DNA from: Negativicutes bacterium | GTDB taxonomy: Bacteria; Bacillota; Negativicutes; UBA1444 | NCBI GenBank assembly: GCA_963665275.2 | Contig: CAXXIN010000003.1 | Coordinates: 128,001-192,000, forward strand | DNA: 64,000 nucleotides | Reading direction: 5' to 3' | Part shown: positions 1 to 64,000 of the stretch, piece by piece | Numbering within the stretch: position 1 is the first letter of the stretch | Layout: every line of letters begins with the position of its first letter | Notes under the pieces: model-generated | Database searches by the model: none | What the model was told of the DNA's origin: nothing | What the model saw: the letters and a program-made list of their open reading frames with translations, nothing else | Program-made: the position numbers and the translations under genes

Positions 1-162
1 ACGTCAGTTCTTTCCAAAGAACACCAGTTTTGCGGATGTTAAAGCAGAACAGGTAGACATAGCCGTTGAGTTACTGAATAATCGCCCGCGTAAACGACTC
101 CAATGGAAAACTCCGGCTGAAGTTTTTGCGGTTGCCTGTTGCACTTGATTTGACAAATCGCC
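1..162 (+). mobile_element. 3' end of an IS30-family element (transposase C-terminus 2..148 plus right terminal repeat)
   Basis: Frame 2 reads RQFFPKNTSF...LLNNRPRKRLQWKTPAEVF, matching the IS30 transposase C-terminal NxRPRKxLxxxTP motif; stop at 146-148 lies within tgttgcacttgatttgacaaatcgcc, which resembles IS30-type right ends. Truncated by the window edge. Confidence 0.8.
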
Positions 163-204
163 AACCAAATTATTAATTAACCGGCCACCCGCATGCGCCC
201 ATCC

Positions 205-1278
205 TCAATAATCCTTGCTGCCGCTGCCGCCAGGTTTAGCGGTCTGGTTAAACAAATCAGCAACCGACTGGTTATAGTATGTGATAAACACCCGGAACGG
301 ATGGGTCTGCGTGGATGGGTCCGCAGCAGCAATTTTGATAACGTTTTGTTTAATCATTAAAGTCACGGTGTATCCGCGCCCCTCACCGCCTAGGTCCCAA
401 AGTCCATAAGAATCCAAATATTTTCCTTTTTCAACCATGGGCGCACCGTAGCGCGCCGTCAAACCTTGTTTTACGATATTGAACCGGTCCAGCACCTCAT
501 TTTCCTTTAAGGGCCACGAGATCTGCACCATCCACATTTTGTCCTGGTAGAAGTGGACATAGATCCACGCATCAGGAAAGTCGGCGTAGGGACCGTAATA
601 GTAGTGCCACCGGTCAAATGTATCCTTGCCATTGAGGTAAGAAAAATAGTCGGTCTTGGGTCTCTGCTTCATGATGCGCTTGGCCTGTTCATCTGTCGCG
701 CCCCACGGGATGCCGAGCACCTTGTCCGCCTTGAGCGCCCCTCCTGCGGAGCTGCCAACTGCCTGGCCATCCTTCACCGGTTCACCGTTTTTCCATTGTC
801 CGTCGTGGGCCACCTTGCCGTTCGCGTCTTTGCCGATCCCGTATCCGTCAGGCTTGCCATTCTTGAATTCGCCCTCATAGACCCTGCCGTCAGCAAATTT
901 AAAGACGCCTCTGCCCTCGCGTTGTCCTTCCCTGTAGTTGCCGTCAAACGAATCTCCGTCAGACCACTTGATGTTGGCGTGTCCGTCGAGTTTGCCTGCT
1001 TTCATTTCGGCTTCGGCCTGTACCTTGGTCTCCGTACCAGGTTTATCCTTATAAACAAACTGCAGGGTTCCCTTCCCTTCAGCCATGCCGCCCACCGTCG
1101 GCCCCGACCAGTTCGCCGACACCAGCGTCAATCCGTCAGCTAAAAACACTACGCCAATTTTGCAGCCGGTCGCCGGATCGGTCGTCCACGCTTCCACCGC
1201 CGCCAGGGCAGTCGTGCTGGTGGCAATCAGAAACAATCCAATCAAGAGGAAAGTCAACAAAGATTTCGATGACTTCAT
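205..1278 (-). CDS. Exported MORN-repeat protein with a C-terminal domain of unknown function
   Basis: Signal peptide MKSSKSLLTFLLIGLFLIATSTTALA; MORN-like repeats (GDSFDGNYREGQREGRG, GRVYEGEFKNGKPDGYG); GGAGG RBS before ATG 1278. Confidence 0.8.
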   Translation of the reverse strand: MKSSKSLLTFLLIGLFLIATSTTALAAVEAWTTDPATGCKIGVVFLADGLTLVSANWSGPTVGGMAEGKGTLQFVYKDKPGTETKVQAEAEMKAGKLDGHANIKWSDGDSFDGNYREGQREGRGVFKFADGRVYEGEFKNGKPDGYGIGKDANGKVAHDGQWKNGEPVKDGQAVGSSAGGALKADKVLGIPWGATDEQAKRIMKQRPKTDYFSYLNGKDTFDRWHYYYGPYADFPDAWIYVHFYQDKMWMVQISWPLKENEVLDRFNIVKQGLTARYGAPMVEKGKYLDSYGLWDLGGEGRGYTVTLMIKQNVIKIAAADPSTQTHPFRVFITYYNQSVADLFNQTAKPGGSGSKDY

Positions 1279-1487
1279 GCGAACGCCTCCAATAATCAAT
1301 AATGCACAAACGATTACTTCCTTGATACTTCCGTTAAAACAATCATAATCCTTCCAATGATCGCCGAAATGATTAAATTATTCCTTCTGTGTAACATAAG
1401 CAACATATAAACCATCATCTTAGAAACGTCTCGGATTCATTTTTTGATGGAAAGCATGGGCCAGTTTGCGAGAGTCATTTATACAAT

Positions 1488-1512
1488 AAAACCCACGAAA
1501 TTCGTAGGTTTT
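1488..1512. terminator. Probable intrinsic terminator downstream of gldA
   Basis: Hairpin aaaacccacgaa-a-ttcgtaggtttt. Confidence 0.5.
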
Positions 1513-1569
1513 CGATTTTTTCACATCCTGTTTTCCATTCCATTTTCGCCTCAAATTACCCTTATTACA

Positions 1570-2652
1570 TTACGCGCCTAAACTATCAGCGACCAGAATA
1601 GCCGCATAAACATCTTCCGCCGTAACAGGGAAAGGCATGTTGTGTATTGTTTCCCCGTCTGCGCAAGCAGCTGCGGCAACTTTCATCAGTTTCTCCCTGG
1701 TTGGAGCGATAATCCCCAGCGCCTTTAGACAGGTAGGCAGGCCGACCGTTTTGAGATAATCAATGACGGTTTCCAATTCATCTTGCGGTGCATTTTCCAA
1801 TACCAAATGAACCACAACACCGAAGGCTACCTTCTCGCCATGATAATAACAGTGAGTTTCCGCCAATTGCGTCAGTCCATTATGCACCGAATGACAGGCA
1901 GCCAGCCCGCCACTTTCAAAACCCAGCCCGCTGAGCAAAATATTCGCTTCCACGATGTTTTCCAGCGCCTGCGTCACAACTCGCGCCTGGCAGGCGGCTT
2001 TGGCCTTGACCGAATCTGACAGCAGGGTTTCATAACAGGCTTTTGCAATGGCAAAGGCTGCTTTGGTGCTTTTGCCGCCGGACATGTTGTCAGCATTGGA
2101 ACAGACGCAGGATCTTGCTTCAAAATAAGTGGACAGTGCATCACCCATCCCTGCAACCAAAAATCGCACCGGAGCTTGGGCGATGATGCCGGTATCCACC
2201 AGTACAATGTCGGGGTTTTTATGAAGATTCCAATACGCTTCAAAAGCGTGATGCTCCGTGTAGATTATGGCAAGTCTGCTGGTTGGGGCGTCGGTTGATG
2301 CAATCGTGGGTACGATGATCACCGGCTTTTTCGCCAGGTCCGCGACAGCCTTCGCAGTATCCAGTGCTTTGCCGCCGCCCAATCCAACGATAACCCCGCA
2401 ACCGGTCTCCTCGGACAATATTTTCAGGCGCTCTATCTCGGTCTTCGTGCATTCTTCCCGGAATTCACCATAGACTATAGTACACGGATCTTTTTTCATC
2501 GCTTGATCCAGTTGCGGCTGAACACGCCGCTGACCCTCTTTCGATGCAACCAGCAGCGCCTTGCTGGAGAACTCTAGAATTATCGCCCCTAAATTTACGA
2601 GTTCATTCTGCCCTTGAATGTATTTTGATGGAGAAATCAGCGTTTTTTTCAT
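1570..2652 (-). CDS. gldA: Glycerol dehydrogenase
   Basis: Motifs SPSKYIQG, GLGGGKALDTAKA, PTIASTDAP, GFESGGLAACHSVHNGLT, HGEKVAFG; 360 aa. Confidence 0.9.
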   Translation of the reverse strand: MKKTLISPSKYIQGQNELVNLGAIILEFSSKALLVASKEGQRRVQPQLDQAMKKDPCTIVYGEFREECTKTEIERLKILSEETGCGVIVGLGGGKALDTAKAVADLAKKPVIIVPTIASTDAPTSRLAIIYTEHHAFEAYWNLHKNPDIVLVDTGIIAQAPVRFLVAGMGDALSTYFEARSCVCSNADNMSGGKSTKAAFAIAKACYETLLSDSVKAKAACQARVVTQALENIVEANILLSGLGFESGGLAACHSVHNGLTQLAETHCYYHGEKVAFGVVVHLVLENAPQDELETVIDYLKTVGLPTCLKALGIIAPTREKLMKVAAAACADGETIHNMPFPVTAEDVYAAILVADSLGA

Positions 2653-3744
2653 AATGCATTCACAATCTCGGCTGGGTCCGATTCAACAAAACTCTTGGTC
2701 ACGTTACCGTAGTAGTCCGGATAGTTGCGCAAATCCAGTCTTAGTGCCGGTGAGCCTTCAGCCAGGTTGAACTCATCCAGCCGTGCCCAAATGAGATACG
2801 GACTGGTGGTCGACTCAAAGAAATAAACCCCGTGCGTCAAATCGCCGGTTGAGCGCCAAATGGTTGTAGATGAGAACGGATTCGAGGCATCCAGCGAAAC
2901 CCTGAACGGCTGCGAAATATTCCGGGTAACGCTGAAGATTCCGGCCAGCGCTTCGCGCAGATTGGCAGGTTTTGGGCAGAAGCTTCATATAGTAGGCTGC
3001 GCGCACAAACCGATCTGCCGCCGCAGTCGAGCCGGGAATGGGCTTTGTACCGCCGAACCCCTCGTATTGCTTCAGATTCGCCTGTTGTTGTTCAAACGGC
3101 GGATCATTGGTCATGATGGTATAGCTTCTGTCATGATGAATAACCGGCTTAACCGCCAATATACTCAACTATCGCGGAATCACCTGTCTTATCCGCCAAA
3201 GACAGATGAAGACTGGCGGTCTTGATCTTCCCCCCAACACTGGGAAATTGCAGGGTCACGACCTGAGAAGGAGTCCTGCCGGATTGCCTGAACCGCTTCT
3301 GCCACTGTAGCAAAGTTATCCAGCATGTACTGCGCCCAGAAAGAGATCGACAATCCCTGCCGTTTCTCATCCCTGGTTCCGTAATCGCTTTGATTGAGCC
3401 AGAGCAGGTTCGCCATCAGACCCTGTTCGTTCATTCCGTCCGCCACACTGCCCTGACCGTCAGACAGGGACGCGGCCACAATACTGCCGTATTTCGACGT
3501 CCAGGACAGCGAATTCTTTCCTGGCAATCCCTCGCGCTTGATGCCGCGGGGCAATACCCACAGGGCCGTCCCCATATCTTCGGGCCAGTCCATATTTCGT
3601 CCAACCAGAACCGCCTGCCCATTATCGGCGGAAAGCACACGGCTGCAGGCGTAAACAATATTGCCGGAATAAAGCAAAAAACCTCCGGATATGAAACTGA
3701 TTAAGCATATAACTGCCACTATTTTTCTGGAAAAAACTCATCAT
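2649..3744 (-). pseudogene. Linear amide C-N hydrolase (choloylglycine hydrolase / penicillin V acylase family, exported), frameshifted
   Basis: Signal peptide then catalytic N-terminal CSRV; GRNMDW, DGMNEQGL, HLSLADKTGDSAIVEY, MTNDP, PGS..ADRFVRA are spread over ORF pieces 3189..3719, 3149..3370, 2815..3168 and 2649..2840. The frameshifts may be sequencing errors. Confidence 0.8.
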
Positions 3745-3785
3745 TCAAACTCCCTCTCCCTCACGCTTGAATTCCTTCCAACGGT

Positions 3786-4762
3786 TTACGGAATTAATAA
3801 TCGGCAAGCGACGTCCCCAATTATGACACTACCTAACTCCAATCCAAAAAGCCCTTCTCTTTTCCTTTTTTCCTCCGGCGCATAGACCTGCACAAACGAC
3901 GGCAGCACCTCGATTTCCAGCGGGAGTTCCGGTCCCCGGTCGCCATCCACATTGGTCGATAAAGGTTCGTTCCCTTCGACGGTAATTCTGGCCCGCTTGA
4001 TCGTCATAACATTCACATACGCGGATTCATCGAGATGACCGCTCAATAGTTTTGAGATGATGTCCACTATGCCAAAGATCTCAAACTTCGTATAAATCAA
4101 GAGGCGCATATTGCCGTCGGCCACTCCCGCGCTAGGCATGAATTTTTCGAAACCGGCCAAGGAACTGGTCAGTGCAGCCACGATCAAAGAAGATTCCACG
4201 CAAAAAGGACGCCGCATCCGTTTCAATATGGAAACGATAGACTTTCTGTTCCCGTAACGCCCGAATCCCTTTCATAAAATATGCTAAAGAGCCGAGCCGC
4301 GTTTTCTCCTCGATTGACACATCGGCTATTGCTTCCGGCATGGTGCCGATCGCCAGCCCATTAACAAAATATCGGTCATTTACCCGTCCGATATCGATAG
4401 GCGCCAACTGGGCCGTATCAAGCATACGAATCGCAGCCTCCGGCTTTAGGGGGGATCTCCAGCGCCCGGGCCAGATCGTTCACGGTCCCTAACGGAATAA
4501 AGCCAAAAGCGGGTCGATTCGACGCCGTGGCGAGTCCGTTGACAGTTTCATTGACTGTTCCATCCCCGCCCATGCAGAACACGGCGGTTGCCCCCGCATC
4601 GGCCGCCTCCTTGGCAAACAGGGTGGCATCAAGCGGTTTCCCTGTCTCACGAACTTCAACTTCATCAAACATCCCCAGCAATTTCAGGTACATCGGCCTT
4701 GTATAACGTCTAGCCTTTCCGCCGCCGGATGAGGGGTTTACGATCAGCAAACAGCTTTTAAT
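3786..4762 (-). pseudogene. Diacylglycerol/lipid kinase family (YegS/BmrU-like), frameshifted
   Basis: IVNPSSG, GGDGTVNETVNG, IPLGTVNDLARAL, IDIGRVNDRYF, NVDGD are split across 4418..4750, 4132..4425 and 3786..4226. Confidence 0.8.
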
Positions 4763-5067
4763 GGTACTCTCCCCTTATTTCACGTCGGTTTATATTTCAG
4801 CAACTTTCCAAGGACCCCTATGAGCGCCACCGGTTACTATATCCCGTTGCTTCAATACTAATGCCTACCTATTATGTTCCGTTCAAACACGCATAATCCT
4901 TCAGGGGACGACTGCCGCAATGGGTCATTTCGTTCATGCTCTTTCCAGGCAGATAGTATAAACCTAAAAACAAGTCTTTCGTTAAACCGTCTGAAAGGTA
5001 TATGATAATGGCAAAGCCTCATATGAAGATAACATATGGGGCCGCGACAGAAAAGGCGGGAGCAAGG

Positions 5068-6232
5068 ATGACTGTTAGAGATTCAGCCGAGCAACTAAAG
5101 GAGCAACTGGTATCCTGGAGAAGGGAAATACACACCTACCCTGAAATTGCCTGGAAAGAAATCAAAACAGGCAACCTGATCGCCGAGGAACTGGAAAAGT
5201 TAGGCATAGAGGTGACACGAGTCGCCAATACAGGCGTGGTCGGTCTCCTGAAAGGAGAAGCTCCAGGTAAGACAGTGGCGCTGCGGGCTGACATGGATGC
5301 TCTGGCCATCGAGGAAGCGACTGACCTTCCCTATAAATCGAAAAATCCGGGAGCAATGCATGCCTGCGGTCATGATGGCCATGTCGCCATGCTTTTAGGC
5401 GCTGCAAGAATATTAAGTCAAATGAGAAGCGAGCTCAATGGCACCGTAAAGTTTATTTTTCAACCTGCCGAAGAAATCGGGCTAGGAGCGTTAAAGCTGA
5501 TTGAGGCCGGTGTTATGGAAGGGGTGGATGGGATTATGGGAATTCACCTTTGGCCGGATTTGCCCAGTGGCAAGGTTTCATTGGTTGCCGGCCCCAGAAT
5601 GGCATCTGCTGACAAAATAAAGATAACCGTCAGAGGAAAATCCGGGCACGGTTCTATGCCTCACCAAGGAATTGACGCCATACTCGCCGCCTCCGCGATC
5701 ATCATGAATCTTCAGTCCATCAGCAGTCGGGAAGTTGCCCCGCTCGATCCCGCGGTGGTAACTATAGGGAAAATTACCGGCGGAACCAGCTGGAACATTA
5801 CTTGTGATGAAGTGATCCTGGAAGGCACAACCCGATGTTTCAGCCATGCGGTCAGAAACAATTTCCCCTCGGCAATCGAAAGAATTGCACAGAATACCGC
5901 AGCCTCATTCAGAGCGCAGGCCGAGGTGGAGTATATCCCCATTGTTTCTCCCCCTGATCAACGACGCGCTGATCTCTCAAATAGCGGCCGCTTCGCTGCA
6001 AAAACTGTATGGCGGCAATGTAGTGGGGGATATTGAAAAGGTTATGGGGGGAGAAGATTTTTCCTATCTTTTCGAAACTGCTCCCGGAGCCCTGGCTTTT
6101 GTCGGGATAGGCAACAAAGAACAGAAAACCGACTACCCGCTTCATAACGACAAATTCAATATCGATGAAGAGGTGCTGCCAATCGGCGCCGCCCTGCATG
6201 CCCAGTTTGCCCTGGACTTTTTAAACCGCTAG
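5068..6232 (+). CDS. M20D-family amidohydrolase, one frameshift near 5950
   Basis: LRADMDAL, MHACGHDGH, FQPAEE, GHGSMPH in the first frame; MGGEDFS and LHNDKF in the second frame (5846..6232). Confidence 0.85.
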
Positions 6233-6266
6233 AAATCGGTTTTGGGAAACGAAATGATCGTAAGCA

Positions 6267-6293
6267 AAAAGCCCGCGAAATTCGCGGGCTTTT
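6267..6293. terminator. Bidirectional intrinsic terminator between convergent genes
   Basis: Perfect hairpin aaaagcccgcgaa-a-ttcgcgggctttt. Confidence 0.75.
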
Positions 6294-6294
6294 A

Positions 6295-6837
6295 TCAGTT
6301 GGAACCCGTTTTTATTTTTTCCAGTTACCGTCCGCAAAATAGGTCATTAACGCAGCTCCCTTGGTTAAGCCCTCTTTTCGAATCGAACTGTACTCAATAT
6401 TTTTTTTTGCGATCTTCTGTTGAACATTTGCTATCTGGACACTTGACGAGAATTTTTGCATAAGAGCTCATAGCTTCGGTGGCCTCGACATAATGTTTTT
6501 TCATTTCGTCAAACTTAGCCTTATTTTCCGAAGAAAGCCACTGAGGCGTTCCTATCTTTTTCAAATTGGCAGCAACTTCAAGATATGCGGCGGATATTGA
6601 CTCATACTGCTCTTTTGCTTGACCTGCGTTGATTTTCTTCTCCCCTACATTTTCGAAGGTACTTCCCACTTTAGTGGAGAGTTCTTGAAAACGAGTGATT
6701 TGAGCGGCAAATGCCAGAAACGCTTTGTCCATCTCTTCTTTCTTCTGCTCAGCGGTCGGCTCATCACTGCCGCAACCTGCGAGTAAGATTGTGCATAGAA
6801 GCATGGACAACAGGGTGAATATAACCGTTTTTTTCAC
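6295..6837 (-). CDS. Hypothetical lipoprotein (apparent frameshift in a homopolymer at ~6400-6408)
   Basis: GTG start with GGAGG RBS; lipobox LLAGC; helical body. The alternative frame after the A-run continues KNIEYSSIRKEG...TGSN to a stop at 6295, just before the terminator. Confidence 0.6.
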
Positions 6838-7033
6838 GAAGACCCCTCCACAAGACATATTTTCCCATCTATATCGTTCCCATTGTTGATCGGGTAGGAT
6901 TTTTGAAACTGATAGATTTTGAATGCTTTTTTAAATTATCATAAGCAACATGAAATTGATACTATACGAAAGTATACTATCGCCAAAAAAAGAAGAAACC
7001 TTACCAATTATGATAGGGTTTTTTCAAAACTAC

Positions 7034-7739
7034 TTATGCTTCCTCGATGGCCATCATCAGGAACCCGCAAAAGGCTGCGTTATCAACTTGCAACTCTTCG
7101 GCCACTTCCTGCTTCATCAGCAGGATCTGCTCCCGATACGCCCGATAGAATTCAAAGGTGGGGCGGGGACTGTATGTGAGAGCGGTCAGTTCAAAGTATG
7201 CGATGATCCCTTTTGCTGTTGTCGGCTTGATGAAGACCTCGACACTGGGTCGGTAATAGATCGGGTAAATAAACCGTCAGCAGCGGCCATTTCGCAACTT
7301 TATACTCCTGCAGCAGGAACCGTCATCAGCCCAAACCCCTTCGCCTGGTCGCCATGCAGAAACTCCCGCAGTCCATGGGCCAAGTGTTCTTTTTCATCGT
7401 CGTTCATAGAACGAACCGCATCTCTGAACTTGGGTTTTTCAAAAACCGACACCAAGGATGATTGGCTGGCGACCTTAATCATAGATTCGACAATGGTGGC
7501 AGCACTGTGAAATTGTTCCGCAGCACAGTCCAATGAAAAATGGTTGACCGACGTGACAGAGTTTAAATATGGAGACGGCCACAAAGCCTATCTTAGCGCG
7601 CAAAACTTTCCTGCGCTATTTTTATCATCTTCGGCACCTTGTGCTTTTTCACAATTTCGAGCATGTCCGGGTGGGAAAACCCGCCCGAATAAAGCGCCAG
7701 GAAACGACCTTCGGCTTCTTTGAGTTTCGCTTTATTCAT
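7034..7739 (-). pseudogene. Hypothetical protein, interrupted by an insertion and frameshifts
   Basis: MNKAKLKEAEGRFLALYSGGFSHP...QESFA / AEQFHSAATIVESMIKVASQSSLVSVFEKPKFRD / ...FIKPTTAKGIIAYFEL...DNAAFCGFLMMAIEEA* can be stitched into one reading; AGGAGG RBS. Confidence 0.6.
7526..7599 (+). mobile_element. 74-bp internal fragment of an IS3-family transposase (integrase core)
   Basis: Translates QSNEKWLTDVTEFKYGDGHKAYLS, matching the IS3/IS150 W(L/V)TD(I/V)TEF..K.YLS motif; flanked by GCA direct repeats. Confidence 0.7.
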
Positions 7740-7752
7740 CAGTATAGCCTCC

Positions 7753-8976
7753 TTACTCGGCTTTCTCAGTACAAACGGTGTAAGTATCTTTGGCATAGAT
7801 AAATAATAGCGCGCTAACGCAAATAAAGAGGATGGAAGTGATCCAAAAAATTGATGAAATGCCAAAGAACAAGGAAAATATCCCTGCACAGAGCGGCCCC
7901 AGGACATTGCCCATCAAACCCGCTCCGCTCGTGATCCCATAGGCAGCCCCACGTTTTGACTCCGGTATGAGATAGGTGATAATCGTATTGGAACTGGGGA
8001 TCATCGCTCCAATACACAGACCGTTGATGGCCCGCAGCAACGCGAATGAGATCACATTCTCAGCAGCCAGCTGGCCCAAAAAAGAGACAGCGCCCAGCAG
8101 CGAAGCTGTGCTCAGGATTTGTTTATGGGAAAACCGCTGACTCACCATGCCCATGCTTGCCGAGGCAAACGCACTCATCACGCCGCCAATCGCAATAATA
8201 GTTCCGGAAATGCTCGCAAGATTACTTGAGTCGGAAATGATGGACCGAATATATAAAGGCAAAATCGAGCCCCATGCTCTGTATGGCAAACTGGGTTAAA
8301 AATTGCACCAGCAGCATGAGCCGCAGGTCCCTGAGGGAACAAATAAAACGAAAAGTGCTTTTCAGTGACGTTTGGGAGCTTTTCACCACTGGTAGTGAAT
8401 TTTTCCGTCACGGAAAAATGTACAAGCACCAGTGCGCACAAGGCAAAGTGACCCGAACACGATAAAAGGTTGCCGATAGCCGAAGAAGTCGGCGATGAAC
8501 CCGCCAAGCATTGGACCAACAGCTCCGCCGATGATGATGGAGGTTTGGAACATTCCCACGGTAAAAGAGATCTCCGACGGAGGCGTGCTGCTGAGCACCA
8601 ACGCCGTGCCGGCAGCGACGAATCCGCCGCAAGCAGTCCCTTGCAGTATCCGCAGCGTCAGCAATTGATACACATTCGAAACAAACGCCATCGATATGAT
8701 GATAAGACCATACATGAACAATACTTTTTCGACACATCGGCCTTACGCCCTTTGCGGTCAGCCATCGCTCCCCAATAAGGATTGGACAGCGCGGCGCAAA
8801 ACGAGGCCGAGCCCATTAAAATACCGGACCACATGGCGACCTCACTCGCGTCGCTGATCCCCAAAACCGTCACATATAAAGGCAGGAACGAAATCATCCC
8901 GGTGATGGCGCCTCATGCCGGTGAATTGCGTCGCCCACATGATCGCCAGATTCTTTTTCCATTCAGCTACTAACAT
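7753..8976 (-). pseudogene. MFS multidrug-efflux-type transporter (DHA1/MdtG-like), frameshifted
   Basis: WKKNLAIMW, FLPLYV, PYWGAMADRKGRK, LRILQG, GPMLGGFIAD and C-half helices occur in several frames. Confidence 0.75.
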
Positions 8977-9007
8977 TTATGTTTTTTTCTTAAACCCTTT
9001 CGCGTAG

Positions 9008-9593
9008 TCAAAGAGTGGCTTGTTTGCTCCCCCTTTCGGAGCAAGGCCGTAAACCCTTGTCTGCTGCGCCCCAGCTCAACAACCTCGAACCCTGCTGCTT
9101 GGGCTTGTTGCAGTTCTTCGTTAAAGCTTGCTCCACCGAAACATGATGACCCGGTTCAGCAATGAACAGCCTGGCATTCTGTTTCAAAACGCCAAATGCT
9201 GCTGTAAAAAAATCCCGGGCATCCGGCAATTCATGAACCACAGCATAGGCAAAAACCAAATCCACGGCTTCTGCCAAGTCTGCCATCCCCAGGGATTCAC
9301 TCGTCGCAAGACGCGTTTCGATCCGTTGGCGCAGCTTTGCTTTTTCAGCCCCTTTGTTCCAACTGTTCCAGCATTTTCGGCTGGATGTCGATCGCAATAA
9401 CCCGGCCGGATTCGGCGACCTTTTTGGCAATCTCCAGCGAAAAGAAACCCATCCCGGTGTCCGATTTCTACCACAGTCATTCCTTCTTGAACCAAGGGCG
9501 CAATGATTTTCTTCGGATTTTGCAGCAGTTTTCGCAATGCGGACTAATTAAAAGGTACCCCATCCACCACGGACTTACCTTGCAGGCCATCAT
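9008..9593 (-). pseudogene. Class I SAM-dependent methyltransferase, frameshifted
   Basis: PWWMGYLL N-terminus, EGMTVVEIG motif I, VDLVFAYAVVHELPD, LFIAEP in different frames. Confidence 0.7.
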
Positions 9594-9681
9594 TCAATCA
9601 CTCCTCTTTAAGTAACCAGGAAAATCAGCCACTTAAGAAATTATAACACTATCTCTCTTTCAAAAGCGTTTAAAGATACAC

Positions 9682-9716
9682 AAAAACAGAGGCCCGCTTC
9701 ATCCCGCGAGCCTCTG
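9682..9716 (-). terminator. Intrinsic terminator after the secreted-protein pair
   Basis: Minus strand cagaggctcgc...gcgggcctctg followed by ttttt. Confidence 0.65.
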
Positions 9717-9743
9717 GCAGATCTCTGCTGTGTGTTGCTTTTT

Positions 9744-10823
9744 TTACCTTTTCGCTTTTGCTTTGGTCAAGGTTGCGTCCTGCGTGGGCACTGCCATGAA
9801 GATCAGGGAGTAATCCGCATAGTCGCCGGATTGCAAATAGGCCACTAAATCGTAGTTGATGCCGGAAATCACGGTTACACCTGAAGTGGTGGAAAAATTG
9901 GGATAAGCCAGTGCCGCCGTATTAAGAAAGTTCGGTTGGCTAATGGCGCCGCTGGCTGTCAGTACAGGAACCCAGGCATTCGGATTGCTTCCTCCAGAAC
10001 CGCCTGCCCCCTGAATCGTAAGAAACTGTGTGACATTCCAGGAATTATTATACGGGAACTTGGATTCGAGACAGCTGGTCTCATTGGTCGTTGAAGTAGC
10101 CCAGCCGTAATTATTGGTCCCGTCGCCGTAACCGAGCGCGGGAGCCTGGTAAAAGTTCCAGCAATTCGGCATCTCCATATAGTTTGACGGCTGCGCAAAA
10201 TCCATGGAAGAAGTGACCATGAAATTCAGGGTTGCGGTCTTGCTACTCTGGGTTCCGGTTAACGTGTTGATAGTGATCGGCATGGAAACATATCCGGTAT
10301 TGGCGACATAGATACCGTTACTCCCTCCACTTTTCGGTTTATTGAATTGCGTTAAATTGGTGGCTGGCGCTACCCAGGCATTGCTGCTGTTGGTGGTAAC
10401 CCACACATTGTTTGGATCGTTGAGCGCAATTTGCACGGAGTGAAAGGCAAAGCCGGTTTTGCTGATATTCGCGTTGGTAGGGGGCGTGGCGGAACTGTTG
10501 TTAACGCCGTTTATCCCTTTCAAAGGAAAGGGAGTTACCGACAGGGGATTGGTATTCTGGCCTACCAGGGGCTTGCCGGCAAAACCGGGCAGCATATTGT
10601 TATCGGGCTGGGTAGGATCACCGACGTAAATTTCCCAGGGAGTCAAATTAATGATGTTCAGCACGTTCAGTGCCGACATATTGGGGCCTTTCACCCCATT
10701 TGCGTTGTATGTGTTTTCCGTAAAAGCCATAATGTTCGCGTAAGGTGCATTGGCAAAAGCAATATTGCTGAATCCCGTTATTAAGATGAGCAGAAAACAC
10801 AATAAAAATCTTCTTTTTATCAT
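9744..10823 (-). CDS. Secreted hypothetical protein, Asn/Thr/Ser/Gly-rich, probably beta-rich (359 aa)
   Basis: Intact ORF, Sec signal MIKRRFLLCFLLILITGFSNIAFA, GAGGA RBS; no family recognised. Confidence 0.75.
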   Translation of the reverse strand: MIKRRFLLCFLLILITGFSNIAFANAPYANIMAFTENTYNANGVKGPNMSALNVLNIINLTPWEIYVGDPTQPDNNMLPGFAGKPLVGQNTNPLSVTPFPLKGINGVNNSSATPPTNANISKTGFAFHSVQIALNDPNNVWVTTNSSNAWVAPATNLTQFNKPKSGGSNGIYVANTGYVSMPITINTLTGTQSSKTATLNFMVTSSMDFAQPSNYMEMPNCWNFYQAPALGYGDGTNNYGWATSTTNETSCLESKFPYNNSWNVTQFLTIQGAGGSGGSNPNAWVPVLTASGAISQPNFLNTAALAYPNFSTTSGVTVISGINYDLVAYLQSGDYADYSLIFMAVPTQDATLTKAKAKR

Positions 10824-10845
10824 TTCATTTTCCTCGCTTTCTCTG

Positions 10846-12339
10846 TTATTTCTGTTCCAGTTTTGTCAGGTAGGGTTTGATCGTGGGGATTTCTTGCTGA
10901 TGTTTGGCGAATATTGTTTTTAAACTGGCTTTCATCTTGGCTATCGCAGCCGGATTGTTTTTTTCCTTTTGATATTGGCCATTGAACCCAAATGTATCGA
11001 TAATGCTTTTTGCATCTTGGGGATCTTTCTGGGCAATGGCTTTGAGGATTTCTAAAATTTTGAAGGTGTCTGCGGCTTGCTCTTTGGTCGATTTGGGCAG
11101 TAATCCCGTCGATGAAATTTGCGAAGGAGAACCGGAGTTCAAATATTTATTAATTACATTTTGCACGGAATTCGATGAATATAGGCCGTTGTTGATGACG
11201 ACAACAATCAGCGTATCCGCAGAATTTCGCTCATTTACCGACGTGCCTTGCGGAGCTTGCCGCCAAGTCATCGCAAACACGCCGTTTTGCTGTTCGATCG
11301 GCAAGGATGTTGTCGCTGTCGTAACATTCATCTGATAATTGACGGATCCATCCACTAACGTCATCGTCCCCAGTTGCGTCCCTGTAGTTGACGCTGTGGA
11401 AACCGTAACTCCGTTGTATTTTGCCGGATACGCCTGATTGGTGGTCAGAGGATCGCTTTCGGTTTGAAACATCCCCGCGAAACTGTTGTACAGGCCATAT
11501 AGAACACCGGCCATGTCAACAACGTCCGGATTGCAGAAGCTATCAATATCCCCCATGATGCCCATGCCGATCCCCAGCCAATCCACTGGGTTCTGACTGC
11601 TGCTATTCGGCTGGTAAGCAGAAACGGCTCCGCCCAGACTCTGAATGCCGATCGTATATTCAGCGATCGGAGTGGTCGTTCCCCCGTACAATTTCATCCA
11701 GATGGAAGCGTTGGACTCGTTATTCATACTTTGTGCAGAGGCGGTCACGTTCGGTGCACCAGTAAACTGAACGCCCACGGGTCCAGGCGTCGCGCCCAAA
11801 GAATTGATGGAGCCAAAAGCCCCATATTGAGTTTTCCCATAGTTGACGGATCCGCTCCAAGAGGGAAAGAAGTTGAACACATTCATGAAGCTCCATTTTG
11901 AATTGGCGGCATATGTGGTCGTTCCAGCAGTCGTTGTGCCAATGACTGCCGGCATAAGAGAAGCTGAAACCACGCCATCGGCAGGAACAAATGGTGTCGT
12001 GACATTGGGAAAGGCTATCGTATCACCGGTTGATTGGGGGTTGAACATGCCGGACAAGCCAATCGCTATGGGATATCCGCCTGAGATGTAATTGGCCGAG
12101 TGATCCGAAGAGACTCCGAAATTTATCGGAGACTGGGTTAAATTAAAAATCATCACCGGTAACGTACCATAGGTTTGCAGCTGAATTGCCTGGGCGCTGA
12201 TTGCGTTTGGTTGGGCAGCGACAGCGAGCGCTGCAGCACCGGAAAAACTGTTTATCGCCAATAGTAGTGCAAGTGCTAGCGTTGCTTTGTACGGCAAGTT
12301 ATTTCTTCCCATCGTTTTTGTTCTCTTGAAAAAATACAT
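10846..12339 (-). CDS. Secreted hypothetical protein with a central hydrophobic segment and a charged helical C-terminus (497 aa)
   Basis: Intact ORF, GGAGGA RBS, signal peptide ..ATLALALLLAINSFSGAAALA; no family recognised. Confidence 0.75.
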   Translation of the reverse strand: MYFFKRTKTMGRNNLPYKATLALALLLAINSFSGAAALAVAAQPNAISAQAIQLQTYGTLPVMIFNLTQSPINFGVSSDHSANYISGGYPIAIGLSGMFNPQSTGDTIAFPNVTTPFVPADGVVSASLMPAVIGTTTAGTTTYAANSKWSFMNVFNFFPSWSGSVNYGKTQYGAFGSINSLGATPGPVGVQFTGAPNVTASAQSMNNESNASIWMKLYGGTTTPIAEYTIGIQSLGGAVSAYQPNSSSQNPVDWLGIGMGIMGDIDSFCNPDVVDMAGVLYGLYNSFAGMFQTESDPLTTNQAYPAKYNGVTVSTASTTGTQLGTMTLVDGSVNYQMNVTTATTSLPIEQQNGVFAMTWRQAPQGTSVNERNSADTLIVVVINNGLYSSNSVQNVINKYLNSGSPSQISSTGLLPKSTKEQAADTFKILEILKAIAQKDPQDAKSIIDTFGFNGQYQKEKNNPAAIAKMKASLKTIFAKHQQEIPTIKPYLTKLEQK

Positions 12340-12600
12340 GGATCGTTCCTCCTCTATCTTTTGATTGCGCCGGCGGTTGGCAGGAAAGCATCGTTAAAAG
12401 TGGGAACGGCCAAAAAACAGGGGCAGGACTAATTTGAAAATCGTTCCTTTTGAAAAACACATACACGCTTCCTCCTTCACCCTTCTTGCAGCTATGACTT
12501 ATTTATTAAGCATTTTTGCAGCTTCATTGTATAACAATTGCGGCTATTGCAACCTTCAAAAGGAAAATCCGCACCTTTTCGAGTAAAATCAGCAGATAAG

Positions 12601-12635
12601 AAAAGACAGAACCCGCTAGAGTGGTTCTGTCTTTT
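12601..12635. terminator. Intrinsic terminator after the Opp-Ald operon
   Basis: aaaagacagaacc...ggttctgtctttt. Confidence 0.75.
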
Positions 12636-12659
12636 TAAAAGTTAAATTAGCTAACGTTT

Positions 12660-13826
12660 TTAAACTTTAATAAAATTAGTAGACCGTGTTGAAGTTGCAG
12701 GCGGCGCCGGAGCGATTTTCCTATCACTTATTTGCAGTGCATCTTCCGGCCGCATCCACGGCAACCCTTGAATCGCGCTAGTTTCTTCGTGCGTCAACAC
12801 ACCGTCATAGGTCGTCAGGCTTCGCCTGATAAAGCCATCCGTGACACAAGCCTCCGCTACGCCATTATTCATGATGTTTAAGAACATTGGCAGCGCTTCA
12901 GCCGCAATCACTACCGAAGTCGAGTGCGCAACCGCGCTCGGGATATTGCTTACGCAAAAATGCACAACGCCGTTCACGACATATCTGGGAGCATCATGGG
13001 AAGTCTCGTGACTTGACTCAATAGCACCTGGATCATCATTGCTGATGTCAACAAGTACGGAACCCGGTTCCATTAGCTTTAGCATTTCCTTCGTGATTAA
13101 AAAGTCTTTTCTTTCTTTGGGCCACCGAACACAGTTAATCACCATATCCATCATTGGCAATACTTGTTGTATGGCTTCTTTTGTACAGTACATTGTATTG
13201 ATGTCGTTGCCGTAGGTTCTTCTGATATCTTGCATAATGCCCAAGTTAACGTCCATCAGGGTAATAGCTGCGCCCAGATCGTGAAGTATTTCCAGGGAAC
13301 CTCGGCCGACAACACCGCCGCCCAAAATCAAAACGTTCATGCCCGGCGCCCCGGCAAACCCGCTGACAAATTTTCCTTTGCCGCCGTTAATAGACAACAT
13401 CGACTCAAGACCGAACAATGCGCCCTGCTTTCCTGCCGCTTCGCAGTTGGGAGAACCGTTGCGATGGCTGTCTTCAGCGGTAATCGCAGTAACTTTATGG
13501 GAAAGCAAAGCCTGCACTTCTTCCGGATGCGCCGCAGGATGTATGCAACAGTAAATAAGCTGCCCTTCTCTGAGCAGTTCATATTCGGATGGCTCGATTT
13601 CTTTTACTTTGACTACAAAATCACACTTACCATAAATTTCTTTCGCCGTATTACAAATTTCAGCTCCAGCTTTTTCATAGGCTTCATCGTGAAAACCCGC
13701 CGCAAGGCCACTATTGCTTTGTACATAAACTTTGTGACCGTTTTGAATTACCGATACCACTTCAAGTGGCGTAAGCATAACCCTGTTTTCTCCATGCTTG
13801 ATATCTTTCAAAAGCCCTAAAATCAT
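12660..13826 (-). CDS. Alanine dehydrogenase/PNT-family NAD-dependent oxidoreductase (divergent)
   Basis: KDIKHGENRVMLTP, YEKAGAEI, VKVKE, GGGVVG Rossmann motif, GSVLVDIS, NGVVHFCVSNIP; substrate-side motifs differ from canonical Ald. Confidence 0.75.
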   Translation of the reverse strand: MILGLLKDIKHGENRVMLTPLEVVSVIQNGHKVYVQSNSGLAAGFHDEAYEKAGAEICNTAKEIYGKCDFVVKVKEIEPSEYELLREGQLIYCCIHPAAHPEEVQALLSHKVTAITAEDSHRNGSPNCEAAGKQGALFGLESMLSINGGKGKFVSGFAGAPGMNVLILGGGVVGRGSLEILHDLGAAITLMDVNLGIMQDIRRTYGNDINTMYCTKEAIQQVLPMMDMVINCVRWPKERKDFLITKEMLKLMEPGSVLVDISNDDPGAIESSHETSHDAPRYVVNGVVHFCVSNIPSAVAHSTSVVIAAEALPMFLNIMNNGVAEACVTDGFIRRSLTTYDGVLTHEETSAIQGLPWMRPEDALQISDRKIAPAPPATSTRSTNFIKV

Positions 13827-13837
13827 TTTAACTCCTC

Positions 13838-14803
13838 CTACCTGTATAATGTGCACGCAACAAAATGTTCAGTTGATAGTTCTTTTAATTCAACGTCGCT
13901 GCCTGTGCAAATTTCTGAAACATAGTCGCATCTGGCCGCAAACCTGCAACCCGGTTTAACATTAATCGGACTCGAAATTTCGCCTTTAATGAGTACAAAT
14001 TCCTCATCACGCTTCGAAATGTCAGGTTCAGGGATGGCCGATAGCAGCGCCTTAGTATATGGGTGCTGCGGATTCAGGAACAATTCGTCCGACGGCGCCA
14101 TTTCAACGCATTTCCCCAGATACATTACCATTATTTTATTCGAAATATGCTTTACTACGCTCAGATCATGCGTAACAAACATATACGTAAGACCCAGTTC
14201 ATCGGCCAAATCCATTAAAAGATTTAAGATCTGCGCCTGAATGGACACGTCCAGGGCTGAAACCGGTTCGTCGCAAACAATAAACTGCGGATTCAGTGAC
14301 AAAGCACGCGCAATACCGATACGTTGACGGCGTCCTCCGTCAAGTTCATGCGGATACGAGTTGGCATATCTTCTTGCCAGGCCTACCAGGTCCATTAACT
14401 CAGCCGCACGGTTATAAATGGCCGCTGTGGTCGGATATGTTTTGTGAATAAACATATATTCGGCAATAACCTCAACTACCGACTTGCGCGGGTCAATGCT
14501 TGAATGCGGGTCCTGAAAAATGATTTGCATCTCTTTTCTAAGCTCTCGCATTTTACTCGAATTTAACTTTGTAATATCATTGCCTTTAAACAATATTTGT
14601 CCCGAGGTAGGCTCAAGCAATCGCAAAATCGTCCGGCCAAGAGTACTCTTACCACAGCCTGATTCACCGACAACACCGACCGTTTCGCCGGAATAGACTT
14701 TCAAATTAATGCCATCAACCGCATGGAGGTGCGCCCCACCATTCAATTTAAACAACTTTCTTAAATTAACCGTTTCGAGCAACGGTGTTCTGGTGGAGTC
14801 CAT
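13838..14803 (-). CDS. Oligopeptide/dipeptide ABC transporter ATPase (OppF-like)
   Basis: [31 protein letters not shown]-terminal GCRFAARC. Confidence 0.9.
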
Positions 14804-15796
14804 TTAAGCTTCCCCCCCTCTGTAAAGATGACAAAGCAGCGTATGAGTACCCTCGGTTACCTTCACAGGGTGTTCCTTGGTACAAATTTCCATGCAGTGC
14901 TTGCACCTGGGAGCAAAATAACAGCCCTTAGGCAAATTTGACGGGTCCGGCATTAGCCCTTGAATAGGCTGCAACCTGGCAGACCTTGAACTCAGACTCG
15001 GTATGGAATCAAAGAGGCCCTGCGTGTAGGGATGGCGTCTATCGTTCGTGAAGATATCAAATACTGTACCGGATTCAATAATTTCGCCTGCGTACATCAC
15101 GGCTACTTCATCGCAAATTTTCGCTACAATCCCCAAGTCATGAGTAATCATGAGCATCGAAGTCCCGAGTCGATCCCGGAGTTCTCTGATCATCATCAGA
15201 ACTTGCGCTTGTATGGTTACATCAAGGGCAGTGGTTGGCTCATCTGCAATCAGTAAGCCAGGCTCACAAACAATGGCCATGGCAATGACAACCCTTTGTT
15301 TCATACCGCCGGAAAATTGATGCGGATATTCGTTTTTTCTGCTTGGCAGGATTCCAACCATCAACAGGGCATTTTCCACTTTTTGCTCAGTTTCGGCTTT
15401 GCTTAAATCAGGATTATGCAAATTGATTGCTTCGGCAATTTGTTCGCCAACCGTCATTACTGGATTCAAGCTGGTCATGGGATCCTGAAAGATCATCGCA
15501 ATTTGGTCGCCTCTTACCTTGCGCATTTCCAGCGGCGACAGATTCAAGAGCTCTTGCCCTGCGAAATGAATTTCGCCGCTTAATATCTTGCCTGTCTTCT
15601 CTGGTAAAAGTCGCATAATCGAAAGCGCGGTCGTCGTTTTACCTGCGCCTGTCTCGCCAACTAATCCGAGCGTTTTCCCTTTACGGATTTTTAAATCGAT
15701 ACCGTTTATAGCCTCAACGGTTTCCAAATCGGTTTGATAGATTACCCTCAGGTTTTTAATATCTAAAATCGCATCACTATTCATAAACTCTTTCAT
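14804..15796 (-). CDS. Oligopeptide/dipeptide ABC transporter ATPase (OppD-like)
   Basis: [35 protein letters not shown]. Confidence 0.9.
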
Positions 15797-15808
15797 TCCC
15801 CCATAGCT

Positions 15809-16711
15809 CTATGATTTCAGCTGAGGATCAAGTGCGTCGCGCAGACCGTCACCGATTAGGTTAATTGATGAAGCAGCCACTACAATAGCCATGGTCGGGA
15901 AGAATAAAAGGTGCGGCGCCGCGCGCATGAATTCTCTTGCTTCCGCCAGCATCAGTCCCCATTCCGGCGCGGGCGGCGGCATACCCAACCCCAAAAAGCT
16001 CAAGGTCGACTCATAGAGAATGATTTTGGCGACGTTCAAGGTCGTATTTACAATAATTACTCCCATGGCATTCGGCAAAATGTGGGAAAGGATGATGCGG
16101 GTACTGCCTGACCCTCCCGCCTTTGCGGCCTCGACGTAATCCTGTTCCGAAAGAGTCAAGACCTGTGAACGAACAAGCCGCACATAGTTGGTGAAATACG
16201 CCAGGGTAAGGGCGATCAATAAGTTTTGAAAATTTGCCCCTAACGCAAAAACCACTGCCATGGTAAATAAAATATCCGGAATGGACATGAAAATATCCAG
16301 GGACCGCATGATAATGCCGTCAACTTTGCCGCCAAAATAGCCTGATATCGCGCCAAGTGTACTGCCAATCACACAGGACGACATGGTTGCAAGAATAGCG
16401 ACAAGCAAGGAAGTTCTGCCGCCGTACAGAACCCTGGCGAACACATCGCGACCGTAAGAATCCGTACCAAATATGTGCGCCGCCGACGGCGCCTGGTTAA
16501 TCTGAGAAAAGACACCTTTGGTTGCCGCTGAATAAGGAACAATTAACTCCGCTGCTGCAAGCATAATCAGAATAAACGAAAACAACACCAGCCCAATCAT
16601 AGCGCCTTTATTCTTTTTATACATGCGCCATACTTCTTTTGCTTGGCTTTGTTTTTTGAAAACTATTTTTTCTACCGGTTGTGATGCAGTTTGCGACATG
16701 GCGTTTTCCAC
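15809..16711 (-). CDS. Peptide ABC transporter permease (OppC-like)
   Basis: HIFGTDSYGRD, EAA loop DYVEAAKAGG, LSFLGLG, GDGLRDALDP. Confidence 0.9.
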   Translation of the reverse strand: MENAMSQTASQPVEKIVFKKQSQAKEVWRMYKKNKGAMIGLVLFSFILIMLAAAELIVPYSAATKGVFSQINQAPSAAHIFGTDSYGRDVFARVLYGGRTSLLVAILATMSSCVIGSTLGAISGYFGGKVDGIIMRSLDIFMSIPDILFTMAVVFALGANFQNLLIALTLAYFTNYVRLVRSQVLTLSEQDYVEAAKAGGSGSTRIILSHILPNAMGVIIVNTTLNVAKIILYESTLSFLGLGMPPPAPEWGLMLAEAREFMRAAPHLLFFPTMAIVVAASSINLIGDGLRDALDPQLKS

Positions 16712-16715
16712 TAAA

Positions 16716-17657
16716 TCACCCCTTAACTCTCGCATACTTAGCCCGAATACGCGGGTCAATATAAGCGTAAATCAAATCAACAAGCAGCATGACAACTGTA
16801 AAGCAGACGGAAATCAAAATTGTTCCGGCAATAATAACCGGCTCGTCTTTATAGGTGATACGGTCTACAATCAAGCTGCCAATTCCCGGAATGGAAAACA
16901 GTTTTTCCGCCACAACCGCTCCGCAGATCAAATTGCCCAGGCTCATACCAACGTTGGTAACAACAGGCAACAATGCATTCTTCAGGGCGTGTTTCCAAAT
17001 AACCGTACTTTCTGAAGCCCCTTTGGCCCTTGCCGTGCGAACGTAATCCTGACGAATAGACTCCAGCATTGAAGATTTTGTAAATCTGAGGTTAATCGCG
17101 GCTGGCGGGATTGACACAGCGAGCGCCGGCATAATATAGCTTTTGAAGGATTCAATACCGTACGACGGGAACCAATTCAGTTTGAGGGAAAATAAATACA
17201 ACAGCAACATACCCAAGACGAAAGACGGAATCGCCGCAATAAAAAAAGCAATGAGGGACGGGATTGTATCCCATAGGGAATATTGCCGGACCGCGGTATA
17301 AATGCCAAACGGGATGCCGATTAAAGATGACAGCACAACCCCGATAAAGGCCAATTTGACCGTTACTATATATCTTGGCCAAATTTCTTCGAATACCGAT
17401 TGTTTAGTAAAATACGACACGCCGAAATCTTGATGCACAACCACTTGGTACACATAGCGCCCATATTTTTCTAAAAACGGCAAGTCATAGCCAAGCTGAT
17501 GATTTAACTCAGCTATTTGCTCTTGCGACGCGGCGTCACCCAGAAGGATTCTGGCCGGATCACCCGGAGTCATGCTCATAACCAGAAAAAGAATAAAAAT
17601 TACGCCTAATACGGAAGGTATCAGAAACAGCAGCCTGTTTATGACATATCTATACAT
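16716..17657 (-). CDS. Peptide ABC transporter permease (OppB-like)
   Basis: PGDPA, QDYVRTARAKG, HALKNA, DLIYAYIDPRI. Confidence 0.9.
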   Translation of the reverse strand: MYRYVINRLLFLIPSVLGVIFILFLVMSMTPGDPARILLGDAASQEQIAELNHQLGYDLPFLEKYGRYVYQVVVHQDFGVSYFTKQSVFEEIWPRYIVTVKLAFIGVVLSSLIGIPFGIYTAVRQYSLWDTIPSLIAFFIAAIPSFVLGMLLLYLFSLKLNWFPSYGIESFKSYIMPALAVSIPPAAINLRFTKSSMLESIRQDYVRTARAKGASESTVIWKHALKNALLPVVTNVGMSLGNLICGAVVAEKLFSIPGIGSLIVDRITYKDEPVIIAGTILISVCFTVVMLLVDLIYAYIDPRIRAKYARVKG

Positions 17658-17697
17658 TCTTCTGCCTCCTTAATTGGCACGGGGCACTGGGGCAACC

Positions 17698-17744
17698 ATT
17701 TAAAACTTAGGCTGTCTTTCATTAAGACAGCCTAAGTTTTAAAT
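17698..17744. repeat. Perfect 21-bp-stem inverted repeat between the binding-protein gene and the permease
   Basis: atttaaaacttaggctgtctt-tcatt-aagacagcctaagttttaaat. Confidence 0.85.
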
Positions 17745-17760
17745 TAAATTGAATGACCCT

Positions 17761-19335
17761 TTACTTCTTCCAAGAGAAAGCTTTAACTTTATAGATCGTT
17801 GGCACCGGTTTTCCGATATTGAGCCCTTGAGCCCACACAATAGCAACCGGCCGATGGAGGAGCGGGTCAATTGTAGCTGTATCCATAACGATTTTCCACA
17901 ACTCAGTGTAGTGTTTTAGACGTTCATTGTTATCAGATGCGGCCGCACCCAGCTCAACCAGCTTTTCGATTCGCTGCCAGTCAAACTTGCCGTCTTTGTA
18001 TTTAACCAAGTACATACCCTTTGACTCACTGTGAACTTGTTGACGAATATTGTTAAAGTCAAAGTTGTTTGAATCTGAGAAAACAGCCAGGTCATAATTC
18101 TGGGAATACATTTTGGGGGTGATAATCGCGTTTTCAGCAATTTGAACACCGGCTTTTATGCCGACATCAGCCAAATTGGATTGGATGACTTGGGCAATGA
18201 TTCCGTTGAAAGAGGTAGGCGACGGATAAGAAATAATGGTACCCACGTCTACGCCATTCGGATAACCGGCTTCTTTCAGCAATTCCTTGGCTTTGGCCGG
18301 ATTAAATTTATAGGTTTCGAATCCGGTTTCCGGGGATGTCGGTACATACTCATGGGGCATATAGCTGACAGCCGGTGAACCGTAGCCAGCTGCCATCGCT
18401 TTATTAATATCGTCCTTATTGATGGCGTAGAAAATGGCCTGACGTACTTTATCATTGGCAAGAATGCCTTTGTTTGACGGCGATTGATAGTTAACAGCCA
18501 TGAAGTGGATATTGTTACCCTTGATCATGGCATTATTCTCAGGTCCTGCCTGCTCTTTAAGGGTATTCCAGTTTGACAGTGCAACATCTTCCAAATAGTC
18601 AAGTTCTTTGTTATGGAACGCCACTTGCACAGCCGCATCATCGGAAATCACACGAAACTCGACTTTTTTAATGCTCGGCGCTCCGCCCCAGTAACCTTCG
18701 AAGGCTTGAAGCTTAACACCAGTGGCCACATTGTATTCTGTTGGATAGTACGGACCTGTTCCGGCCTTACTGGGAACCGTGCCAAATTTATCGCCTAGCG
18801 ATGCAACTTCTTTTTCGTTCATGATTTTAAGGGAATAGAACGTGTGCAGAATAGGCGCATAGGCCTCGGATAAGGTGATTTTTACAGTCGAATCATTCAC
18901 AGCGCTCACGTCTTTGATCTTGGCTGTCAAATAACCGAATCTCGGATCTTTCATTGCGCGCTTATAGGTAAACACTACGTCGGATGCTTTTAGCGGCTCG
19001 CCGTTTTGGAATTTGACGCCGTCGCGAAGCGTTATGATGTATTCTTTTTTGTCGCCACTTAACTTAACCTCTTTGGCAAGCTCTTGGTAATAACCGTTCT
19101 TTGACTCGTCAAGTCCATAAAGGCCTTCATAAATTTGCGTCCAAACTTTCATATCTCTGAGGGCTGTAGTGTGTTGAGGATTCAAAGATGCAAGGGAAGA
19201 CGGGAGTCTGAGTTTCAGCACCTTGTCATTGCCTGAAGCAGCCGGCGTCGAACTGCTTGGGGCTGATGAACAACCTGCTAGCGCAAGACAAGCAATAAGG
19301 ATCATAAGGACTATTACTAGATCTCTTTTTTTCAC
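17761..19335 (-). CDS. Peptide/nickel-family (SBP family 5) ABC substrate-binding lipoprotein
   Basis: GTG start, lipobox LAGC, IYEGL, LRDGVKFQNG..LKASDVVFT, GTGPY, KAKELLKEAGY. Confidence 0.9.
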   Translation of the reverse strand: MKKRDLVIVLMILIACLALAGCSSAPSSSTPAASGNDKVLKLRLPSSLASLNPQHTTALRDMKVWTQIYEGLYGLDESKNGYYQELAKEVKLSGDKKEYIITLRDGVKFQNGEPLKASDVVFTYKRAMKDPRFGYLTAKIKDVSAVNDSTVKITLSEAYAPILHTFYSLKIMNEKEVASLGDKFGTVPSKAGTGPYYPTEYNVATGVKLQAFEGYWGGAPSIKKVEFRVISDDAAVQVAFHNKELDYLEDVALSNWNTLKEQAGPENNAMIKGNNIHFMAVNYQSPSNKGILANDKVRQAIFYAINKDDINKAMAAGYGSPAVSYMPHEYVPTSPETGFETYKFNPAKAKELLKEAGYPNGVDVGTIISYPSPTSFNGIIAQVIQSNLADVGIKAGVQIAENAIITPKMYSQNYDLAVFSDSNNFDFNNIRQQVHSESKGMYLVKYKDGKFDWQRIEKLVELGAAASDNNERLKHYTELWKIVMDTATIDPLLHRPVAIVWAQGLNIGKPVPTIYKVKAFSWKK

Positions 19336-19524
19336 ATTATTGTCCCCTTTTAAATTAATTTTGTTCCAGCTGTTCCATGTGCTCAACAAGCCTTGATGCG
19401 ATCACTTTGCAAACTATGTCGATATCACCATCTCTTTCCCTTCCGGTATGGATTCGCTTTGAAAATTTGCAATCTATAGCCACACGGCCACCCTTACAAA
19501 TAGCCACAAAATAGAATTATATTA

Positions 19525-19553
19525 AGTATATTTTGTTGTATTAATAACGTCAA
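19525..19553 (-). promoter_or_regulatory. Sigma70/SigA-type promoter of the Opp-Ald operon
   Basis: Minus strand TTGACG-N17-TATACT. Confidence 0.55.
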
Positions 19554-19596
19554 CACATTATTTGTTGGAGAAATATCTCTGGCGTTATCCCTCAAA

Positions 19597-20394
19597 CTAA
19601 ACGAACATTTCGCCCCGCCAAATTGTTACGGCCTGGCCTGACAGGACCACCCGCTCACCAATCGGGCTGACATGCAAAGATCCGCCCCTGGGCGACAGCT
19701 GGCGGGCCGTCATCGTCTCCTTCATCAAAATCTTTTTCCAATAGGGTCCCAGGCAGCAGTGCGCCGAACCGGTGACCGGATCTTCGTCAATCCCCTCGCC
19801 TGGGTCAAAATAGCGGCAAACATAGTCGTATTCCGATTGATCGGATGGACCGGTCACGATCACGCCACTGGCCGGAAGCACCTTGGCAAGCCGGGCAAAA
19901 TCCGGCTGAAGATCCCGGACCTGCTCGACGGAATCGACAGCAATCAAATAATCCAGGCGGTTTCTGCCAACATAAACAAGTCTGGCAATTCCCAGCGATT
20001 CGGCCAATTGTTCGGGCAACTCGCACGGATAAGGCGCCTCAGACGGCAAGTCGATGTGAAGCCAGTCCGAAGCGCGTATGGCCCTCAGCAATCCGCTCAA
20101 GGTATGAAACCGGATTGGCTCGCTCCTGTCCATTAGTCCCGTTTCATACAACACATGTGCGCTGGCGAGGGTCGCATGCCCGCAGAGTCTGGCTTCCGTC
20201 ACCGGCGTAAACCATCGCAGCGAAAAGCCATCCTCTTGTCGGCAGACAAATGCCGTCTCAGAGGAATTCATTTCGCTGGCCATGTCCTGCATTTTCCGGC
20301 TGGTCCACGGGCTTGACAACAGACAAACAGCTGCTGGATTGCCTTTAAAGGGACCAGCCGTGAATGCATCTACCTGAAAAATGTCGAATCCCAA
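19597..20394 (-). CDS. PhzF/YddE-family isomerase (DAP-epimerase fold)
   Basis: QVDAFT..FKGNPAAV, SETAF, LRWFTP..E..LCGHATLA, EDPVTGSAHC. Confidence 0.9.
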   Translation of the reverse strand: MGFDIFQVDAFTAGPFKGNPAAVCLLSSPWTSRKMQDMASEMNSSETAFVCRQEDGFSLRWFTPVTEARLCGHATLASAHVLYETGLMDRSEPIRFHTLSGLLRAIRASDWLHIDLPSEAPYPCELPEQLAESLGIARLVYVGRNRLDYLIAVDSVEQVRDLQPDFARLAKVLPASGVIVTGPSDQSEYDYVCRYFDPGEGIDEDPVTGSAHCCLGPYWKKILMKETMTARQLSPRGGSLHVSPIGERVVLSGQAVTIWRGEMFV

Positions 20395-20408
20395 GTCGTG
20401 CTACCCCT

Positions 20409-21623
20409 TTACAGAGAACATTTTTCGCCGCTTAACAATGCTGTCAGGCCGATGTGCGTCTCCCTGTGATAGCTACCGCAAACACTGCAAGGCGCGTCCG
20501 GATCGACGTAGTGTCCCGGTTCGGTATAAGTCGTGAATACTCCTTCGTAATTTCGCAAAACCACTTTACCAGCGTTCTGCGAAATCATATACTGCGGCAT
20601 CACGGGGATCTTGCCGCCACCACCCGGCGCATCGACGACAAAAGTGGGGACCGCCATACCTGAGGTATGACCGCGGAGATATTCGATGATCTGAATGCCG
20701 GAACTGATGGGGGTCCGAAAATGTCCAATGCCCCGCGACATATCACATTGATAGATATAGTACGGCTTCACCCTGATTTTGAGGAGCATCTGCATCAAGT
20801 GCTTCATCACCTGCGGGCAGTCATTGATCCCACGCAACAGGACAGACTGGTTCCCCAGAGGAATTCCCACATCAGCCAGTTTCGCACAAGCTTCGATAGC
20901 GGCCGGCGTGATTTCGTTCGGGTGATTGAAATGAGTGTTCACATACACCGGATGATATTTCTTGAGAATACGACAAAGGTTCTCCGTAATACGTTGGGGC
21001 ATCACAACCGGTGTCCTGGTGCCGAAGCGGATAATTTCCACATGGTCGATCCGTCGCAATTCCTGCAAAATGTATTCGATTGTCGCATCATCGATGAGAA
21101 AAGCATCACCGCCGGAAAGGATGACATCACGCACGACCGGCGTCTTACGGATATAAGCGATACAGGCGTCGATCTGTTCTCGCGACCTCGAATGATCGCA
21201 AGCCCCCGACAGTCGCCGTCTGGTGCAGTGTCTGCAATACATTGCACACTGGTCCGTCACCAACATCAGTACCCGGTCCGGATAGCGATGGGTCAGCCCG
21301 GGAACAGGCGAGTCCTTGTCTTCATGCAGTGGGTCGGTCATATCGTATTTACCAAACTGCAACTCATTGATGGTTGGCACAGCCTGCTTACGAATTGGGC
21401 AGTCAGGGTTTTGTGTATCGATTAGACTAGCATAATAAGGCGTAATTGCCATCCGCAGGTTGTGCAGACAATGGCCCATTCCTTCTTCTTCTTCCGGTGT
21501 CAGATCAATAACCTGCTTCAATTGCGTCAGCGAAGTTATCCGATTTTCAACCTGCCACTGCCAGTTCTGCCAATCCTTTTCCTCAATATTTTTCCATATG
21601 GCAATATCATGATAATCGCGCAT
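20409..21623 (-). CDS. kamA: Lysine 2,3-aminomutase
   Basis: Radical SAM CAMYCRHC, LTHRYPDRV, NTHFNHPNE, PLP lysine in DAPGGGGKIP. Confidence 0.95.
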   Translation of the reverse strand: MRDYHDIAIWKNIEEKDWQNWQWQVENRITSLTQLKQVIDLTPEEEEGMGHCLHNLRMAITPYYASLIDTQNPDCPIRKQAVPTINELQFGKYDMTDPLHEDKDSPVPGLTHRYPDRVLMLVTDQCAMYCRHCTRRRLSGACDHSRSREQIDACIAYIRKTPVVRDVILSGGDAFLIDDATIEYILQELRRIDHVEIIRFGTRTPVVMPQRITENLCRILKKYHPVYVNTHFNHPNEITPAAIEACAKLADVGIPLGNQSVLLRGINDCPQVMKHLMQMLLKIRVKPYYIYQCDMSRGIGHFRTPISSGIQIIEYLRGHTSGMAVPTFVVDAPGGGGKIPVMPQYMISQNAGKVVLRNYEGVFTTYTEPGHYVDPDAPCSVCGSYHRETHIGLTALLSGEKCSL

Positions 21624-21700
21624 TGTCCATCTACCTTCTTTACTTTACTGTTTTGCTGCAATAGCCATTCATCCCGCGGATCACAGCTTACAGTCAATCA

Positions 21701-21717
21701 TTGCAATATCCATGCCA
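21701..21717 (-). promoter_or_regulatory. Sigma54 (-24/-12) promoter for kamA-phzF
   Basis: Minus strand TGGCATGGATATTGCAA = GG-N10-GC consensus. Confidence 0.85.
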
Positions 21718-21804
21718 TAGCCGCCGCCGTTTCATCCTGTTGCCAAAATGCCCGCCGTTACTGCGATTACCACATTATCACATTATAAAGCAGTTGCTGA
21801 TTAT

Positions 21805-21853
21805 TGCCCAATATTCGGCAACGGCGCGAAATTTGGGCAGTTAAATTTGGGCA
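21805..21853. promoter_or_regulatory. Putative enhancer (bEBP-binding) boxes upstream of kamA
   Basis: tgcccaatattcggca followed by two aaatttgggca half-sites; the same motif occurs upstream of kdd. Confidence 0.6.
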
Positions 21854-21862
21854 GTCGCCTGT

Positions 21863-22678
21863 TTAAACCCTCAACCCCAAAATGGCTCTGGCTTCATTGG
21901 GACTCGCCACCGGACGGCCCAGTTCCCCCGCGATACGCACGATACGCCTTACAAGCTGTGCATTGCTTGTCGCCAAAACATTTTTTGAATAATAGACATT
22001 ATCCTCGAATCCAACCCGGACATGTCCGCCCAGGATAATCGCCATCACCGCCAACGGCAGTTCGCTGCCGCCGATTCCAGCCACGCTCCAGGTGCAGCCG
22101 GGCGGCAAGGATTCAACCATGTGCAGCAGATGTCTCGGCTCACCGGGAATCCCCCCCGGCACACCCATCACGAAGTCAAAATGCAGCGGCAGTTTCAACA
22201 GGCCTTTCTTTACCAGCGTCAGCGCATTGCGAATCATGCCCACGTCGAATACTTCAATTTCCGGTTTCACACCGTATGTCAGCATCGCTTGCGCGAACTT
22301 TTCAATAACCGGCATCGGATTCGCAAAAATTTCGCTGCCGAAATTCACGGTTCCAGTGCTCAATGTCGCCATTTCGGGACGCAGCTCCACCGGTTGAATC
22401 CGTTCCGCCGCACTCATGCTTGCCGCGCCACCCGTAGAAACCTGAACGATCAAATCGCAGCGCTGCTTGATCGCTTCAATTGCCGGTTGGAAATAACGCT
22501 TTTCCTGCGATGCGTTCCCTGCCTCATCTCGTACATGCAGGTGAAAGATGGAGGCCCCTTCCTCTTTGCATTGGAAAGCCTCTTCGGCGATTTCCGGCGA
22601 CGTCAGCGGCAAGGCAGGATTATCCTGCCGCGTCACTTCCGCGCCCACAGGCGCCACCGTAATCATCAGCTTATCCAT
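21863..22678 (-). CDS. kce: 3-keto-5-aminohexanoate cleavage enzyme
   Basis: [35 protein letters not shown]; lysine fermentation context. Confidence 0.9.
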
Positions 22679-23066
22679 GATGGGCCCTCTTTTGTTTTTC
22701 CACCGGCACCACACAGGTCCCGCTGGCCCGGCAGACGAGCACCGGCTCCGCCAAAACACTGGCAGCCGAATCTTGTGCAGGGTCCTTGTCAAGCGCCACT
22801 ACCTTGACCGCTTCGAATTCCATGCGGCGCGAACTCTTGCCTGTTTTCACGATTTTGCCGCGGGCCTCGATAAAGTCGCCGGCATAAACTGGCGCTTTGA
22901 ATTCCACGTTATCATAGGCCGCGAACAACCCCTCATCCCCATCATGCCGGATCAGCAGCTCAGTCGCCACATCCCCGAACAAGTCCAGCATTCTCGAACC
23001 GTTCACCAAGCCTCCCGCATAGTGGGCATCATGTTCACTCATGCGAATACGGATCATACATTCCAT
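22671..23066 (-). CDS. kal: 3-aminobutyryl-CoA ammonia-lyase (hotdog fold)
   Basis: [41 protein letters not shown]. Confidence 0.9.
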
Positions 23067-23093
23067 TGATCTCATCTCCATTTTAATTATTTA

Positions 23094-23843
23094 TTATTGT
23101 GCGCCAGGCGAGCGCTGGATTTCCTGAACGAGGAAAGAGGCCACATGTTCCGCGTAGGTATTGAGGCCGAATCCGGCATCGTATCCCAGCTCTTTCGCCA
23201 GTTCATGGGTGATTCGCGGCCCGCCGACCACCAGAGTCACTTTGTCGCGCAAGCCCTCTGCTTCAAGCATGTCAACCAGCTTGGTCAGGTTGGTGATATG
23301 AATGTTCTTCTGTGTGACCACTTGCGAAATCAGTACGGCATCCGCAGCCAGTTCGTGGATTTTGCGGACGACTTCTTCGCAGGTGATCTGCGCCCCCAAG
23401 TTCACGGCTTCGATCTCGTGATAACTCTCCAGCCCTTTATGTCCATTCAGGCCCTTCATGTTGATGATCGCATCAATGCCCACCGTATGGGCGTCACTCT
23501 CGATACAGGCGCCGATCACCCTGAGTTTGCGGCCTAATGTCTGTGCAATAGCACTGTCAATTTCCGGTTTGGTCAAAACCTTCAATTTCACTTCCGGCAC
23601 CACAATCTTGGTTAGATCGACGGACTTGTGGCAGGCGGCATATACAACAAAGAAACTGAACGCATCACTGATCGCCTCGGCATGCACAACCGCCGGATTT
23701 TCCAGTCCCAGCCCCGCCGCCAGCTGCCGGGCTGCTTCTTTGGCGGATGCCGACATCGCCACAGGCAGGGTAAAGGAAAGTTGCATTACCCCATCACCCA
23801 AAGTATCGCCGTAGGGAACAACTGCCGTTAAATCAACCTTCAT
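23094..23843 (-). CDS. kamE: Lysine 5,6-aminomutase beta subunit
   Basis: PYGDTLGDG, B12 motif DAHTVG, PLP lysine in NMKG, SQVVTQK. Confidence 0.92.
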   Translation of the reverse strand: MKVDLTAVVPYGDTLGDGVMQLSFTLPVAMSASAKEAARQLAAGLGLENPAVVHAEAISDAFSFFVVYAACHKSVDLTKIVVPEVKLKVLTKPEIDSAIAQTLGRKLRVIGACIESDAHTVGIDAIINMKGLNGHKGLESYHEIEAVNLGAQITCEEVVRKIHELAADAVLISQVVTQKNIHITNLTKLVDMLEAEGLRDKVTLVVGGPRITHELAKELGYDAGFGLNTYAEHVASFLVQEIQRSPGAQ

Positions 23844-25399
23844 TCGGACTCACCTCCCTGCAGGATCATGTCAATGAAGGGGTTGAGGTAATCCTGCGCG
23901 CGCACAATCACGCCATCCAGTCCCTTGCCGCCATCCGGCAGGCGTTTAATGTCGGCAAACCAGCCTTTGGCCAGAGCCTCCATCAGGCCGACGTCCGCAA
24001 TCTTTTCCAACAATGCCACGGCTTCGTCCAGCACGGTTCCCGCCCGACGCTGAATGAAGCCGCCCGGACGAAAATCGATTTCGCTGTTCAGGTCGCGCAT
24101 GGTATTGAACACATACTTGGCCGATTCAATGCTGAGGAAACGATCCTGCATCAAGGGGGTGTGCAGCGCCTCCGTCAACATCCCCAGCAGATGAATGCTT
24201 TGTCCGGTCATGGCCGAGCATACGTTGAACAGTGTATCCTGGACATGTCCGCGGAAGATGTTGCCGGTCATAAATTTGGTCGGCGGCATGTACTTGATCG
24301 GGCAATCCGGAAAAATTTCCCGTACCAGCTCTGCATGCGCCAGCTCATATAAGAAACCGTTTTCCAGTTGCGGATCGACTTCGAATGCGTGACCCAGACC
24401 CATCTGATTGGCTTTCATGCCGCAGATCAGCGCGAACTGTTCGTTGATCAAATCGGATGCGATCACCGTATGGGCGCTGTCAACGGCATCAGCCGTGGTG
24501 AGATAATTGTCTTCACCTGTATTGATGATGACGCCGGCATAGCCATTGACCAGGCGGGAAAAGAATTGATCGACAAAAGTCCGCTTCATGTTGATGTCGC
24601 GAAAAATAATCCCATACATGGAATCGTTGAGCATCATGTCCAATCGTTCCCATGCGCCCATCACGGCAATCTCCGGCATGCACAGGCCGGAGCAGTAATT
24701 CGTCAGCTGCACATAACGACCGATTTCGCGGCTCACTTCGTCCAACGCATCGCGCAAAATCCTGAAGTTAGCCTGTGTGGCGTACGTTCCGCCGAAACCG
24801 GTGGTGGTTGGTCCATAAGGAACATAGTCCAGCAGACTCTGTCCCGTGGTGCGGATGACTGCGACGATATCAGCGCCCTGCCGGGCCGCCGCCTGTGCCT
24901 GCACAGCATCTTCATAGACATTACCCGTGGCCACGATCACGTACGACAGCGGCTCGCGCCCTTTGCCCAGTTCTTGGCCCAATTGTTCCCGTTCCTTGCG
25001 CAGGAAACGGATCTTGGACAACGCAGATTCCGCCAAAACCATCGCCAGACCTTGAACATCCTCAGTTTTCCCCTGGGGCAGTTCCGTCAGTTTGACAGCG
25101 CCTCGCGCCACCTCTTCGGCGATTTGCTGCGCAGTCAGATTCATGTTCAGCATACCGCTAACCACCCAGTACATGGCGCCTTTATCCAGAACCCCTTCAC
25201 GCCCGAGTCCATCCACCACTACATTCACCAACGGCACGCCCGCCTCGTCCACCCCGTCAATGCCGAGCAGCCGCAGGACCGCGCGTTCCACGCTGACTGT
25301 AGTATGGGAATCTATATGTCGGCGGACTTGATCCACGATGCTTGCCGCCAGTTTACGACCCTGAGCTATTTTTTCCTGATCCAGGTTAAGCTTTCCCAA
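23840..25399 (-). CDS. kamD: Lysine 5,6-aminomutase alpha subunit
   Basis: HTTVSVER, YVIVATGN, IRTTGQSLLDYVPYG, NYCSGLCMPE, KYMPPTK; TTG start with AGGAGG. Confidence 0.92.
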   Translation of the reverse strand: MGKLNLDQEKIAQGRKLAASIVDQVRRHIDSHTTVSVERAVLRLLGIDGVDEAGVPLVNVVVDGLGREGVLDKGAMYWVVSGMLNMNLTAQQIAEEVARGAVKLTELPQGKTEDVQGLAMVLAESALSKIRFLRKEREQLGQELGKGREPLSYVIVATGNVYEDAVQAQAAARQGADIVAVIRTTGQSLLDYVPYGPTTTGFGGTYATQANFRILRDALDEVSREIGRYVQLTNYCSGLCMPEIAVMGAWERLDMMLNDSMYGIIFRDINMKRTFVDQFFSRLVNGYAGVIINTGEDNYLTTADAVDSAHTVIASDLINEQFALICGMKANQMGLGHAFEVDPQLENGFLYELAHAELVREIFPDCPIKYMPPTKFMTGNIFRGHVQDTLFNVCSAMTGQSIHLLGMLTEALHTPLMQDRFLSIESAKYVFNTMRDLNSEIDFRPGGFIQRRAGTVLDEAVALLEKIADVGLMEALAKGWFADIKRLPDGGKGLDGVIVRAQDYLNPFIDMILQGGESE

Positions 25400-26861
25400 A
25401 ATCCTGTTCCTCCTTTGCAAGGCCTGTGTCAATCAGGCCGTGAATTCGCAGTTTGTATTGAATAGTCTGTCGCGGAATTCCCAGGCAAGTTGCCGCTTTT
25501 GACACATTTCCGCCGCATTGCTCCATCGCCTGCAGCAGGGCCTGTTTTTCCACATTGCGCAGCAGTTCCGGCAAATTCGGGCAAGTTGCCACCGAATAAA
25601 CCGGTTCGCTCACACGCACAGGTTTTGGCGCACGGTAATTGCGCAGGCGTTCAGGCAAATGCTCCAGCTCGATACTATGCCCGGGCGCTACATTCATGGC
25701 ATGTTCGACCGCATGCTGCAGCTCCCGCACATTTCCCGGCCAGGGATATTCCCCGAATATTCGCTGCACATCCTCGCTTACGGTTGTCATATTTCGTCCC
25801 AGACGGGCATTATAATATTTGACAAAGTGCCGCACCAGCTGCGGTACATCGCTTTTGCGTTCCCGCAGGGGCGGAATTTTGAGGGATACCACATTCAGCC
25901 GATAATACAAATCCACCCGCAATTCCTTGTTGCGAACGGCCTCTTCCGGTTCGACATTGGTACAGGCGATGATGCGGGTATCGACCTGCCGCAGGGAACT
26001 CTCCCCCACCCGCCGGAGCGTGCCGTCCTGCAGCACGCGCAGCAGCTTGCTCTGAAGCTCCATCGGCATGGAATTCATTTCATCCAAAAACAACGTACCG
26101 CCGTCAGCCAGTTCGAACAATCCAGGGCGATCCTCCGCGCCGGTGAAGCTGCCTTTGACGGTACCGAATAAGATGCTTTCCAGTAGCGTAGCCGGGAATG
26201 CCGCACAGTTCTGAGCTACGAACGGCTTGTCCTTGCGCGGGGATGCGTTATGAATGGCCTGAACCAACAATTCCTTGCCGACACCGGTTTCCCCCAGCAC
26301 CAACACCGGCGAGGCGGTTCCTGCCACTCGCTGTCCCAACACTTTCAGTTTGACGATCGATTCGTGGCTGCCAACGATGTCGTTGAAGGTATAACGAGCC
26401 TGGCAGCCGGTTTCGTTCTCTTTATTTTTGCCTCGCCCTACACGACGGACGCCCAGCAATTCGGCCTGAAGTTCAGTGACTCGCTCCGCCAGCGACTTGA
26501 TTTTGGTAATATCACGACACATATCGAAGGCGCCGGCCAACACACCGTCATGAAAAAGCGGGTAGGTCGAATACAAAATCGTGGCCGTTTTTCCTGTGCG
26601 GCTGACAATGGTCTGTTGTTGGTTCAGGATCGGCTTCCGGGTTGTCAAAACTTGCAGCAAACTGCTTGTCTCGGGCGTCAGTGAAGGGTAAACCTGCAAA
26701 ACATGTTTCCCCACTACATCCCCAGGATTCAGTCCATCCATTTCGCTTGCCGCATGATTGTAGTAAACGGTGATGCCGTCGCAATCCAAAATATGTACGG
26801 CCTCTTCCATGTTCCCCAGTATCTGGTCGAACCAATCCTTCATGTTTTCCATCTTGGTCAA
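25386..26861 (-). CDS. PAS-domain sigma54-dependent activator (RocR-like bEBP)
   Basis: PAS region, GETGVGKE, ESILFGTVKGSFTGA, FLDE, YPWPGNVREL, Fis-type HTH; TTG start overlaps the upstream stop. Confidence 0.9.
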   Translation of the reverse strand: MTKMENMKDWFDQILGNMEEAVHILDCDGITVYYNHAASEMDGLNPGDVVGKHVLQVYPSLTPETSSLLQVLTTRKPILNQQQTIVSRTGKTATILYSTYPLFHDGVLAGAFDMCRDITKIKSLAERVTELQAELLGVRRVGRGKNKENETGCQARYTFNDIVGSHESIVKLKVLGQRVAGTASPVLVLGETGVGKELLVQAIHNASPRKDKPFVAQNCAAFPATLLESILFGTVKGSFTGAEDRPGLFELADGGTLFLDEMNSMPMELQSKLLRVLQDGTLRRVGESSLRQVDTRIIACTNVEPEEAVRNKELRVDLYYRLNVVSLKIPPLRERKSDVPQLVRHFVKYYNARLGRNMTTVSEDVQRIFGEYPWPGNVRELQHAVEHAMNVAPGHSIELEHLPERLRNYRAPKPVRVSEPVYSVATCPNLPELLRNVEKQALLQAMEQCGGNVSKAATCLGIPRQTIQYKLRIHGLIDTGLAKEEQDFGKA

Positions 26862-27910
26862 GAGCCAGACACCTCCATCCCGTCCCGTTTCTTCTGCACA
26901 TATTTTAGTTTTCTGGCTACATCCAGCACCGGCAGGGGATACAGCGCCCGCCCCATGGATGCAAGCAGTTGATCTGCGTCCAGTCCGACGCCGCCGGGGC
27001 AGGTTGGATTCACCGTCACGCCCAGCAAATTGATCGGCCGTTCGACTGCAAACTGAATTTTCCTTTGCCGCAGCCGTTGCCACAGTTCCGGCGAAAGAAA
27101 GATCTTGCTGCTATCCTGAAGGATCACCGTTGGCCGGCGATCCGTTTGCAATAATGCCTTCCCAAGGTCTTCCCCCACAGCGCCCTTGACCAGCAACACC
27201 TCAGAGTCTTTCAACACCCGCAGCCACTCCATACAATCAAGCAATGCCGTGGAATAGTTCAGCGTCTCCAGCTTGTCGCCTCTGCAGCGGCTAACGTTCC
27301 CCATGCATTGCCGGGCCATTTCGGCATGATCGCCGCTACACCTTGGCAGCGACAGCTGTTCCACCCGACACCGGGTTGAAAATACCAGCGCGGCTAAATC
27401 ACTGGTTAACGAGGCTCCGCTGGCCAAAACGACTTGATCGCTGATCAACGGATCAGCCGAACTTTGCCTGTCAAAGGCCCCATCGATCAACACGCATTGA
27501 GCCCCATAGCCGACCATTTCTTTCATTACCCTGGCAACTTCACTGTTTTTGCTCGGGCCTGCCAACACGATCTGTTCTTCGTTGCGGGCGCGCAAGATAT
27601 GAATCCTGCCGACCGGCGTGGAAATCTCCGTCTTGCGCAGGCAGTCCCATGAAAATGGGCGCTCGATCAACGTTGCCGCAGTTGCAACAAGGGTTCCCGG
27701 CTTGACCCAAACCGCCGGTTTGGGCAGTCGGGTAAGCGCATCGCGCTTTTCGCCGTCCAAGCCAATGGAAAGCAGCCCGATTGCGTATCCATCGGCCTGC
27801 ACCAATGTGCGCAAATAATTCTGCGTCAATGTTTTACCGGCGTTTTTCGCCATCCCCACAACCGTTAGCCGGGAGGGGGGGGCCGGAAACAAGTTGCTCC
27901 ATTTGTCCAT
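26858..27910 (-). CDS. KamB-like putative lysine 5,6-aminomutase reactivase subunit
   Basis: GMAKNAGKT P-loop-like motif, SIGLDGE..D...LPKP, IDGAFDR; position in the kam cluster. Confidence 0.65.
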   Translation of the reverse strand: MDKWSNLFPAPPSRLTVVGMAKNAGKTLTQNYLRTLVQADGYAIGLLSIGLDGEKRDALTRLPKPAVWVKPGTLVATAATLIERPFSWDCLRKTEISTPVGRIHILRARNEEQIVLAGPSKNSEVARVMKEMVGYGAQCVLIDGAFDRQSSADPLISDQVVLASGASLTSDLAALVFSTRCRVEQLSLPRCSGDHAEMARQCMGNVSRCRGDKLETLNYSTALLDCMEWLRVLKDSEVLLVKGAVGEDLGKALLQTDRRPTVILQDSSKIFLSPELWQRLRQRKIQFAVERPINLLGVTVNPTCPGGVGLDADQLLASMGRALYPLPVLDVARKLKYVQKKRDGMEVSGS

Positions 27911-27931
27911 GCTTCACCTTATGCGTACAAT

Positions 27932-28972
27932 TTATGCGTACAATTCGTTAAATACCTGCAGCAGCACCGGACATTCACGCACAGTCTGCAACGCAACCGC
28001 CGCATGATTGCGGCAATAGCCGTTACCAATCAGCATGGTTACATCCTTGCCGATGCCCTCAGCGCCGAGCGCCGCGCCGGTAAAACTAGTCGCCATACTG
28101 AAGAAATAAACCGTGCCGCCTTCTTTGGTGGACATGATCGAGGCCATTTCCGTTCCCGGAATATTGACGCAGTTAATGACCACATCAGCCAGCTGTCCGT
28201 CTGTCACGGCGGCCACCGCCTCCATCACCCGCAGGGGGTCCGTCGCATCCGCCTGAATCACCACATCGGCAAAGCCCATCTGACGCATCCGGTCGCAACT
28301 CGCCTTGCCGGAACCCATACCAATGACTTTGCCGGCGATTCCGGCCCTTTTTTTTGCTTCATACAGGCACAGCATGCCCGATTTTCCGCCGCCGCCGACA
28401 ATCATCACCGTTTGCCCCGGCCGAACCAGATGGGCCGTCTGCGCCGGTGCGCCCGCAACATCCAATATCGCCAGCGCCAAGGATGGCGCCATATCTTGCG
28501 GCAGCACGGCAAAAATCCCGCTGCTGAACAAAATGGCCTGCGCCTCAACCTCCACTTGCTCCCGTTCCACGTGAATCGCCTTGATCTTATTGATTTTCAG
28601 CGGTGTCAACGATAAGGAAACCAAGGTTGCAATGCGGTCTCCGACTTTTACCGGAGTTTTCCCCTGCCAATTCGGCCCGATCTGTGCAACTGTGCCCATC
28701 AACATGCCGCCGGAACCGGTTGCCGGATTGTGATGTTTGCCCCGCTCCGCCACGATATCCGTCATGATCGCAGCCATCGCCTCCAGATCTCCCTGGGCCT
28801 GTTTTTTTATCTGGGTAAAACTTGCCGCATCGATATTGAGCGTATCGACGTCAATCAGCAGTTCATTGTCGTAAATTTCCATCGTGTTATCAATTTTCCA
28901 GGCCGGTTGCGGCAAAACGCCCAGCGGCTCCAAAACCCTATGGGTCCCATATTGACAGGCATTTTTTTTCAT
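27932..28972 (-). CDS. kdd: L-erythro-3,5-diaminohexanoate dehydrogenase
   Basis: YGTHRVLEP.GVLPQPA, LNIDAASF, NPATGSGGML, LVSLSLTPL, LDVAGAPAQ, FFSMATSF. Confidence 0.92.
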   Translation of the reverse strand: MKKNACQYGTHRVLEPLGVLPQPAWKIDNTMEIYDNELLIDVDTLNIDAASFTQIKKQAQGDLEAMAAIMTDIVAERGKHHNPATGSGGMLMGTVAQIGPNWQGKTPVKVGDRIATLVSLSLTPLKINKIKAIHVEREQVEVEAQAILFSSGIFAVLPQDMAPSLALAILDVAGAPAQTAHLVRPGQTVMIVGGGGKSGMLCLYEAKKRAGIAGKVIGMGSGKASCDRMRQMGFADVVIQADATDPLRVMEAVAAVTDGQLADVVINCVNIPGTEMASIMSTKEGGTVYFFSMATSFTGAALGAEGIGKDVTMLIGNGYCRNHAAVALQTVRECPVLLQVFNELYA

Positions 28973-29080
28973 TATTGTCCCTCCCGTTTCAATTGGCTGC
29001 TTCGTTTTTTCCGCATACGTCAGCTTATTTGCGTCCATCTCCCCCAATCATCCCTCGGCGGCGCCCCTTTCCTGCATATA

Positions 29081-29096
29081 TGCAACTTTCGTTCCA
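29081..29096 (-). promoter_or_regulatory. Sigma54 promoter for the kdd operon
   Basis: Minus strand TGGAACGAAAGTTGCA = GG-N10-GC. Confidence 0.75.
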
Positions 29097-29183
29097 CTGT
29101 TGCAAAAAAGACTGCGCCACCGCTAATGATGGGCGGTGCGAAGCATTCAACACTTCACATAAACAATTGGGAGATCGGTCGTG

Positions 29184-29222
29184 TGCCGAAAATTCAGCGG
29201 TCAATATGCCAACATTTGGGCA
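29184..29222. promoter_or_regulatory. Putative enhancer boxes upstream of kdd
   Basis: tgccgaaaattcagcg and tgccaacatttgggca, resembling the kamA upstream boxes. Confidence 0.6.
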
Positions 29223-29241
29223 GAATAGACTATTTATCGCA

Positions 29242-29271
29242 ATTATATCAATGTTAGATTAATTTCGTCAA
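29242..29271 (-). promoter_or_regulatory. Possible SigA promoter reading toward kdd
   Basis: Minus strand TTGACG-N18-TATAAT. Confidence 0.45.
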
Positions 29272-29367
29272 TTTATTTTATGTTGTTATCACAACATAAT
29301 TGTTGAGCCTTGATTTTAAATGTTATAATGCCTTCATAAGCGCATTGTGCAAGGCGGAGGGGAAAAA

Positions 29368-30255
29368 ATGGCATCCACACTCGACAAAATCAAAAACAAA
29401 AACGATTTTATCCTCCACATCCAGTCCCACCAGGAAGGTTACACCGCCGTTTACCGAAAATTAGCCACTTTTCTCGTCAACAACTTCGTCGGTGTAGCCT
29501 TCATGAGAGCCCAGCAATGGGCCGCCGAGGTGGATACCTCCGAAGTCTCCGTTATCCGTTTTGTGCGTTTTCTCGGCTACAAAGGATACCCGGACTTTTG
29601 CGAAAAACTGCAACAAGTCATCCGCCATGAAATGACCATGACGGATTACGTTGAACTGGCAACCAAAAAGCCCCGCAAGGGGACCACCATCCTGATGGAT
29701 ACCATCAAGGCGGAGGAACGCAATTTCAACGAACTCATCAGCAAGTATTCCCCTGCCACCATGAACAGCGTTGTCAATTTACTGGGCAAGACCGAAAAAG
29801 TCGCCGTCGTAGGTCTGCGTTCATCCACCGCGCTCGCCGATTACTGCAGCTACATGTTTGGTCGCGCCTTATCCAAGGAAGTCATTACCGTCGGGCAAGG
29901 CGGAGTATACACCTTTGACGCTTTCCTGCCCTGGGCGGACAAGGAAGCCGTCGTCATCGCTTTTGCCTATCCCCGCTATCCGCTGCGCACACTGGAAATT
30001 GTCGAATATCTAAAAGCTCTCCACTGGCCGATCGTGGCCATTACCAACAACGAACTTTCCCCGCTCGTTCCCCTGGCCGACCACATCATTTACGCTCCTT
30101 CCCATTCGGTCGATTTCACCGATTCCATGGGCGCCGCTTCAGTCATTATCAACACCATCGTGATGGAATACGTCAATAAATTCCGCGACCAGTCCATCGA
30201 CCGTATCAAGCGATTCGAGGCTCTGGCCAAAGAAAAGAAATACTACTGGGTATAG
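29368..30255 (+). CDS. MurR/RpiR-family transcriptional regulator
   Basis: HTH TSEVSVIRFVRFLGYKGYPDF; SIS domain VVGLRSS, FAYPRYP, AITNNELSPL. Confidence 0.9.
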   Translation: MASTLDKIKNKNDFILHIQSHQEGYTAVYRKLATFLVNNFVGVAFMRAQQWAAEVDTSEVSVIRFVRFLGYKGYPDFCEKLQQVIRHEMTMTDYVELATKKPRKGTTILMDTIKAEERNFNELISKYSPATMNSVVNLLGKTEKVAVVGLRSSTALADYCSYMFGRALSKEVITVGQGGVYTFDAFLPWADKEAVVIAFAYPRYPLRTLEIVEYLKALHWPIVAITNNELSPLVPLADHIIYAPSHSVDFTDSMGAASVIINTIVMEYVNKFRDQSIDRIKRFEALAKEKKYYWV

Positions 30256-30301
30256 AAAAACACTCGCGCAGGAATCTGATTCCGGCGCGAGTGTTTTTTT
30301 T
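30256..30301. terminator. Bidirectional terminator between rpiR and lysA
   Basis: aaaaacactcgcgc...gcgcgagtgttttt. Confidence 0.8.
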
Positions 30302-30323
30302 GCGAGAAATTCATAAGTAGGTG

Positions 30324-31589
30324 CTACTGAGCTGATCCACCTTCGAAGCAATCGAGAGTCGCAAAATAATCAGCCATCGTTTCGGCCCGGCGAATCATTT
30401 CCACTTTTCCATTCGGCTTGAGCAGCAATTCCGCCGAACGCAGTTTGCCATTGTAGTTGAAACCCATGGAAAAACCGTGAGCCCCGGTATCGTGAATGAC
30501 AATCGTATCGCCAATATCGATGGCCGGGAGCTGGCGGTCGATGGCGAATTTATCGTTGTTCTCGCACAATCCGCCTGTCACATCGTAAACATGATCCAAG
30601 GGCAGCGATTCCTTACCGATTACGGTAATATGATGATAAGAACCATACAACGCCGGCCGCATCAAGTTGGTCATGCAAGCGTCAAGCCCGACATAATTTT
30701 TGTGAATCTCTTTTTTATGCAAAACAGTCGTCACCAGGTACCCATAAGGGCCGGTAATCATCCGTCCGCATTCCATGGCGATCTTTAGCGGTTGCAGCTG
30801 GTTGCCGATGATTTTTTCTTCATAGGCCTTTTTGATTCCCGCCCCGACATACGACAAGTCCACCGGCTGCTCCTCCGGTTTGTAGGGAATGCCGATGCCG
30901 CCACCGAAATTGACAAACTCCATATCAATCCCGAGCTCCTGATGAAGTTCCAGAATGAGGTCGAACATCATGTCGGCTGTTGCGATAAAACTGTCGGGGT
31001 TAAGTTCGTTGGAAATAACCATCGTGTGAATGCCGAAACGCTTAATTCCTTTTTCTCTCATAATGCGGTAAGCCTGGAAAATTTGCGTTTTTGTCAACCC
31101 ATACTTCGCCTCTGACGGATAGCCGATGATGTCATTGCCGCTGCCAAGCAAAGGGCCCGGGTTGTAGCGGAAAGAAATAACTTCGGGCAATCCGGCATGC
31201 TGCTCCAGGAACGCAATATGGCTGATATCGTCGAGGTTGATGATCGCCCCCATTTCCCGAGCTTTTTCAAACTCACCTGCCGGGGTGTCGTTAGAAGTGA
31301 ACATGATGTCTTCGCCGGAAATGCCGGCCATTTCAGCCAATACAAGCTCAGGCAGCGAGCTGCAATCGGCGCCGAAACCCTCTTCGCGAAGAATCTTCAA
31401 GATCGTAGGATTGGGCGTAGCTTTGACGGCGAAATATTCTTTGAAATGCGGCGCCCACGCGAAAGCCGCAACAAACCTACGCGCGTTATTTCGGATTGCG
31501 GCTTCGTCGTAGATGTGAAAAGGAGTCGGATATTGCTGGACAATTTTCTCCAGCGCCTCTCGGGTGAAGGGGATCTTTTTTTCTGCCAT
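30324..31589 (-). CDS. lysA: Diaminopimelate decarboxylase
   Basis: YPTPFHIYDE, PLP motif FAVKA, NFGGGIG, ECGR, LCENNDKF, GFNYNG; downstream of a lysine riboswitch. Confidence 0.92.
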   Translation of the reverse strand: MAEKKIPFTREALEKIVQQYPTPFHIYDEAAIRNNARRFVAAFAWAPHFKEYFAVKATPNPTILKILREEGFGADCSSLPELVLAEMAGISGEDIMFTSNDTPAGEFEKAREMGAIINLDDISHIAFLEQHAGLPEVISFRYNPGPLLGSGNDIIGYPSEAKYGLTKTQIFQAYRIMREKGIKRFGIHTMVISNELNPDSFIATADMMFDLILELHQELGIDMEFVNFGGGIGIPYKPEEQPVDLSYVGAGIKKAYEEKIIGNQLQPLKIAMECGRMITGPYGYLVTTVLHKKEIHKNYVGLDACMTNLMRPALYGSYHHITVIGKESLPLDHVYDVTGGLCENNDKFAIDRQLPAIDIGDTIVIHDTGAHGFSMGFNYNGKLRSAELLLKPNGKVEMIRRAETMADYFATLDCFEGGSAQ

Positions 31590-31625
31590 TGTGTGTTCCT
31601 CCGATATCAAAATGAATTTTGCGCG

Positions 31626-31662
31626 AAAAGAAAGCGGTTCACGAACTAACTCGCAAACCGCT
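31626..31662 (-). terminator. Riboswitch expression-platform terminator
   Basis: Minus strand agcggtttgcgag-ttag-ttcgtgaaccgct then ttctttt, between the aptamer and lysA. Confidence 0.7.
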
Positions 31663-31692
31663 ACCATGAGCATTATGATGCCCCGCAGTGCA

Positions 31693-31855
31693 AGATAGTT
31701 CTCCATACGGTTGCCGTATGACAGTTTTGCATTTATTCAATACAAAACCAGCATGGATTTCGGCCAGAAACCCATCCTTCGGCGGTTAATCCTTTCTGTA
31801 CCTGTCATCGTTGGCAACTCTGGGTACATACTCTTAGTAAGCCGCGCCCCTATCT
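31693..31855 (-). promoter_or_regulatory. Lysine riboswitch (L-box)
   Basis: Minus strand agatagGGGCGCGG...AAGAGTA...GAAAGG...CCGCCGAA...CTGG...GAATA...ACTGTC...GGAGaaCTATCT with P1 closure agatag/ctatct, upstream of lysA. Confidence 0.88.
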
Positions 31856-31926
31856 GATCCATATAATGTTGTTGTTAAAATAGTAAGCCATCACGCCCAG
31901 ACTGTCAACCCAATTTTGCTCCCGGC

Positions 31927-32880
31927 TTACCTGCTTTCCAGTGAAAACTGCCTCACGAACCAACGAACGTACCAGTGCATCATCCACGGAATAGGAATAA
32001 TCACGATGGCGGAGAGAACAAAAGCGAAAGATCGCCATAATATTTCGAGGCCGCTGCCGGTGAACACAACTTTTGCGTGAGCGCTTTCCACTTTGCTGCA
32101 CAACCAGCGCATATTGGCGGCAACGACCCAGGCCCACCCCACAATCGTGAACATCGATAATACAATCAAAACATACCAGCCGATGAACCGCCCATAACTG
32201 CCAGTAAATTTGAGCGATAATGCACGTCCATCAGCCGCTAGGCTCTCAATCACCCAACGGAAGAGGATGAGCGAAAGGTATGGATTCAGAAACAATGGCA
32301 AAATCTGAAATAACGGATTCTTAACAAGACCGATATAACCGCTTAGCGCCAGCAGAATGCACCAAACCCACTTGTCGCCGGGGTTGCCGGTAAACTCGAC
32401 TCGCGACACCCGCGGCAGCTGCAGATGGGCAACAAACCATTTGTAAAAGCTCGTAATCGCCCACGGCGCCGGCACGACCAATAGGGTCCCGAACATGAGC
32501 AGCAGGACGCGACCCAAAAGCCCCCACACACTCATGTTGGTCCCAAACGCCTGAGAAGAGAAGCGCTCCCTTTGCTGGCTGGGCATGCCGAAAACATCCC
32601 CGGCTTTGACCCACTCGGTCATCCCTTCACTGCATACCATTGCATCGCCGGTCACTTGCCCCCGCGCAATCCACTCACGCACCTGTTCTTCAGGGTAAGG
32701 CCCCGACTGCTGCCCCGCGACCGCTAGATACCAAGTTCGCGATACCGGGGGGAAAGATCCTGGCAGCGGCGGCGGTCCGGCTACCGCTCCTACTGATTGA
32801 TTGGCTGACAAATCCGTCCCACAGGAGCCGCAAAACCTCGCCGTATCCGGATTTTCTCTGCCGCAGTTTTTACAAAACAA
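31927..32880 (-). CDS. Membrane protein: zinc ribbon + GYF_2 (DUF4339) + multi-pass DUF898-like domain
   Basis: CKNCG...FCGSCG; WYLAVAGQQSGPY...WVKAGDV; repeated FTG-containing hydrophobic segments. Confidence 0.7.
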   Translation of the reverse strand: MFCKNCGRENPDTARFCGSCGTDLSANQSVGAVAGPPPLPGSFPPVSRTWYLAVAGQQSGPYPEEQVREWIARGQVTGDAMVCSEGMTEWVKAGDVFGMPSQQRERFSSQAFGTNMSVWGLLGRVLLLMFGTLLVVPAPWAITSFYKWFVAHLQLPRVSRVEFTGNPGDKWVWCILLALSGYIGLVKNPLFQILPLFLNPYLSLILFRWVIESLAADGRALSLKFTGSYGRFIGWYVLIVLSMFTIVGWAWVVAANMRWLCSKVESAHAKVVFTGSGLEILWRSFAFVLSAIVIIPIPWMMHWYVRWFVRQFSLESR

Positions 32881-33208
32881 AACTATCTCCTCCACAGTCC
32901 CATCAGTTTTCGCAGGTAATGTATAGTTATTTTCTACACAGAATTACCTTTCCCTCTTTTCAAGGCACCGCTGAAGAGCATTTCCTGGCTAAACTATTTT
33001 CGCGAATCGCATTAATGATTACGAGGATCGCATCTTGTTTTCTTTATGCAAATTCAACTTATTATGTTTTTTGCAAAAATGCTTGTTTTTTACATTTTTT
33101 AAGCTAAAAACTTCACTTTGCTCGCCAAATCTTTGCGAACAGGAGCCGTACTGCGAATATCAGTATACCCCAGGATATATTCGATAAGCCTAGGTCCGGA
33201 GCAGGATG

Positions 33209-33233
33209 TTTACACAAAATTATTGACAGACCC
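33209..33233. mobile_element. Isolated IS256-like terminal repeat at the left edge of the AT-rich island
   Basis: tttacacaaaattattgacagaccc resembles IS256-family ends; no transposase is adjacent. Confidence 0.4.
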
Positions 33234-33332
33234 TTTTACCGGTCTACTGAATGGGGGACGCCGCACAAGATTTTGTCCGCATCGCCTTGTCTGCACTTTA
33301 AGTTTGCGCTATACACGACCGCCATTGATAGC

Positions 33333-35444
33333 TTACTTTTTAATAATTACCAATCCATCTGCAGCAACAACACCCCTACCTCTTTCGTAAACAAACAATG
33401 GATTTATATCCATCTCAACTAATATATCTTTGTTCGCAACTGCAAAATTACTAATAGCCACCAAAGTAGTAGCCAGCGCCTCAATATCCAATTCTGCTTG
33501 TCCCCTATATCCGTAAAATAGAGGAGCTGCCTTTAGTGAACCAATCATTCTTAACGCTTCTTTATTATTAAATGGTGCTGGGTATAAAGACATGTCTTTG
33601 AATACCTCTACAAATATGCCACCAATCCCTACTAATACCATAGGTCCAAATTGCAGATCGTTCTTCACTCCTATAATAACTTCCATTGCATCCCTGGAAA
33701 GCATTTCTTGAATTAAGATGCCGTTAATTTTCGCATCGGGTTTGTGTTTCTTTACACTCGACAATATTTCATTGTAATATTTTTTAACATCATTGATATT
33801 ACTGATGTTTAGTTGTACTCCACCTACATCAGACTTATGAAGAATGTCTGCAGATTCAATTTTCAAAACTAAAGGGAATCCTATTTCATGGGCAATTTTT
33901 TCGGCTTCTTCTTCACTCATGGCTATTGCTTCTTTTGTGACAGGAACACCAAATTGTTTTAAAAGTTCTTTTGAATTATGTTCTGATAATGCAATTTTTT
34001 GACCTTCCATAACTTTGGGTGACGCTATTGTTAATGTCCTTGATTCACATGTTTGCACCCACTGTGAATAATTCAAGATATATTTAATAGTATTGCATGC
34101 GTAAACTGGCGGTGGCAAAACTGGAACCCCTACGTCAGCCAATCTGTCAATATATTTCTGTACTCTACCTGACTCCACAGATGGCATTACGGCAATAGGT
34201 TTCTTATTTCCACCTTTCATAATCTTTTCTATACCTTGAGTCATACATTCAACCGAAGGACTTAATAACTCTTCATCCGGTCCTATAGTCAAGCCAATGA
34301 TCATCATATCCACATTATTATCAGACAAAACCAACTTCAATACCGATGCGTAAACATCCGCATCATAGCAAACCGTTGCGGTCGTATCTAATGGATTATT
34401 GGGAGTCGCATAATTTGGTAAAATATTTTTCAACTTTTCAATAGTTTTCTGTTCAAAGTCAGGAAATTTCAGTCCGGCTATTGTGCCCATATCCGCACAT
34501 ATAGTTGTTTCACCACCGGAAACATTAACAGCGGTAAAAGCATTCCTAGATGGAAGCGAAGGCATTAGCGCCAGCGATGTCGTTACCGCTATCAGTTCTT
34601 CAATATCATTCACGCGAATTACGCCAAATTTAGAGAATATCGCATCAAACACTTTATCCGATCCCGACATACTCCCCGTGTGGGATGCAGCAAGCTGACT
34701 TCCTTTTTCCGAACGCCCCGCTTTTAAGATAACCACTGGTTTCTTTTGATGGGCAGCTTTTTTGAGTGCACAAGCAAATTTTTCTGGTTGGGACACCCCT
34801 TCTATATAAGCTGCTACCACTTTGGTATTTTCATCCTCAACTAAAAAATTTAAGTAATCTTCTATTTGAACAATTTTGCTATTACCAGAAGAAATCAAAT
34901 ACGAAAATCTAGTCTTAGGGCTATCATACATTGACTGACAAATCTGGCCGCTCTGTGCAACCAAACCGATTTTCCCGTTATTCTTGCGACCTCGTAATGT
35001 AAAGCCAAATGAAAATATTTTATCTATGAAGTTAACGTATCCCGCACAATTCGGACCCATTAATGCAATATTTAATTCATTGCACAATGCTTTCAAATCC
35101 ATTTCTGCTTGCTTGTCTTCTTCTCTTCCCGTTTCACCATAACCGCTCGCATAAACAACAGCTCCACCGGCTCCTTTTTTAGCCGCTTCTTTTAACAACT
35201 CTACTACCGTTGATTTCGGTGTTGCGATAATAATCAAATCAATATTTTCTGGAATGTCCGAGATAGCATGATATGTCCGAATTCCAAATACTTCATCGTG
35301 CTTAGAATTCACTAAATATAAGTCGCAAATTCTTTCTTTACATTGCTCAATGAATATTTTAACCGTTAATCCACCTAAACTTTTCTTCTCGTTGGCCCCA
35401 ACTATTACAACTTTGCGCGGCCTTAGCAATTTATCCAAATCCAT
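33333..35444 (-). CDS. ADP-forming acyl-CoA ligase (acetate-CoA ligase family, fused subunits)
   Basis: GPNCAG, AQSG, phospho-His SHTGS, NPLD, ATP-grasp HKSDVGGV, FGPMV, EMDINPL. Confidence 0.9.
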   Translation of the reverse strand: MDLDKLLRPRKVVIVGANEKKSLGGLTVKIFIEQCKERICDLYLVNSKHDEVFGIRTYHAISDIPENIDLIIIATPKSTVVELLKEAAKKGAGGAVVYASGYGETGREEDKQAEMDLKALCNELNIALMGPNCAGYVNFIDKIFSFGFTLRGRKNNGKIGLVAQSGQICQSMYDSPKTRFSYLISSGNSKIVQIEDYLNFLVEDENTKVVAAYIEGVSQPEKFACALKKAAHQKKPVVILKAGRSEKGSQLAASHTGSMSGSDKVFDAIFSKFGVIRVNDIEELIAVTTSLALMPSLPSRNAFTAVNVSGGETTICADMGTIAGLKFPDFEQKTIEKLKNILPNYATPNNPLDTTATVCYDADVYASVLKLVLSDNNVDMMIIGLTIGPDEELLSPSVECMTQGIEKIMKGGNKKPIAVMPSVESGRVQKYIDRLADVGVPVLPPPVYACNTIKYILNYSQWVQTCESRTLTIASPKVMEGQKIALSEHNSKELLKQFGVPVTKEAIAMSEEEAEKIAHEIGFPLVLKIESADILHKSDVGGVQLNISNINDVKKYYNEILSSVKKHKPDAKINGILIQEMLSRDAMEVIIGVKNDLQFGPMVLVGIGGIFVEVFKDMSLYPAPFNNKEALRMIGSLKAAPLFYGYRGQAELDIEALATTLVAISNFAVANKDILVEMDINPLFVYERGRGVVAADGLVIIKK

Positions 35445-35564
35445 TTTATATCATCCTCCGGAACAATCTATTAGTATTCTTTGGCAAGTTAATCCATGGT
35501 GGAAAAGCCTTAAAAATCCACCCTTCACGTTCTGTTTTACCAATTGCCCCCATAAGGGATCACA

Positions 35565-36551
35565 TTAATGTTCTTTTTGGGTTACGCCATTGACTATGTA
35601 ACACTTCTCATATTCACCTTTTAAATAAAAAAGAATATTTTCTGCTGATTGTGTTTTGGCATCGCGCACAGATGACAAAGAATAAAACGCCACATGGGGC
35701 GTAAGAATAACATTGTGCCGTCCGCATAAAGCATTATTATTCAAATCCGGATGTTCATCCACTAGGACATCTAACGCTGCAAAACCTACTTTACCTGAAT
35801 TAAGTGCATTCACCAATGCATTCTCGTCGATTATGCCCCCTCTTGATGTATTTATCAAAACAACTCCATCTTTCATTTTCGCAAAAGCTTGAGTGTTAAG
35901 CGTTTTTTCAGTATTTTTATTTAGTGGCAAATGGCAACTAATATAATCGGCTTTTTCATAAAGCTCATCTAATGTTACCAATTTCACACCACACTTATCT
36001 GCGTCTTCCGAGGAAACGAATGGATCGTAAGCAATAATTTCAGGGCCAAAACCGTTCAGTCTTTTGGCTACCAACTTGGAGATATTCCCAAAGCCCAACA
36101 AACCTATGGTACATTCACAAAATCTCGTCATGTTTGGGCAAAGATCAAACTTCCAAGCTTTGTTTTGCTGAACACTTGTATTAAATTGAACAAGCCTTCG
36201 ATTTATGCAAAGCATCAAGGCAACCGTATGGTCTGCCACTTCATTTATACAATACTGAGGAATGTTGGTAACAGCGATATTTCTTTTTTTTGCATCATTC
36301 AAATCAACAGAGTTAAAACCTATCGACTTAAATGATAATATTTTTAATTTCGGCAATTTTTCCATCACTTTATCAGTAAAAGGCTCATAACAACAGATAA
36401 CTGCATCCGCATCCTTACAGTTTTCTATCAGTTCTTCTTCAGTTTTACATGGTATTTTTGCTATTTGTGCAAAATCTCCAAATACTTTTTCTTCTTCATC
36501 CAAACCACCCATTGAGTTAAAAGTAAGAATAACTTTTTTCATGGTGCGCAT
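35565..36551 (-). CDS. D-isomer-specific 2-hydroxyacid dehydrogenase
   Basis: GLLGFGNI, INTSRG, ALDV..E, TPHVAFYS. Confidence 0.88.
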   Translation of the reverse strand: MRTMKKVILTFNSMGGLDEEEKVFGDFAQIAKIPCKTEEELIENCKDADAVICCYEPFTDKVMEKLPKLKILSFKSIGFNSVDLNDAKKRNIAVTNIPQYCINEVADHTVALMLCINRRLVQFNTSVQQNKAWKFDLCPNMTRFCECTIGLLGFGNISKLVAKRLNGFGPEIIAYDPFVSSEDADKCGVKLVTLDELYEKADYISCHLPLNKNTEKTLNTQAFAKMKDGVVLINTSRGGIIDENALVNALNSGKVGFAALDVLVDEHPDLNNNALCGRHNVILTPHVAFYSLSSVRDAKTQSAENILFYLKGEYEKCYIVNGVTQKEH

Positions 36552-36646
36552 CTCCTCGATAAGATTTATACGACTTGACTCAACTCGGAAAATCGGTCTT
36601 AGTACAGCAATAATGCGCTACAAACTGCATATAAGGATTCCGTGTT

Positions 36647-37189
36647 TTACTTAGCGATACAATTATATCCGGCATCAAATGCGTCCACATTTTTCGCATT
36701 ATATTTGCCTTTTCCGTGATCTTCAAAATACTTACATATTGCATCCAAGCATATTTCTTTATCAAAAAGGTTAGTTGCTTTAACCAAAGCGCCTAACATG
36801 ACTAGATTGCTGCCATGAATATTACCAACTTTTTCCGCCAATGAATTGGCTCCAACTTTCACCACTCTTATTTCTTTTCTATACTGTTTATTTTCTTCAA
36901 CTAAGTCAGAGTTCACAAATAAGTATCCGCCAAGGTTTACCTTTTTCTCAAATTTATCTATTGCCAACTCATTCATCGTAAAAAGGATATCAAGATTCTT
37001 AATGTAAGGACTGGCTATTGCCTCGTTAGAAAATTTCACACTACAATTTGCTGTTCCCCCTCGCATTTCAGAACCATAGGAAGGATACCAGCATACATTC
37101 ATTCCACTGGCTTTTGCCGCATGAATCAACATCATGCCAGCGGTAAGCACACCTTGTCCACCATATCCAGCACAGATAATTTCAGTCAT
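36647..37189 (-). CDS. 2-oxoacid:ferredoxin oxidoreductase gamma subunit
   Basis: AGYGGQG, PSYGSEMRGGTANC, NLVMLGA. Confidence 0.9.
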   Translation of the reverse strand: MTEIICAGYGGQGVLTAGMMLIHAAKASGMNVCWYPSYGSEMRGGTANCSVKFSNEAIASPYIKNLDILFTMNELAIDKFEKKVNLGGYLFVNSDLVEENKQYRKEIRVVKVGANSLAEKVGNIHGSNLVMLGALVKATNLFDKEICLDAICKYFEDHGKGKYNAKNVDAFDAGYNCIAK

Positions 37190-37932
37190 ACTATTTGTCT
37201 CCCTCCATCGATGAATTCACCGATGTCATAATATGAGCATAGTTCTTCCTTTATTCTTTTCATCGAATTCACTGGACTCATATTCCAGTTTGTCGGGCAA
37301 GGCGCCAACAGTTCCACCAAGGAAAACCCTGCATTATTCATTTGCTTTTCAATCGCTTTTCCTAAATATTTTTTACAGTTTCTAATTTCATTTGCGTTAT
37401 GCATGGATCCCCTTGCCAAATAAGCGATATTCAATTTCCCCATTACATCGACAATATCAAAGGGTTTTCCTGTTTTTTTAGCATTTCGTCCAGATGGAGA
37501 AGATGTTGTCTTCTGCCCTTCCATAGTTGTAGGTGACATTTGTCCGCCGGTCATTCCATAAACGCCATTATTTACTACCACTACCGTTACGTTATTATTG
37601 CGAAGTGCTGCATGCATTGTCTCCGCTAACCCGATCGAATAAGCCGCGCCATCTCCTACATATACTATTGAGGGATTAAATGGCCGTACCGATTTTACGC
37701 CTACTGCAACAGCAACATCTCTACCATGCGCGCTCATAATTGTATCTACATTCCACGTCTTCCATTGCATACAACCACATGCGACATCTACCGTTATTAT
37801 GGCCTTATTAATTAAGCCCATTTCTTCCAATACTTCTACTAATAACCTGTTAGCTATGCCATGTCCGCACCCAGGACAAAATCTTGTTGTTTCAGCTATT
37901 AATAATCTATTGGGAGCTTTTACTGCGGCCAT
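37186..37932 (-). CDS. 2-oxoacid:ferredoxin oxidoreductase beta (TPP-binding) subunit
   Basis: FCPGCGH, HGR, GDG...NNGVYGMTGGQMSPTT, PCPTNW. Confidence 0.9.
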   Translation of the reverse strand: MAAVKAPNRLLIAETTRFCPGCGHGIANRLLVEVLEEMGLINKAIITVDVACGCMQWKTWNVDTIMSAHGRDVAVAVGVKSVRPFNPSIVYVGDGAAYSIGLAETMHAALRNNNVTVVVVNNGVYGMTGGQMSPTTMEGQKTTSSPSGRNAKKTGKPFDIVDVMGKLNIAYLARGSMHNANEIRNCKKYLGKAIEKQMNNAGFSLVELLAPCPTNWNMSPVNSMKRIKEELCSYYDIGEFIDGGRQIV

Positions 37933-37933
37933 T

Positions 37934-38998
37934 TTATAACACTTCCTTTGCTTTTCCCGCGAGAATGTCTTTAGCAAATTGAATAATATTTTCCGTCTCC
38001 GGCGCAATAAATGAATTTCCATAGTAATAAACCGGATACTTGCATTTCGTTGCAACTTTTACATCATCAACTAATTGACCCAATGCGTTCATTTCCACAG
38101 TCATCAATGCTTTACAAGCATCTGACAATGTTGCAAATGCTTTTACTGGAAACGGAAACAATGTAATAGGTCTGATTAGCCCTAATTTTATGTTTTGGGA
38201 CCTTGCCAATTTGACAACTTCTTTTGATATTCTCGAGCTGATACCATACGCCACCATGACTACTTCAGCATCTTCAACGAGTATGCTTTCCCATCTTTGC
38301 TCAGTATCATTCATCGACTGATACTTTTCTCTGAGTCGATTGTCATAATCAGCTTCCACATAAGAAGTGTTCGCAATTACTTTGTGTGGTTCATCATCTT
38401 TTGCGCCTTTTACTGTCCACTCGAATTTATCAATGTCATGTTCCTGCATTGCAGGCAGCTTTACGGCCTCTACCATTTGCCCGATAGCCGCGTCTGATAA
38501 GACAATGACTGGATGCCTGTATTTTTCCGCAAGATCAAAGGCTTGATAAACAAAATCTGCGTTTTCCTGAACCGAGTTGGGTGCTAATACAATGACTCGG
38601 GTATCTCCGTGTCCATTTCCTCTTGTCACTAACCAGTAGTCACCTTGCCCTTGCTGTATTTCACCCAGGCCATTTCCGCATCTAGCAACATCAACCAATA
38701 CGCAAGGAAGATCCGCGGCTACCAAATAGGAAATCCCCTCTTGCATTAGCGAAAACCCTGGCCCTGATGATGATGAAAGAGCTCTTGCGCCTGTCGCTGC
38801 AGCACCATACAACATATATATCCCGGCAATTTCCGATTCGGATTGTATGAACGTTCCTCCAACCTCATCCATTCTCCATGATAGATATTCCAATATTTCT
38901 GTTTGCGGAGTTATTGGGTACCCGCTAAAAAATCTACACCCAGCCCTTAAAGCCGCTTCAGCCAAGGCCTCATTGCCTTTCATTAATACTTCAGTCAT
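37934..38998 (-). CDS. 2-oxoacid:ferredoxin oxidoreductase alpha subunit (VorB-like)
   Basis: MKGNEA, GYPITPQ, QSESE, SSSGPGFSLMQEG, RPITLFPFP, VEMN. Confidence 0.9.
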   Translation of the reverse strand: MTEVLMKGNEALAEAALRAGCRFFSGYPITPQTEILEYLSWRMDEVGGTFIQSESEIAGIYMLYGAAATGARALSSSSGPGFSLMQEGISYLVAADLPCVLVDVARCGNGLGEIQQGQGDYWLVTRGNGHGDTRVIVLAPNSVQENADFVYQAFDLAEKYRHPVIVLSDAAIGQMVEAVKLPAMQEHDIDKFEWTVKGAKDDEPHKVIANTSYVEADYDNRLREKYQSMNDTEQRWESILVEDAEVVMVAYGISSRISKEVVKLARSQNIKLGLIRPITLFPFPVKAFATLSDACKALMTVEMNALGQLVDDVKVATKCKYPVYYYGNSFIAPETENIIQFAKDILAGKAKEVL

Positions 38999-39032
38999 TT
39001 TTATTTCCCTCCGTTAGAATAATCTCATTACT

Positions 39033-39233
39033 TTACTGTAAAATCTCGAATACATAGTCAGGACACACGGTATAACATGTTCCACAACCGATACATATTT
39101 CTTCATCCACTTTAACCACTTTAAATCCCTGGTTGTTCTTATTCTCCGATACAGATATCGCATGTACTGGGCAAGCTCCAATACAGTATTGACAGGTTTT
39201 ACATCTTTCTGTATACAATTTCACCTTTGCCAT
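39033..39233 (-). CDS. 2[4Fe-4S] ferredoxin-like delta subunit
   Basis: CKTCQYCIGACP and CIGCGTCYTVCP. Confidence 0.9.
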   Translation of the reverse strand: MAKVKLYTERCKTCQYCIGACPVHAISVSENKNNQGFKVVKVDEEICIGCGTCYTVCPDYVFEILQ

Positions 39234-39262
39234 TGTATTTATCTCCTCCTTCAAAATCCAAT

Positions 39263-40711
39263 CTATATAGCTGCATCTAATTTTTTCAGGGCAATTGCTT
39301 TTTCTTGGTCAGTTAATTTACGAATACCAATTCCGGTAACAGCATAAAAGACAGCAAATAAGGGTCCTAAATATGAAAGCATGGCCCATATGGCATATCC
39401 TTGATTTCCATAAATCGGCACTCCAAAAGTTGCAACATAAAACACAGCAGATAGACTCCAGGGAATCAGCGCCCCCATTTCCGTTCCAATATCCTCTAGG
39501 CATCTTGATAAAACACGCGGGGCAATCCCAAGTTCGATATATTTTCTTCTGAACATTTCTGGAACTAGTATAAATGCGATATATGCGGAGCCTGTCGCAA
39601 GCATAATGAGTAATACCATGAGTAATGTTGCCAAGATGACATGCATCTGTGTTTTAACCTTACTGGTAACGGGGTATAAAACTACATCAAGAAAACCAGC
39701 CTTACTTATTATTGCGGCGAAAGCATACCCGCAAAATACTATCAACACTACATCAGCCATAGAAAGCATTCCACCGCGATTAAGAATTCTTAATATTTCC
39801 GGGGCAACATTTCCTTTAAATGCCATTGTAGTTTTAAATCCACTCACTGTAGAGGCAAACCCATCCACTAATGAAAATCCTTGATAAAACAGCCCCAATC
39901 CTAATGCCGCAAGAATCGCAATAAAAAGGGTTGGTACGGGAGGTTTCTTTGTAACTGCTCCAATTATGATAATGACGAACGGTATCAATAATAAAATGCT
40001 CCATTGATACATGCTATCTAAAGATGCTAACATGCTTAACGTGGATTCAGGTATACCAACGCTTCCGGACGTCATATACTGCTTTCCCGCGATGAGATAA
40101 ACAACGCCAGCGATTATTGTTGGTGGAATCGTAGTCCAAAGCATAGATTGAATATGATCATATATATTTGCTCCTGAACAAAGAGGCGCAAAGTTAGTAG
40201 TTTCTGAAAGAGGCGACAATTTATCCCCAAATATTGCTCCTGCTATTACCGCCCCCACTGTAATAGGCAACGACACTCCTAATCCTTGAGCGACTCCAAC
40301 GAAAGCTACTCCTGCAGTCCCCGCCGAACTCCACGAACTTCCGGTACAGGTAGAAAATACCATGCAAGTTATAAACGCAGAAACTACAACATATGAGGGA
40401 TTGATCAATTTTAATCCATAATAAATTATCATGGGAATTGAACCCGAAAATATGAATGTTCCAATAACCATCCCAATGCACCATATTAGAATCAATACTG
40501 AAGTTGTTTTTCCCATTCTTTGAGATATTGCTTCTTCCAATTCATCCCACGTATACCCCAGTCTCAACGCTGCTATTCCAGCAATCATAGTCGCAATACA
40601 AAGCAACATCTCGGTTTTAAGTCTAAGAACCAAAGTTCCAACTATAATAATCATCAAAGAAATACCTGTTACACATAGGGATTGATTAAATGACGGAATC
40701 TTTTTCCCCAT
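39263..40711 (-). CDS. NhaC-family transporter (probable amino-acid/organic-acid carrier)
   Basis: TGSSWSSAGT, GAIFGDKLSPLSETT, LSRCLED, LIPW. Confidence 0.85.
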   Translation of the reverse strand: MGKKIPSFNQSLCVTGISLMIIIVGTLVLRLKTEMLLCIATMIAGIAALRLGYTWDELEEAISQRMGKTTSVLILIWCIGMVIGTFIFSGSIPMIIYYGLKLINPSYVVVSAFITCMVFSTCTGSSWSSAGTAGVAFVGVAQGLGVSLPITVGAVIAGAIFGDKLSPLSETTNFAPLCSGANIYDHIQSMLWTTIPPTIIAGVVYLIAGKQYMTSGSVGIPESTLSMLASLDSMYQWSILLLIPFVIIIIGAVTKKPPVPTLFIAILAALGLGLFYQGFSLVDGFASTVSGFKTTMAFKGNVAPEILRILNRGGMLSMADVVLIVFCGYAFAAIISKAGFLDVVLYPVTSKVKTQMHVILATLLMVLLIMLATGSAYIAFILVPEMFRRKYIELGIAPRVLSRCLEDIGTEMGALIPWSLSAVFYVATFGVPIYGNQGYAIWAMLSYLGPLFAVFYAVTGIGIRKLTDQEKAIALKKLDAAI

Positions 40712-40965
40712 TTTGACGCACTTCCTTCTTAAAACTCTGAAATTAATTATCTCGCATTAATCGCTCGATTCAGAAGGCATTATATATTTTCCTGTGCGAT
40801 CTACCCTAAATGATGAGTTCTGCTGTGAGTTTTTTTGTTTTGCGTTAGTGTCGATTATTATTGAATTCTTTGATCAACTATCTAATCGATTGTTCAGCAG
40901 TAGGTAGTGCCAAGTGTATATACATGCATGCTTGACAGTACCTACTACATCTAAACTACCGACTA

Positions 40966-41964
40966 CTAGAACATTTTATCGTTTTCCATAAGTGTTAAGT
41001 CTTGCCCAATTTCTTTTTCTACCGCTTTCTTGTAAATCAGAGAGGCAAGAGCAACATCATCAATGGCCATCCCAATATTAATAACCAAAAAACGTTCCTT
41101 ATCATTTACTCTGCCAGCTTTTTTATGACTAACAATATCACCAATTTCTGCGTACAAATTAGGGGGTGCGGCAAACGCTCCTGCGGCAGTCTTAAGCCAG
41201 TAGGAAGTCTGTCCCCAATCGTCAGTGACAAATTTATCGATACTTTCGATAACATCTTTGTTAAATGCGCGAGCAGCTTCCAGTCCACATGCGCAAACCC
41301 CTTCTTTGAGCCATTCAAAAGGAATAAAAGGTTTTTTAAGATTTTCAGTTGCCGTCAACACAAAGTCTGATTTTCGTATTGCCTCCTCCGTTTCAACATT
41401 TGTAATTACCTCAATTCCTGTTTTCTCACTAATATATTTTGCAAATCTAACTCGTGTATCTTCATTTAGATCTTGTGCATACACTCTTTTAAGTTTTGGC
41501 ATTACCGCATGTAACATTAAAGCATTTATCGTTCCTTGAACACCAGTTCCAATAACCGCAAGAGTTTGCGAATCTTTTTTAGCGCAATATTTAGCTGTGA
41601 TAGCTGTCATTGCAGCAGTTCTAGCAGCAGTCAACCACCTACAATCCATTACAGAAAGTGGCATTCCTGTTTCACAATCATTTAAGATCATTAGCCCCGC
41701 TATGGAAGGCAAGTCAATCTTACCATTTTCTGGATAACCACTAACCCACTTCAATCCACAAATATCTTGGTCTTTTATCCACGCAGGCATAGCATGAATA
41801 AATGCTCCATCCCGAGTATGTATCCCGGGTTTAGGAGGCATCTCAATTTGTTTATTACTATGAGCAACTAATCCCTTTTCGACTACATCAATAATCTCAT
41901 TGATAGATATATCTAACCCCATAATATCCTCTTGCGATAAATACCTAAAATCAACTTTTTTCAT
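40966..41964 (-). CDS. Ornithine cyclodeaminase / mu-crystallin family protein
   Basis: MPPK, HAMPA, GLKWVSGYPEN, LTAARTAA, IGTGVQG, GMAIDD. Confidence 0.88.
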   Translation of the reverse strand: MKKVDFRYLSQEDIMGLDISINEIIDVVEKGLVAHSNKQIEMPPKPGIHTRDGAFIHAMPAWIKDQDICGLKWVSGYPENGKIDLPSIAGLMILNDCETGMPLSVMDCRWLTAARTAAMTAITAKYCAKKDSQTLAVIGTGVQGTINALMLHAVMPKLKRVYAQDLNEDTRVRFAKYISEKTGIEVITNVETEEAIRKSDFVLTATENLKKPFIPFEWLKEGVCACGLEAARAFNKDVIESIDKFVTDDWGQTSYWLKTAAGAFAAPPNLYAEIGDIVSHKKAGRVNDKERFLVINIGMAIDDVALASLIYKKAVEKEIGQDLTLMENDKMF

Positions 41965-42011
41965 ACAAACTTCTCCTTTCACTTTTTGCAATGCTCAAGA
42001 TATCAAATACA

Positions 42012-43451
42012 CTAAATGACCTGACTTGTCTCAACGTTCGCATCAATAACTTCTGAGCCATTATTCGCAACAATCTTCTCTGTAAAAATTCCGAGGTAAG
42101 CATAGACAACTACCAAAATTACCGCGATCCAATGGCTAAATATATACGGCATGTATTCATACCATTGAACACCCAAGGCGCCAAGCACAACCAAGCAACC
42201 TCCACTCCAAGGTACATAAGCTCCGCTGTAACAGCACATTTCTAATACAGACCGAGAAAGGTTCACTTTTTTCAACCCTGCTTTTTCATATGCGGGAGCG
42301 TACATCCTGCCATTAAGAATCATGCCCACATAAACACTGCTAGACAAATACACTGTTAATTGGCTTGTTATCAGTGATGTTAATACCAATGGGCCCGGTG
42401 AAGCAGTGATTGATTTCAGTTTGTCCACTAGCACTTCCAATACGCCAATACGCTCGACGACCCCTGCAAAAATAAACGCGCATAATAGAATTAAAACAAG
42501 GCTCATCATTGCAGATAACCCGCCACCACTTAAGAGCTTATCGATCGACTTCATGCCCGTAGACATCGCGTTACCATTGTAGAGGATAGCCAGCATTTTT
42601 CCCACTGGGACTCCTTGCATTACTACTGCCAGTACTGCACCCAAAAGCACTCCAATACTCAGGACTGGTAGAATAGGCTTTTTCTTGAAAGCAAGATAAA
42701 CAACCACAACCGGTGGCAACAGTAATATAATATTCAAATTATAAGTCGTCTCTAATGCCGTCATGATCGGATTAAGACTGGATACGTCAGCATTACTACT
42801 ACTTTGAAAGAAAAACCCAATCACGCCATAAAGAACCGCGGCTGCCACCGCTGCCACTCCAGAAGTTGGTATCATACTGGTTACAAGCTTTATGATGTCA
42901 GTTCCCGTAACAGCCGCAGCAAGATTAGATGAATCCGACAAAGGACTCCATTTATCACCTAAAAACGATCCAGCCACTATCGCCCCTGCTGCTATGCCGG
43001 TAGGAACTCCTAATCCTTGAGCAACACCCAATAACGCAACGCCAAATGTTCCCACAATCGCCCAAGATGAACCCGTAGCCATAGAGGCGGCTGACGTCAA
43101 TAGGAATGCTGTTACTAAAAACACTGACGGAGTCAACAGTTTTAATCCCCAGTAGATAATGATTGGTGTTGTTCCCGAGGCTAACCAAGACGCGGTAATT
43201 AGGCCCACCATAAGCAAAATCAATATTGCTGGCATCCCTATTTTAATCAAATTCAGTATACTTTCTTGGATCTCATCCCACGTGAATTTCAAAATCATCA
43301 TTCCGTATGTCGCCGCTACAATACCGCAAAGAAGAACTGACATTCCAGTTGGAATCTTCCATACGATTGCTCCCAAGCACATAATTCCCACGAATGAACA
43401 AAGTAGAATTACCGCTTCATTGAAATATGTAAGTCGTTTTTGCTCTCCCAT
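42012..43451 (-). CDS. NhaC-family transporter (second paralogue)
   Basis: TGSSWAIVGTFG, GSFLGDKWSPLSDSSN, LSRSVLE, YVPW. Confidence 0.85.
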   Translation of the reverse strand: MGEQKRLTYFNEAVILLCSFVGIMCLGAIVWKIPTGMSVLLCGIVAATYGMMILKFTWDEIQESILNLIKIGMPAILILLMVGLITASWLASGTTPIIIYWGLKLLTPSVFLVTAFLLTSAASMATGSSWAIVGTFGVALLGVAQGLGVPTGIAAGAIVAGSFLGDKWSPLSDSSNLAAAVTGTDIIKLVTSMIPTSGVAAVAAAVLYGVIGFFFQSSSNADVSSLNPIMTALETTYNLNIILLLPPVVVVYLAFKKKPILPVLSIGVLLGAVLAVVMQGVPVGKMLAILYNGNAMSTGMKSIDKLLSGGGLSAMMSLVLILLCAFIFAGVVERIGVLEVLVDKLKSITASPGPLVLTSLITSQLTVYLSSSVYVGMILNGRMYAPAYEKAGLKKVNLSRSVLEMCCYSGAYVPWSGGCLVVLGALGVQWYEYMPYIFSHWIAVILVVVYAYLGIFTEKIVANNGSEVIDANVETSQVI

Positions 43452-43480
43452 TATTTCCCCTCCTTCTTTTTTGAATTCAT

Positions 43481-43500
43481 AGTGTATACACTTAGTATAC
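43481..43500. promoter_or_regulatory. Putative GntR operator
   Basis: Palindrome agtgtatacact plus adjacent gtatac; another tgtataca at 43741..43748 before the gntR gene. Confidence 0.55.
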
Positions 43501-43783
43501 GCAAAAAAACGGATAAGTCAATATATTCTACTAACTTATTGAAATATTTATGTCAATCTCTAATCGTCTACTAATCAAGGTTTACTGAGTGACAATAGTG
43601 AAGCAGAAGACTGTATTATCTAGACCATTTTATGTTACAATTGCTACAAATTATTTAAACTCGCGCAGTTGTTTCTACTACTAATAGAAACGAATTTAAT
43701 ATAGAGCTTTGCTTTTATGTTTTAAAATTAATATACTTAATGTATACAAATCAATATTACGCATATTATAGGAGGAGAACCAA

Positions 43784-44464
43784 ATGGAAAGTCATTTTCA
43801 TAACGAATTATCAATTTATCATCGTCTAAAAAATTCTATTTTGAAACAAGAATACGGACCCAAAGAAAGATTAGTAGAATCAGTAATCGCTGAAAAATTC
43901 GGAGTTAGTCGGACTCCTATACGAGAAGCTTTAAGAAAGCTTTCGTATGAAGGTTTGGTCGATATTATCCCAAACCAAGGAGGTGTTTTTGTTGCACAAC
44001 CAAGTTTAGAAGAAATGATCCAGATTTTTTCTTGTCGAATGCTTATTGAAAGAGAAACAACAAAAAAGGCGACTCAAGCTATTACGTCAAAAGATATTGA
44101 ATGCTTAGAAAAGATATCAGAGCGGCAGCGAGAAATTTACATGGGAAATAAAGTTTTTTCCGAATTTTTCGATAACAATATCGAATTTCATATGATAATT
44201 GCAAAGAAATGCAACAACATATACTATATTAAATATTTAGAAGAACTATTAAATAGAGGCAATCTTTATTTACTATTTTTTGACAAATTTCAATCTACCA
44301 ATTTGGATGAATCATTGGCAGTAAAAGAGCATTCCAGAATTATTAATGCATTAAAGGCAAAGAATATCGATGAGAGTGGAAATGCAATGTATGATCATAT
44401 TAAAACAACATATCTTAGCCTGTCTCGAAGCATGTTGGAATTAATGGGTCCATCTTCTCTATGA
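43784..44464 (+). CDS. GntR-family (FCD) regulator, divergent from the island operon
   Basis: ERLVESVIAEKFGVSRTPIREAL; FH..I and EH..II in the FCD domain. Confidence 0.9.
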   Translation: MESHFHNELSIYHRLKNSILKQEYGPKERLVESVIAEKFGVSRTPIREALRKLSYEGLVDIIPNQGGVFVAQPSLEEMIQIFSCRMLIERETTKKATQAITSKDIECLEKISERQREIYMGNKVFSEFFDNNIEFHMIIAKKCNNIYYIKYLEELLNRGNLYLLFFDKFQSTNLDESLAVKEHSRIINALKAKNIDESGNAMYDHIKTTYLSLSRSMLELMGPSSL

Positions 44465-44664
44465 CATCCAGCCTTGAATGAATGAGTTAAAAACTACAAC
44501 AAAACAGGTGCCCAGGTCGCTATAAAATTGAGCCACTAGGCTCGCATGGTTCGTCGATTTGCTGAATCTTTATCAAGGAAACTGGTACATTTCCGCGAGT
44601 AGTAGTAGCTGGTTCAACAAAGAATTTAAGGACAGACCTCAAACCAAGCCCTATCCGGGGAACG

Positions 44665-44983
44665 CGCCGGAACATCGTTGTTGCCCCGAAAGTGCTTAAG
44701 GCGTTGCAGCAATATGGTTAGCCAGGAAATGTGCGCGAGTTGCAAAGTATTTGTGAAAGTGCTATCAGTTTGACCGATTCAGACGCCCTCACTTTGGCCT
44801 ATCTTCCCGAAGAAATTTCAAGCAACGATTAAATCCGGCCGTCATTTACCTGCAACTCCGTCTTTGCCAGCTTAAAATTCAAATATCATTCGCGAGCGGC
44901 AACGCCAGCGTTGCTGCCCGTGAGCTTGGAAATTCCCGCAAAACACTTTTCCAAAGATGCAGATATGAGACCACAAAACGTAA
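44665..44983 (+). pseudogene. Decayed C-terminal half of a sigma54-dependent activator
   Basis: ALQQYG*PGNVRELQ (W replaced by a TAG stop) and, in another frame, the Fis HTH GNASVAARELGNSRKTL. Confidence 0.7.
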
Positions 44984-45036
44984 ACGGGGCTATCTCAATG
45001 CAGGGTTTCAGCCTGATTGAAACAGCCCCGTTTTTT
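44982..45036 (+). terminator. Terminator-like hairpin after the activator remnant
   Basis: aaacggggct...agccccgtttttt. Confidence 0.55.
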
Positions 45037-45090
45037 ATTATAACGATAATCACCACTAAAATCGCATTTATACCAAAACACCGAATTTCG

Positions 45091-46428
45091 GATAGTGTCA
45101 AATAATGTTCGCAAAAATCATCGGCACTTCAGCTTGGTTAAGCAGCCGCATCGAGTTTTTGCTGGATCTCTGTAATGATCATGGGATGAATATAAGATCG
45201 CCCGCTAGACCAATCCTCGCTGTATTCAATCAAGTAACTGGTTACTAGGCGAACATAGGAATCCATACTCGGGAAGATACCGACCACCTTTGTTCGACGC
45301 CGGATTTCCTTGTTTAGCCGTTCCAACAGATTAGTGGATGAGATTTTTCGCGAGTCGATTTCATTGAAACTGAAAAACTGCAGCGATTCTTCCAGACCGT
45401 CTTCCAATGTGGCAATCGCTTCCGGATATCTTGTTTCATAATCGTCCATCAGAGACGCCGCATATTTTTTGGCGCTGTCATAGTCAGGCTGGAGCCAGAT
45501 TTGCTTGAGTTTTTCCGCAAAGGTTTTCTTTTCCCGGCTGGATATATGGGCCAAGATATTTCGCATGAAATGGACTTTGCAGCGTTGCCAGGCGCAACCA
45601 ACGAAGGATTCCCTCACGGCTTTGACCAGCCCCTTATGCGCATCCGATACAACCAACCAGACCTTTTTTACTCCCCGGGCTTTGAGATTGTCGAACAGTT
45701 GGGTATACGTGGCGGCGGATTCCTCAACCATCGGTTCAATCGCCAGGATATCGCGTTTGCCGTCGCAATTAATGCCTGTAACTACCAGGACCGCCATGTT
45801 TTTAACACTATGGTGATCGCGGATACGTTCATACAGGGCATCCACCCATAGAACCGGATAGATCTCTTCCAACTGGCGATTGCGGAAGGCTTCAACTTGT
45901 TCATTTAATTCTTTGGTGATGGCCGAAACCTGACTGCGGGAGATGGAGTCGATCCCCAAACTTTTGGTGAGTTTGTCGATTTTCCGTGTCGATACGCCGT
46001 TTACATAGGCTTCCTGAATGACGTTCATCAAAGCGGCTTCGGATCGTTTTCTGGCTTCCAGGAAGAATGGGATATACCCGCCATTTCGGATCTTGGGCAC
46101 CATCAGATACATTGTCCCCATTCGCGTGTCAAATCGCCTGACTCGATAACCTGAGCGATATCCCTGGCGAGTTTGGGTTCGCTCTGATTTTTGGGCTTCC
46201 AGCTTGCCGTCCACTTCGGCTGCCATGAGTCGTTCGCAGAGCCACTTGAGCATTTCCTGCATGGGATCGTCGTCTGCCACAAATTTCATTAGCATTTTTT
46301 CAAAAGGTACGGTAGAATTTTGGTAAACCATCGGCGCTACACTCCTTTTGGGTTTGCTGGACACTTACCTTTTCGGAGTTGCCGATGGTTTTTCCTATTC
46401 TCTTTTGCGAACTTTATTGTACGCTATC
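45091..46428 (-). mobile_element. Complete IS256-family insertion sequence (1338 bp)
   Basis: 26-bp imperfect inverted repeats (gatagtgtcaaataatgttcgcaaaa / gatagcgtacaataaagttcgcaaaa, 22/26) and 8-bp target duplication gaatttcg at 45083..45090 and 46429..46436. Confidence 0.92.
45138..46331 (-). CDS. IS256-family transposase
   Basis: GVSTRK, WVDA, VSDAHKGL, WQRCKVHF, STNLLERLNKEIRRRT. Confidence 0.95.
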   Translation of the reverse strand: MVYQNSTVPFEKMLMKFVADDDPMQEMLKWLCERLMAAEVDGKLEAQKSERTQTRQGYRSGYRVRRFDTRMGTMYLMVPKIRNGGYIPFFLEARKRSEAALMNVIQEAYVNGVSTRKIDKLTKSLGIDSISRSQVSAITKELNEQVEAFRNRQLEEIYPVLWVDALYERIRDHHSVKNMAVLVVTGINCDGKRDILAIEPMVEESAATYTQLFDNLKARGVKKVWLVVSDAHKGLVKAVRESFVGCAWQRCKVHFMRNILAHISSREKKTFAEKLKQIWLQPDYDSAKKYAASLMDDYETRYPEAIATLEDGLEESLQFFSFNEIDSRKISSTNLLERLNKEIRRRTKVVGIFPSMDSYVRLVTSYLIEYSEDWSSGRSYIHPMIITEIQQKLDAAA

Positions 46429-46602
46429 GAATTTCGGCAATGATAAAATGCAAAATTAGACTGGCGTTGACAATTATTTCTCCTTAACGGTTTGTTTCGA
46501 GCCTGCAGTTGCTGAATTTTGCGATAGAATTAGTTTATTTTACCACTATGTCTATGCGCGTCCAGAAGCGCGTTATTTCTTCTCGTAGTTACCCAAGTGA
46601 GC

Positions 46603-46635
46603 AAAAAATTCCTTCTGCATCGCCACAGAAGGAAT
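46603..46635 (-). terminator. Terminator after gntR
   Basis: attccttctg...cagaaggaat with a T-run on the minus strand. Confidence 0.6.
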
Positions 46636-46669
46636 CAAATGGGTTTTTCCTATTGATGCAAATAAACGC

Positions 46670-47317
46670 TTACAGCGCGTGTCTTCTCATATGGAGAATA
46701 TCCTTTTCAAGCAGATCCGCTACAGCCTCAAAATTCTTTTTCCTTAATGCATCTTCAATCTCCATATGCCTGTTCGGATCTTCCGCGACATACGCCTGAT
46801 ATTCTGTTATGGTATAGAGCTGAAAAAAGGCCCTTCTCATTAGTTTCAGCGTGTCTGCCAACATTTTGGTCAGCATTGTATTCCCGCTGAATGAACACAA
46901 CAGGAGATGGAATGCACAATTTCTTTCCCAGTGCTGTTCCGGCGCCAAAAGACCCAGACTCTTTTGCCTGGCGTTCTCTTTGTTCAGTTCTGACAACTTG
47001 ACTAAATAACTATCATTGAAATTTTGCATAGTTTTTTTAAAGGCAGCAGTTTCCAGAATAAGACGAACTTCTGTCGACTCTCTCACATGCGTAATGTTCA
47101 GTTGGACAATCTGATAACCAAGCCTCGGAATACTTCGGAGCACGTTTTCATTGCACAGCTCAATCAGCGCTTCCCTAATAGGAGCTTTACTCACACCGAA
47201 CTTTGTTGCCAATTCACCCTCATTCAAAAATTGGTCAAGTGGGAATTCACCTTTTGAAATTCCATCAAAAATTTCATTATAGATTTTCTTTTTTAGAGAT
47301 ATCTTTTGCGTATTCAT
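46670..47317 (-). CDS. GntR-family (FCD) regulator
   Basis: LNEGELATKFGVSKAPIREAL; FH and H..I in the FCD domain. Confidence 0.88.
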   Translation of the reverse strand: MNTQKISLKKKIYNEIFDGISKGEFPLDQFLNEGELATKFGVSKAPIREALIELCNENVLRSIPRLGYQIVQLNITHVRESTEVRLILETAAFKKTMQNFNDSYLVKLSELNKENARQKSLGLLAPEQHWERNCAFHLLLCSFSGNTMLTKMLADTLKLMRRAFFQLYTITEYQAYVAEDPNRHMEIEDALRKKNFEAVADLLEKDILHMRRHAL

Positions 47318-47404
47318 ATCATCTAACCATTCCCTTTCGGTCATCCCTAATTTTAAACGCTTGTTTATGACTTTCTATCCAAGATTTTATCTGCTTCTTA
47401 TCGA

Positions 47405-48412
47405 TCATACCAACTTCCCTGAGTGAAGATCATCCGCCTGCCAATAGAGGTGGCAGGCAACAGAATGGTTACCGCCCAAATCTTTCAATTGCGGTTCTTC
47501 CTGTGCACAACGTTCCTTGGCCCTCGGGCAGCGCGTATGAAAACGACAGCCGCTTGGTGGATTGAAAGCGCTAGGCATATCCCCCAACAAATTGATATTG
47601 TCTCGATTCATGTCAACGTCAGGAATCGGGATGGCGGACAGAAGTGCTTGCGTATAGGGGTGTTTGGCGTCCGCATACAAATCTTTCTTTTCGGCGATTT
47701 CCACAACTTTCCCAAGATACATCACCATGATTCGGTCACAAATATATCGCACTACGCTCAAATCATGGGAAATAAACAGATAGGTCAAATTGAATGTTTT
47801 TTGCAGATCCAACATCAAATTGAGAACCTGTGCGCGCACGGAAACATCAAGCGCCGAAACCGGTTCGTCGCAGATGATGAATTTAGGGTCAAGAACCAAG
47901 GCTCTGGCGATCACGATACGTTGCCTCTGTCCGCCGGAAAATTCATGTGGATAGCGATTCATGTATTCCAGCGGCAGACCGACCTTGGTCATGATCTCCA
48001 TGACCTTTTGCTCCCGCTCCTCTCTCGAGCCAAGTTTGAACACATCGAGAGGCGCACGGATCTGTTCTTTCACCGTCATGCGGGAGTTCAGGGACGAGTA
48101 AGGATCCTGGAAAATGATCTGAAGTTCCCGGCGCATCTGGCGCATTTTTTCCTTATCAAAAGACAGCAGATCCTGCCCGTTATAAATAACTTTCCCTGAT
48201 GTGGGTTCATGCAGTCGCAGAATCGATCGGGACAGTGTCGATTTTCCGCAACCGGACTCGCCCACCACGCCCAACGTTTCACCCGCTTTAATCGAAAAAC
48301 TTACGCCGTCCAGCGCCCGGACGATCTTGACCTCTTTACTCAGAAATTTTTTCCCGGAGAAGAAATATTTTTTTAAATCATGAACTTCCAAAATGATGTT
48401 CGGATCGTTCAT
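47405..48412 (-). CDS. Peptide ABC ATPase (OppF-like)
   Basis: [38 protein letters not shown]. Confidence 0.9.
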
Positions 48413-49401
48413 GCCTCTTCCCCCTCTGCCTGATCCTTGTATTTCCAGCACTGCACCTTTTGCCCGTCCATCATCAGGTAGATGGGCGGCGGATTATCAT
48501 AACACACGGTCATGGCCTGGGTGCAGCGGGCACAAAACCGACAACCCTTCGGCATCATGGCTGGCGTGGGCACAGTTCCCTCGATCGTCGCCAACCGGTC
48601 GCAGTCCTTATCCAGACGTGGCATAGAAGCCAACAGTCCCTGCGTATAAGGATGCAGAGGATTCTTGAAAATCTGGCGGGCAGTGCCGTATTCCATGACT
48701 TTGCCGGCATACATGACCATGATGGTATCAGCCATTTTGGCAACCACGCCCATATCATGCGTGATCAGGATAATGGCTGTATTGAGCTTGCGTTTCAGTT
48801 CCACCATCAAATCGATGATTTGCGCCTGGATGGTCACGTCCAAAGCAGTGGTTGGTTCATCTGCGATGAGCAGTGACGGGTTACAGGAAAGCGCCATCGC
48901 AATCATGACTCGTTGGCGCATACCACCTGACAATTGATGCGGATATTCCTGCAACCGCTGTTCCGGCGAAGATATGCCGACTTTTGTCAACAGTTCCAAA
49001 GCTTGCTTCTTAATTATTTCCCTGGGCAGTTTATTGTGGACCGAGATTGTCTCTTCCAACTGTTTGCCAATGGACAGGACCGGATTGAGAGAGGTCATGG
49101 AGTCCTGAAAAATCATGGCAATTTCCTCGCCGCGTATCCGGCACATTTCTTCGTTGCATTTCTTGGTGAGATCTTCGCCTTTGTAAAGAATTTCTCCTCC
49201 GGCAATGGACCCCACGGCATGGGGAAGCAGCCGCAGGATTGAAAGCGACGTTACGCTTTTACCGCAGCCGGATTCCCCGACGATTCCCAGCGTTTCACCC
49301 TCATGCACAGCAAAGCTGACATCATCCACGACTACAACCGTATTTCGCTTGGTCCTGAATTGGGTCTTAAGATGATTTACCTGCAACAATGGCTGCGACA
49401 C
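48409..49401 (-). CDS. Peptide ABC ATPase (OppD-like)
   Basis: [35 protein letters not shown]. Confidence 0.9.
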   Translation of the reverse strand: MSQPLLQVNHLKTQFRTKRNTVVVVDDVSFAVHEGETLGIVGESGCGKSVTSLSILRLLPHAVGSIAGGEILYKGEDLTKKCNEEMCRIRGEEIAMIFQDSMTSLNPVLSIGKQLEETISVHNKLPREIIKKQALELLTKVGISSPEQRLQEYPHQLSGGMRQRVMIAMALSCNPSLLIADEPTTALDVTIQAQIIDLMVELKRKLNTAIILITHDMGVVAKMADTIMVMYAGKVMEYGTARQIFKNPLHPYTQGLLASMPRLDKDCDRLATIEGTVPTPAMMPKGCRFCARCTQAMTVCYDNPPPIYLMMDGQKVQCWKYKDQAEGEEA

Positions 49402-49434
49402 GGTTCAGCCCCCTAACTATAGAGCTATGAAAGT

Positions 49435-51042
49435 CTATTTGGCGACCTTCCATTCCCATACACTGCGATTGTGAAGTGTGAAATTCGTGTAGTCTATGTT
49501 GGATATTTGCTTGTTATAGGCCACCAAATCATTCGAGAAATACAGCCAGGTAAAAGGCACCTGTTCGCGCAACAGCATTTGATACTGCTCGTAAAAGGGC
49601 TTGCGAGTCTCAAAAGTAAAGGCTTTGAGCCCCTTATCTCCCAAATTGGCCAGAGACCGATCCTGAAGCTGCGAGAAATTGTTAATGTGACCGGGGGTCA
49701 CATTCAGTACACTCTCCCCTGGATCCGGGGAACCCCAGGATCCGATCAGCGCAAAATCATAGTCCCCTTTGCGCGCTGCAGTAAGCATGGTTGGATGGTC
49801 GGTGGTGACAATTTTCACTTTGATGCCGATTTTAGCCAGGTCCTGTTGAAGCATCGGCGCGGATTTCTCGCGCAGAGAATTTCCCTTGGAGACACGCAAT
49901 TCATACTCTTTGCTTGTGTCAAAACCGGACCCGGCGACCATGGCTTTGGCTTTTTCCACGTCATAGGGGATCGGCAGCAAAGCCTTGTTAAAATACTTGT
50001 GATCGGGGCGTAATGGACCCGGCGCCGAAAGGCCTTCGCCTTTCATCAGGTTGTTCACCAAGGCATCCCGATTGATGGCCATGTTGATTGCCTGCCTAAC
50101 AGGTTGAGGAATTCGCTTGGTATTGATCGACATATATTGATACCCTAAAGACGGTACAGATTTAGTGACCAGTTTTTCCTGTTTTTTGGCCATGTCCCAA
50201 TCGTTCAGTGGAATGTTTCCTATACTGGCGCCCGCCACCACATCAATCTCTCCGTTAATCAAGCCGGATAGAATGTTGGATTCCGGTACGATTCTGACCA
50301 CGAATCGGTCAAAATCCGGCGCGCCCAGATGGTAGTCCTTGTTAGCCGTGAGTTGAACCCGTTCGCCGGAAATCTCGCTTTCGAACTTGCAGGGACCGGA
50401 ACCGATCGGACGCTGCCAGAATTTATCGCTTAGCAAGCTCTTCACTGGAATGTCCTTGAGCAAATGCTTTGGCAAGACGTAGAAATCGCGGAACATGATG
50501 AACAGCATGTAGTCCAGGCCCGTCGGTTCGATCATCGTGAACTGCACGGTTTGTTTATCGAGGGCTTTGACGCCGAACTCTTTGCCCGGGTCACGCACGC
50601 CGCCTTTGGTTCCTGTAAACGGCGCGATCTTGGAACGGCGCGCTACACTGATGTCGGGATTTGCCATCAATTCCGCCGTGAACACCACATCATCCGCGGT
50701 GACCGGCGCGCCATCGTGCCACTTCGCCTTTTCGTTCAGCACAAAGGTGATTTTGGTATGGGTCGCCTCGTCGATACTCCAACTTTTGGCCAGACGGGGC
50801 TTGACTGTGCCGTCTGTGTTGAGTACGGTCAGTTTATCATAAATCAGTTCCAGCACCGCATCCGTATTGCCGTTGGTGGTGTTGAAGGGAACAAATGTGT
50901 CCCAGGGCGCCGTCATCGCCATCGTAACGATTTTTTGCTTGCCGGATGCGCCTGTGGCGGGAGCGGGGCCCTGCGAGCAACCGCTCAGCAACATCGAGAC
51001 CATCAGCATGCCTACCAGAATTTTGACCAAGTTCCGATTCAT
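49435..51042 (-). CDS. SBP family 5 substrate-binding lipoprotein
   Basis: Lipobox LSGC, KWHDGAPVTADDVVFT, PIGSGP, VRQAINMAINR. Confidence 0.9.
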   Translation of the reverse strand: MNRNLVKILVGMLMVSMLLSGCSQGPAPATGASGKQKIVTMAMTAPWDTFVPFNTTNGNTDAVLELIYDKLTVLNTDGTVKPRLAKSWSIDEATHTKITFVLNEKAKWHDGAPVTADDVVFTAELMANPDISVARRSKIAPFTGTKGGVRDPGKEFGVKALDKQTVQFTMIEPTGLDYMLFIMFRDFYVLPKHLLKDIPVKSLLSDKFWQRPIGSGPCKFESEISGERVQLTANKDYHLGAPDFDRFVVRIVPESNILSGLINGEIDVVAGASIGNIPLNDWDMAKKQEKLVTKSVPSLGYQYMSINTKRIPQPVRQAINMAINRDALVNNLMKGEGLSAPGPLRPDHKYFNKALLPIPYDVEKAKAMVAGSGFDTSKEYELRVSKGNSLREKSAPMLQQDLAKIGIKVKIVTTDHPTMLTAARKGDYDFALIGSWGSPDPGESVLNVTPGHINNFSQLQDRSLANLGDKGLKAFTFETRKPFYEQYQMLLREQVPFTWLYFSNDLVAYNKQISNIDYTNFTLHNRSVWEWKVAK

Positions 51043-51096
51043 GTCATTTCCCCCTCATAAATTTGTTTTGTTCCCGTAACCTCAAGGTTTCTGTGT

Positions 51097-51981
51097 TCAA
51101 ATGACCATTTTGGTGTCCAGCGCATCACGGACTCCGTCACCGATGAAATTGATACTCAACACAGTGATGACCAATGCAATACCCGGCGGAACCCATAGCC
51201 ACGGACGCTGAGATAAAACACTGATCGATTGGGCATCATACAGGATATTGCCCCACGATGCCTGCGGGGCCTGCACTCCCATTCCTAGAAAACTCAAGGC
51301 GGATTCGGTGATGATCGCCTGCGCGGCACGGAACGTAAATGCGATGAGAACCGGCGCAAAAGTATTGGGCAGGATATATTTGAGCAAAATACTCCCGTTT
51401 TTTGTGCCGATCGCACGAGCTGCTTCAACATAATCCATCGAACTGGCGGAAAGCACATTCCCGTAAATCAATCGTGCGAACCTCGGCCAGCCCAATATGC
51501 CGATCACAAGGATGATCGTAATAACCGAAGGACCCAGCACTGATACCAGCACCATAATCAGAATCATGGCAGGAAACGACATGAAGGTGTCTGCACTGCG
51601 CATGATCAACGTTTCCCAGAAACCTCGGTAGTACCCGGCGATCAGCCCCAACGGCACGCCTACCAACATGCTGATGATGGCCGACAAAATCCCCACGCTC
51701 AAAGAAACGCGTCCGCCGTAGATGAACCGAGCGAAGATGTCACGCCCGATATCATCGGTTCCCAAAATGTGCTTGCCGGAAGGTGGGGAGCCGAACAGGA
51801 CGTCGTAATCGGTGGTGCTTTGATCCAAATTCATCAGTATCGGCAAAAATACCACCAGAAATATTTCTGCTATGAGCACCAACAAGCCTATCATGGCAGG
51901 TTTATGCTGCGAAAAACGCTGGCAGACATCTGAAAAATAAGAATTGACAGGAATATCCACTTTTTCATTTTTTTCAAACAT
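51097..51981 (-). CDS. Peptide ABC permease (OppC-like)
   Basis: HILGTDDIGRD, DYVEAARAIG, LSFLGMG, GDGVRDALD. Confidence 0.9.
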   Translation of the reverse strand: MFEKNEKVDIPVNSYFSDVCQRFSQHKPAMIGLLVLIAEIFLVVFLPILMNLDQSTTDYDVLFGSPPSGKHILGTDDIGRDIFARFIYGGRVSLSVGILSAIISMLVGVPLGLIAGYYRGFWETLIMRSADTFMSFPAMILIMVLVSVLGPSVITIILVIGILGWPRFARLIYGNVLSASSMDYVEAARAIGTKNGSILLKYILPNTFAPVLIAFTFRAAQAIITESALSFLGMGVQAPQASWGNILYDAQSISVLSQRPWLWVPPGIALVITVLSINFIGDGVRDALDTKMVI

Positions 51982-52040
51982 GTACAGCCAACCTTTCTGT
52001 TTTCATTGGTTTGGGGTGTTCAGCGAAAAGTCGTCCTCAT

Positions 52041-53000
52041 TCATTCGTATGTTATGCGCGGGTCAAGCATGCCGTAAAGCAGGTCCACCAATAAATTACC
52101 GATTAGAACAAACACGGCGATCAGCACGGATACTCCCATGATTACCGGGTAGTCGCGGGCGTTTATCGATTGCACCATCAAACTGCCCAAGCCGGGCCAC
52201 CCGAAAATTTGTTCCGTAACCACGGCGCCTCCAATCAGGAACGGAAGTTGCGTGCTAAACCATGATACTAGGGGAATCCAGGCATTTCTCAAAGCGTGCC
52301 GGATCAGCACATCCTTTTCGCGCAATCCCTTGGCCCTAGCTGTACGCACGTAATCATCCTGCAGCACCTCCAACATGGATCCCCTGCATTGCCGTATCAG
52401 GCTTCCAATCATCTGGATGGCCAATACGAAGGATGGAAGAACCAAATGGTGTAGAAACATAGGCAGGGTACGCGCGCCGGATGTGTCATACATCCCAGAT
52501 GTAGGAAATATTCTCAGCTCGATGCAAAACAGATAGATCAATACGAGCCCGGCGAAAAAATTCGGCATCGCCGAGCCTACAAAGGATAACCCGGAAGAAA
52601 CGTAATCCCACTTGGTATAGGGCTTATATGCCGCCATAATGCCTAACGGCAACGAAATAACGATAGTGATCAACATGGCTGAGCCGGTAAGGATCAATGT
52701 GGGTAAAACTCTTTGGCCGATCATCATCATCACCGGAAGGTTAGTTCGAATCGAGGTTCCCATATTGCCTTGCAGGAGCTGCGTCAACCAGTGGAAATAT
52801 TGAATGATAACCGGCTGATCCAACCCCAACTCTTTGCTTTTGCGCGCCATTTCCTCCGCAGTGGCATAGGGGTCGTTAAAAAGGATTTCCAGGGGTGAAC
52901 TGGGTGTCAACGAAGCCAATATATATACAAGAACAGTGATACCGAGGAAAGTCGGTATCGCAGTCAAAAGGCGTTTTATAACAAATGTATATTTGTTCAT
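52041..53000 (-). CDS. Peptide ABC permease (OppB-like)
   Basis: DDYVRTARAKG, HALRNA, RDYPVI, LDPRI. Confidence 0.9.
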   Translation of the reverse strand: MNKYTFVIKRLLTAIPTFLGITVLVYILASLTPSSPLEILFNDPYATAEEMARKSKELGLDQPVIIQYFHWLTQLLQGNMGTSIRTNLPVMMMIGQRVLPTLILTGSAMLITIVISLPLGIMAAYKPYTKWDYVSSGLSFVGSAMPNFFAGLVLIYLFCIELRIFPTSGMYDTSGARTLPMFLHHLVLPSFVLAIQMIGSLIRQCRGSMLEVLQDDYVRTARAKGLREKDVLIRHALRNAWIPLVSWFSTQLPFLIGGAVVTEQIFGWPGLGSLMVQSINARDYPVIMGVSVLIAVFVLIGNLLVDLLYGMLDPRITYE

Positions 53001-53049
53001 CTTTTCCTCCATCCTAGTGAACTAGACGAAGAGTGTTTTTAGTTCCCTT

Positions 53050-54016
53050 TCAAATCCTGTTTGCCGCTTTTACAACGCTGTTAATGCGGCGGTAGTCAAT
53101 CTCCGTGGGTAGAGTGCAGTCCGAACCGATTATAAAACGTTTTCCATTCATCTCCGATAAAACCTTCTGCGTATGCCGGTCAATATCTTCCTCAGAGCCG
53201 TCTACCAGTACCCCCCGCCCTATCCTGAAATCCGCCGAGCACAATACTGTCAGAAAACAAGTCTGCTCCTTCAGTTAGGCTGAACTTATTTCCGTAAACA
53301 CTCCAGTTTACAATAGACGGCTTGAGCGCTTGGTACCGTTCAAAAGAAATGTTGCTTTTGCAGATATGCAAAATATCAAAGCGGGTTTTTTCCTTGATAT
53401 GTCGGTAAATTTCCGCTTCAAACGGAGCCACGAATTCCGCATACTCATCCTCGGTGAAGAAGTGCCGCTCCCCTCCCAAAGCCGCGTAAAAAATGCCTTC
53501 AGCGCCTGCTTCCAATGAGCAGTCCACCATTTCGATCAAGGTATCGGCAACCACGCGGAAAGCTTTTTTCATCTCAAGTGGCCGTTCCCGACAGAACAGC
53601 GCCAAACAATAACCCATACTGGTATAATTTCCGGCGAAACCCGTCTCATGGAACATGGAAGCCACCAGTCCATGAATCGTGCTGACAATGGGGTACTCAT
53701 CCCTTGATTTGTCGGCAATTCGTTTGATTATATCCATTTGATCCAGGAAGAGGCGATCCGTGCGACAAAACCCGCGAAATTTCTTAATGTCATCCAGACA
53801 GCGAATCTGCGTCTCCCCATCATACAGTATATTCTCGTTCATGATCTTCAAAACATCCGTATCCGTGTTTTTCATAAAATCAATATGAGCCGTGATTGCA
53901 CTTTCGCCATGGTGCATACTGTCAGGAAAATGCAACCAGAACCCTACCGGTGTGCGATCAACGGGTTTTCCCTCGATCAAACTGAAAATGCGTTCTCTTT
54001 TTGTCATGGATTGCAT
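53050..54016 (-). CDS. Uroporphyrinogen decarboxylase (UroD)-superfamily protein, frameshift at a C/G run near 53211-53220
   Basis: MTKRERI...VDRTPVGFWLHF, LEAGAEGIFY, ILHIC, VLGG, then in another frame FIIGSDCTLP. Confidence 0.75.
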
Positions 54017-54135
54017 GGCAACCTCCTTATTTTCCTTTGGATGACGCAGCGCCATTTATTTAATCATATTAGTAATCATATTAATAATATATTACTTTCG
54101 GCACACTTTGTCCATATATTTCACAAAAACCAAAT

Positions 54136-54186
54136 CAGGTCCTGCTTCCGCGCGAACAACTCGTCTCGTACGAAAACAGGACCTGC
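54136..54186. terminator. Hairpin downstream of the MFS gene
   Basis: caggtcctg...caggacctg inverted repeat. Confidence 0.5.
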
Positions 54187-54209
54187 TTCTATATCAACTA
54201 CTAATTTTT

Positions 54210-55568
54210 TTATGAGTTACTGTCCGGCGTCAGGTGCTGCCGTTCGGCAACTTCCTTTTTCTCGCGGTAAACGATATAGACCGCTGCCAGGCTGGCCAGG
54301 ACGCAGCAGAGTATGCCCAAATACCAAATGCCGTTGTATTCCGTATAAAAGGGCCCACCTTTGATGGCGAACTTCACAGCCATGAATCCGCTTAACGATA
54401 GCGAGGCCGCGCCAATAAACTGCCCGACCATATTAATGATCCCCATGCTGAAACCCGCAGTTCGAATCGACCAGATTTCGGCGGCGGAGGCATTCACCAG
54501 ACCATTAATATTAAGAATGACCCCGCTGAAGAAAGCGAGCGCTACAAGCCACTTAGCTGAAGGTACCACTGTGGAGAACAAGAAAAGTATCCCCGTTGTC
54601 AGCACAAGGCCGGTTAAAAGCGCAACACTACGCGGCATACCGAACTTTTTAAGCAAATGATCGGATAGCTTGCCAATGATGGGCGAACCCACCGTTCTAC
54701 CGACCACCCAAATGGTAGACATCGCTCCGCCTGCCACCATGGCGGCTTCTTTAGTCATCCCTTCGAAATGCATGTAATAATCGGCGGCAAATACCGGGAA
54801 CCAGCCTACGATGAGACGGTTGGCAATAATGTAACCGGACCACACAAGAGCTAACAGCCAGAGAGCCGGATCTCTGATGATTTCATGGGCCCGCGCCTTA
54901 TAATCGGCATCCTGCTTCTTGTCTTCCGCCGCCTCAATCGAAGGCAACCCCAATTCGGAAGGGTCAGACCTGAACATAAAGTGGATAACAATAGCAATCG
55001 CCACGATCATGATTCCCATGAGAATGGTTGAGCCTCTCCAACTCGCCATTTTGCCAAACAGTTCGGTGTTCGAAATGATTAACGCGAGATAGGGGATCAG
55101 GAAGAAGGCAAAAGCTTCGCCCAGTCCGCCGCCCAACCCGTGGTTGGTTTCCACGGCCAAGCCACGCTCTTTTTTCGCAAACCACTTGGAGAGGATCGAG
55201 GTAATCGGCACATAGCCCGCGGCTGATACAAAACCCATCAAAGCTCGCCAAATCAGGGTTTCGGTAAATGTACTGCTAAATGCGAATCCGACGAGAAACA
55301 GGCCGACCAAGCCGGTGCCGAGGGGAATGACCCGCCGTCCGCCAAACTTATCCGCCGCAATTCCCATGGGAACTTGCGCCAACGAATAAGCGTAGAAGAA
55401 GGCGGAACCGAGTAGCCCCAGCTCCGGTTTTCCAATCCCGAGATCGCCTGACAAATACTTCGAAATGCTGGTGTAATTCCAACGGACCAAGGTACTCGTG
55501 CAATAGGTCAAAATGCAAGCAGCCAAGATTATCCAACGATAATTTCTTTTAATAAACGATTGGTTCAT
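54210..55568 (-). CDS. MFS transporter (anion-transporter-like, OPA/ACS group)
   Basis: YRWIIL, AFFYAYSLAQVPMGIAADKFGGR, KWFAKKERG; about 12 hydrophobic segments. Confidence 0.85.
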   Translation of the reverse strand: MNQSFIKRNYRWIILAACILTYCTSTLVRWNYTSISKYLSGDLGIGKPELGLLGSAFFYAYSLAQVPMGIAADKFGGRRVIPLGTGLVGLFLVGFAFSSTFTETLIWRALMGFVSAAGYVPITSILSKWFAKKERGLAVETNHGLGGGLGEAFAFFLIPYLALIISNTELFGKMASWRGSTILMGIMIVAIAIVIHFMFRSDPSELGLPSIEAAEDKKQDADYKARAHEIIRDPALWLLALVWSGYIIANRLIVGWFPVFAADYYMHFEGMTKEAAMVAGGAMSTIWVVGRTVGSPIIGKLSDHLLKKFGMPRSVALLTGLVLTTGILFLFSTVVPSAKWLVALAFFSGVILNINGLVNASAAEIWSIRTAGFSMGIINMVGQFIGAASLSLSGFMAVKFAIKGGPFYTEYNGIWYLGILCCVLASLAAVYIVYREKKEVAERQHLTPDSNS

Positions 55569-55645
55569 TTTCTCTCACCCTTTCCCTAATTATAATCGGT
55601 AAGCCTTCCATTGGAAAACACTGTGCATTTGTCAGCTTGGTATCA

Positions 55646-55656
55646 TTGTCAGACAA
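55646..55656. promoter_or_regulatory. FadR-type operator TTGTCnGACAA upstream of the MFS gene
   Basis: ttgtcagacaa; same motif at 62466 and 63291. Confidence 0.65.
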
Positions 55657-55682
55657 ATACCATCAAAAAAATTAACGGTCTG

Positions 55683-57104
55683 CTATGGCAAATGAATGGA
55701 TTTGTTATTGACTGCGTGAGCAGCTTCAAACAAGCTCTCCGCAAACGTAGGATGAGCATGAATCGTTGCCGTCAATTCTTCGACGGTGGCTTCGAGGCGC
55801 ATGGCCAGAGCCGCTTCGGCGATGATGTCGGTCGCTCTTTCACCGATAATATGAACGCCGAGAATTTCACCAGTCTCTTCTTCGGTCACAACTTTTGCCA
55901 ACCCCTGTGTTTTTTCAAGCGCCACTGCTTTGCCGAGAGCAGCAAAAGGAAACTTGCCTACCTTTACACGATAACCTTTTTCGCCGGCTTCCTTTTCAGT
56001 TAAGCCAACTCCGGCAACTTCAGGATTACTGAAAATGCACCCCGGCACGACTTTATAATCCATTTTGCTCTTGCCGCCCAGCGCATTTTCGGCGGCAACC
56101 ACACCTTCCGCAGAGGCACTATGCGCAAGCAGCATGCCGCCAGCTGCGACATCGCCAATGGCATAGACCCCTTTCACGTTGGTCTCCATTCGTTCATCGA
56201 CGATGATCCCCCTACGGCTGGTCTGAATGCCTATGCCCGCCAAATTAAGGTCTTCGATATTGGGGCTTCTGCCTGCCGCCATCAAAACCTGTTCCGTCTC
56301 CAGTTTTATGGGCCCTTGAGCAGTTGTTACTTCAACAATCAAACCGTTTTTTTGTGCTTTGATCGCTTCAATCTTGGCGCTTTTATAGATTTTAATGCCT
56401 TTTTTTTGCATTGCCGTTTCCAAAACGGCAACAATTTCACTATCCATTTGCGGCAATATCTGCGGCATCATTTCGATGATCGTAACTTCCGCTCCCAAGT
56501 TGCGATAAATGAAAGCGAATTCTACGCCAACGGCGCCGCCGCCGAGAATCAGGATATTTTGGGGTACTTTTTCCATGTTGAGTGCCCGATCACTGTTGAT
56601 CACAGATGGGTGATCGCTTCCCGGGATTGGCAATGCCGCCGCTCTGGAGCCTGTTGCCACAATAATATTCTTGGCCTTTTGGCGGATCAAGCCTTCTTTG
56701 GTTTGAATTTCAATCGTTTGCGCATCGACGAATCGACCTTTGCCGCTTACCAATTGAATTTTGTTTTTCTTAACTAGATAATTTACGCCACCAACCAATT
56801 GCTCAACCACACGGTTTTTGTATTTCATGAGTTGCGCCAAATCCAGTCCGTTATATTGAAGTTTAATGCCCACTTTCGCCGCCGCCTCTGCCATGTCAGC
56901 ATACTCGCTGCTATGGAGCAAGGTTTTGGTCGGAATACAACCCCGGTTCAGACAGGTTCCGCCGAGTTTATCCTGTTCCACGAGAACCACCGCGGCGCCT
57001 AACTGTGCGGCGCGTATTGCGGCGACATAGCCCCCGGGTCCTCCCCCCAACACCAGCACATCGGCTGTTGCGGCGCCGGATTTCCCTTCATATGATTGGC
57101 TCAT
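55683..57104 (-). CDS. lpdA: Dihydrolipoamide dehydrogenase (E3)
   Basis: GGGPGGY, GGTCLNRGCIPTK, GGGAVGVE, HAHPT..E. Confidence 0.95.
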   Translation of the reverse strand: MSQSYEGKSGAATADVLVLGGGPGGYVAAIRAAQLGAAVVLVEQDKLGGTCLNRGCIPTKTLLHSSEYADMAEAAAKVGIKLQYNGLDLAQLMKYKNRVVEQLVGGVNYLVKKNKIQLVSGKGRFVDAQTIEIQTKEGLIRQKAKNIIVATGSRAAALPIPGSDHPSVINSDRALNMEKVPQNILILGGGAVGVEFAFIYRNLGAEVTIIEMMPQILPQMDSEIVAVLETAMQKKGIKIYKSAKIEAIKAQKNGLIVEVTTAQGPIKLETEQVLMAAGRSPNIEDLNLAGIGIQTSRRGIIVDERMETNVKGVYAIGDVAAGGMLLAHSASAEGVVAAENALGGKSKMDYKVVPGCIFSNPEVAGVGLTEKEAGEKGYRVKVGKFPFAALGKAVALEKTQGLAKVVTEEETGEILGVHIIGERATDIIAEAALAMRLEATVEELTATIHAHPTFAESLFEAAHAVNNKSIHLP

Positions 57105-57127
57105 AGTTTCTCCTCCATTATAGTGGT

Positions 57128-58105
57128 CTACTTTCCAAACATTTCTCTGGCGGTTTGGACGATACGCTGTTCGCTCGGAATATAGAAATCTTCCAGCGTC
57201 GGACTGAAAGGAACCGGTGTGTCCTGGGCGCCCACGCGCTCGATCGGAGCATCCAGATACCCGAACGCTTCCTTGCTGACGACAGCCGCAATCTCGCCAC
57301 CGATACCGCCGATCATCGGCGCCTCATGGGTTATCAGCAGTCGGCTTGTTTTGATCACCGATTTCACAATCGTTTGGGTATCCAATGGCTTGATGGAACG
57401 CAAATCCACTACTTCCGCATCAATTCCGAGTTTCGTCAATTCTTCCGCCGCCCGCAACGATTTGTTCACCATCGCCCCGCAGGATACGATTGTGAGGTCT
57501 TTGCCTTCACGCCTGATCGCCGCTTTACCAATAGGTATCACAAAATCTTCTTCCGGTACTTCATCACGCACTCCGTACAATAATTTATGCTCCAGGAAAA
57601 TTACCGGATTCGGTTCACGGATCGCGGCCTTCAGCAAGCCCTTCGCATCGGCGGCTGTAGCAGGCATCAGCACTTTTATGCCGGGAACGTTGGTAAACCA
57701 AGCTTCCAAATTCTGCGAATGGTGCATGCCGGAGCGACTTCCTGCACCGAAGGGCGCTCTGATCACCAGGGGAACCGACATGTCGCCATCATACGCATAG
57801 CACATTTTGGCGGCGTTATTCACGAGTTGATCGGCAGCAATCGGCAAAAAGTCCGAGAACATCAGTTCAACCACCGGTTTCATACCCATCATTGCTGCAC
57901 CGATTGCAGCCCCGGTAATCGCCGCCTCGGAAATAGGAGTGTCAATGACCCGGTCCGAGCCGAATTTATCCCAAATGCCGGCAGTCACTTGCAATGTTCC
58001 ACCATAACTCCCGATATCTTCACCAATCAAAATTACGTCGGCATCGACTGCCATTTCTTCCATCAAAGCTTCCCGGATCGCTTCCCGCATGGTTATTTTT
58101 TTCAT
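57128..58105 (-). CDS. 2-oxoacid/acetoin dehydrogenase E1 beta subunit
   Basis: GEDIG, DTPISE, HHSQ, DAKGLL, EHK.LY, LDAPIERV. Confidence 0.9.
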   Translation of the reverse strand: MKKITMREAIREALMEEMAVDADVILIGEDIGSYGGTLQVTAGIWDKFGSDRVIDTPISEAAITGAAIGAAMMGMKPVVELMFSDFLPIAADQLVNNAAKMCYAYDGDMSVPLVIRAPFGAGSRSGMHHSQNLEAWFTNVPGIKVLMPATAADAKGLLKAAIREPNPVIFLEHKLLYGVRDEVPEEDFVIPIGKAAIRREGKDLTIVSCGAMVNKSLRAAEELTKLGIDAEVVDLRSIKPLDTQTIVKSVIKTSRLLITHEAPMIGGIGGEIAAVVSKEAFGYLDAPIERVGAQDTPVPFSPTLEDFYIPSEQRIVQTAREMFGK

Positions 58106-58106
58106 T

Positions 58107-59087
58107 TTACATCACATCCTTTTCGGTAGCATAAGTATGTAAAAGAGCTTCTTCGGCTGGTGGGTACGGCGAATCTTCCGCAAACTTAATGGCATCCTTC
58201 ACTTCTTCCTTGACGCTCTCATCAAGTGCATCCAGTTCTTCTTCCGTGGCAATTCCTTGGGACAGCAGATATTCCCGATAGTGTTTGACCGGGCAACGGG
58301 CTTTCCATGCCTCAATTTCCTCTTTCGGTCGATCATCGCGCGGGTCGCGCTCGGAATGGCCTCTCCAGCGATAGGTCTTGCATTCCAAAAGTGTTGGTCC
58401 TTCTCCTTTTCTGGCCCGGTCGTAAGCTTTTTGCGATTCATTGTAGACAGCCAGCACATCATTGCCGTCCACCACAACCCCCGGCATGCCGTATGCCGCC
58501 GCTCGGTCGGCAATATCTTTGATTGCCACATGATACGAAGCGGGCGTCGAAATCGCATACAAGTTGTTCTCGCAAACGAACACAACCGGTAATTTCCAGA
58601 TCGCGGCCAAGTTCAGCGCTTCATGAAAATCACCCCGATTGGTCGCTCCGTCACCAAAGAACACCACCGAAACATAGTCTTTTTTTCGTAGCTTGGCTGC
58701 CAGCGCCGTGCCGACGCCGAGCGGAATATGTCCGCCGACGATTCCCGAACCGGCGATCACGCCTTTTTTCCTGTCGCCCAGATGATGCGAAGTATTTTTC
58801 CCGCGCCCGGAACCGGTGACTTTAGCAAACGCACCCGCCATCATTTGCCGAGATGAAATGCCTTTGACCATGAAAGCGCCGCGTGTGCGCAGCGACGGCA
58901 GAATGAGATCATCTGCACGCAGGTTGTAGCACGCTCCAACCGAGATGGCCTCCTGACCGATGCTCACATGGGGAAGTTCCGTAAGCGGTGAGTGATGGTG
59001 ATATTCGACCATTCTTTCTTCCGTGTGCCGAGTTAAGAACAATAGACGATACATTTCCAAGTGATCTGCTTTGGCAAGTTTTTTCAT
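58107..59087 (-). CDS. 2-oxoacid/acetoin dehydrogenase E1 alpha subunit (atypical substrate-side residues)
   Basis: GQEA, TPP motif GDG...ENN, VDGNDV, TYRWRGHS. Confidence 0.9.
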   Translation of the reverse strand: MKKLAKADHLEMYRLLFLTRHTEERMVEYHHHSPLTELPHVSIGQEAISVGACYNLRADDLILPSLRTRGAFMVKGISSRQMMAGAFAKVTGSGRGKNTSHHLGDRKKGVIAGSGIVGGHIPLGVGTALAAKLRKKDYVSVVFFGDGATNRGDFHEALNLAAIWKLPVVFVCENNLYAISTPASYHVAIKDIADRAAAYGMPGVVVDGNDVLAVYNESQKAYDRARKGEGPTLLECKTYRWRGHSERDPRDDRPKEEIEAWKARCPVKHYREYLLSQGIATEEELDALDESVKEEVKDAIKFAEDSPYPPAEEALLHTYATEKDVM

Positions 59088-59119
59088 AACGTTCTTCACC
59101 TCTCCAATAATATGCTGGC

Positions 59120-59602
59120 TTATTTCGGTCGTGGCACCGGCAGTTCCAAATCGATTTCCGGGTCATATTCCCAGCTCATGCGAGCGCCCTCAATTTCGTT
59201 GAGTACGATATCCATAGTGGAATGAACCGGATTTCCCCCGGGGAAGAAGTGTCCCCCCCAAGTTCTGCCGCTTGGATCACAGAGCACTCCATGCAAATGG
59301 ACGACTGGTTTCGTCGGATTTTCCAAGCACACAACCCCTTGTCCCGACAAGAATTCCACTGGACCATCAACTCGCATCGGCGGTCGGCGTTCAGAGCCCC
59401 GTTTAGTTTTCGTGCTGGGAACCGCCCATGATAGCTCGGCCCAACGCAAACTGCCGATAGCGATTTGTATGGCCGCAGTTTCAATCCCACCCTGTCGGCA
59501 AGTTTCAATGATTCCCTCGATTAAATCCGTATCACGCATCAATCGAGCCATAATCATCTTACCGGGTTTCGCCTGCACCAGAGAAATCCTTGTCTGTTCC
59601 AT
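59120..59602 (-). CDS. DUF296/PPC-domain protein
   Basis: AIGSL, EFLSGQG, HLHGVL...GGH metal-binding motif. Confidence 0.85.
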   Translation of the reverse strand: MEQTRISLVQAKPGKMIMARLMRDTDLIEGIIETCRQGGIETAAIQIAIGSLRWAELSWAVPSTKTKRGSERRPPMRVDGPVEFLSGQGVVCLENPTKPVVHLHGVLCDPSGRTWGGHFFPGGNPVHSTMDIVLNEIEGARMSWEYDPEIDLELPVPRPK

Positions 59603-59617
59603 TTGCACACGCCTCCG

Positions 59618-60817
59618 TCATTTTGGTTTATTCATTACGATTTGCTCCGGGTTTTCCAGATAGGTCTTAATCTGCTTCAAGAACTTAACGGCCGGAGCCC
59701 CGTCAACAATGCGGTGATCATAGGTCAGGCACAAATACATCAAAGGCGCCGCAATGATCTCATCACCCCTGACAATCGGAGTTTTTGCGACTTTTCCCAT
59801 ACCCAGAATCGCGCATTGCGGATAATTGATGATGGGAGTGAACAGCAGCGACCCAAAAGTCCCGGAATTGGTGACGGTAAATGTTCCATCGGCAAAATCC
59901 GCCGGAGCCAGTTGCCCGTCCCGGCCTTTGTTCGCCAATACATCCATCTCTTCCGCAATGGTGACAACATTTTTCTTATCAGTATCCCGAATCACCGGCG
60001 TCATGAGTCCGGCATCCGTCGCTACCGCTACACAAACGTTAATTTGCTTTTTGATATGAATGTTTTCGCCCACCAGTGAAGAATTCAACATGGGATAATC
60101 CTGCAGAGCTTTTGCCGCCGCGCGAACCACAAAGGAAGTATAGGAAACCGGCAACACTTTGCGATACGCCGCGATTTTCGTCATGTCCACATCCATAACC
60201 GTGGTCACATCGGCGGCAGTTTTTTTGCTGAGTGACAGATGATCGGCGATACTTTTTCGTATGCCGCGTAGAGGGACCATTTCGACTTCAACTTCACTTT
60301 CAATCGCTGCAACAGGATCCGCCAACTTGATCGCTACTGCCTTTTCCGCTGCATTAGCAGCTTCAATATCGGCTTTAACAATCAATCCATCCGGGCCGCT
60401 GCCACTAAGGCGGCTGGCATCTACGCCATACTTCTTGGCCAAGTTTCGGGCCAAAGGCGAAATTTTTAGTTTGGTTGGTGTTTTCTCCGGTGAAGACTCA
60501 CTAACTTCCGCGTCTTGCACCGTTGCGGCCTGGGTATCGGCAGGTGCGCCATCAAGATAGGCGGAAATATCCTCATTCGCATCGGCGATCAAACAGATTG
60601 GCGAACCCACTTGCGCATAATCGCCCTCTCCCACCAGGATCTTGCGCAAGACACCTGTGGCCGGCGCCGAAATTTCCACGGTGACTTTATCCGTCTCCGT
60701 CTCCAGTAAAGGTTCGTCTTCGGTTACCTGTTCCCCCTCCTGCTTAAGCCATTTTACAATTTTTCCTTCAACCATGGTCATACTGATTTGCGTCATCCTA
60801 AAAACTGTTACAGCCAT
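59618..60817 (-). CDS. Dihydrolipoamide acyltransferase (E2)
   Basis: Lipoyl motif ETDKV, E3-binding SPLAR...GSGPDG, catalytic DHRIVDG. Confidence 0.92.
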   Translation of the reverse strand: MAVTVFRMTQISMTMVEGKIVKWLKQEGEQVTEDEPLLETETDKVTVEISAPATGVLRKILVGEGDYAQVGSPICLIADANEDISAYLDGAPADTQAATVQDAEVSESSPEKTPTKLKISPLARNLAKKYGVDASRLSGSGPDGLIVKADIEAANAAEKAVAIKLADPVAAIESEVEVEMVPLRGIRKSIADHLSLSKKTAADVTTVMDVDMTKIAAYRKVLPVSYTSFVVRAAAKALQDYPMLNSSLVGENIHIKKQINVCVAVATDAGLMTPVIRDTDKKNVVTIAEEMDVLANKGRDGQLAPADFADGTFTVTNSGTFGSLLFTPIINYPQCAILGMGKVAKTPIVRGDEIIAAPLMYLCLTYDHRIVDGAPAVKFLKQIKTYLENPEQIVMNKPK

Positions 60818-60878
60818 TTGTCATCCTCCCTTTTATCATTTGTACCACTGCCGAAGCAATGTTAAGTACCGCTGGTTA

Positions 60879-61730
60879 TTATGGGGCAAGCCTCATGCGG
60901 GCGTGGTAGGAACTCCTGATTAACGGCCCAGAAAAAGCATGGCGAAAGCCCATCTGCATTGCGACTTTTTCATATTCCGCAAACTTTTCCGGCGAGATAT
61001 ATTCCTGTACGGGATAGTGCTGCTGCGAAGGCGCCAGATATTGCCCGATGGTTACCATGTCGCATTTCACTTTTCGAAGATCAGCCAATACCCCCAGGAT
61101 TTCCTGTTCCTGCTCCCCCAAGCCCAGCATGATACCTGACTTGGTTAAAATATTGCCATCCAGTTCTTTACCCCGTTGCAACAATTCAAGTGAGCGCCGG
61201 TACTGCGCCATAGGCCGCACATTCGGATACAATCGGGGCACCGTCTCCAGATTATGATTAATAATTTCGGGTCTGGCGGCAACCACTGTCGTCAACGCCT
61301 CTTTGTTTCCTTGAAAATCCGGTATCAGAACTTCAACAGTGATTCCATTGCCCAGCGCCTGCAATTCCGCAATGGTCGCCGCGAATTGCGACGCTCCGCC
61401 ATCTGCCAAATCATCTCGGGTTACAGACGTTATCACAACATGCCGAAGTCTAAGTTCCTTGGCCGCAAACGCTACTTGCTGCGCTTCCTCTTCATCAACC
61501 GGCAACGGTTTTTCTTTCGTGACATTGCAAAACCTGCAGTTTCGCGTGCAGAATCTGCCCAAGATCATAAAGGTTGCCGTGCGCTGTCCGAAACACTCGA
61601 TCAGGTTGGGGCAATTACCTTCCTCACAAATGGTGTGAAGAGACAACTTACGCATAATCGTACGAACCTGGTCCATGTCGTTCTGCGCTTTCATACTTAC
61701 TTTGATCCAGTTTGGCCGGGGAATACCCAT
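60879..61730 (-). CDS. lipA: Lipoyl synthase
   Basis: [34 protein letters not shown]. Confidence 0.95.
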
Positions 61731-62418
61731 CCGGCTCACCTCCAATCATTTGATATAGCTCAGCGCGCCCAATTACATCAGATTGCATTTGAAAAGTGTC
61801 AGCAAAATGATAACAAACTTGGTCTGTGACCTCAGCCACATTGCAGGGCCGGCCGACGAGGTCTTGCAATGAAGTCACCCCTTTGTCATGAATCCCACAT
61901 GGGATGATCCACGCGAAGTTCTCCAGTCGCGTGTTCACATTGAAAGCAAAACCATGCATCGAAACCCAGCGTTTGATCGCGCAGCCGACGGCTACGATCT
62001 TGGATCCACCGACCCACACGCCCCGATGCTCAGCATCTCTTGTCGCGGTTATGCCATAATCGCGCCGCAGCAACCGTATAAAGACCTCTTCTATTTTGCG
62101 GATAAAGTCATGAACATCGCGGGTTTGCTGCCGCAGGTCCATGACAGGATAACCGACAATTTGGCCCGGTCCATGATAGGTCACATCGCCGCCGCGATTG
62201 ATTTTATAAATCGGCACATCCTGCTGCTTCAAAAACTGTGGAGAAGCTACCACATGCGCTTCGTCCCCACCCCGTCCAATCGTTATCACCGGCGGATGTT
62301 CCAACAGCAGCAGCGTGTCCTCAATAGCGCCCTGCTGCCGCAACATCAGCAATTTCTGTTGAATAACCAACGATTCTTGATATTCAACGGTTTGTAACTT
62401 AGCTACTAGGAGCCGCAT
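61648..62418 (-). CDS. lipB: Octanoyltransferase
   Basis: [34 protein letters not shown]. Confidence 0.92.
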
Positions 62419-62465
62419 TTTTTTCACCTTCCTACGGCGCATTTATCATGGGTATGTTCATCCGA

Positions 62466-62476
62466 TTGTCAGACAT
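62466..62476. promoter_or_regulatory. FadR-type operator upstream of lipB
   Basis: ttgtcagacat. Confidence 0.6.
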
Positions 62477-62525
62477 TTGATTTCAAAAAAAATATTGTTG
62501 CCAATATTTTTTCTTTATATTCCAC

Positions 62526-63236
62526 TTACTCGCCGTCTTCCACGAAGCCGCGCTTGACAATGGATTGAATTCGTTTTAAATGTTGCTTGATTGCTTTGGT
62601 CGCACCGGCCGCATCACGACTTTTAATTTTTTTCGCCAGTTCAACATGTTCCTCGCTAATTTTCTCTTTGCGTCCGGGAGTGCTCAATGTGCGGGCTCGC
62701 GTTTCTTGCAGCATTGCCATCGTCGACTCCATCAAACGGTAAAAAAATACATTGTGGCTTGCCTTAGCAATCGCCAAATGAAACAATGCATCATTTTTGG
62801 CATTGACTGCTTCGTCCAGACTGATTTCACCATTGTTCAACATCTCTACAATAGCGGTTAGTTCATCATCCGTTGCTCTGGTGATCGCAAATTCAACAAT
62901 CTTGGGTTCCAACAATTCCCGCAGCTCAATCAAATCCAACAAAAGCGTATTGCTTTGCGAAAGCTCGATCATGTTCAATTTTTCAAGCAACAAATCTGCA
63001 TGCAGGTAAACAATAGAAGTTCCACCGCCGGGCTTACTTTCGATCAGTCCCATGAACTCCAGCACTTTTAATGCTTCCCGCACCGATGCCCTACTGACGC
63101 CCATGATTTCCGCCAAAACCTTTTCGGGCGGCAAAAAGTCCCCCGGCGCCAATTCACCGGAAACAATCTTCGCTTTGAGTTGCGATATCACGACTTCATA
63201 GATCTTGGTTCCTTTAATTCGTTGGAAATTCGCCAT
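62526..63236 (-). CDS. FadR/GntR-family regulator (PdhR/LldR-like)
   Basis: PGDFLPPE..LAEIMGVSRASVREAL; DALFH..IA.ASHN. Confidence 0.9.
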   Translation of the reverse strand: MANFQRIKGTKIYEVVISQLKAKIVSGELAPGDFLPPEKVLAEIMGVSRASVREALKVLEFMGLIESKPGGGTSIVYLHADLLLEKLNMIELSQSNTLLLDLIELRELLEPKIVEFAITRATDDELTAIVEMLNNGEISLDEAVNAKNDALFHLAIAKASHNVFFYRLMESTMAMLQETRARTLSTPGRKEKISEEHVELAKKIKSRDAAGATKAIKQHLKRIQSIVKRGFVEDGE

Positions 63237-63290
63237 TCAAAATTCCTCACAATCATTCTTCGCAAATTCCGCAACACACCGCATCGCTAT

Positions 63291-63301
63291 TTGTCTGACA
63301 A
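63291..63301. promoter_or_regulatory. FadR-type operator (autoregulatory)
   Basis: ttgtctgacaa. Confidence 0.65.
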
Positions 63302-63541
63302 ACATACTATTCCACAGACAATTTTAAATTCCTGCTGAATTTAAAATTTATTTTTGCATCGCACTTAATCTGTCCCCAAAGCTTGGTTGTGCATGAGAAA
63401 CTTAGAGAAAGAATCTGACCACGCTGGTCCGTCGCAATACCACCGGCAAGCAAGCTAGCTCCGCACATTTGACATATTTAGCAGTTGGTGTTTATAATAT
63501 CACTTACCTAGTTAACTATTTTGCAAAGGAGTGTTTGAGCC

Positions 63542-63976
63542 ATGGATAAACACGAAAAACTCCTACACCAACTTTTTCAAACGGTTCGAATGATTTCCAA
63601 GGGGTTGAATACAATCTTAGAACCCTACGGTTTATATAGTTCGGAGTGGACAATCATTACGACATTAAAGGAGTCGGGTCCATTGACCCAGGGAGCTCTC
63701 TCAAATTATCTGAGCATTGAGCCTCCTGCAGTATCTCGAAGTTTAGTCAAATTAGAAAAGAAAGGATTGATTACGAGAATTTCCGGTACTGACAAAAGAG
63801 AAAAAAGAGTTTCTTTAAGCGAAGAAGCTGTATTCCAATATCCTCAATGGTTGGAAGCATCCAGGCAACATCGGCGCGCCGTTCTAGCTGACTTGTCGGA
63901 TGAAAAACAATCCGAATTGGAGCTATTGCTAAATTCAATTTACCGAAACGCTCAACAGCATGAGAAGCCCCATTAA
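63542..63976 (+). CDS. MarR-family transcriptional regulator
   Basis: LTQGAL...VSRSLVKLEKKGLI.R...DKREKRVSL. Confidence 0.88.
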   Translation: MDKHEKLLHQLFQTVRMISKGLNTILEPYGLYSSEWTIITTLKESGPLTQGALSNYLSIEPPAVSRSLVKLEKKGLITRISGTDKREKRVSLSEEAVFQYPQWLEASRQHRRAVLADLSDEKQSELELLLNSIYRNAQQHEKPH

Positions 63977-64000
63977 TGAACGAAATTATTTTAAAGATAG

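Follow-up and report, generated by a model that had tools for sequence, protein, structure and literature searches.

A block of genes on the minus strand of the window (the whole stretch of 64,000 nucleotides that was analysed) joins two NhaC-family transporters, an enzyme of the ornithine cyclodeaminase (OCD)/mu-crystallin superfamily, a 2-oxoacid:ferredoxin oxidoreductase (OFOR), a D-2-hydroxyacid dehydrogenase (D2HADH) and an ADP-forming acyl-CoA synthetase (ACS), next to a divergent GntR regulator. The question is whether these genes form one fermentation module for an amino or imino acid, as an earlier note had proposed, or only lie side by side. The reading preferred here, judged probable by a slight balance, is a horizontally acquired catabolic cassette under GntR control, in which uptake would be followed by NAD-linked oxidation to a 2-oxoacid, formation of an acyl-CoA and gain of ATP.

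Gene content and setting of the island

The block is located at 33333-44464 (about 11 kb). All the genes that had been listed before (NhaC, OCD, NhaC, delta/alpha/beta/gamma OFOR, D2HADH and ACS, with divergent GntR) are intact and in that order, and no aminotransferase family matches in the block in a Pfam search, also as the earlier note had stated. The genes are tightly spaced, with overlaps, and all but the GntR gene are on the minus strand. The features are:

33226..33247, minus strand: terminator-like hairpin, 86 nt past the ACS stop (consensus scan only)
33333..35444, minus strand: fused alpha-beta ADP(NDP)-forming ACS, 703 aa (PF13380+PF13607+PF13549)
35565..36551, minus strand: D-isomer-specific D2HADH (PF02826+PF00389), no equivalog cut-off reached
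36647..37189, minus strand: OFOR gamma (PF01558; TIGR02175 PorC_KorC, 83.0 vs cut-off 81.1)
37186..37932, minus strand: OFOR beta, TPP-binding (PF02775), overlapping gamma by 4 nt and abutting alpha
37934..38998, minus strand: OFOR alpha, VorB subfamily (NF005507, 458.4 bits vs cut-off 399)
39033..39233, minus strand: OFOR delta, two-cluster 2x[4Fe-4S] ferredoxin, with two CxxCxxCxxxCP motifs in its translation
39263..40711, minus strand: NhaC-family transporter 2 (NhaC2), 482 aa (PF03553; TIGR00931, 410.7 vs 370)
40712..40965, minus strand: OCD-NhaC2 gap, 254 nt, with a strong hairpin at about 40883-40965 (fold z-score -2.66)
40966..41964, minus strand: OCD/mu-crystallin superfamily enzyme, 332 aa (PF02423, E 1.7e-60), of an uncharacterised clade
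42012..43451, minus strand: NhaC-family transporter 1 (NhaC1), 479 aa (PF03553)
43452..43783, no strand: divergent control region with two TGTATACA palindromes (43483-43490 and 43741-43748)
43784..44464, plus strand: divergent GntR-family regulator with an FCD ligand domain, FadR-type (PF00392+PF07729)
45090..46440, minus strand: IS256-family insertion sequence flanking the island, transposase at 45138-46364 (NF033543, 362 bits vs cut-off 150)

Three starts need comment. The OCD start is shifted nine codons inward because 10/10 close homologues start with MKKV, MEKV, MQKI or MERV; the OFOR beta start is taken as the ATG at 37932, a longer TTG reading frame overlapping alpha; and the true D2HADH start may be the second Met, since its homologues have 322-325 aa.

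The GC content over 34-44 kb is 0.385-0.406, with 0.45-0.55 on both sides, which makes a low-GC island (0.39 vs about 0.50). It adjoins a multi-copy IS256 element, whose end repeat is present at seven further places in this genome and whose contig shows a depth 4-5 times that of its neighbours. A look at 11 congeners did not turn up the OCD gene. Its distinct composition and its recurrence in other samples as one unit show that the block did not come together merely by chance.

By its family matches, the OFOR is a four-subunit (delta-alpha-beta-gamma) VOR-type 2-oxoacid:ferredoxin oxidoreductase. The nearest solved chains to alpha are the 2-keto acid:ferredoxin oxidoreductase 1yd7 (E 2.5e-59) and the 2-oxoglutarate synthase 8ys5 (1.3e-53), and the four-subunit pyruvate enzyme 9bt4 is far from it (4e-17). 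ACS shows the domain layout CoA_binding_2, Succ_CoA_lig and ATP-grasp_5, has a single copy in the genome, is below the NCBIfam equivalog cut-offs (best 444 bits vs 1200) and has the 4-hydroxybutyrate-CoA ligase [ADP-forming] 8wzu as its nearest solved structure (E 2e-103). The relatives of D2HADH are named by NCBI as "C-terminal binding protein" or as members of the phosphoglycerate dehydrogenase family.

The OCD/mu-crystallin enzyme

The OCD protein misses every equivalog cut-off of the NCBIfam models. The case that the earlier note had set against its own proposal, a plain ornithine cyclodeaminase making proline among unrelated neighbours, fails and is barely credible. It agrees with the Pfam family name and with a weak match of both NhaC transporters to the arginine/ornithine exchanger model ArcD; yet both transporters miss the ArcD cut-off of 650 (297 and 244; NhaC2 243.7), the OCD equivalog models give 112 vs 350 and 49.6 vs 337, the solved OCD 1u7h ranks only eighth among the relatives (E 2.5e-13 vs 1e-43 for the best) and the cyclisation triad E56-D228-K232 reads H-E-A in alignments that use the residues of PMC4141209. 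On these scores and residues, the protein falls outside the plain ornithine cyclodeaminases.

Its best solved relatives are TlLhpI of Thermococcus litoralis (6t3e, E 1e-43) and AfAlaDH of Archaeoglobus fulgidus (1omo/1vll, about 1e-42). Mapped onto the residues of PMC4141209, the protein keeps K54, K81, R124 and D312, the Rossmann motif G148xGxxG153 and the NAD-specific D174; it resembles TlLhpI (subfamily 1) and AfAlaDH (subfamily 2) of the OCD/CRYM superfamily at their Arg/Lys-Lys-Arg-Asp positions, which serve substrate binding and catalysis, and at the NAD-type Asp, as these are given in that paper. The specificity positions differ: H-E-A here, L-V-A in TlLhpI and R-D-K in AfAlaDH (PMC4141209). 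According to the account of TlLhpI in the same paper, this characterised enzyme, the nearest to the window protein, acts as an amino-acid dehydrogenase, as an N-methyl-alanine dehydrogenase and as a Pyr2C reductase, a single enzyme of this type being able to oxidise L-amino acids, N-methyl-alanine and proline. The window protein is proposed as an NAD-dependent entry dehydrogenase; its family and its NAD-type and carboxylate-binding residues are seen in the alignments, and its direction and substrate are those that we infer. The strong preference of TlLhpI for the reductive direction, as described there, speaks against an oxidative entry step.

Alanine fermentation gives every step a textbook counterpart: OCD would be an archaeal-type L-alanine dehydrogenase, OFOR a pyruvate oxidoreductase, ACS an acetyl-CoA synthetase and D2HADH a D-lactate dehydrogenase. 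The archaeal alanine dehydrogenase model TIGR02371 is the best NCBIfam match of the OCD protein and AfAlaDH is among its best solved relatives, but the model scores 182.8 bits vs a cut-off of 409 and the AfAlaDH positions R52-D219-K223 are also H-E-A. OFOR alpha passes the VorB cut-off and matches the pyruvate enzyme far less well than the 2-oxoglutarate and 2-keto-acid enzymes (4e-17 vs 1e-53 to 1e-59), and a standard AlaDh_PNT-family protein is already present in the window, at 12660-13856. This explanation is improbable.

An opine type of substrate is distinctly unlikely, though several observations point to it. In such a pathway, OCD would act on an N-(carboxyalkyl) amino acid by oxidising its secondary amine, as in SbnB and the sponge tauropine and strombine dehydrogenases; the 2-oxoacid would go to OFOR-ACS or D2HADH, and the free amino acid would leave through NhaC2 or feed the host fermentation, an exchange of substrate and product that would suit two transporters. 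The SbnB model ranks in the top three NCBIfam matches, SbnB 4m54 is the fourth-best solved relative, and TlLhpI has the N-methyl-alanine dehydrogenase activity mentioned above. In the tree, the window protein is located in a clade of 20 rows (support 98/95) with a loop of its own, G-L-E-A-x-R/K-A, and the homologues linked to proline racemase and DAO form a separate clade. Octopine-dehydrogenase-family genes directly adjoin two members of the window clade, at L034 (54% identity) and L008 (48%), and amino-acid ABC binding proteins adjoin others. Against this, the SbnB cut-off is missed (175.8 vs 326.9 bits), the Pfam search shows no octopine-dehydrogenase or FAD opine-oxidase gene in the island, and no opine gene lies near the NhaC-linked relatives at L001 and L032.

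Conservation and control of the composite

The whole block recurs with the same gene order in three groundwater/sediment metagenome runs from three studies (X6, X7 and X8) at 92-96% identity, about 95%, except for NhaC2 in X7 (about 79%). The contigs span D2HADH-gamma, beta-alpha, alpha-delta-NhaC2-OCD-NhaC1 and NhaC1-GntR; no metagenome contig among these matches covers the left flank. Homologues of OCD (82%), ACS (76%) and D2HADH (77%) are each on a contig of 20,972 nt, and this shared length suggests, indirectly, a further copy whose proteins would be about 77-82% identical. Among relatives further off, NhaC1 and OCD, with or without GntR, are in one place and OFOR and ACS in another. At L001 and L032, where the module has no enzyme besides OCD, NhaC1 copies of 61-64% identity adjoin OCD orthologues of 59-60%, and the GntR adjoining OCD at L001 is 45% identical to that of the window; NhaC1 is a conserved partner of the OCD gene. 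None of 59 OCD-homologue loci has an ACS or OFOR match (33 loci are shorter than 5 kb and 18 have at least 10 kb), and once six further flanks were added, a single locus (L078, genome G196) has an OCD homologue of 41% identity with an OFOR in its vicinity, the latter being distant (25-35% identity). A close ACS orthologue is absent from the genomes with the nearest OCD relatives, the best match being 42% over the C-terminal third. The expectation of the earlier note that the genes be conserved together holds at close range and is lost at a distance. In the preferred reading, two modules found separately elsewhere have been fused in the cassette.

The OFOR genes are directly upstream of ACS in all five best ACS relatives in a sample of 400 genomes of the phylum. 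In two of the four OFOR-ACS loci long enough to be read, L073 and L075, an ELFV amino-acid dehydrogenase and transporters, with a GntR or IclR regulator, fill the place of OCD and NhaC; the logic of these loci is that of the island, and the entry enzyme is another one. At L074, the surroundings of the OFOR-ACS unit include a lactate permease, an Ldh_2 enzyme, a LarA-like protein and a D2HADH, which together look like genes for hydroxyacid entry.

Three TGTATACA matches are found in the 64 kb, with 0.37 expected. The one at 43483-43490 partly overlaps the -10 hexamer of a promoter-like site (43521-43494), the one at 43741-43748 is 36 nt before the GntR start, and the third (39210-39217) is within the first codons of OFOR delta. 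The sequence also occurs upstream of GntR, OCD, SSF-transporter or OFOR operons at L001, L004, L019 and L072, and it is read as an operator-like palindrome marking control regions. A variant, TGTATATACA (40915-40924), is in the loop of the hairpin of the OCD-NhaC2 gap and is followed by a weak promoter-like site (40884-40857); in X6 this gap shows deletions of 4 and 7 nt. The gap may be an internal control point, and so two transcripts are possible. The consensus scan finds no terminator-like site in the intergenic gaps of the block. The only minus-strand site outside genes follows ACS and likely ends the transcription unit; alone it is weak, because the scan gives 12 sites vs 8.8 expected in the region.

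These data bear on an alternative that is unlikely but has to be taken seriously, in which the mobile island carries two unrelated modules that pass no metabolite between them. NhaC1-OCD under GntR would perform a one-step conversion of an imported compound (reduction of a ketimine or Pyr2C, giving an L-imino acid, or oxidation of an amino acid, giving a central 2-oxoacid), and NhaC2-OFOR-D2HADH-ACS would take up a D-2-hydroxyacid or 2-oxoacid and oxidise it, with an acid and ATP as products. The separate occurrence of the modules, OCD as sole enzyme, the hairpin and promoter-like site in the gap and the neighbours at L074 agree with it. The intact composite in three other samples, and probably in the 77-82% copy, argues against it, as do the single strand without a terminator-like site between genes and the TGTATACA-type palindrome before NhaC1, as a variant in the gap and at the delta start, which is also upstream of the MFS-OFOR-ACS genes at L072. 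The cassette reading is in turn weakened by the absence of linkage between the halves in distant relatives, by the missing close ACS orthologue, by the possible second transcript and by the ambiguous role of D2HADH, whose 41-43% relatives are in unrelated contexts.

Proposed pathway and known systems

In the preferred reading of a single cassette, the GntR/FCD regulator would repress by binding TGTATACA-type palindromes, and either the substrate or the 2-oxoacid formed from it would relieve the repression. NhaC1, given its conserved pairing with OCD, would import the substrate, and the OCD enzyme with NAD+ would oxidise the C(alpha)-N bond to an imine that hydrolyses to a 2-oxoacid. The VOR-type OFOR, assigned at family level, would form acyl-CoA, CO2 and reduced ferredoxin, and the synthetase, assigned at the same level and conserved in its pairing with OFOR, would yield ATP and the free acid. 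D2HADH may reduce part of the 2-oxoacid, recycling the NADH of the OCD step, or may feed in a D-2-hydroxyacid. NhaC2 would export products or swap product for substrate, and host [FeFe] hydrogenases, with eight domain matches above cut-off in the genome, would take the reduced ferredoxin. The substrate would be an alpha-amino or imino acid, possibly N-substituted, and the end a carboxylic acid plus ATP by substrate-level phosphorylation. Because OFOR is of the VorB type and a C. difficile ligase in a like cluster is active on arylacetates, we favour a hydrophobic or aromatic side chain, with small neutral, dicarboxylic and basic or cyclic substrates as less favoured candidates. Of the pathway advanced in the earlier note, uptake, NAD-linked C-N oxidation and OFOR with ADP-forming ligase draw support from the five OFOR-ACS loci and the ELFV analogues, and the NADH branch through D2HADH becomes one of two roles. 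The host ferments amino acids anaerobically, and the island links an uncharacterised OCD-family enzyme, together with two transporters, to a keto-acid route already known to yield ATP, probably for the fermentation of an amino or imino acid.

Peptide fermentation in Thermococcales uses aminotransferases with glutamate dehydrogenase, then POR, VOR, IOR and KGOR, then ACS I and II. The island shares the conversion of 2-oxoacid to acyl-CoA and then to acid and ATP by OFOR and an NDP-forming synthetase; in Thermococcales the genes are scattered and deamination is by transamination, whereas one NAD-linked OCD-type enzyme, within a single bacterial island, is proposed here and the synthetase has its parts fused into one chain. 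The opine catabolic regions of Agrobacterium Ti plasmids carry ocd, and are also mobile catabolic blocks in which a gene of the OCD family is combined with transport genes and a regulator; their metabolic setting is aerobic, not fermentative, and they have ABC transporters, opine oxidases of the FAD type and a true cyclodeaminase, without OFOR or ADP-forming synthetase. SbnB and the tauropine and strombine dehydrogenases, which act on N-(carboxyalkyl) amines, belong to the same superfamily, but the SbnB family cut-off is missed and the island has no SbnA-like or opine gene. The gene context also differs from the TlLhpI/AfAlaDH comparison, which has a proline-racemase-family gene where the island OCD is with NhaC and GntR.

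A close likeness in layout is that to Peptostreptococcales, in which four-subunit VOR-like OFORs are often beside an ADP-forming ligase with PF13607, as described in PMC13285125. That paper places the C. scatologenes tyrosine pathway (HpdDEFG/HpdJ/HpdK) among oxidative Stickland-type clusters and reports that the C. difficile ligase Cd3c, beside a VOR-like OFOR, acts on arylacetates; its C. difficile proteins were set beside those of the island by description, not by sequence. The earlier note knew of no described operon of this composition: the bacterial pairing of OFOR with an ADP-forming ligase is already published in PMC13285125, so that only the OCD-type entry step stands as undescribed. 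Unlike the clusters as described there, in which the 2-oxoacid is derived from the amino acid by an enzyme that the description does not name, the island has an OCD entry enzyme, NhaC transporters and D2HADH; like them, it shows the D+E+F+G (delta-alpha-beta-gamma) layout, the VOR-like group and the adjoining PF13607 ligase, with an acyl-CoA route that would give ATP and reduced ferredoxin.

Gene content of the island and its host genome

The best-supported reading of the block at 33333-44464 is a GntR-controlled cassette for uptake, NAD-linked oxidation, acyl-CoA formation by a 2-oxoacid:ferredoxin oxidoreductase (OFOR) and ATP synthesis. In the ORF listing and family scans, all the genes named in the earlier note were present, intact and in the order it gave, on the minus strand between 33333 and 43451, and the family scan matched no aminotransferase family in the block, as that note had read it. 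The block contains:

33333-35444, minus strand: ADP-forming acyl-CoA synthetase (ACS), fused alpha-beta, with CoA-binding, succinyl-CoA-ligase-like flavodoxin and ATP-grasp_5 domains in one chain
35565-36551, minus strand: D-2-hydroxyacid dehydrogenase (D2HADH), with PF00389 and PF02826 (catalytic and NAD-binding domains)
36647-37189, minus strand: OFOR gamma
37186-37932, minus strand: OFOR beta, with the start corrected to the ATG at 37932
37934-38998, minus strand: OFOR alpha, VorB subfamily NF005507 (458.4, above the cut-off of 399)
39033-39233, minus strand: OFOR delta
39263-40711, minus strand: NhaC2 transporter, TIGR00931 (410.7, above the cut-off of 370)
40966-41964, minus strand: ornithine cyclodeaminase (OCD)/mu-crystallin protein, PF02423
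42012-43451, minus strand: NhaC1 transporter, TIGR00931 (369.2 bits, just under the cut-off of 370)
43784-44464, divergent: regulator with an N-terminal GntR winged helix and a C-terminal FCD domain

The OCD start was placed nine codons inside the longest ORF because 10 of 10 close homologues start there. The alpha and beta genes abut, beta and gamma overlap by 4 nt, and short spacers separate NhaC1 from OCD (47 nt) and NhaC2 from delta (29 nt). Longer gaps are found between OCD and NhaC2 (254 nt) and on either side of D2HADH (95 and 120 nt). With separate delta, alpha, beta and gamma genes and an alpha subunit above the VorB cut-off, the OFOR is of the four-subunit VOR type. ACS shows the domains of a fused NDP-forming acyl-CoA synthetase and reaches no substrate-specific NCBIfam equivalog (acetate, 444 against 1200; 4-hydroxybutyrate, 431 against 1300). 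D2HADH also reaches no equivalog (PGDH, 233 against 454; D-2-hydroxyacid dehydrogenase, 187 against 389), and both transporters score below the cut-off of 650 of the ArcD exchanger model NF052307 (NhaC2, 243.7; NhaC1, 297.4).

The block is an acquired island. Its GC content is 0.385-0.406 over 34-44 kb, against 0.45-0.55 on either side, and an IS256-family element (45090-46440) lies directly to its right, after the GntR gene. Seven further sites in the genome carry the end repeat of this element, and the depth of its contig is 4-5-fold that of the neighbours. In the 11 other species of the genus, the highest identity to the OCD protein is 34%, and seven of them give any match at E<=0.001. No second copy of ACS was found in the host genome (G000), and the island OFOR alpha is 49-50% identical to a resident VOR-like paralogue common to all 11 congeners. 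When both flanks were searched as DNA against these congeners, the matches were fragmented and poorly syntenic, and did not demonstrate an empty insertion site; the nearest congener, G006, has flanks 87-97% identical and an assembly in 710 contigs. To the left of the island, a stretch of 62 nt (33173-33234) overlaps the terminator-like hairpin that follows ACS (33247-33226). This stretch is single-copy in G000 and matches four contigs of the congener G010 at 90-91%, in their first 80-140 bases, as the end of a repeat would.

Elsewhere in the window are genes for lysine fermentation and for several peptide ABC systems, and the host is therefore an amino-acid fermenter. The lysine fermentation set occupies 20409-29047 on the minus strand and contains:

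20409-21623, minus strand: lysine 2,3-aminomutase-like radical SAM protein
21863-22792, minus strand: beta-keto acid cleavage enzyme
23094-25432, minus strand: D-lysine 5,6-aminomutase beta and alpha subunits
25386-27083, within the set: sigma-54 activator with PAS domains
27932-29047, within the set, after an unassigned ORF: Zn-dehydrogenase-like protein

A five-gene oligopeptide ABC operon is located at 12660-19389, with a gene encoding an AlaDh_PNT-family dehydrogenase at its end (12660-13856), a possible alanine dehydrogenase or opine-synthase-like enzyme, and a gene encoding a PhzF-family isomerase upstream (19597-20394). The region 55683-63236 encodes a complete 2-oxoacid dehydrogenase complex in an anaerobe (E1 alpha and beta, lipoyl E2 and E3). 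The complex has a GntR-FCD regulator of its own and is accompanied by a lipoate-protein ligase and by proteins with PCC and radical-SAM domains. G000 gave eight [FeFe]-hydrogenase domain matches above cut-off and no RnfC match above its cut-off, and the host [FeFe] hydrogenases could take up reduced ferredoxin.

The OCD-family enzyme and its clade

The OCD protein matches PF02423 with an E-value of 1.7e-60 over profile positions 7-313 of 314 and falls below all NCBIfam equivalog cut-offs: archaeal alanine dehydrogenase TIGR02371 (182.8 bits against 409.15), SbnB TIGR03944 (175.8 against 326.9), OCD PRK07589 (112.4 against 350) and PRK06407 (49.6 against 337), and the Pyr2C/Pip2C reductase model (124 against 322). 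Its best solved relatives are TlLhpI, the Pyr2C reductase of Thermococcus litoralis (6t3e, 1e-43), AfAlaDH, the alanine dehydrogenase of Archaeoglobus fulgidus (1omo/1vll, 1e-42), and SbnB (4m54, 2e-39); the solved OCD 1u7h is only the eighth-best (2.5e-13). In the Protein Atlas, the cluster names obtained were all generic (OCD, AlaDH and SbnB).

Residues that define the superfamily are listed by Watanabe et al. (2014; PMC4141209), and were mapped here through alignments to the solved relatives, with the numbering of the 341-residue ORF. Judged from sequence, all parts of the block belong to their families and the OCD protein keeps its predicted cofactor- and carboxylate-binding residues. The Arg/Lys-Lys-Arg-Asp set of substrate and catalytic positions corresponds to K54, K81, R124 and D312, the Rossmann motif to G148-T-G-V-Q-G153, and the Asp marking NAD-specific members to D174; all are kept in the window protein and in 28 of 28 aligned relatives. 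The cyclisation triad is E56-D228-K232 in OCD (P. putida numbering), R52-D219-K223 in AfAlaDH and L52-V224-A228 in TlLhpI (PMC4141209). Through the AfAlaDH alignment, these positions are H66-E238-A242, the acidic one being Glu and not Asp; in the TlLhpI alignment they correspond to a gap and A240. Both alignments lack the triad Lys and have His at the first position.

Since the equivalog cut-offs are missed and the triad is changed, the protein is neither a plain ornithine cyclodeaminase (EC 4.3.1.12) nor a standard archaeal L-alanine dehydrogenase, whose R52-D219-K223 read H-E-A here. Membership of the SbnB family is not supported by its score. TlLhpI acts oxidatively on hydrophobic L-amino acids, on N-methyl-alanine and on L-proline, with kinetics that strongly favour reduction (PMC4141209); a reductase of this type is not supported either, as the island contains no proline-racemase-family (LhpH) or DAO-type gene. 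Compared with the TlLhpI triad, only the third position (Ala) agrees.

Relatives of the OCD protein at 45-61% identity occur in Clostridia, Aminobacterium, Bathyarchaeota and many metagenomes. In a maximum-likelihood tree of 37 rows, the protein belongs to a clade of 20 rows (support 98/95), of which 11 were scanned for neighbouring genes, the other rows being database proteins; the scan of locus L033 showed nothing informative. GntR-FCD genes are found beside the clade OCD in the window and in loci L001, L004, L008, L034 and L077, and NhaC genes in the window, L001 and L032. Octopine-dehydrogenase-family genes adjoin it in L034 and L008, amino-acid binding proteins in L004 and L008, and glycine-reductase-type genes in L047. 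None of these five neighbours was seen in L003, from a Bathyarchaeota MAG within the same clade. A separate clade of 13 rows (100/100) contains OCD homologues beside proline-racemase-family, DAO and aldehyde:ferredoxin oxidoreductase (AOR) genes (L078-L081), a neighbourhood characteristic of (hydroxy)proline routes. The loop bearing the OCD Asp228 position distinguishes the clades, and all three share His66:

Loop sequences of the three OCD-family clades
Window's clade: G-L-E-A-x-R/K-A
Proline-racemase clade: x-V/I/L-D-F-D-S-Y
Third small clade: P-V-H-H-R-G

Three loci from one family of the phylum, L080 (G072:C17), L081 (G159:C15) and L078 (G196:C55), combine OCD homologues with a proline-racemase-family gene, a DAO-type dehydrogenase and AOR, which looks like an anaerobic (hydroxy)proline or D-proline route including a tungsten-type AOR. 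On the metagenome contigs L044, L045 and L048, OCD homologues of 41% identity have as neighbours an EamA transporter, a glycyl-radical enzyme and its activase, and a fusion of a RACo-like protein with an FCD domain.

The OFOR-ACS unit and conservation of the block

The route through OFOR and an ADP-forming ligase is known in archaea. In a sample of 400 genomes of the phylum, ACS matches at E<=1e-100 were found in 47 genomes beside G000. OFOR genes are directly upstream of ACS in the five best relatives (46-54% identity), as delta-alpha-beta-gamma in four of them; the contig of the fifth ends inside gamma. The neighbourhoods of the four readable loci are:

Genes around four OFOR-ACS loci
L072 (OFOR alpha 70% identical to the window's): MFS, OFOR, ACS, SSF transporter, divergent GntR-FCD
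L073: divergent GntR-FCD, ELFV-family dehydrogenase, OFOR, ACS, MFS, NhaC, aldehyde dehydrogenase
L074: IclR, OFOR, ACS; lactate permease, Ldh_2 enzyme, LarA-like protein and D2HADH a few kb away
L075: IclR, OFOR, ACS, ELFV dehydrogenase, amino-acid permease

OFOR-ACS is a conserved unit with interchangeable entry enzymes. From these neighbours, the logic proposed earlier, in which a dehydrogenase yields a 2-oxoacid that OFOR and the ADP-forming synthetase convert with gain of ATP, therefore recurs with other entry enzymes. At 376-382 aa, the ELFV proteins in L073 (G137:C31) and L075 (G336:C152) are short, and solved glutamate dehydrogenases are only distant relatives of theirs (best E 1.6e-38); they therefore form an uncharacterised clade worth assaying. 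The SSF transporters of L001 and L072 share only 29% identity and therefore do not link the two modules, NhaC1-OCD (with GntR) and OFOR-ACS. D2HADH relatives at E<=1e-70 were found in four of the 400 genomes (41-43% identity), next to a TRAP transporter, KDG kinase and aldolase, and LarA-like genes, or to HMGL-like, Zn-ADH and M24 peptidase genes; these neighbours were uninformative on the role of the window enzyme. The pairing of OFOR with an ADP-forming ligase is already in print for Peptostreptococcales/Firmicutes (Jiang et al.; PMC13285125), and the window ligase, two genes downstream of OFOR gamma, shows a PF01855 and PF13607 neighbourhood of the type used there. According to the same source, phenyl-, hydroxyphenyl- and indole-acetate are substrates of the ligase beside C. 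difficile 'Cd3c', and the ligase is far easier to assay than OFOR and can reveal the substrate (PMC13285125).

That the genes are conserved together, as the earlier note had supposed, holds at close range, with copies of about 92-96% identity in three metagenome runs, and fails at long range, where none of 59 OCD-homologue loci (33 under 5 kb; 18 of at least 10 kb) shows an ACS or OFOR match. The close-range comparison covered 31500-47500 with contigs of X6 (groundwater), X7 (sediment) and X8 (groundwater), from three studies. These contigs cover 33475-44482 at that identity, with the exception of NhaC2 in X7 (about 79%). Single contigs bridge the junctions D2HADH-gamma (X7 record 18, 35758-36706), beta-alpha (X6 record 13), alpha-delta-NhaC2-OCD-NhaC1 (X6 record 14, 4605 nt) and NhaC1-GntR (X7 record 22, followed by about 1.5 kb of unlike sequence). 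The left flank (31500-33100) is uncovered by X6, X7 and X8 contigs. X7 record 22 runs into unlike sequence, and the flank therefore differs in those samples. The database proteins P0002 (OCD, 82%), P0123 (ACS, 76%) and P0242 (D2HADH, 77%) come from the same source, each with a longest contig of 20,972 nt, and P0122 (ACS, 77%) and P0243 (D2HADH, 77%) are both on contigs of 9,302 nt; the matching contig sizes alone suggest a putative more distant copy of the block at about 77-82% identity.

Among the 59 OCD-homologue loci, an NhaC1 orthologue (61-64%) is directly beside OCD (59-60%) in two, L001 and L032, and a GntR match is found in eight. Six flanks from the phylum were extended, and one locus (G196) contains a distant OFOR (25-35%) near a 41% OCD homologue. 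No close ACS orthologue was found in five genomes with OCD relatives, including the two nearest found. The OFOR-ACS and NhaC1-OCD pairings are thus each conserved, and the composite block is conserved at close range.

Control, substrate and comparison with known systems

Operators of FadR/FCD-subfamily GntR regulators are palindromes built on a GT...AC core. Across the 64-kb window, three copies of the palindrome TGTATACA were found where 0.37 would be expected:

39210-39217: TGTATACA, at the start of OFOR delta
43483-43490: TGTATACA, in partial overlap with the -10 hexamer of the top promoter-like site ahead of NhaC1
43741-43748: TGTATACA, 36 nt before the GntR start

A 10-nt variant, TGTATATACA (40915-40924), is in the loop of a stable hairpin (fold z-score -2.66) in the OCD-NhaC2 gap. 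The 8-mer TGTATACA was found in 10 of 82 loci, among them two copies of the window and a pair from one and the same place. In four independent relatives it lies in control regions: in L001, ahead of the SSF transporter gene following GntR and just within its start; in L004, upstream of OCD; in L019, at two positions ahead of GntR-OCD; and, in L072, once before GntR and twice upstream of MFS-OFOR-ACS. These operator-like sites fit control of both halves by a FadR-type GntR regulator through putative operators. No terminator-like hairpin was found in the intergenic gaps of the block, and the promoter scan gave 39 sites against 39.1 expected, no excess over chance. The 254-nt OCD-NhaC2 gap contains a weak promoter-like site, and two transcripts under one regulator are therefore as probable as a single one.

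We infer the direction of the OCD reaction and the flow of metabolites from OCD to OFOR, as well as the role of NhaC2 and the effector of the regulator; D2HADH would act as a redox valve or as a second entry. Tentatively, the substrate may have a hydrophobic, branched or aromatic side chain, because OFOR alpha is above the VorB cut-off and arylacetates are used by a C. difficile ligase from the same type of cluster. That the product is dicarboxylic, for example 2-oxoglutarate derived from glutamate or an opine, seems quite improbable; it is considered because PFOR is a more remote relative of OFOR alpha than the solved 2-oxoglutarate enzymes are, and because octopine-dehydrogenase genes occur beside members of the clade. 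We give equally little credence to a small neutral amino acid, such as alanine or 2-aminobutyrate, and to a basic or cyclic imino acid (ornithine, lysine, proline or pipecolate), and slightly more, still unlikely, to some other substrate. It is possible, if doubtful, that the G-L-E-A-x-R/K-A clade is a new NAD-dependent dehydrogenase of L- or N-substituted amino acids that starts a Stickland-type ATP branch without an aminotransferase or glutamate dehydrogenase and, with OFOR-ACS under one GntR, forms a self-sufficient mobile cassette of groundwater and sediment anaerobes.

No operon of OCD, OFOR and ADP-forming ligase was found described in the literature searched, most subscription journals being outside it. 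Three features are not previously described: an apparent entry step catalysed by a member of an unnamed OCD-superfamily clade, the fixed pairing of this enzyme with NhaC and GntR, and the fusion of the two modules in a small island present in several anoxic habitats. The enzymes are easy to express and a good, cheap target for enzymology, with no surprise in principle. If true, the proposal would give a physiological role to a sizeable, unnamed OCD/mu-crystallin clade, a clear example of a complete ATP-yielding catabolic route built from two modules and spread as a small island, and a third entry to oxidative amino-acid fermentation, beside transamination and the ELFV-type dehydrogenases.
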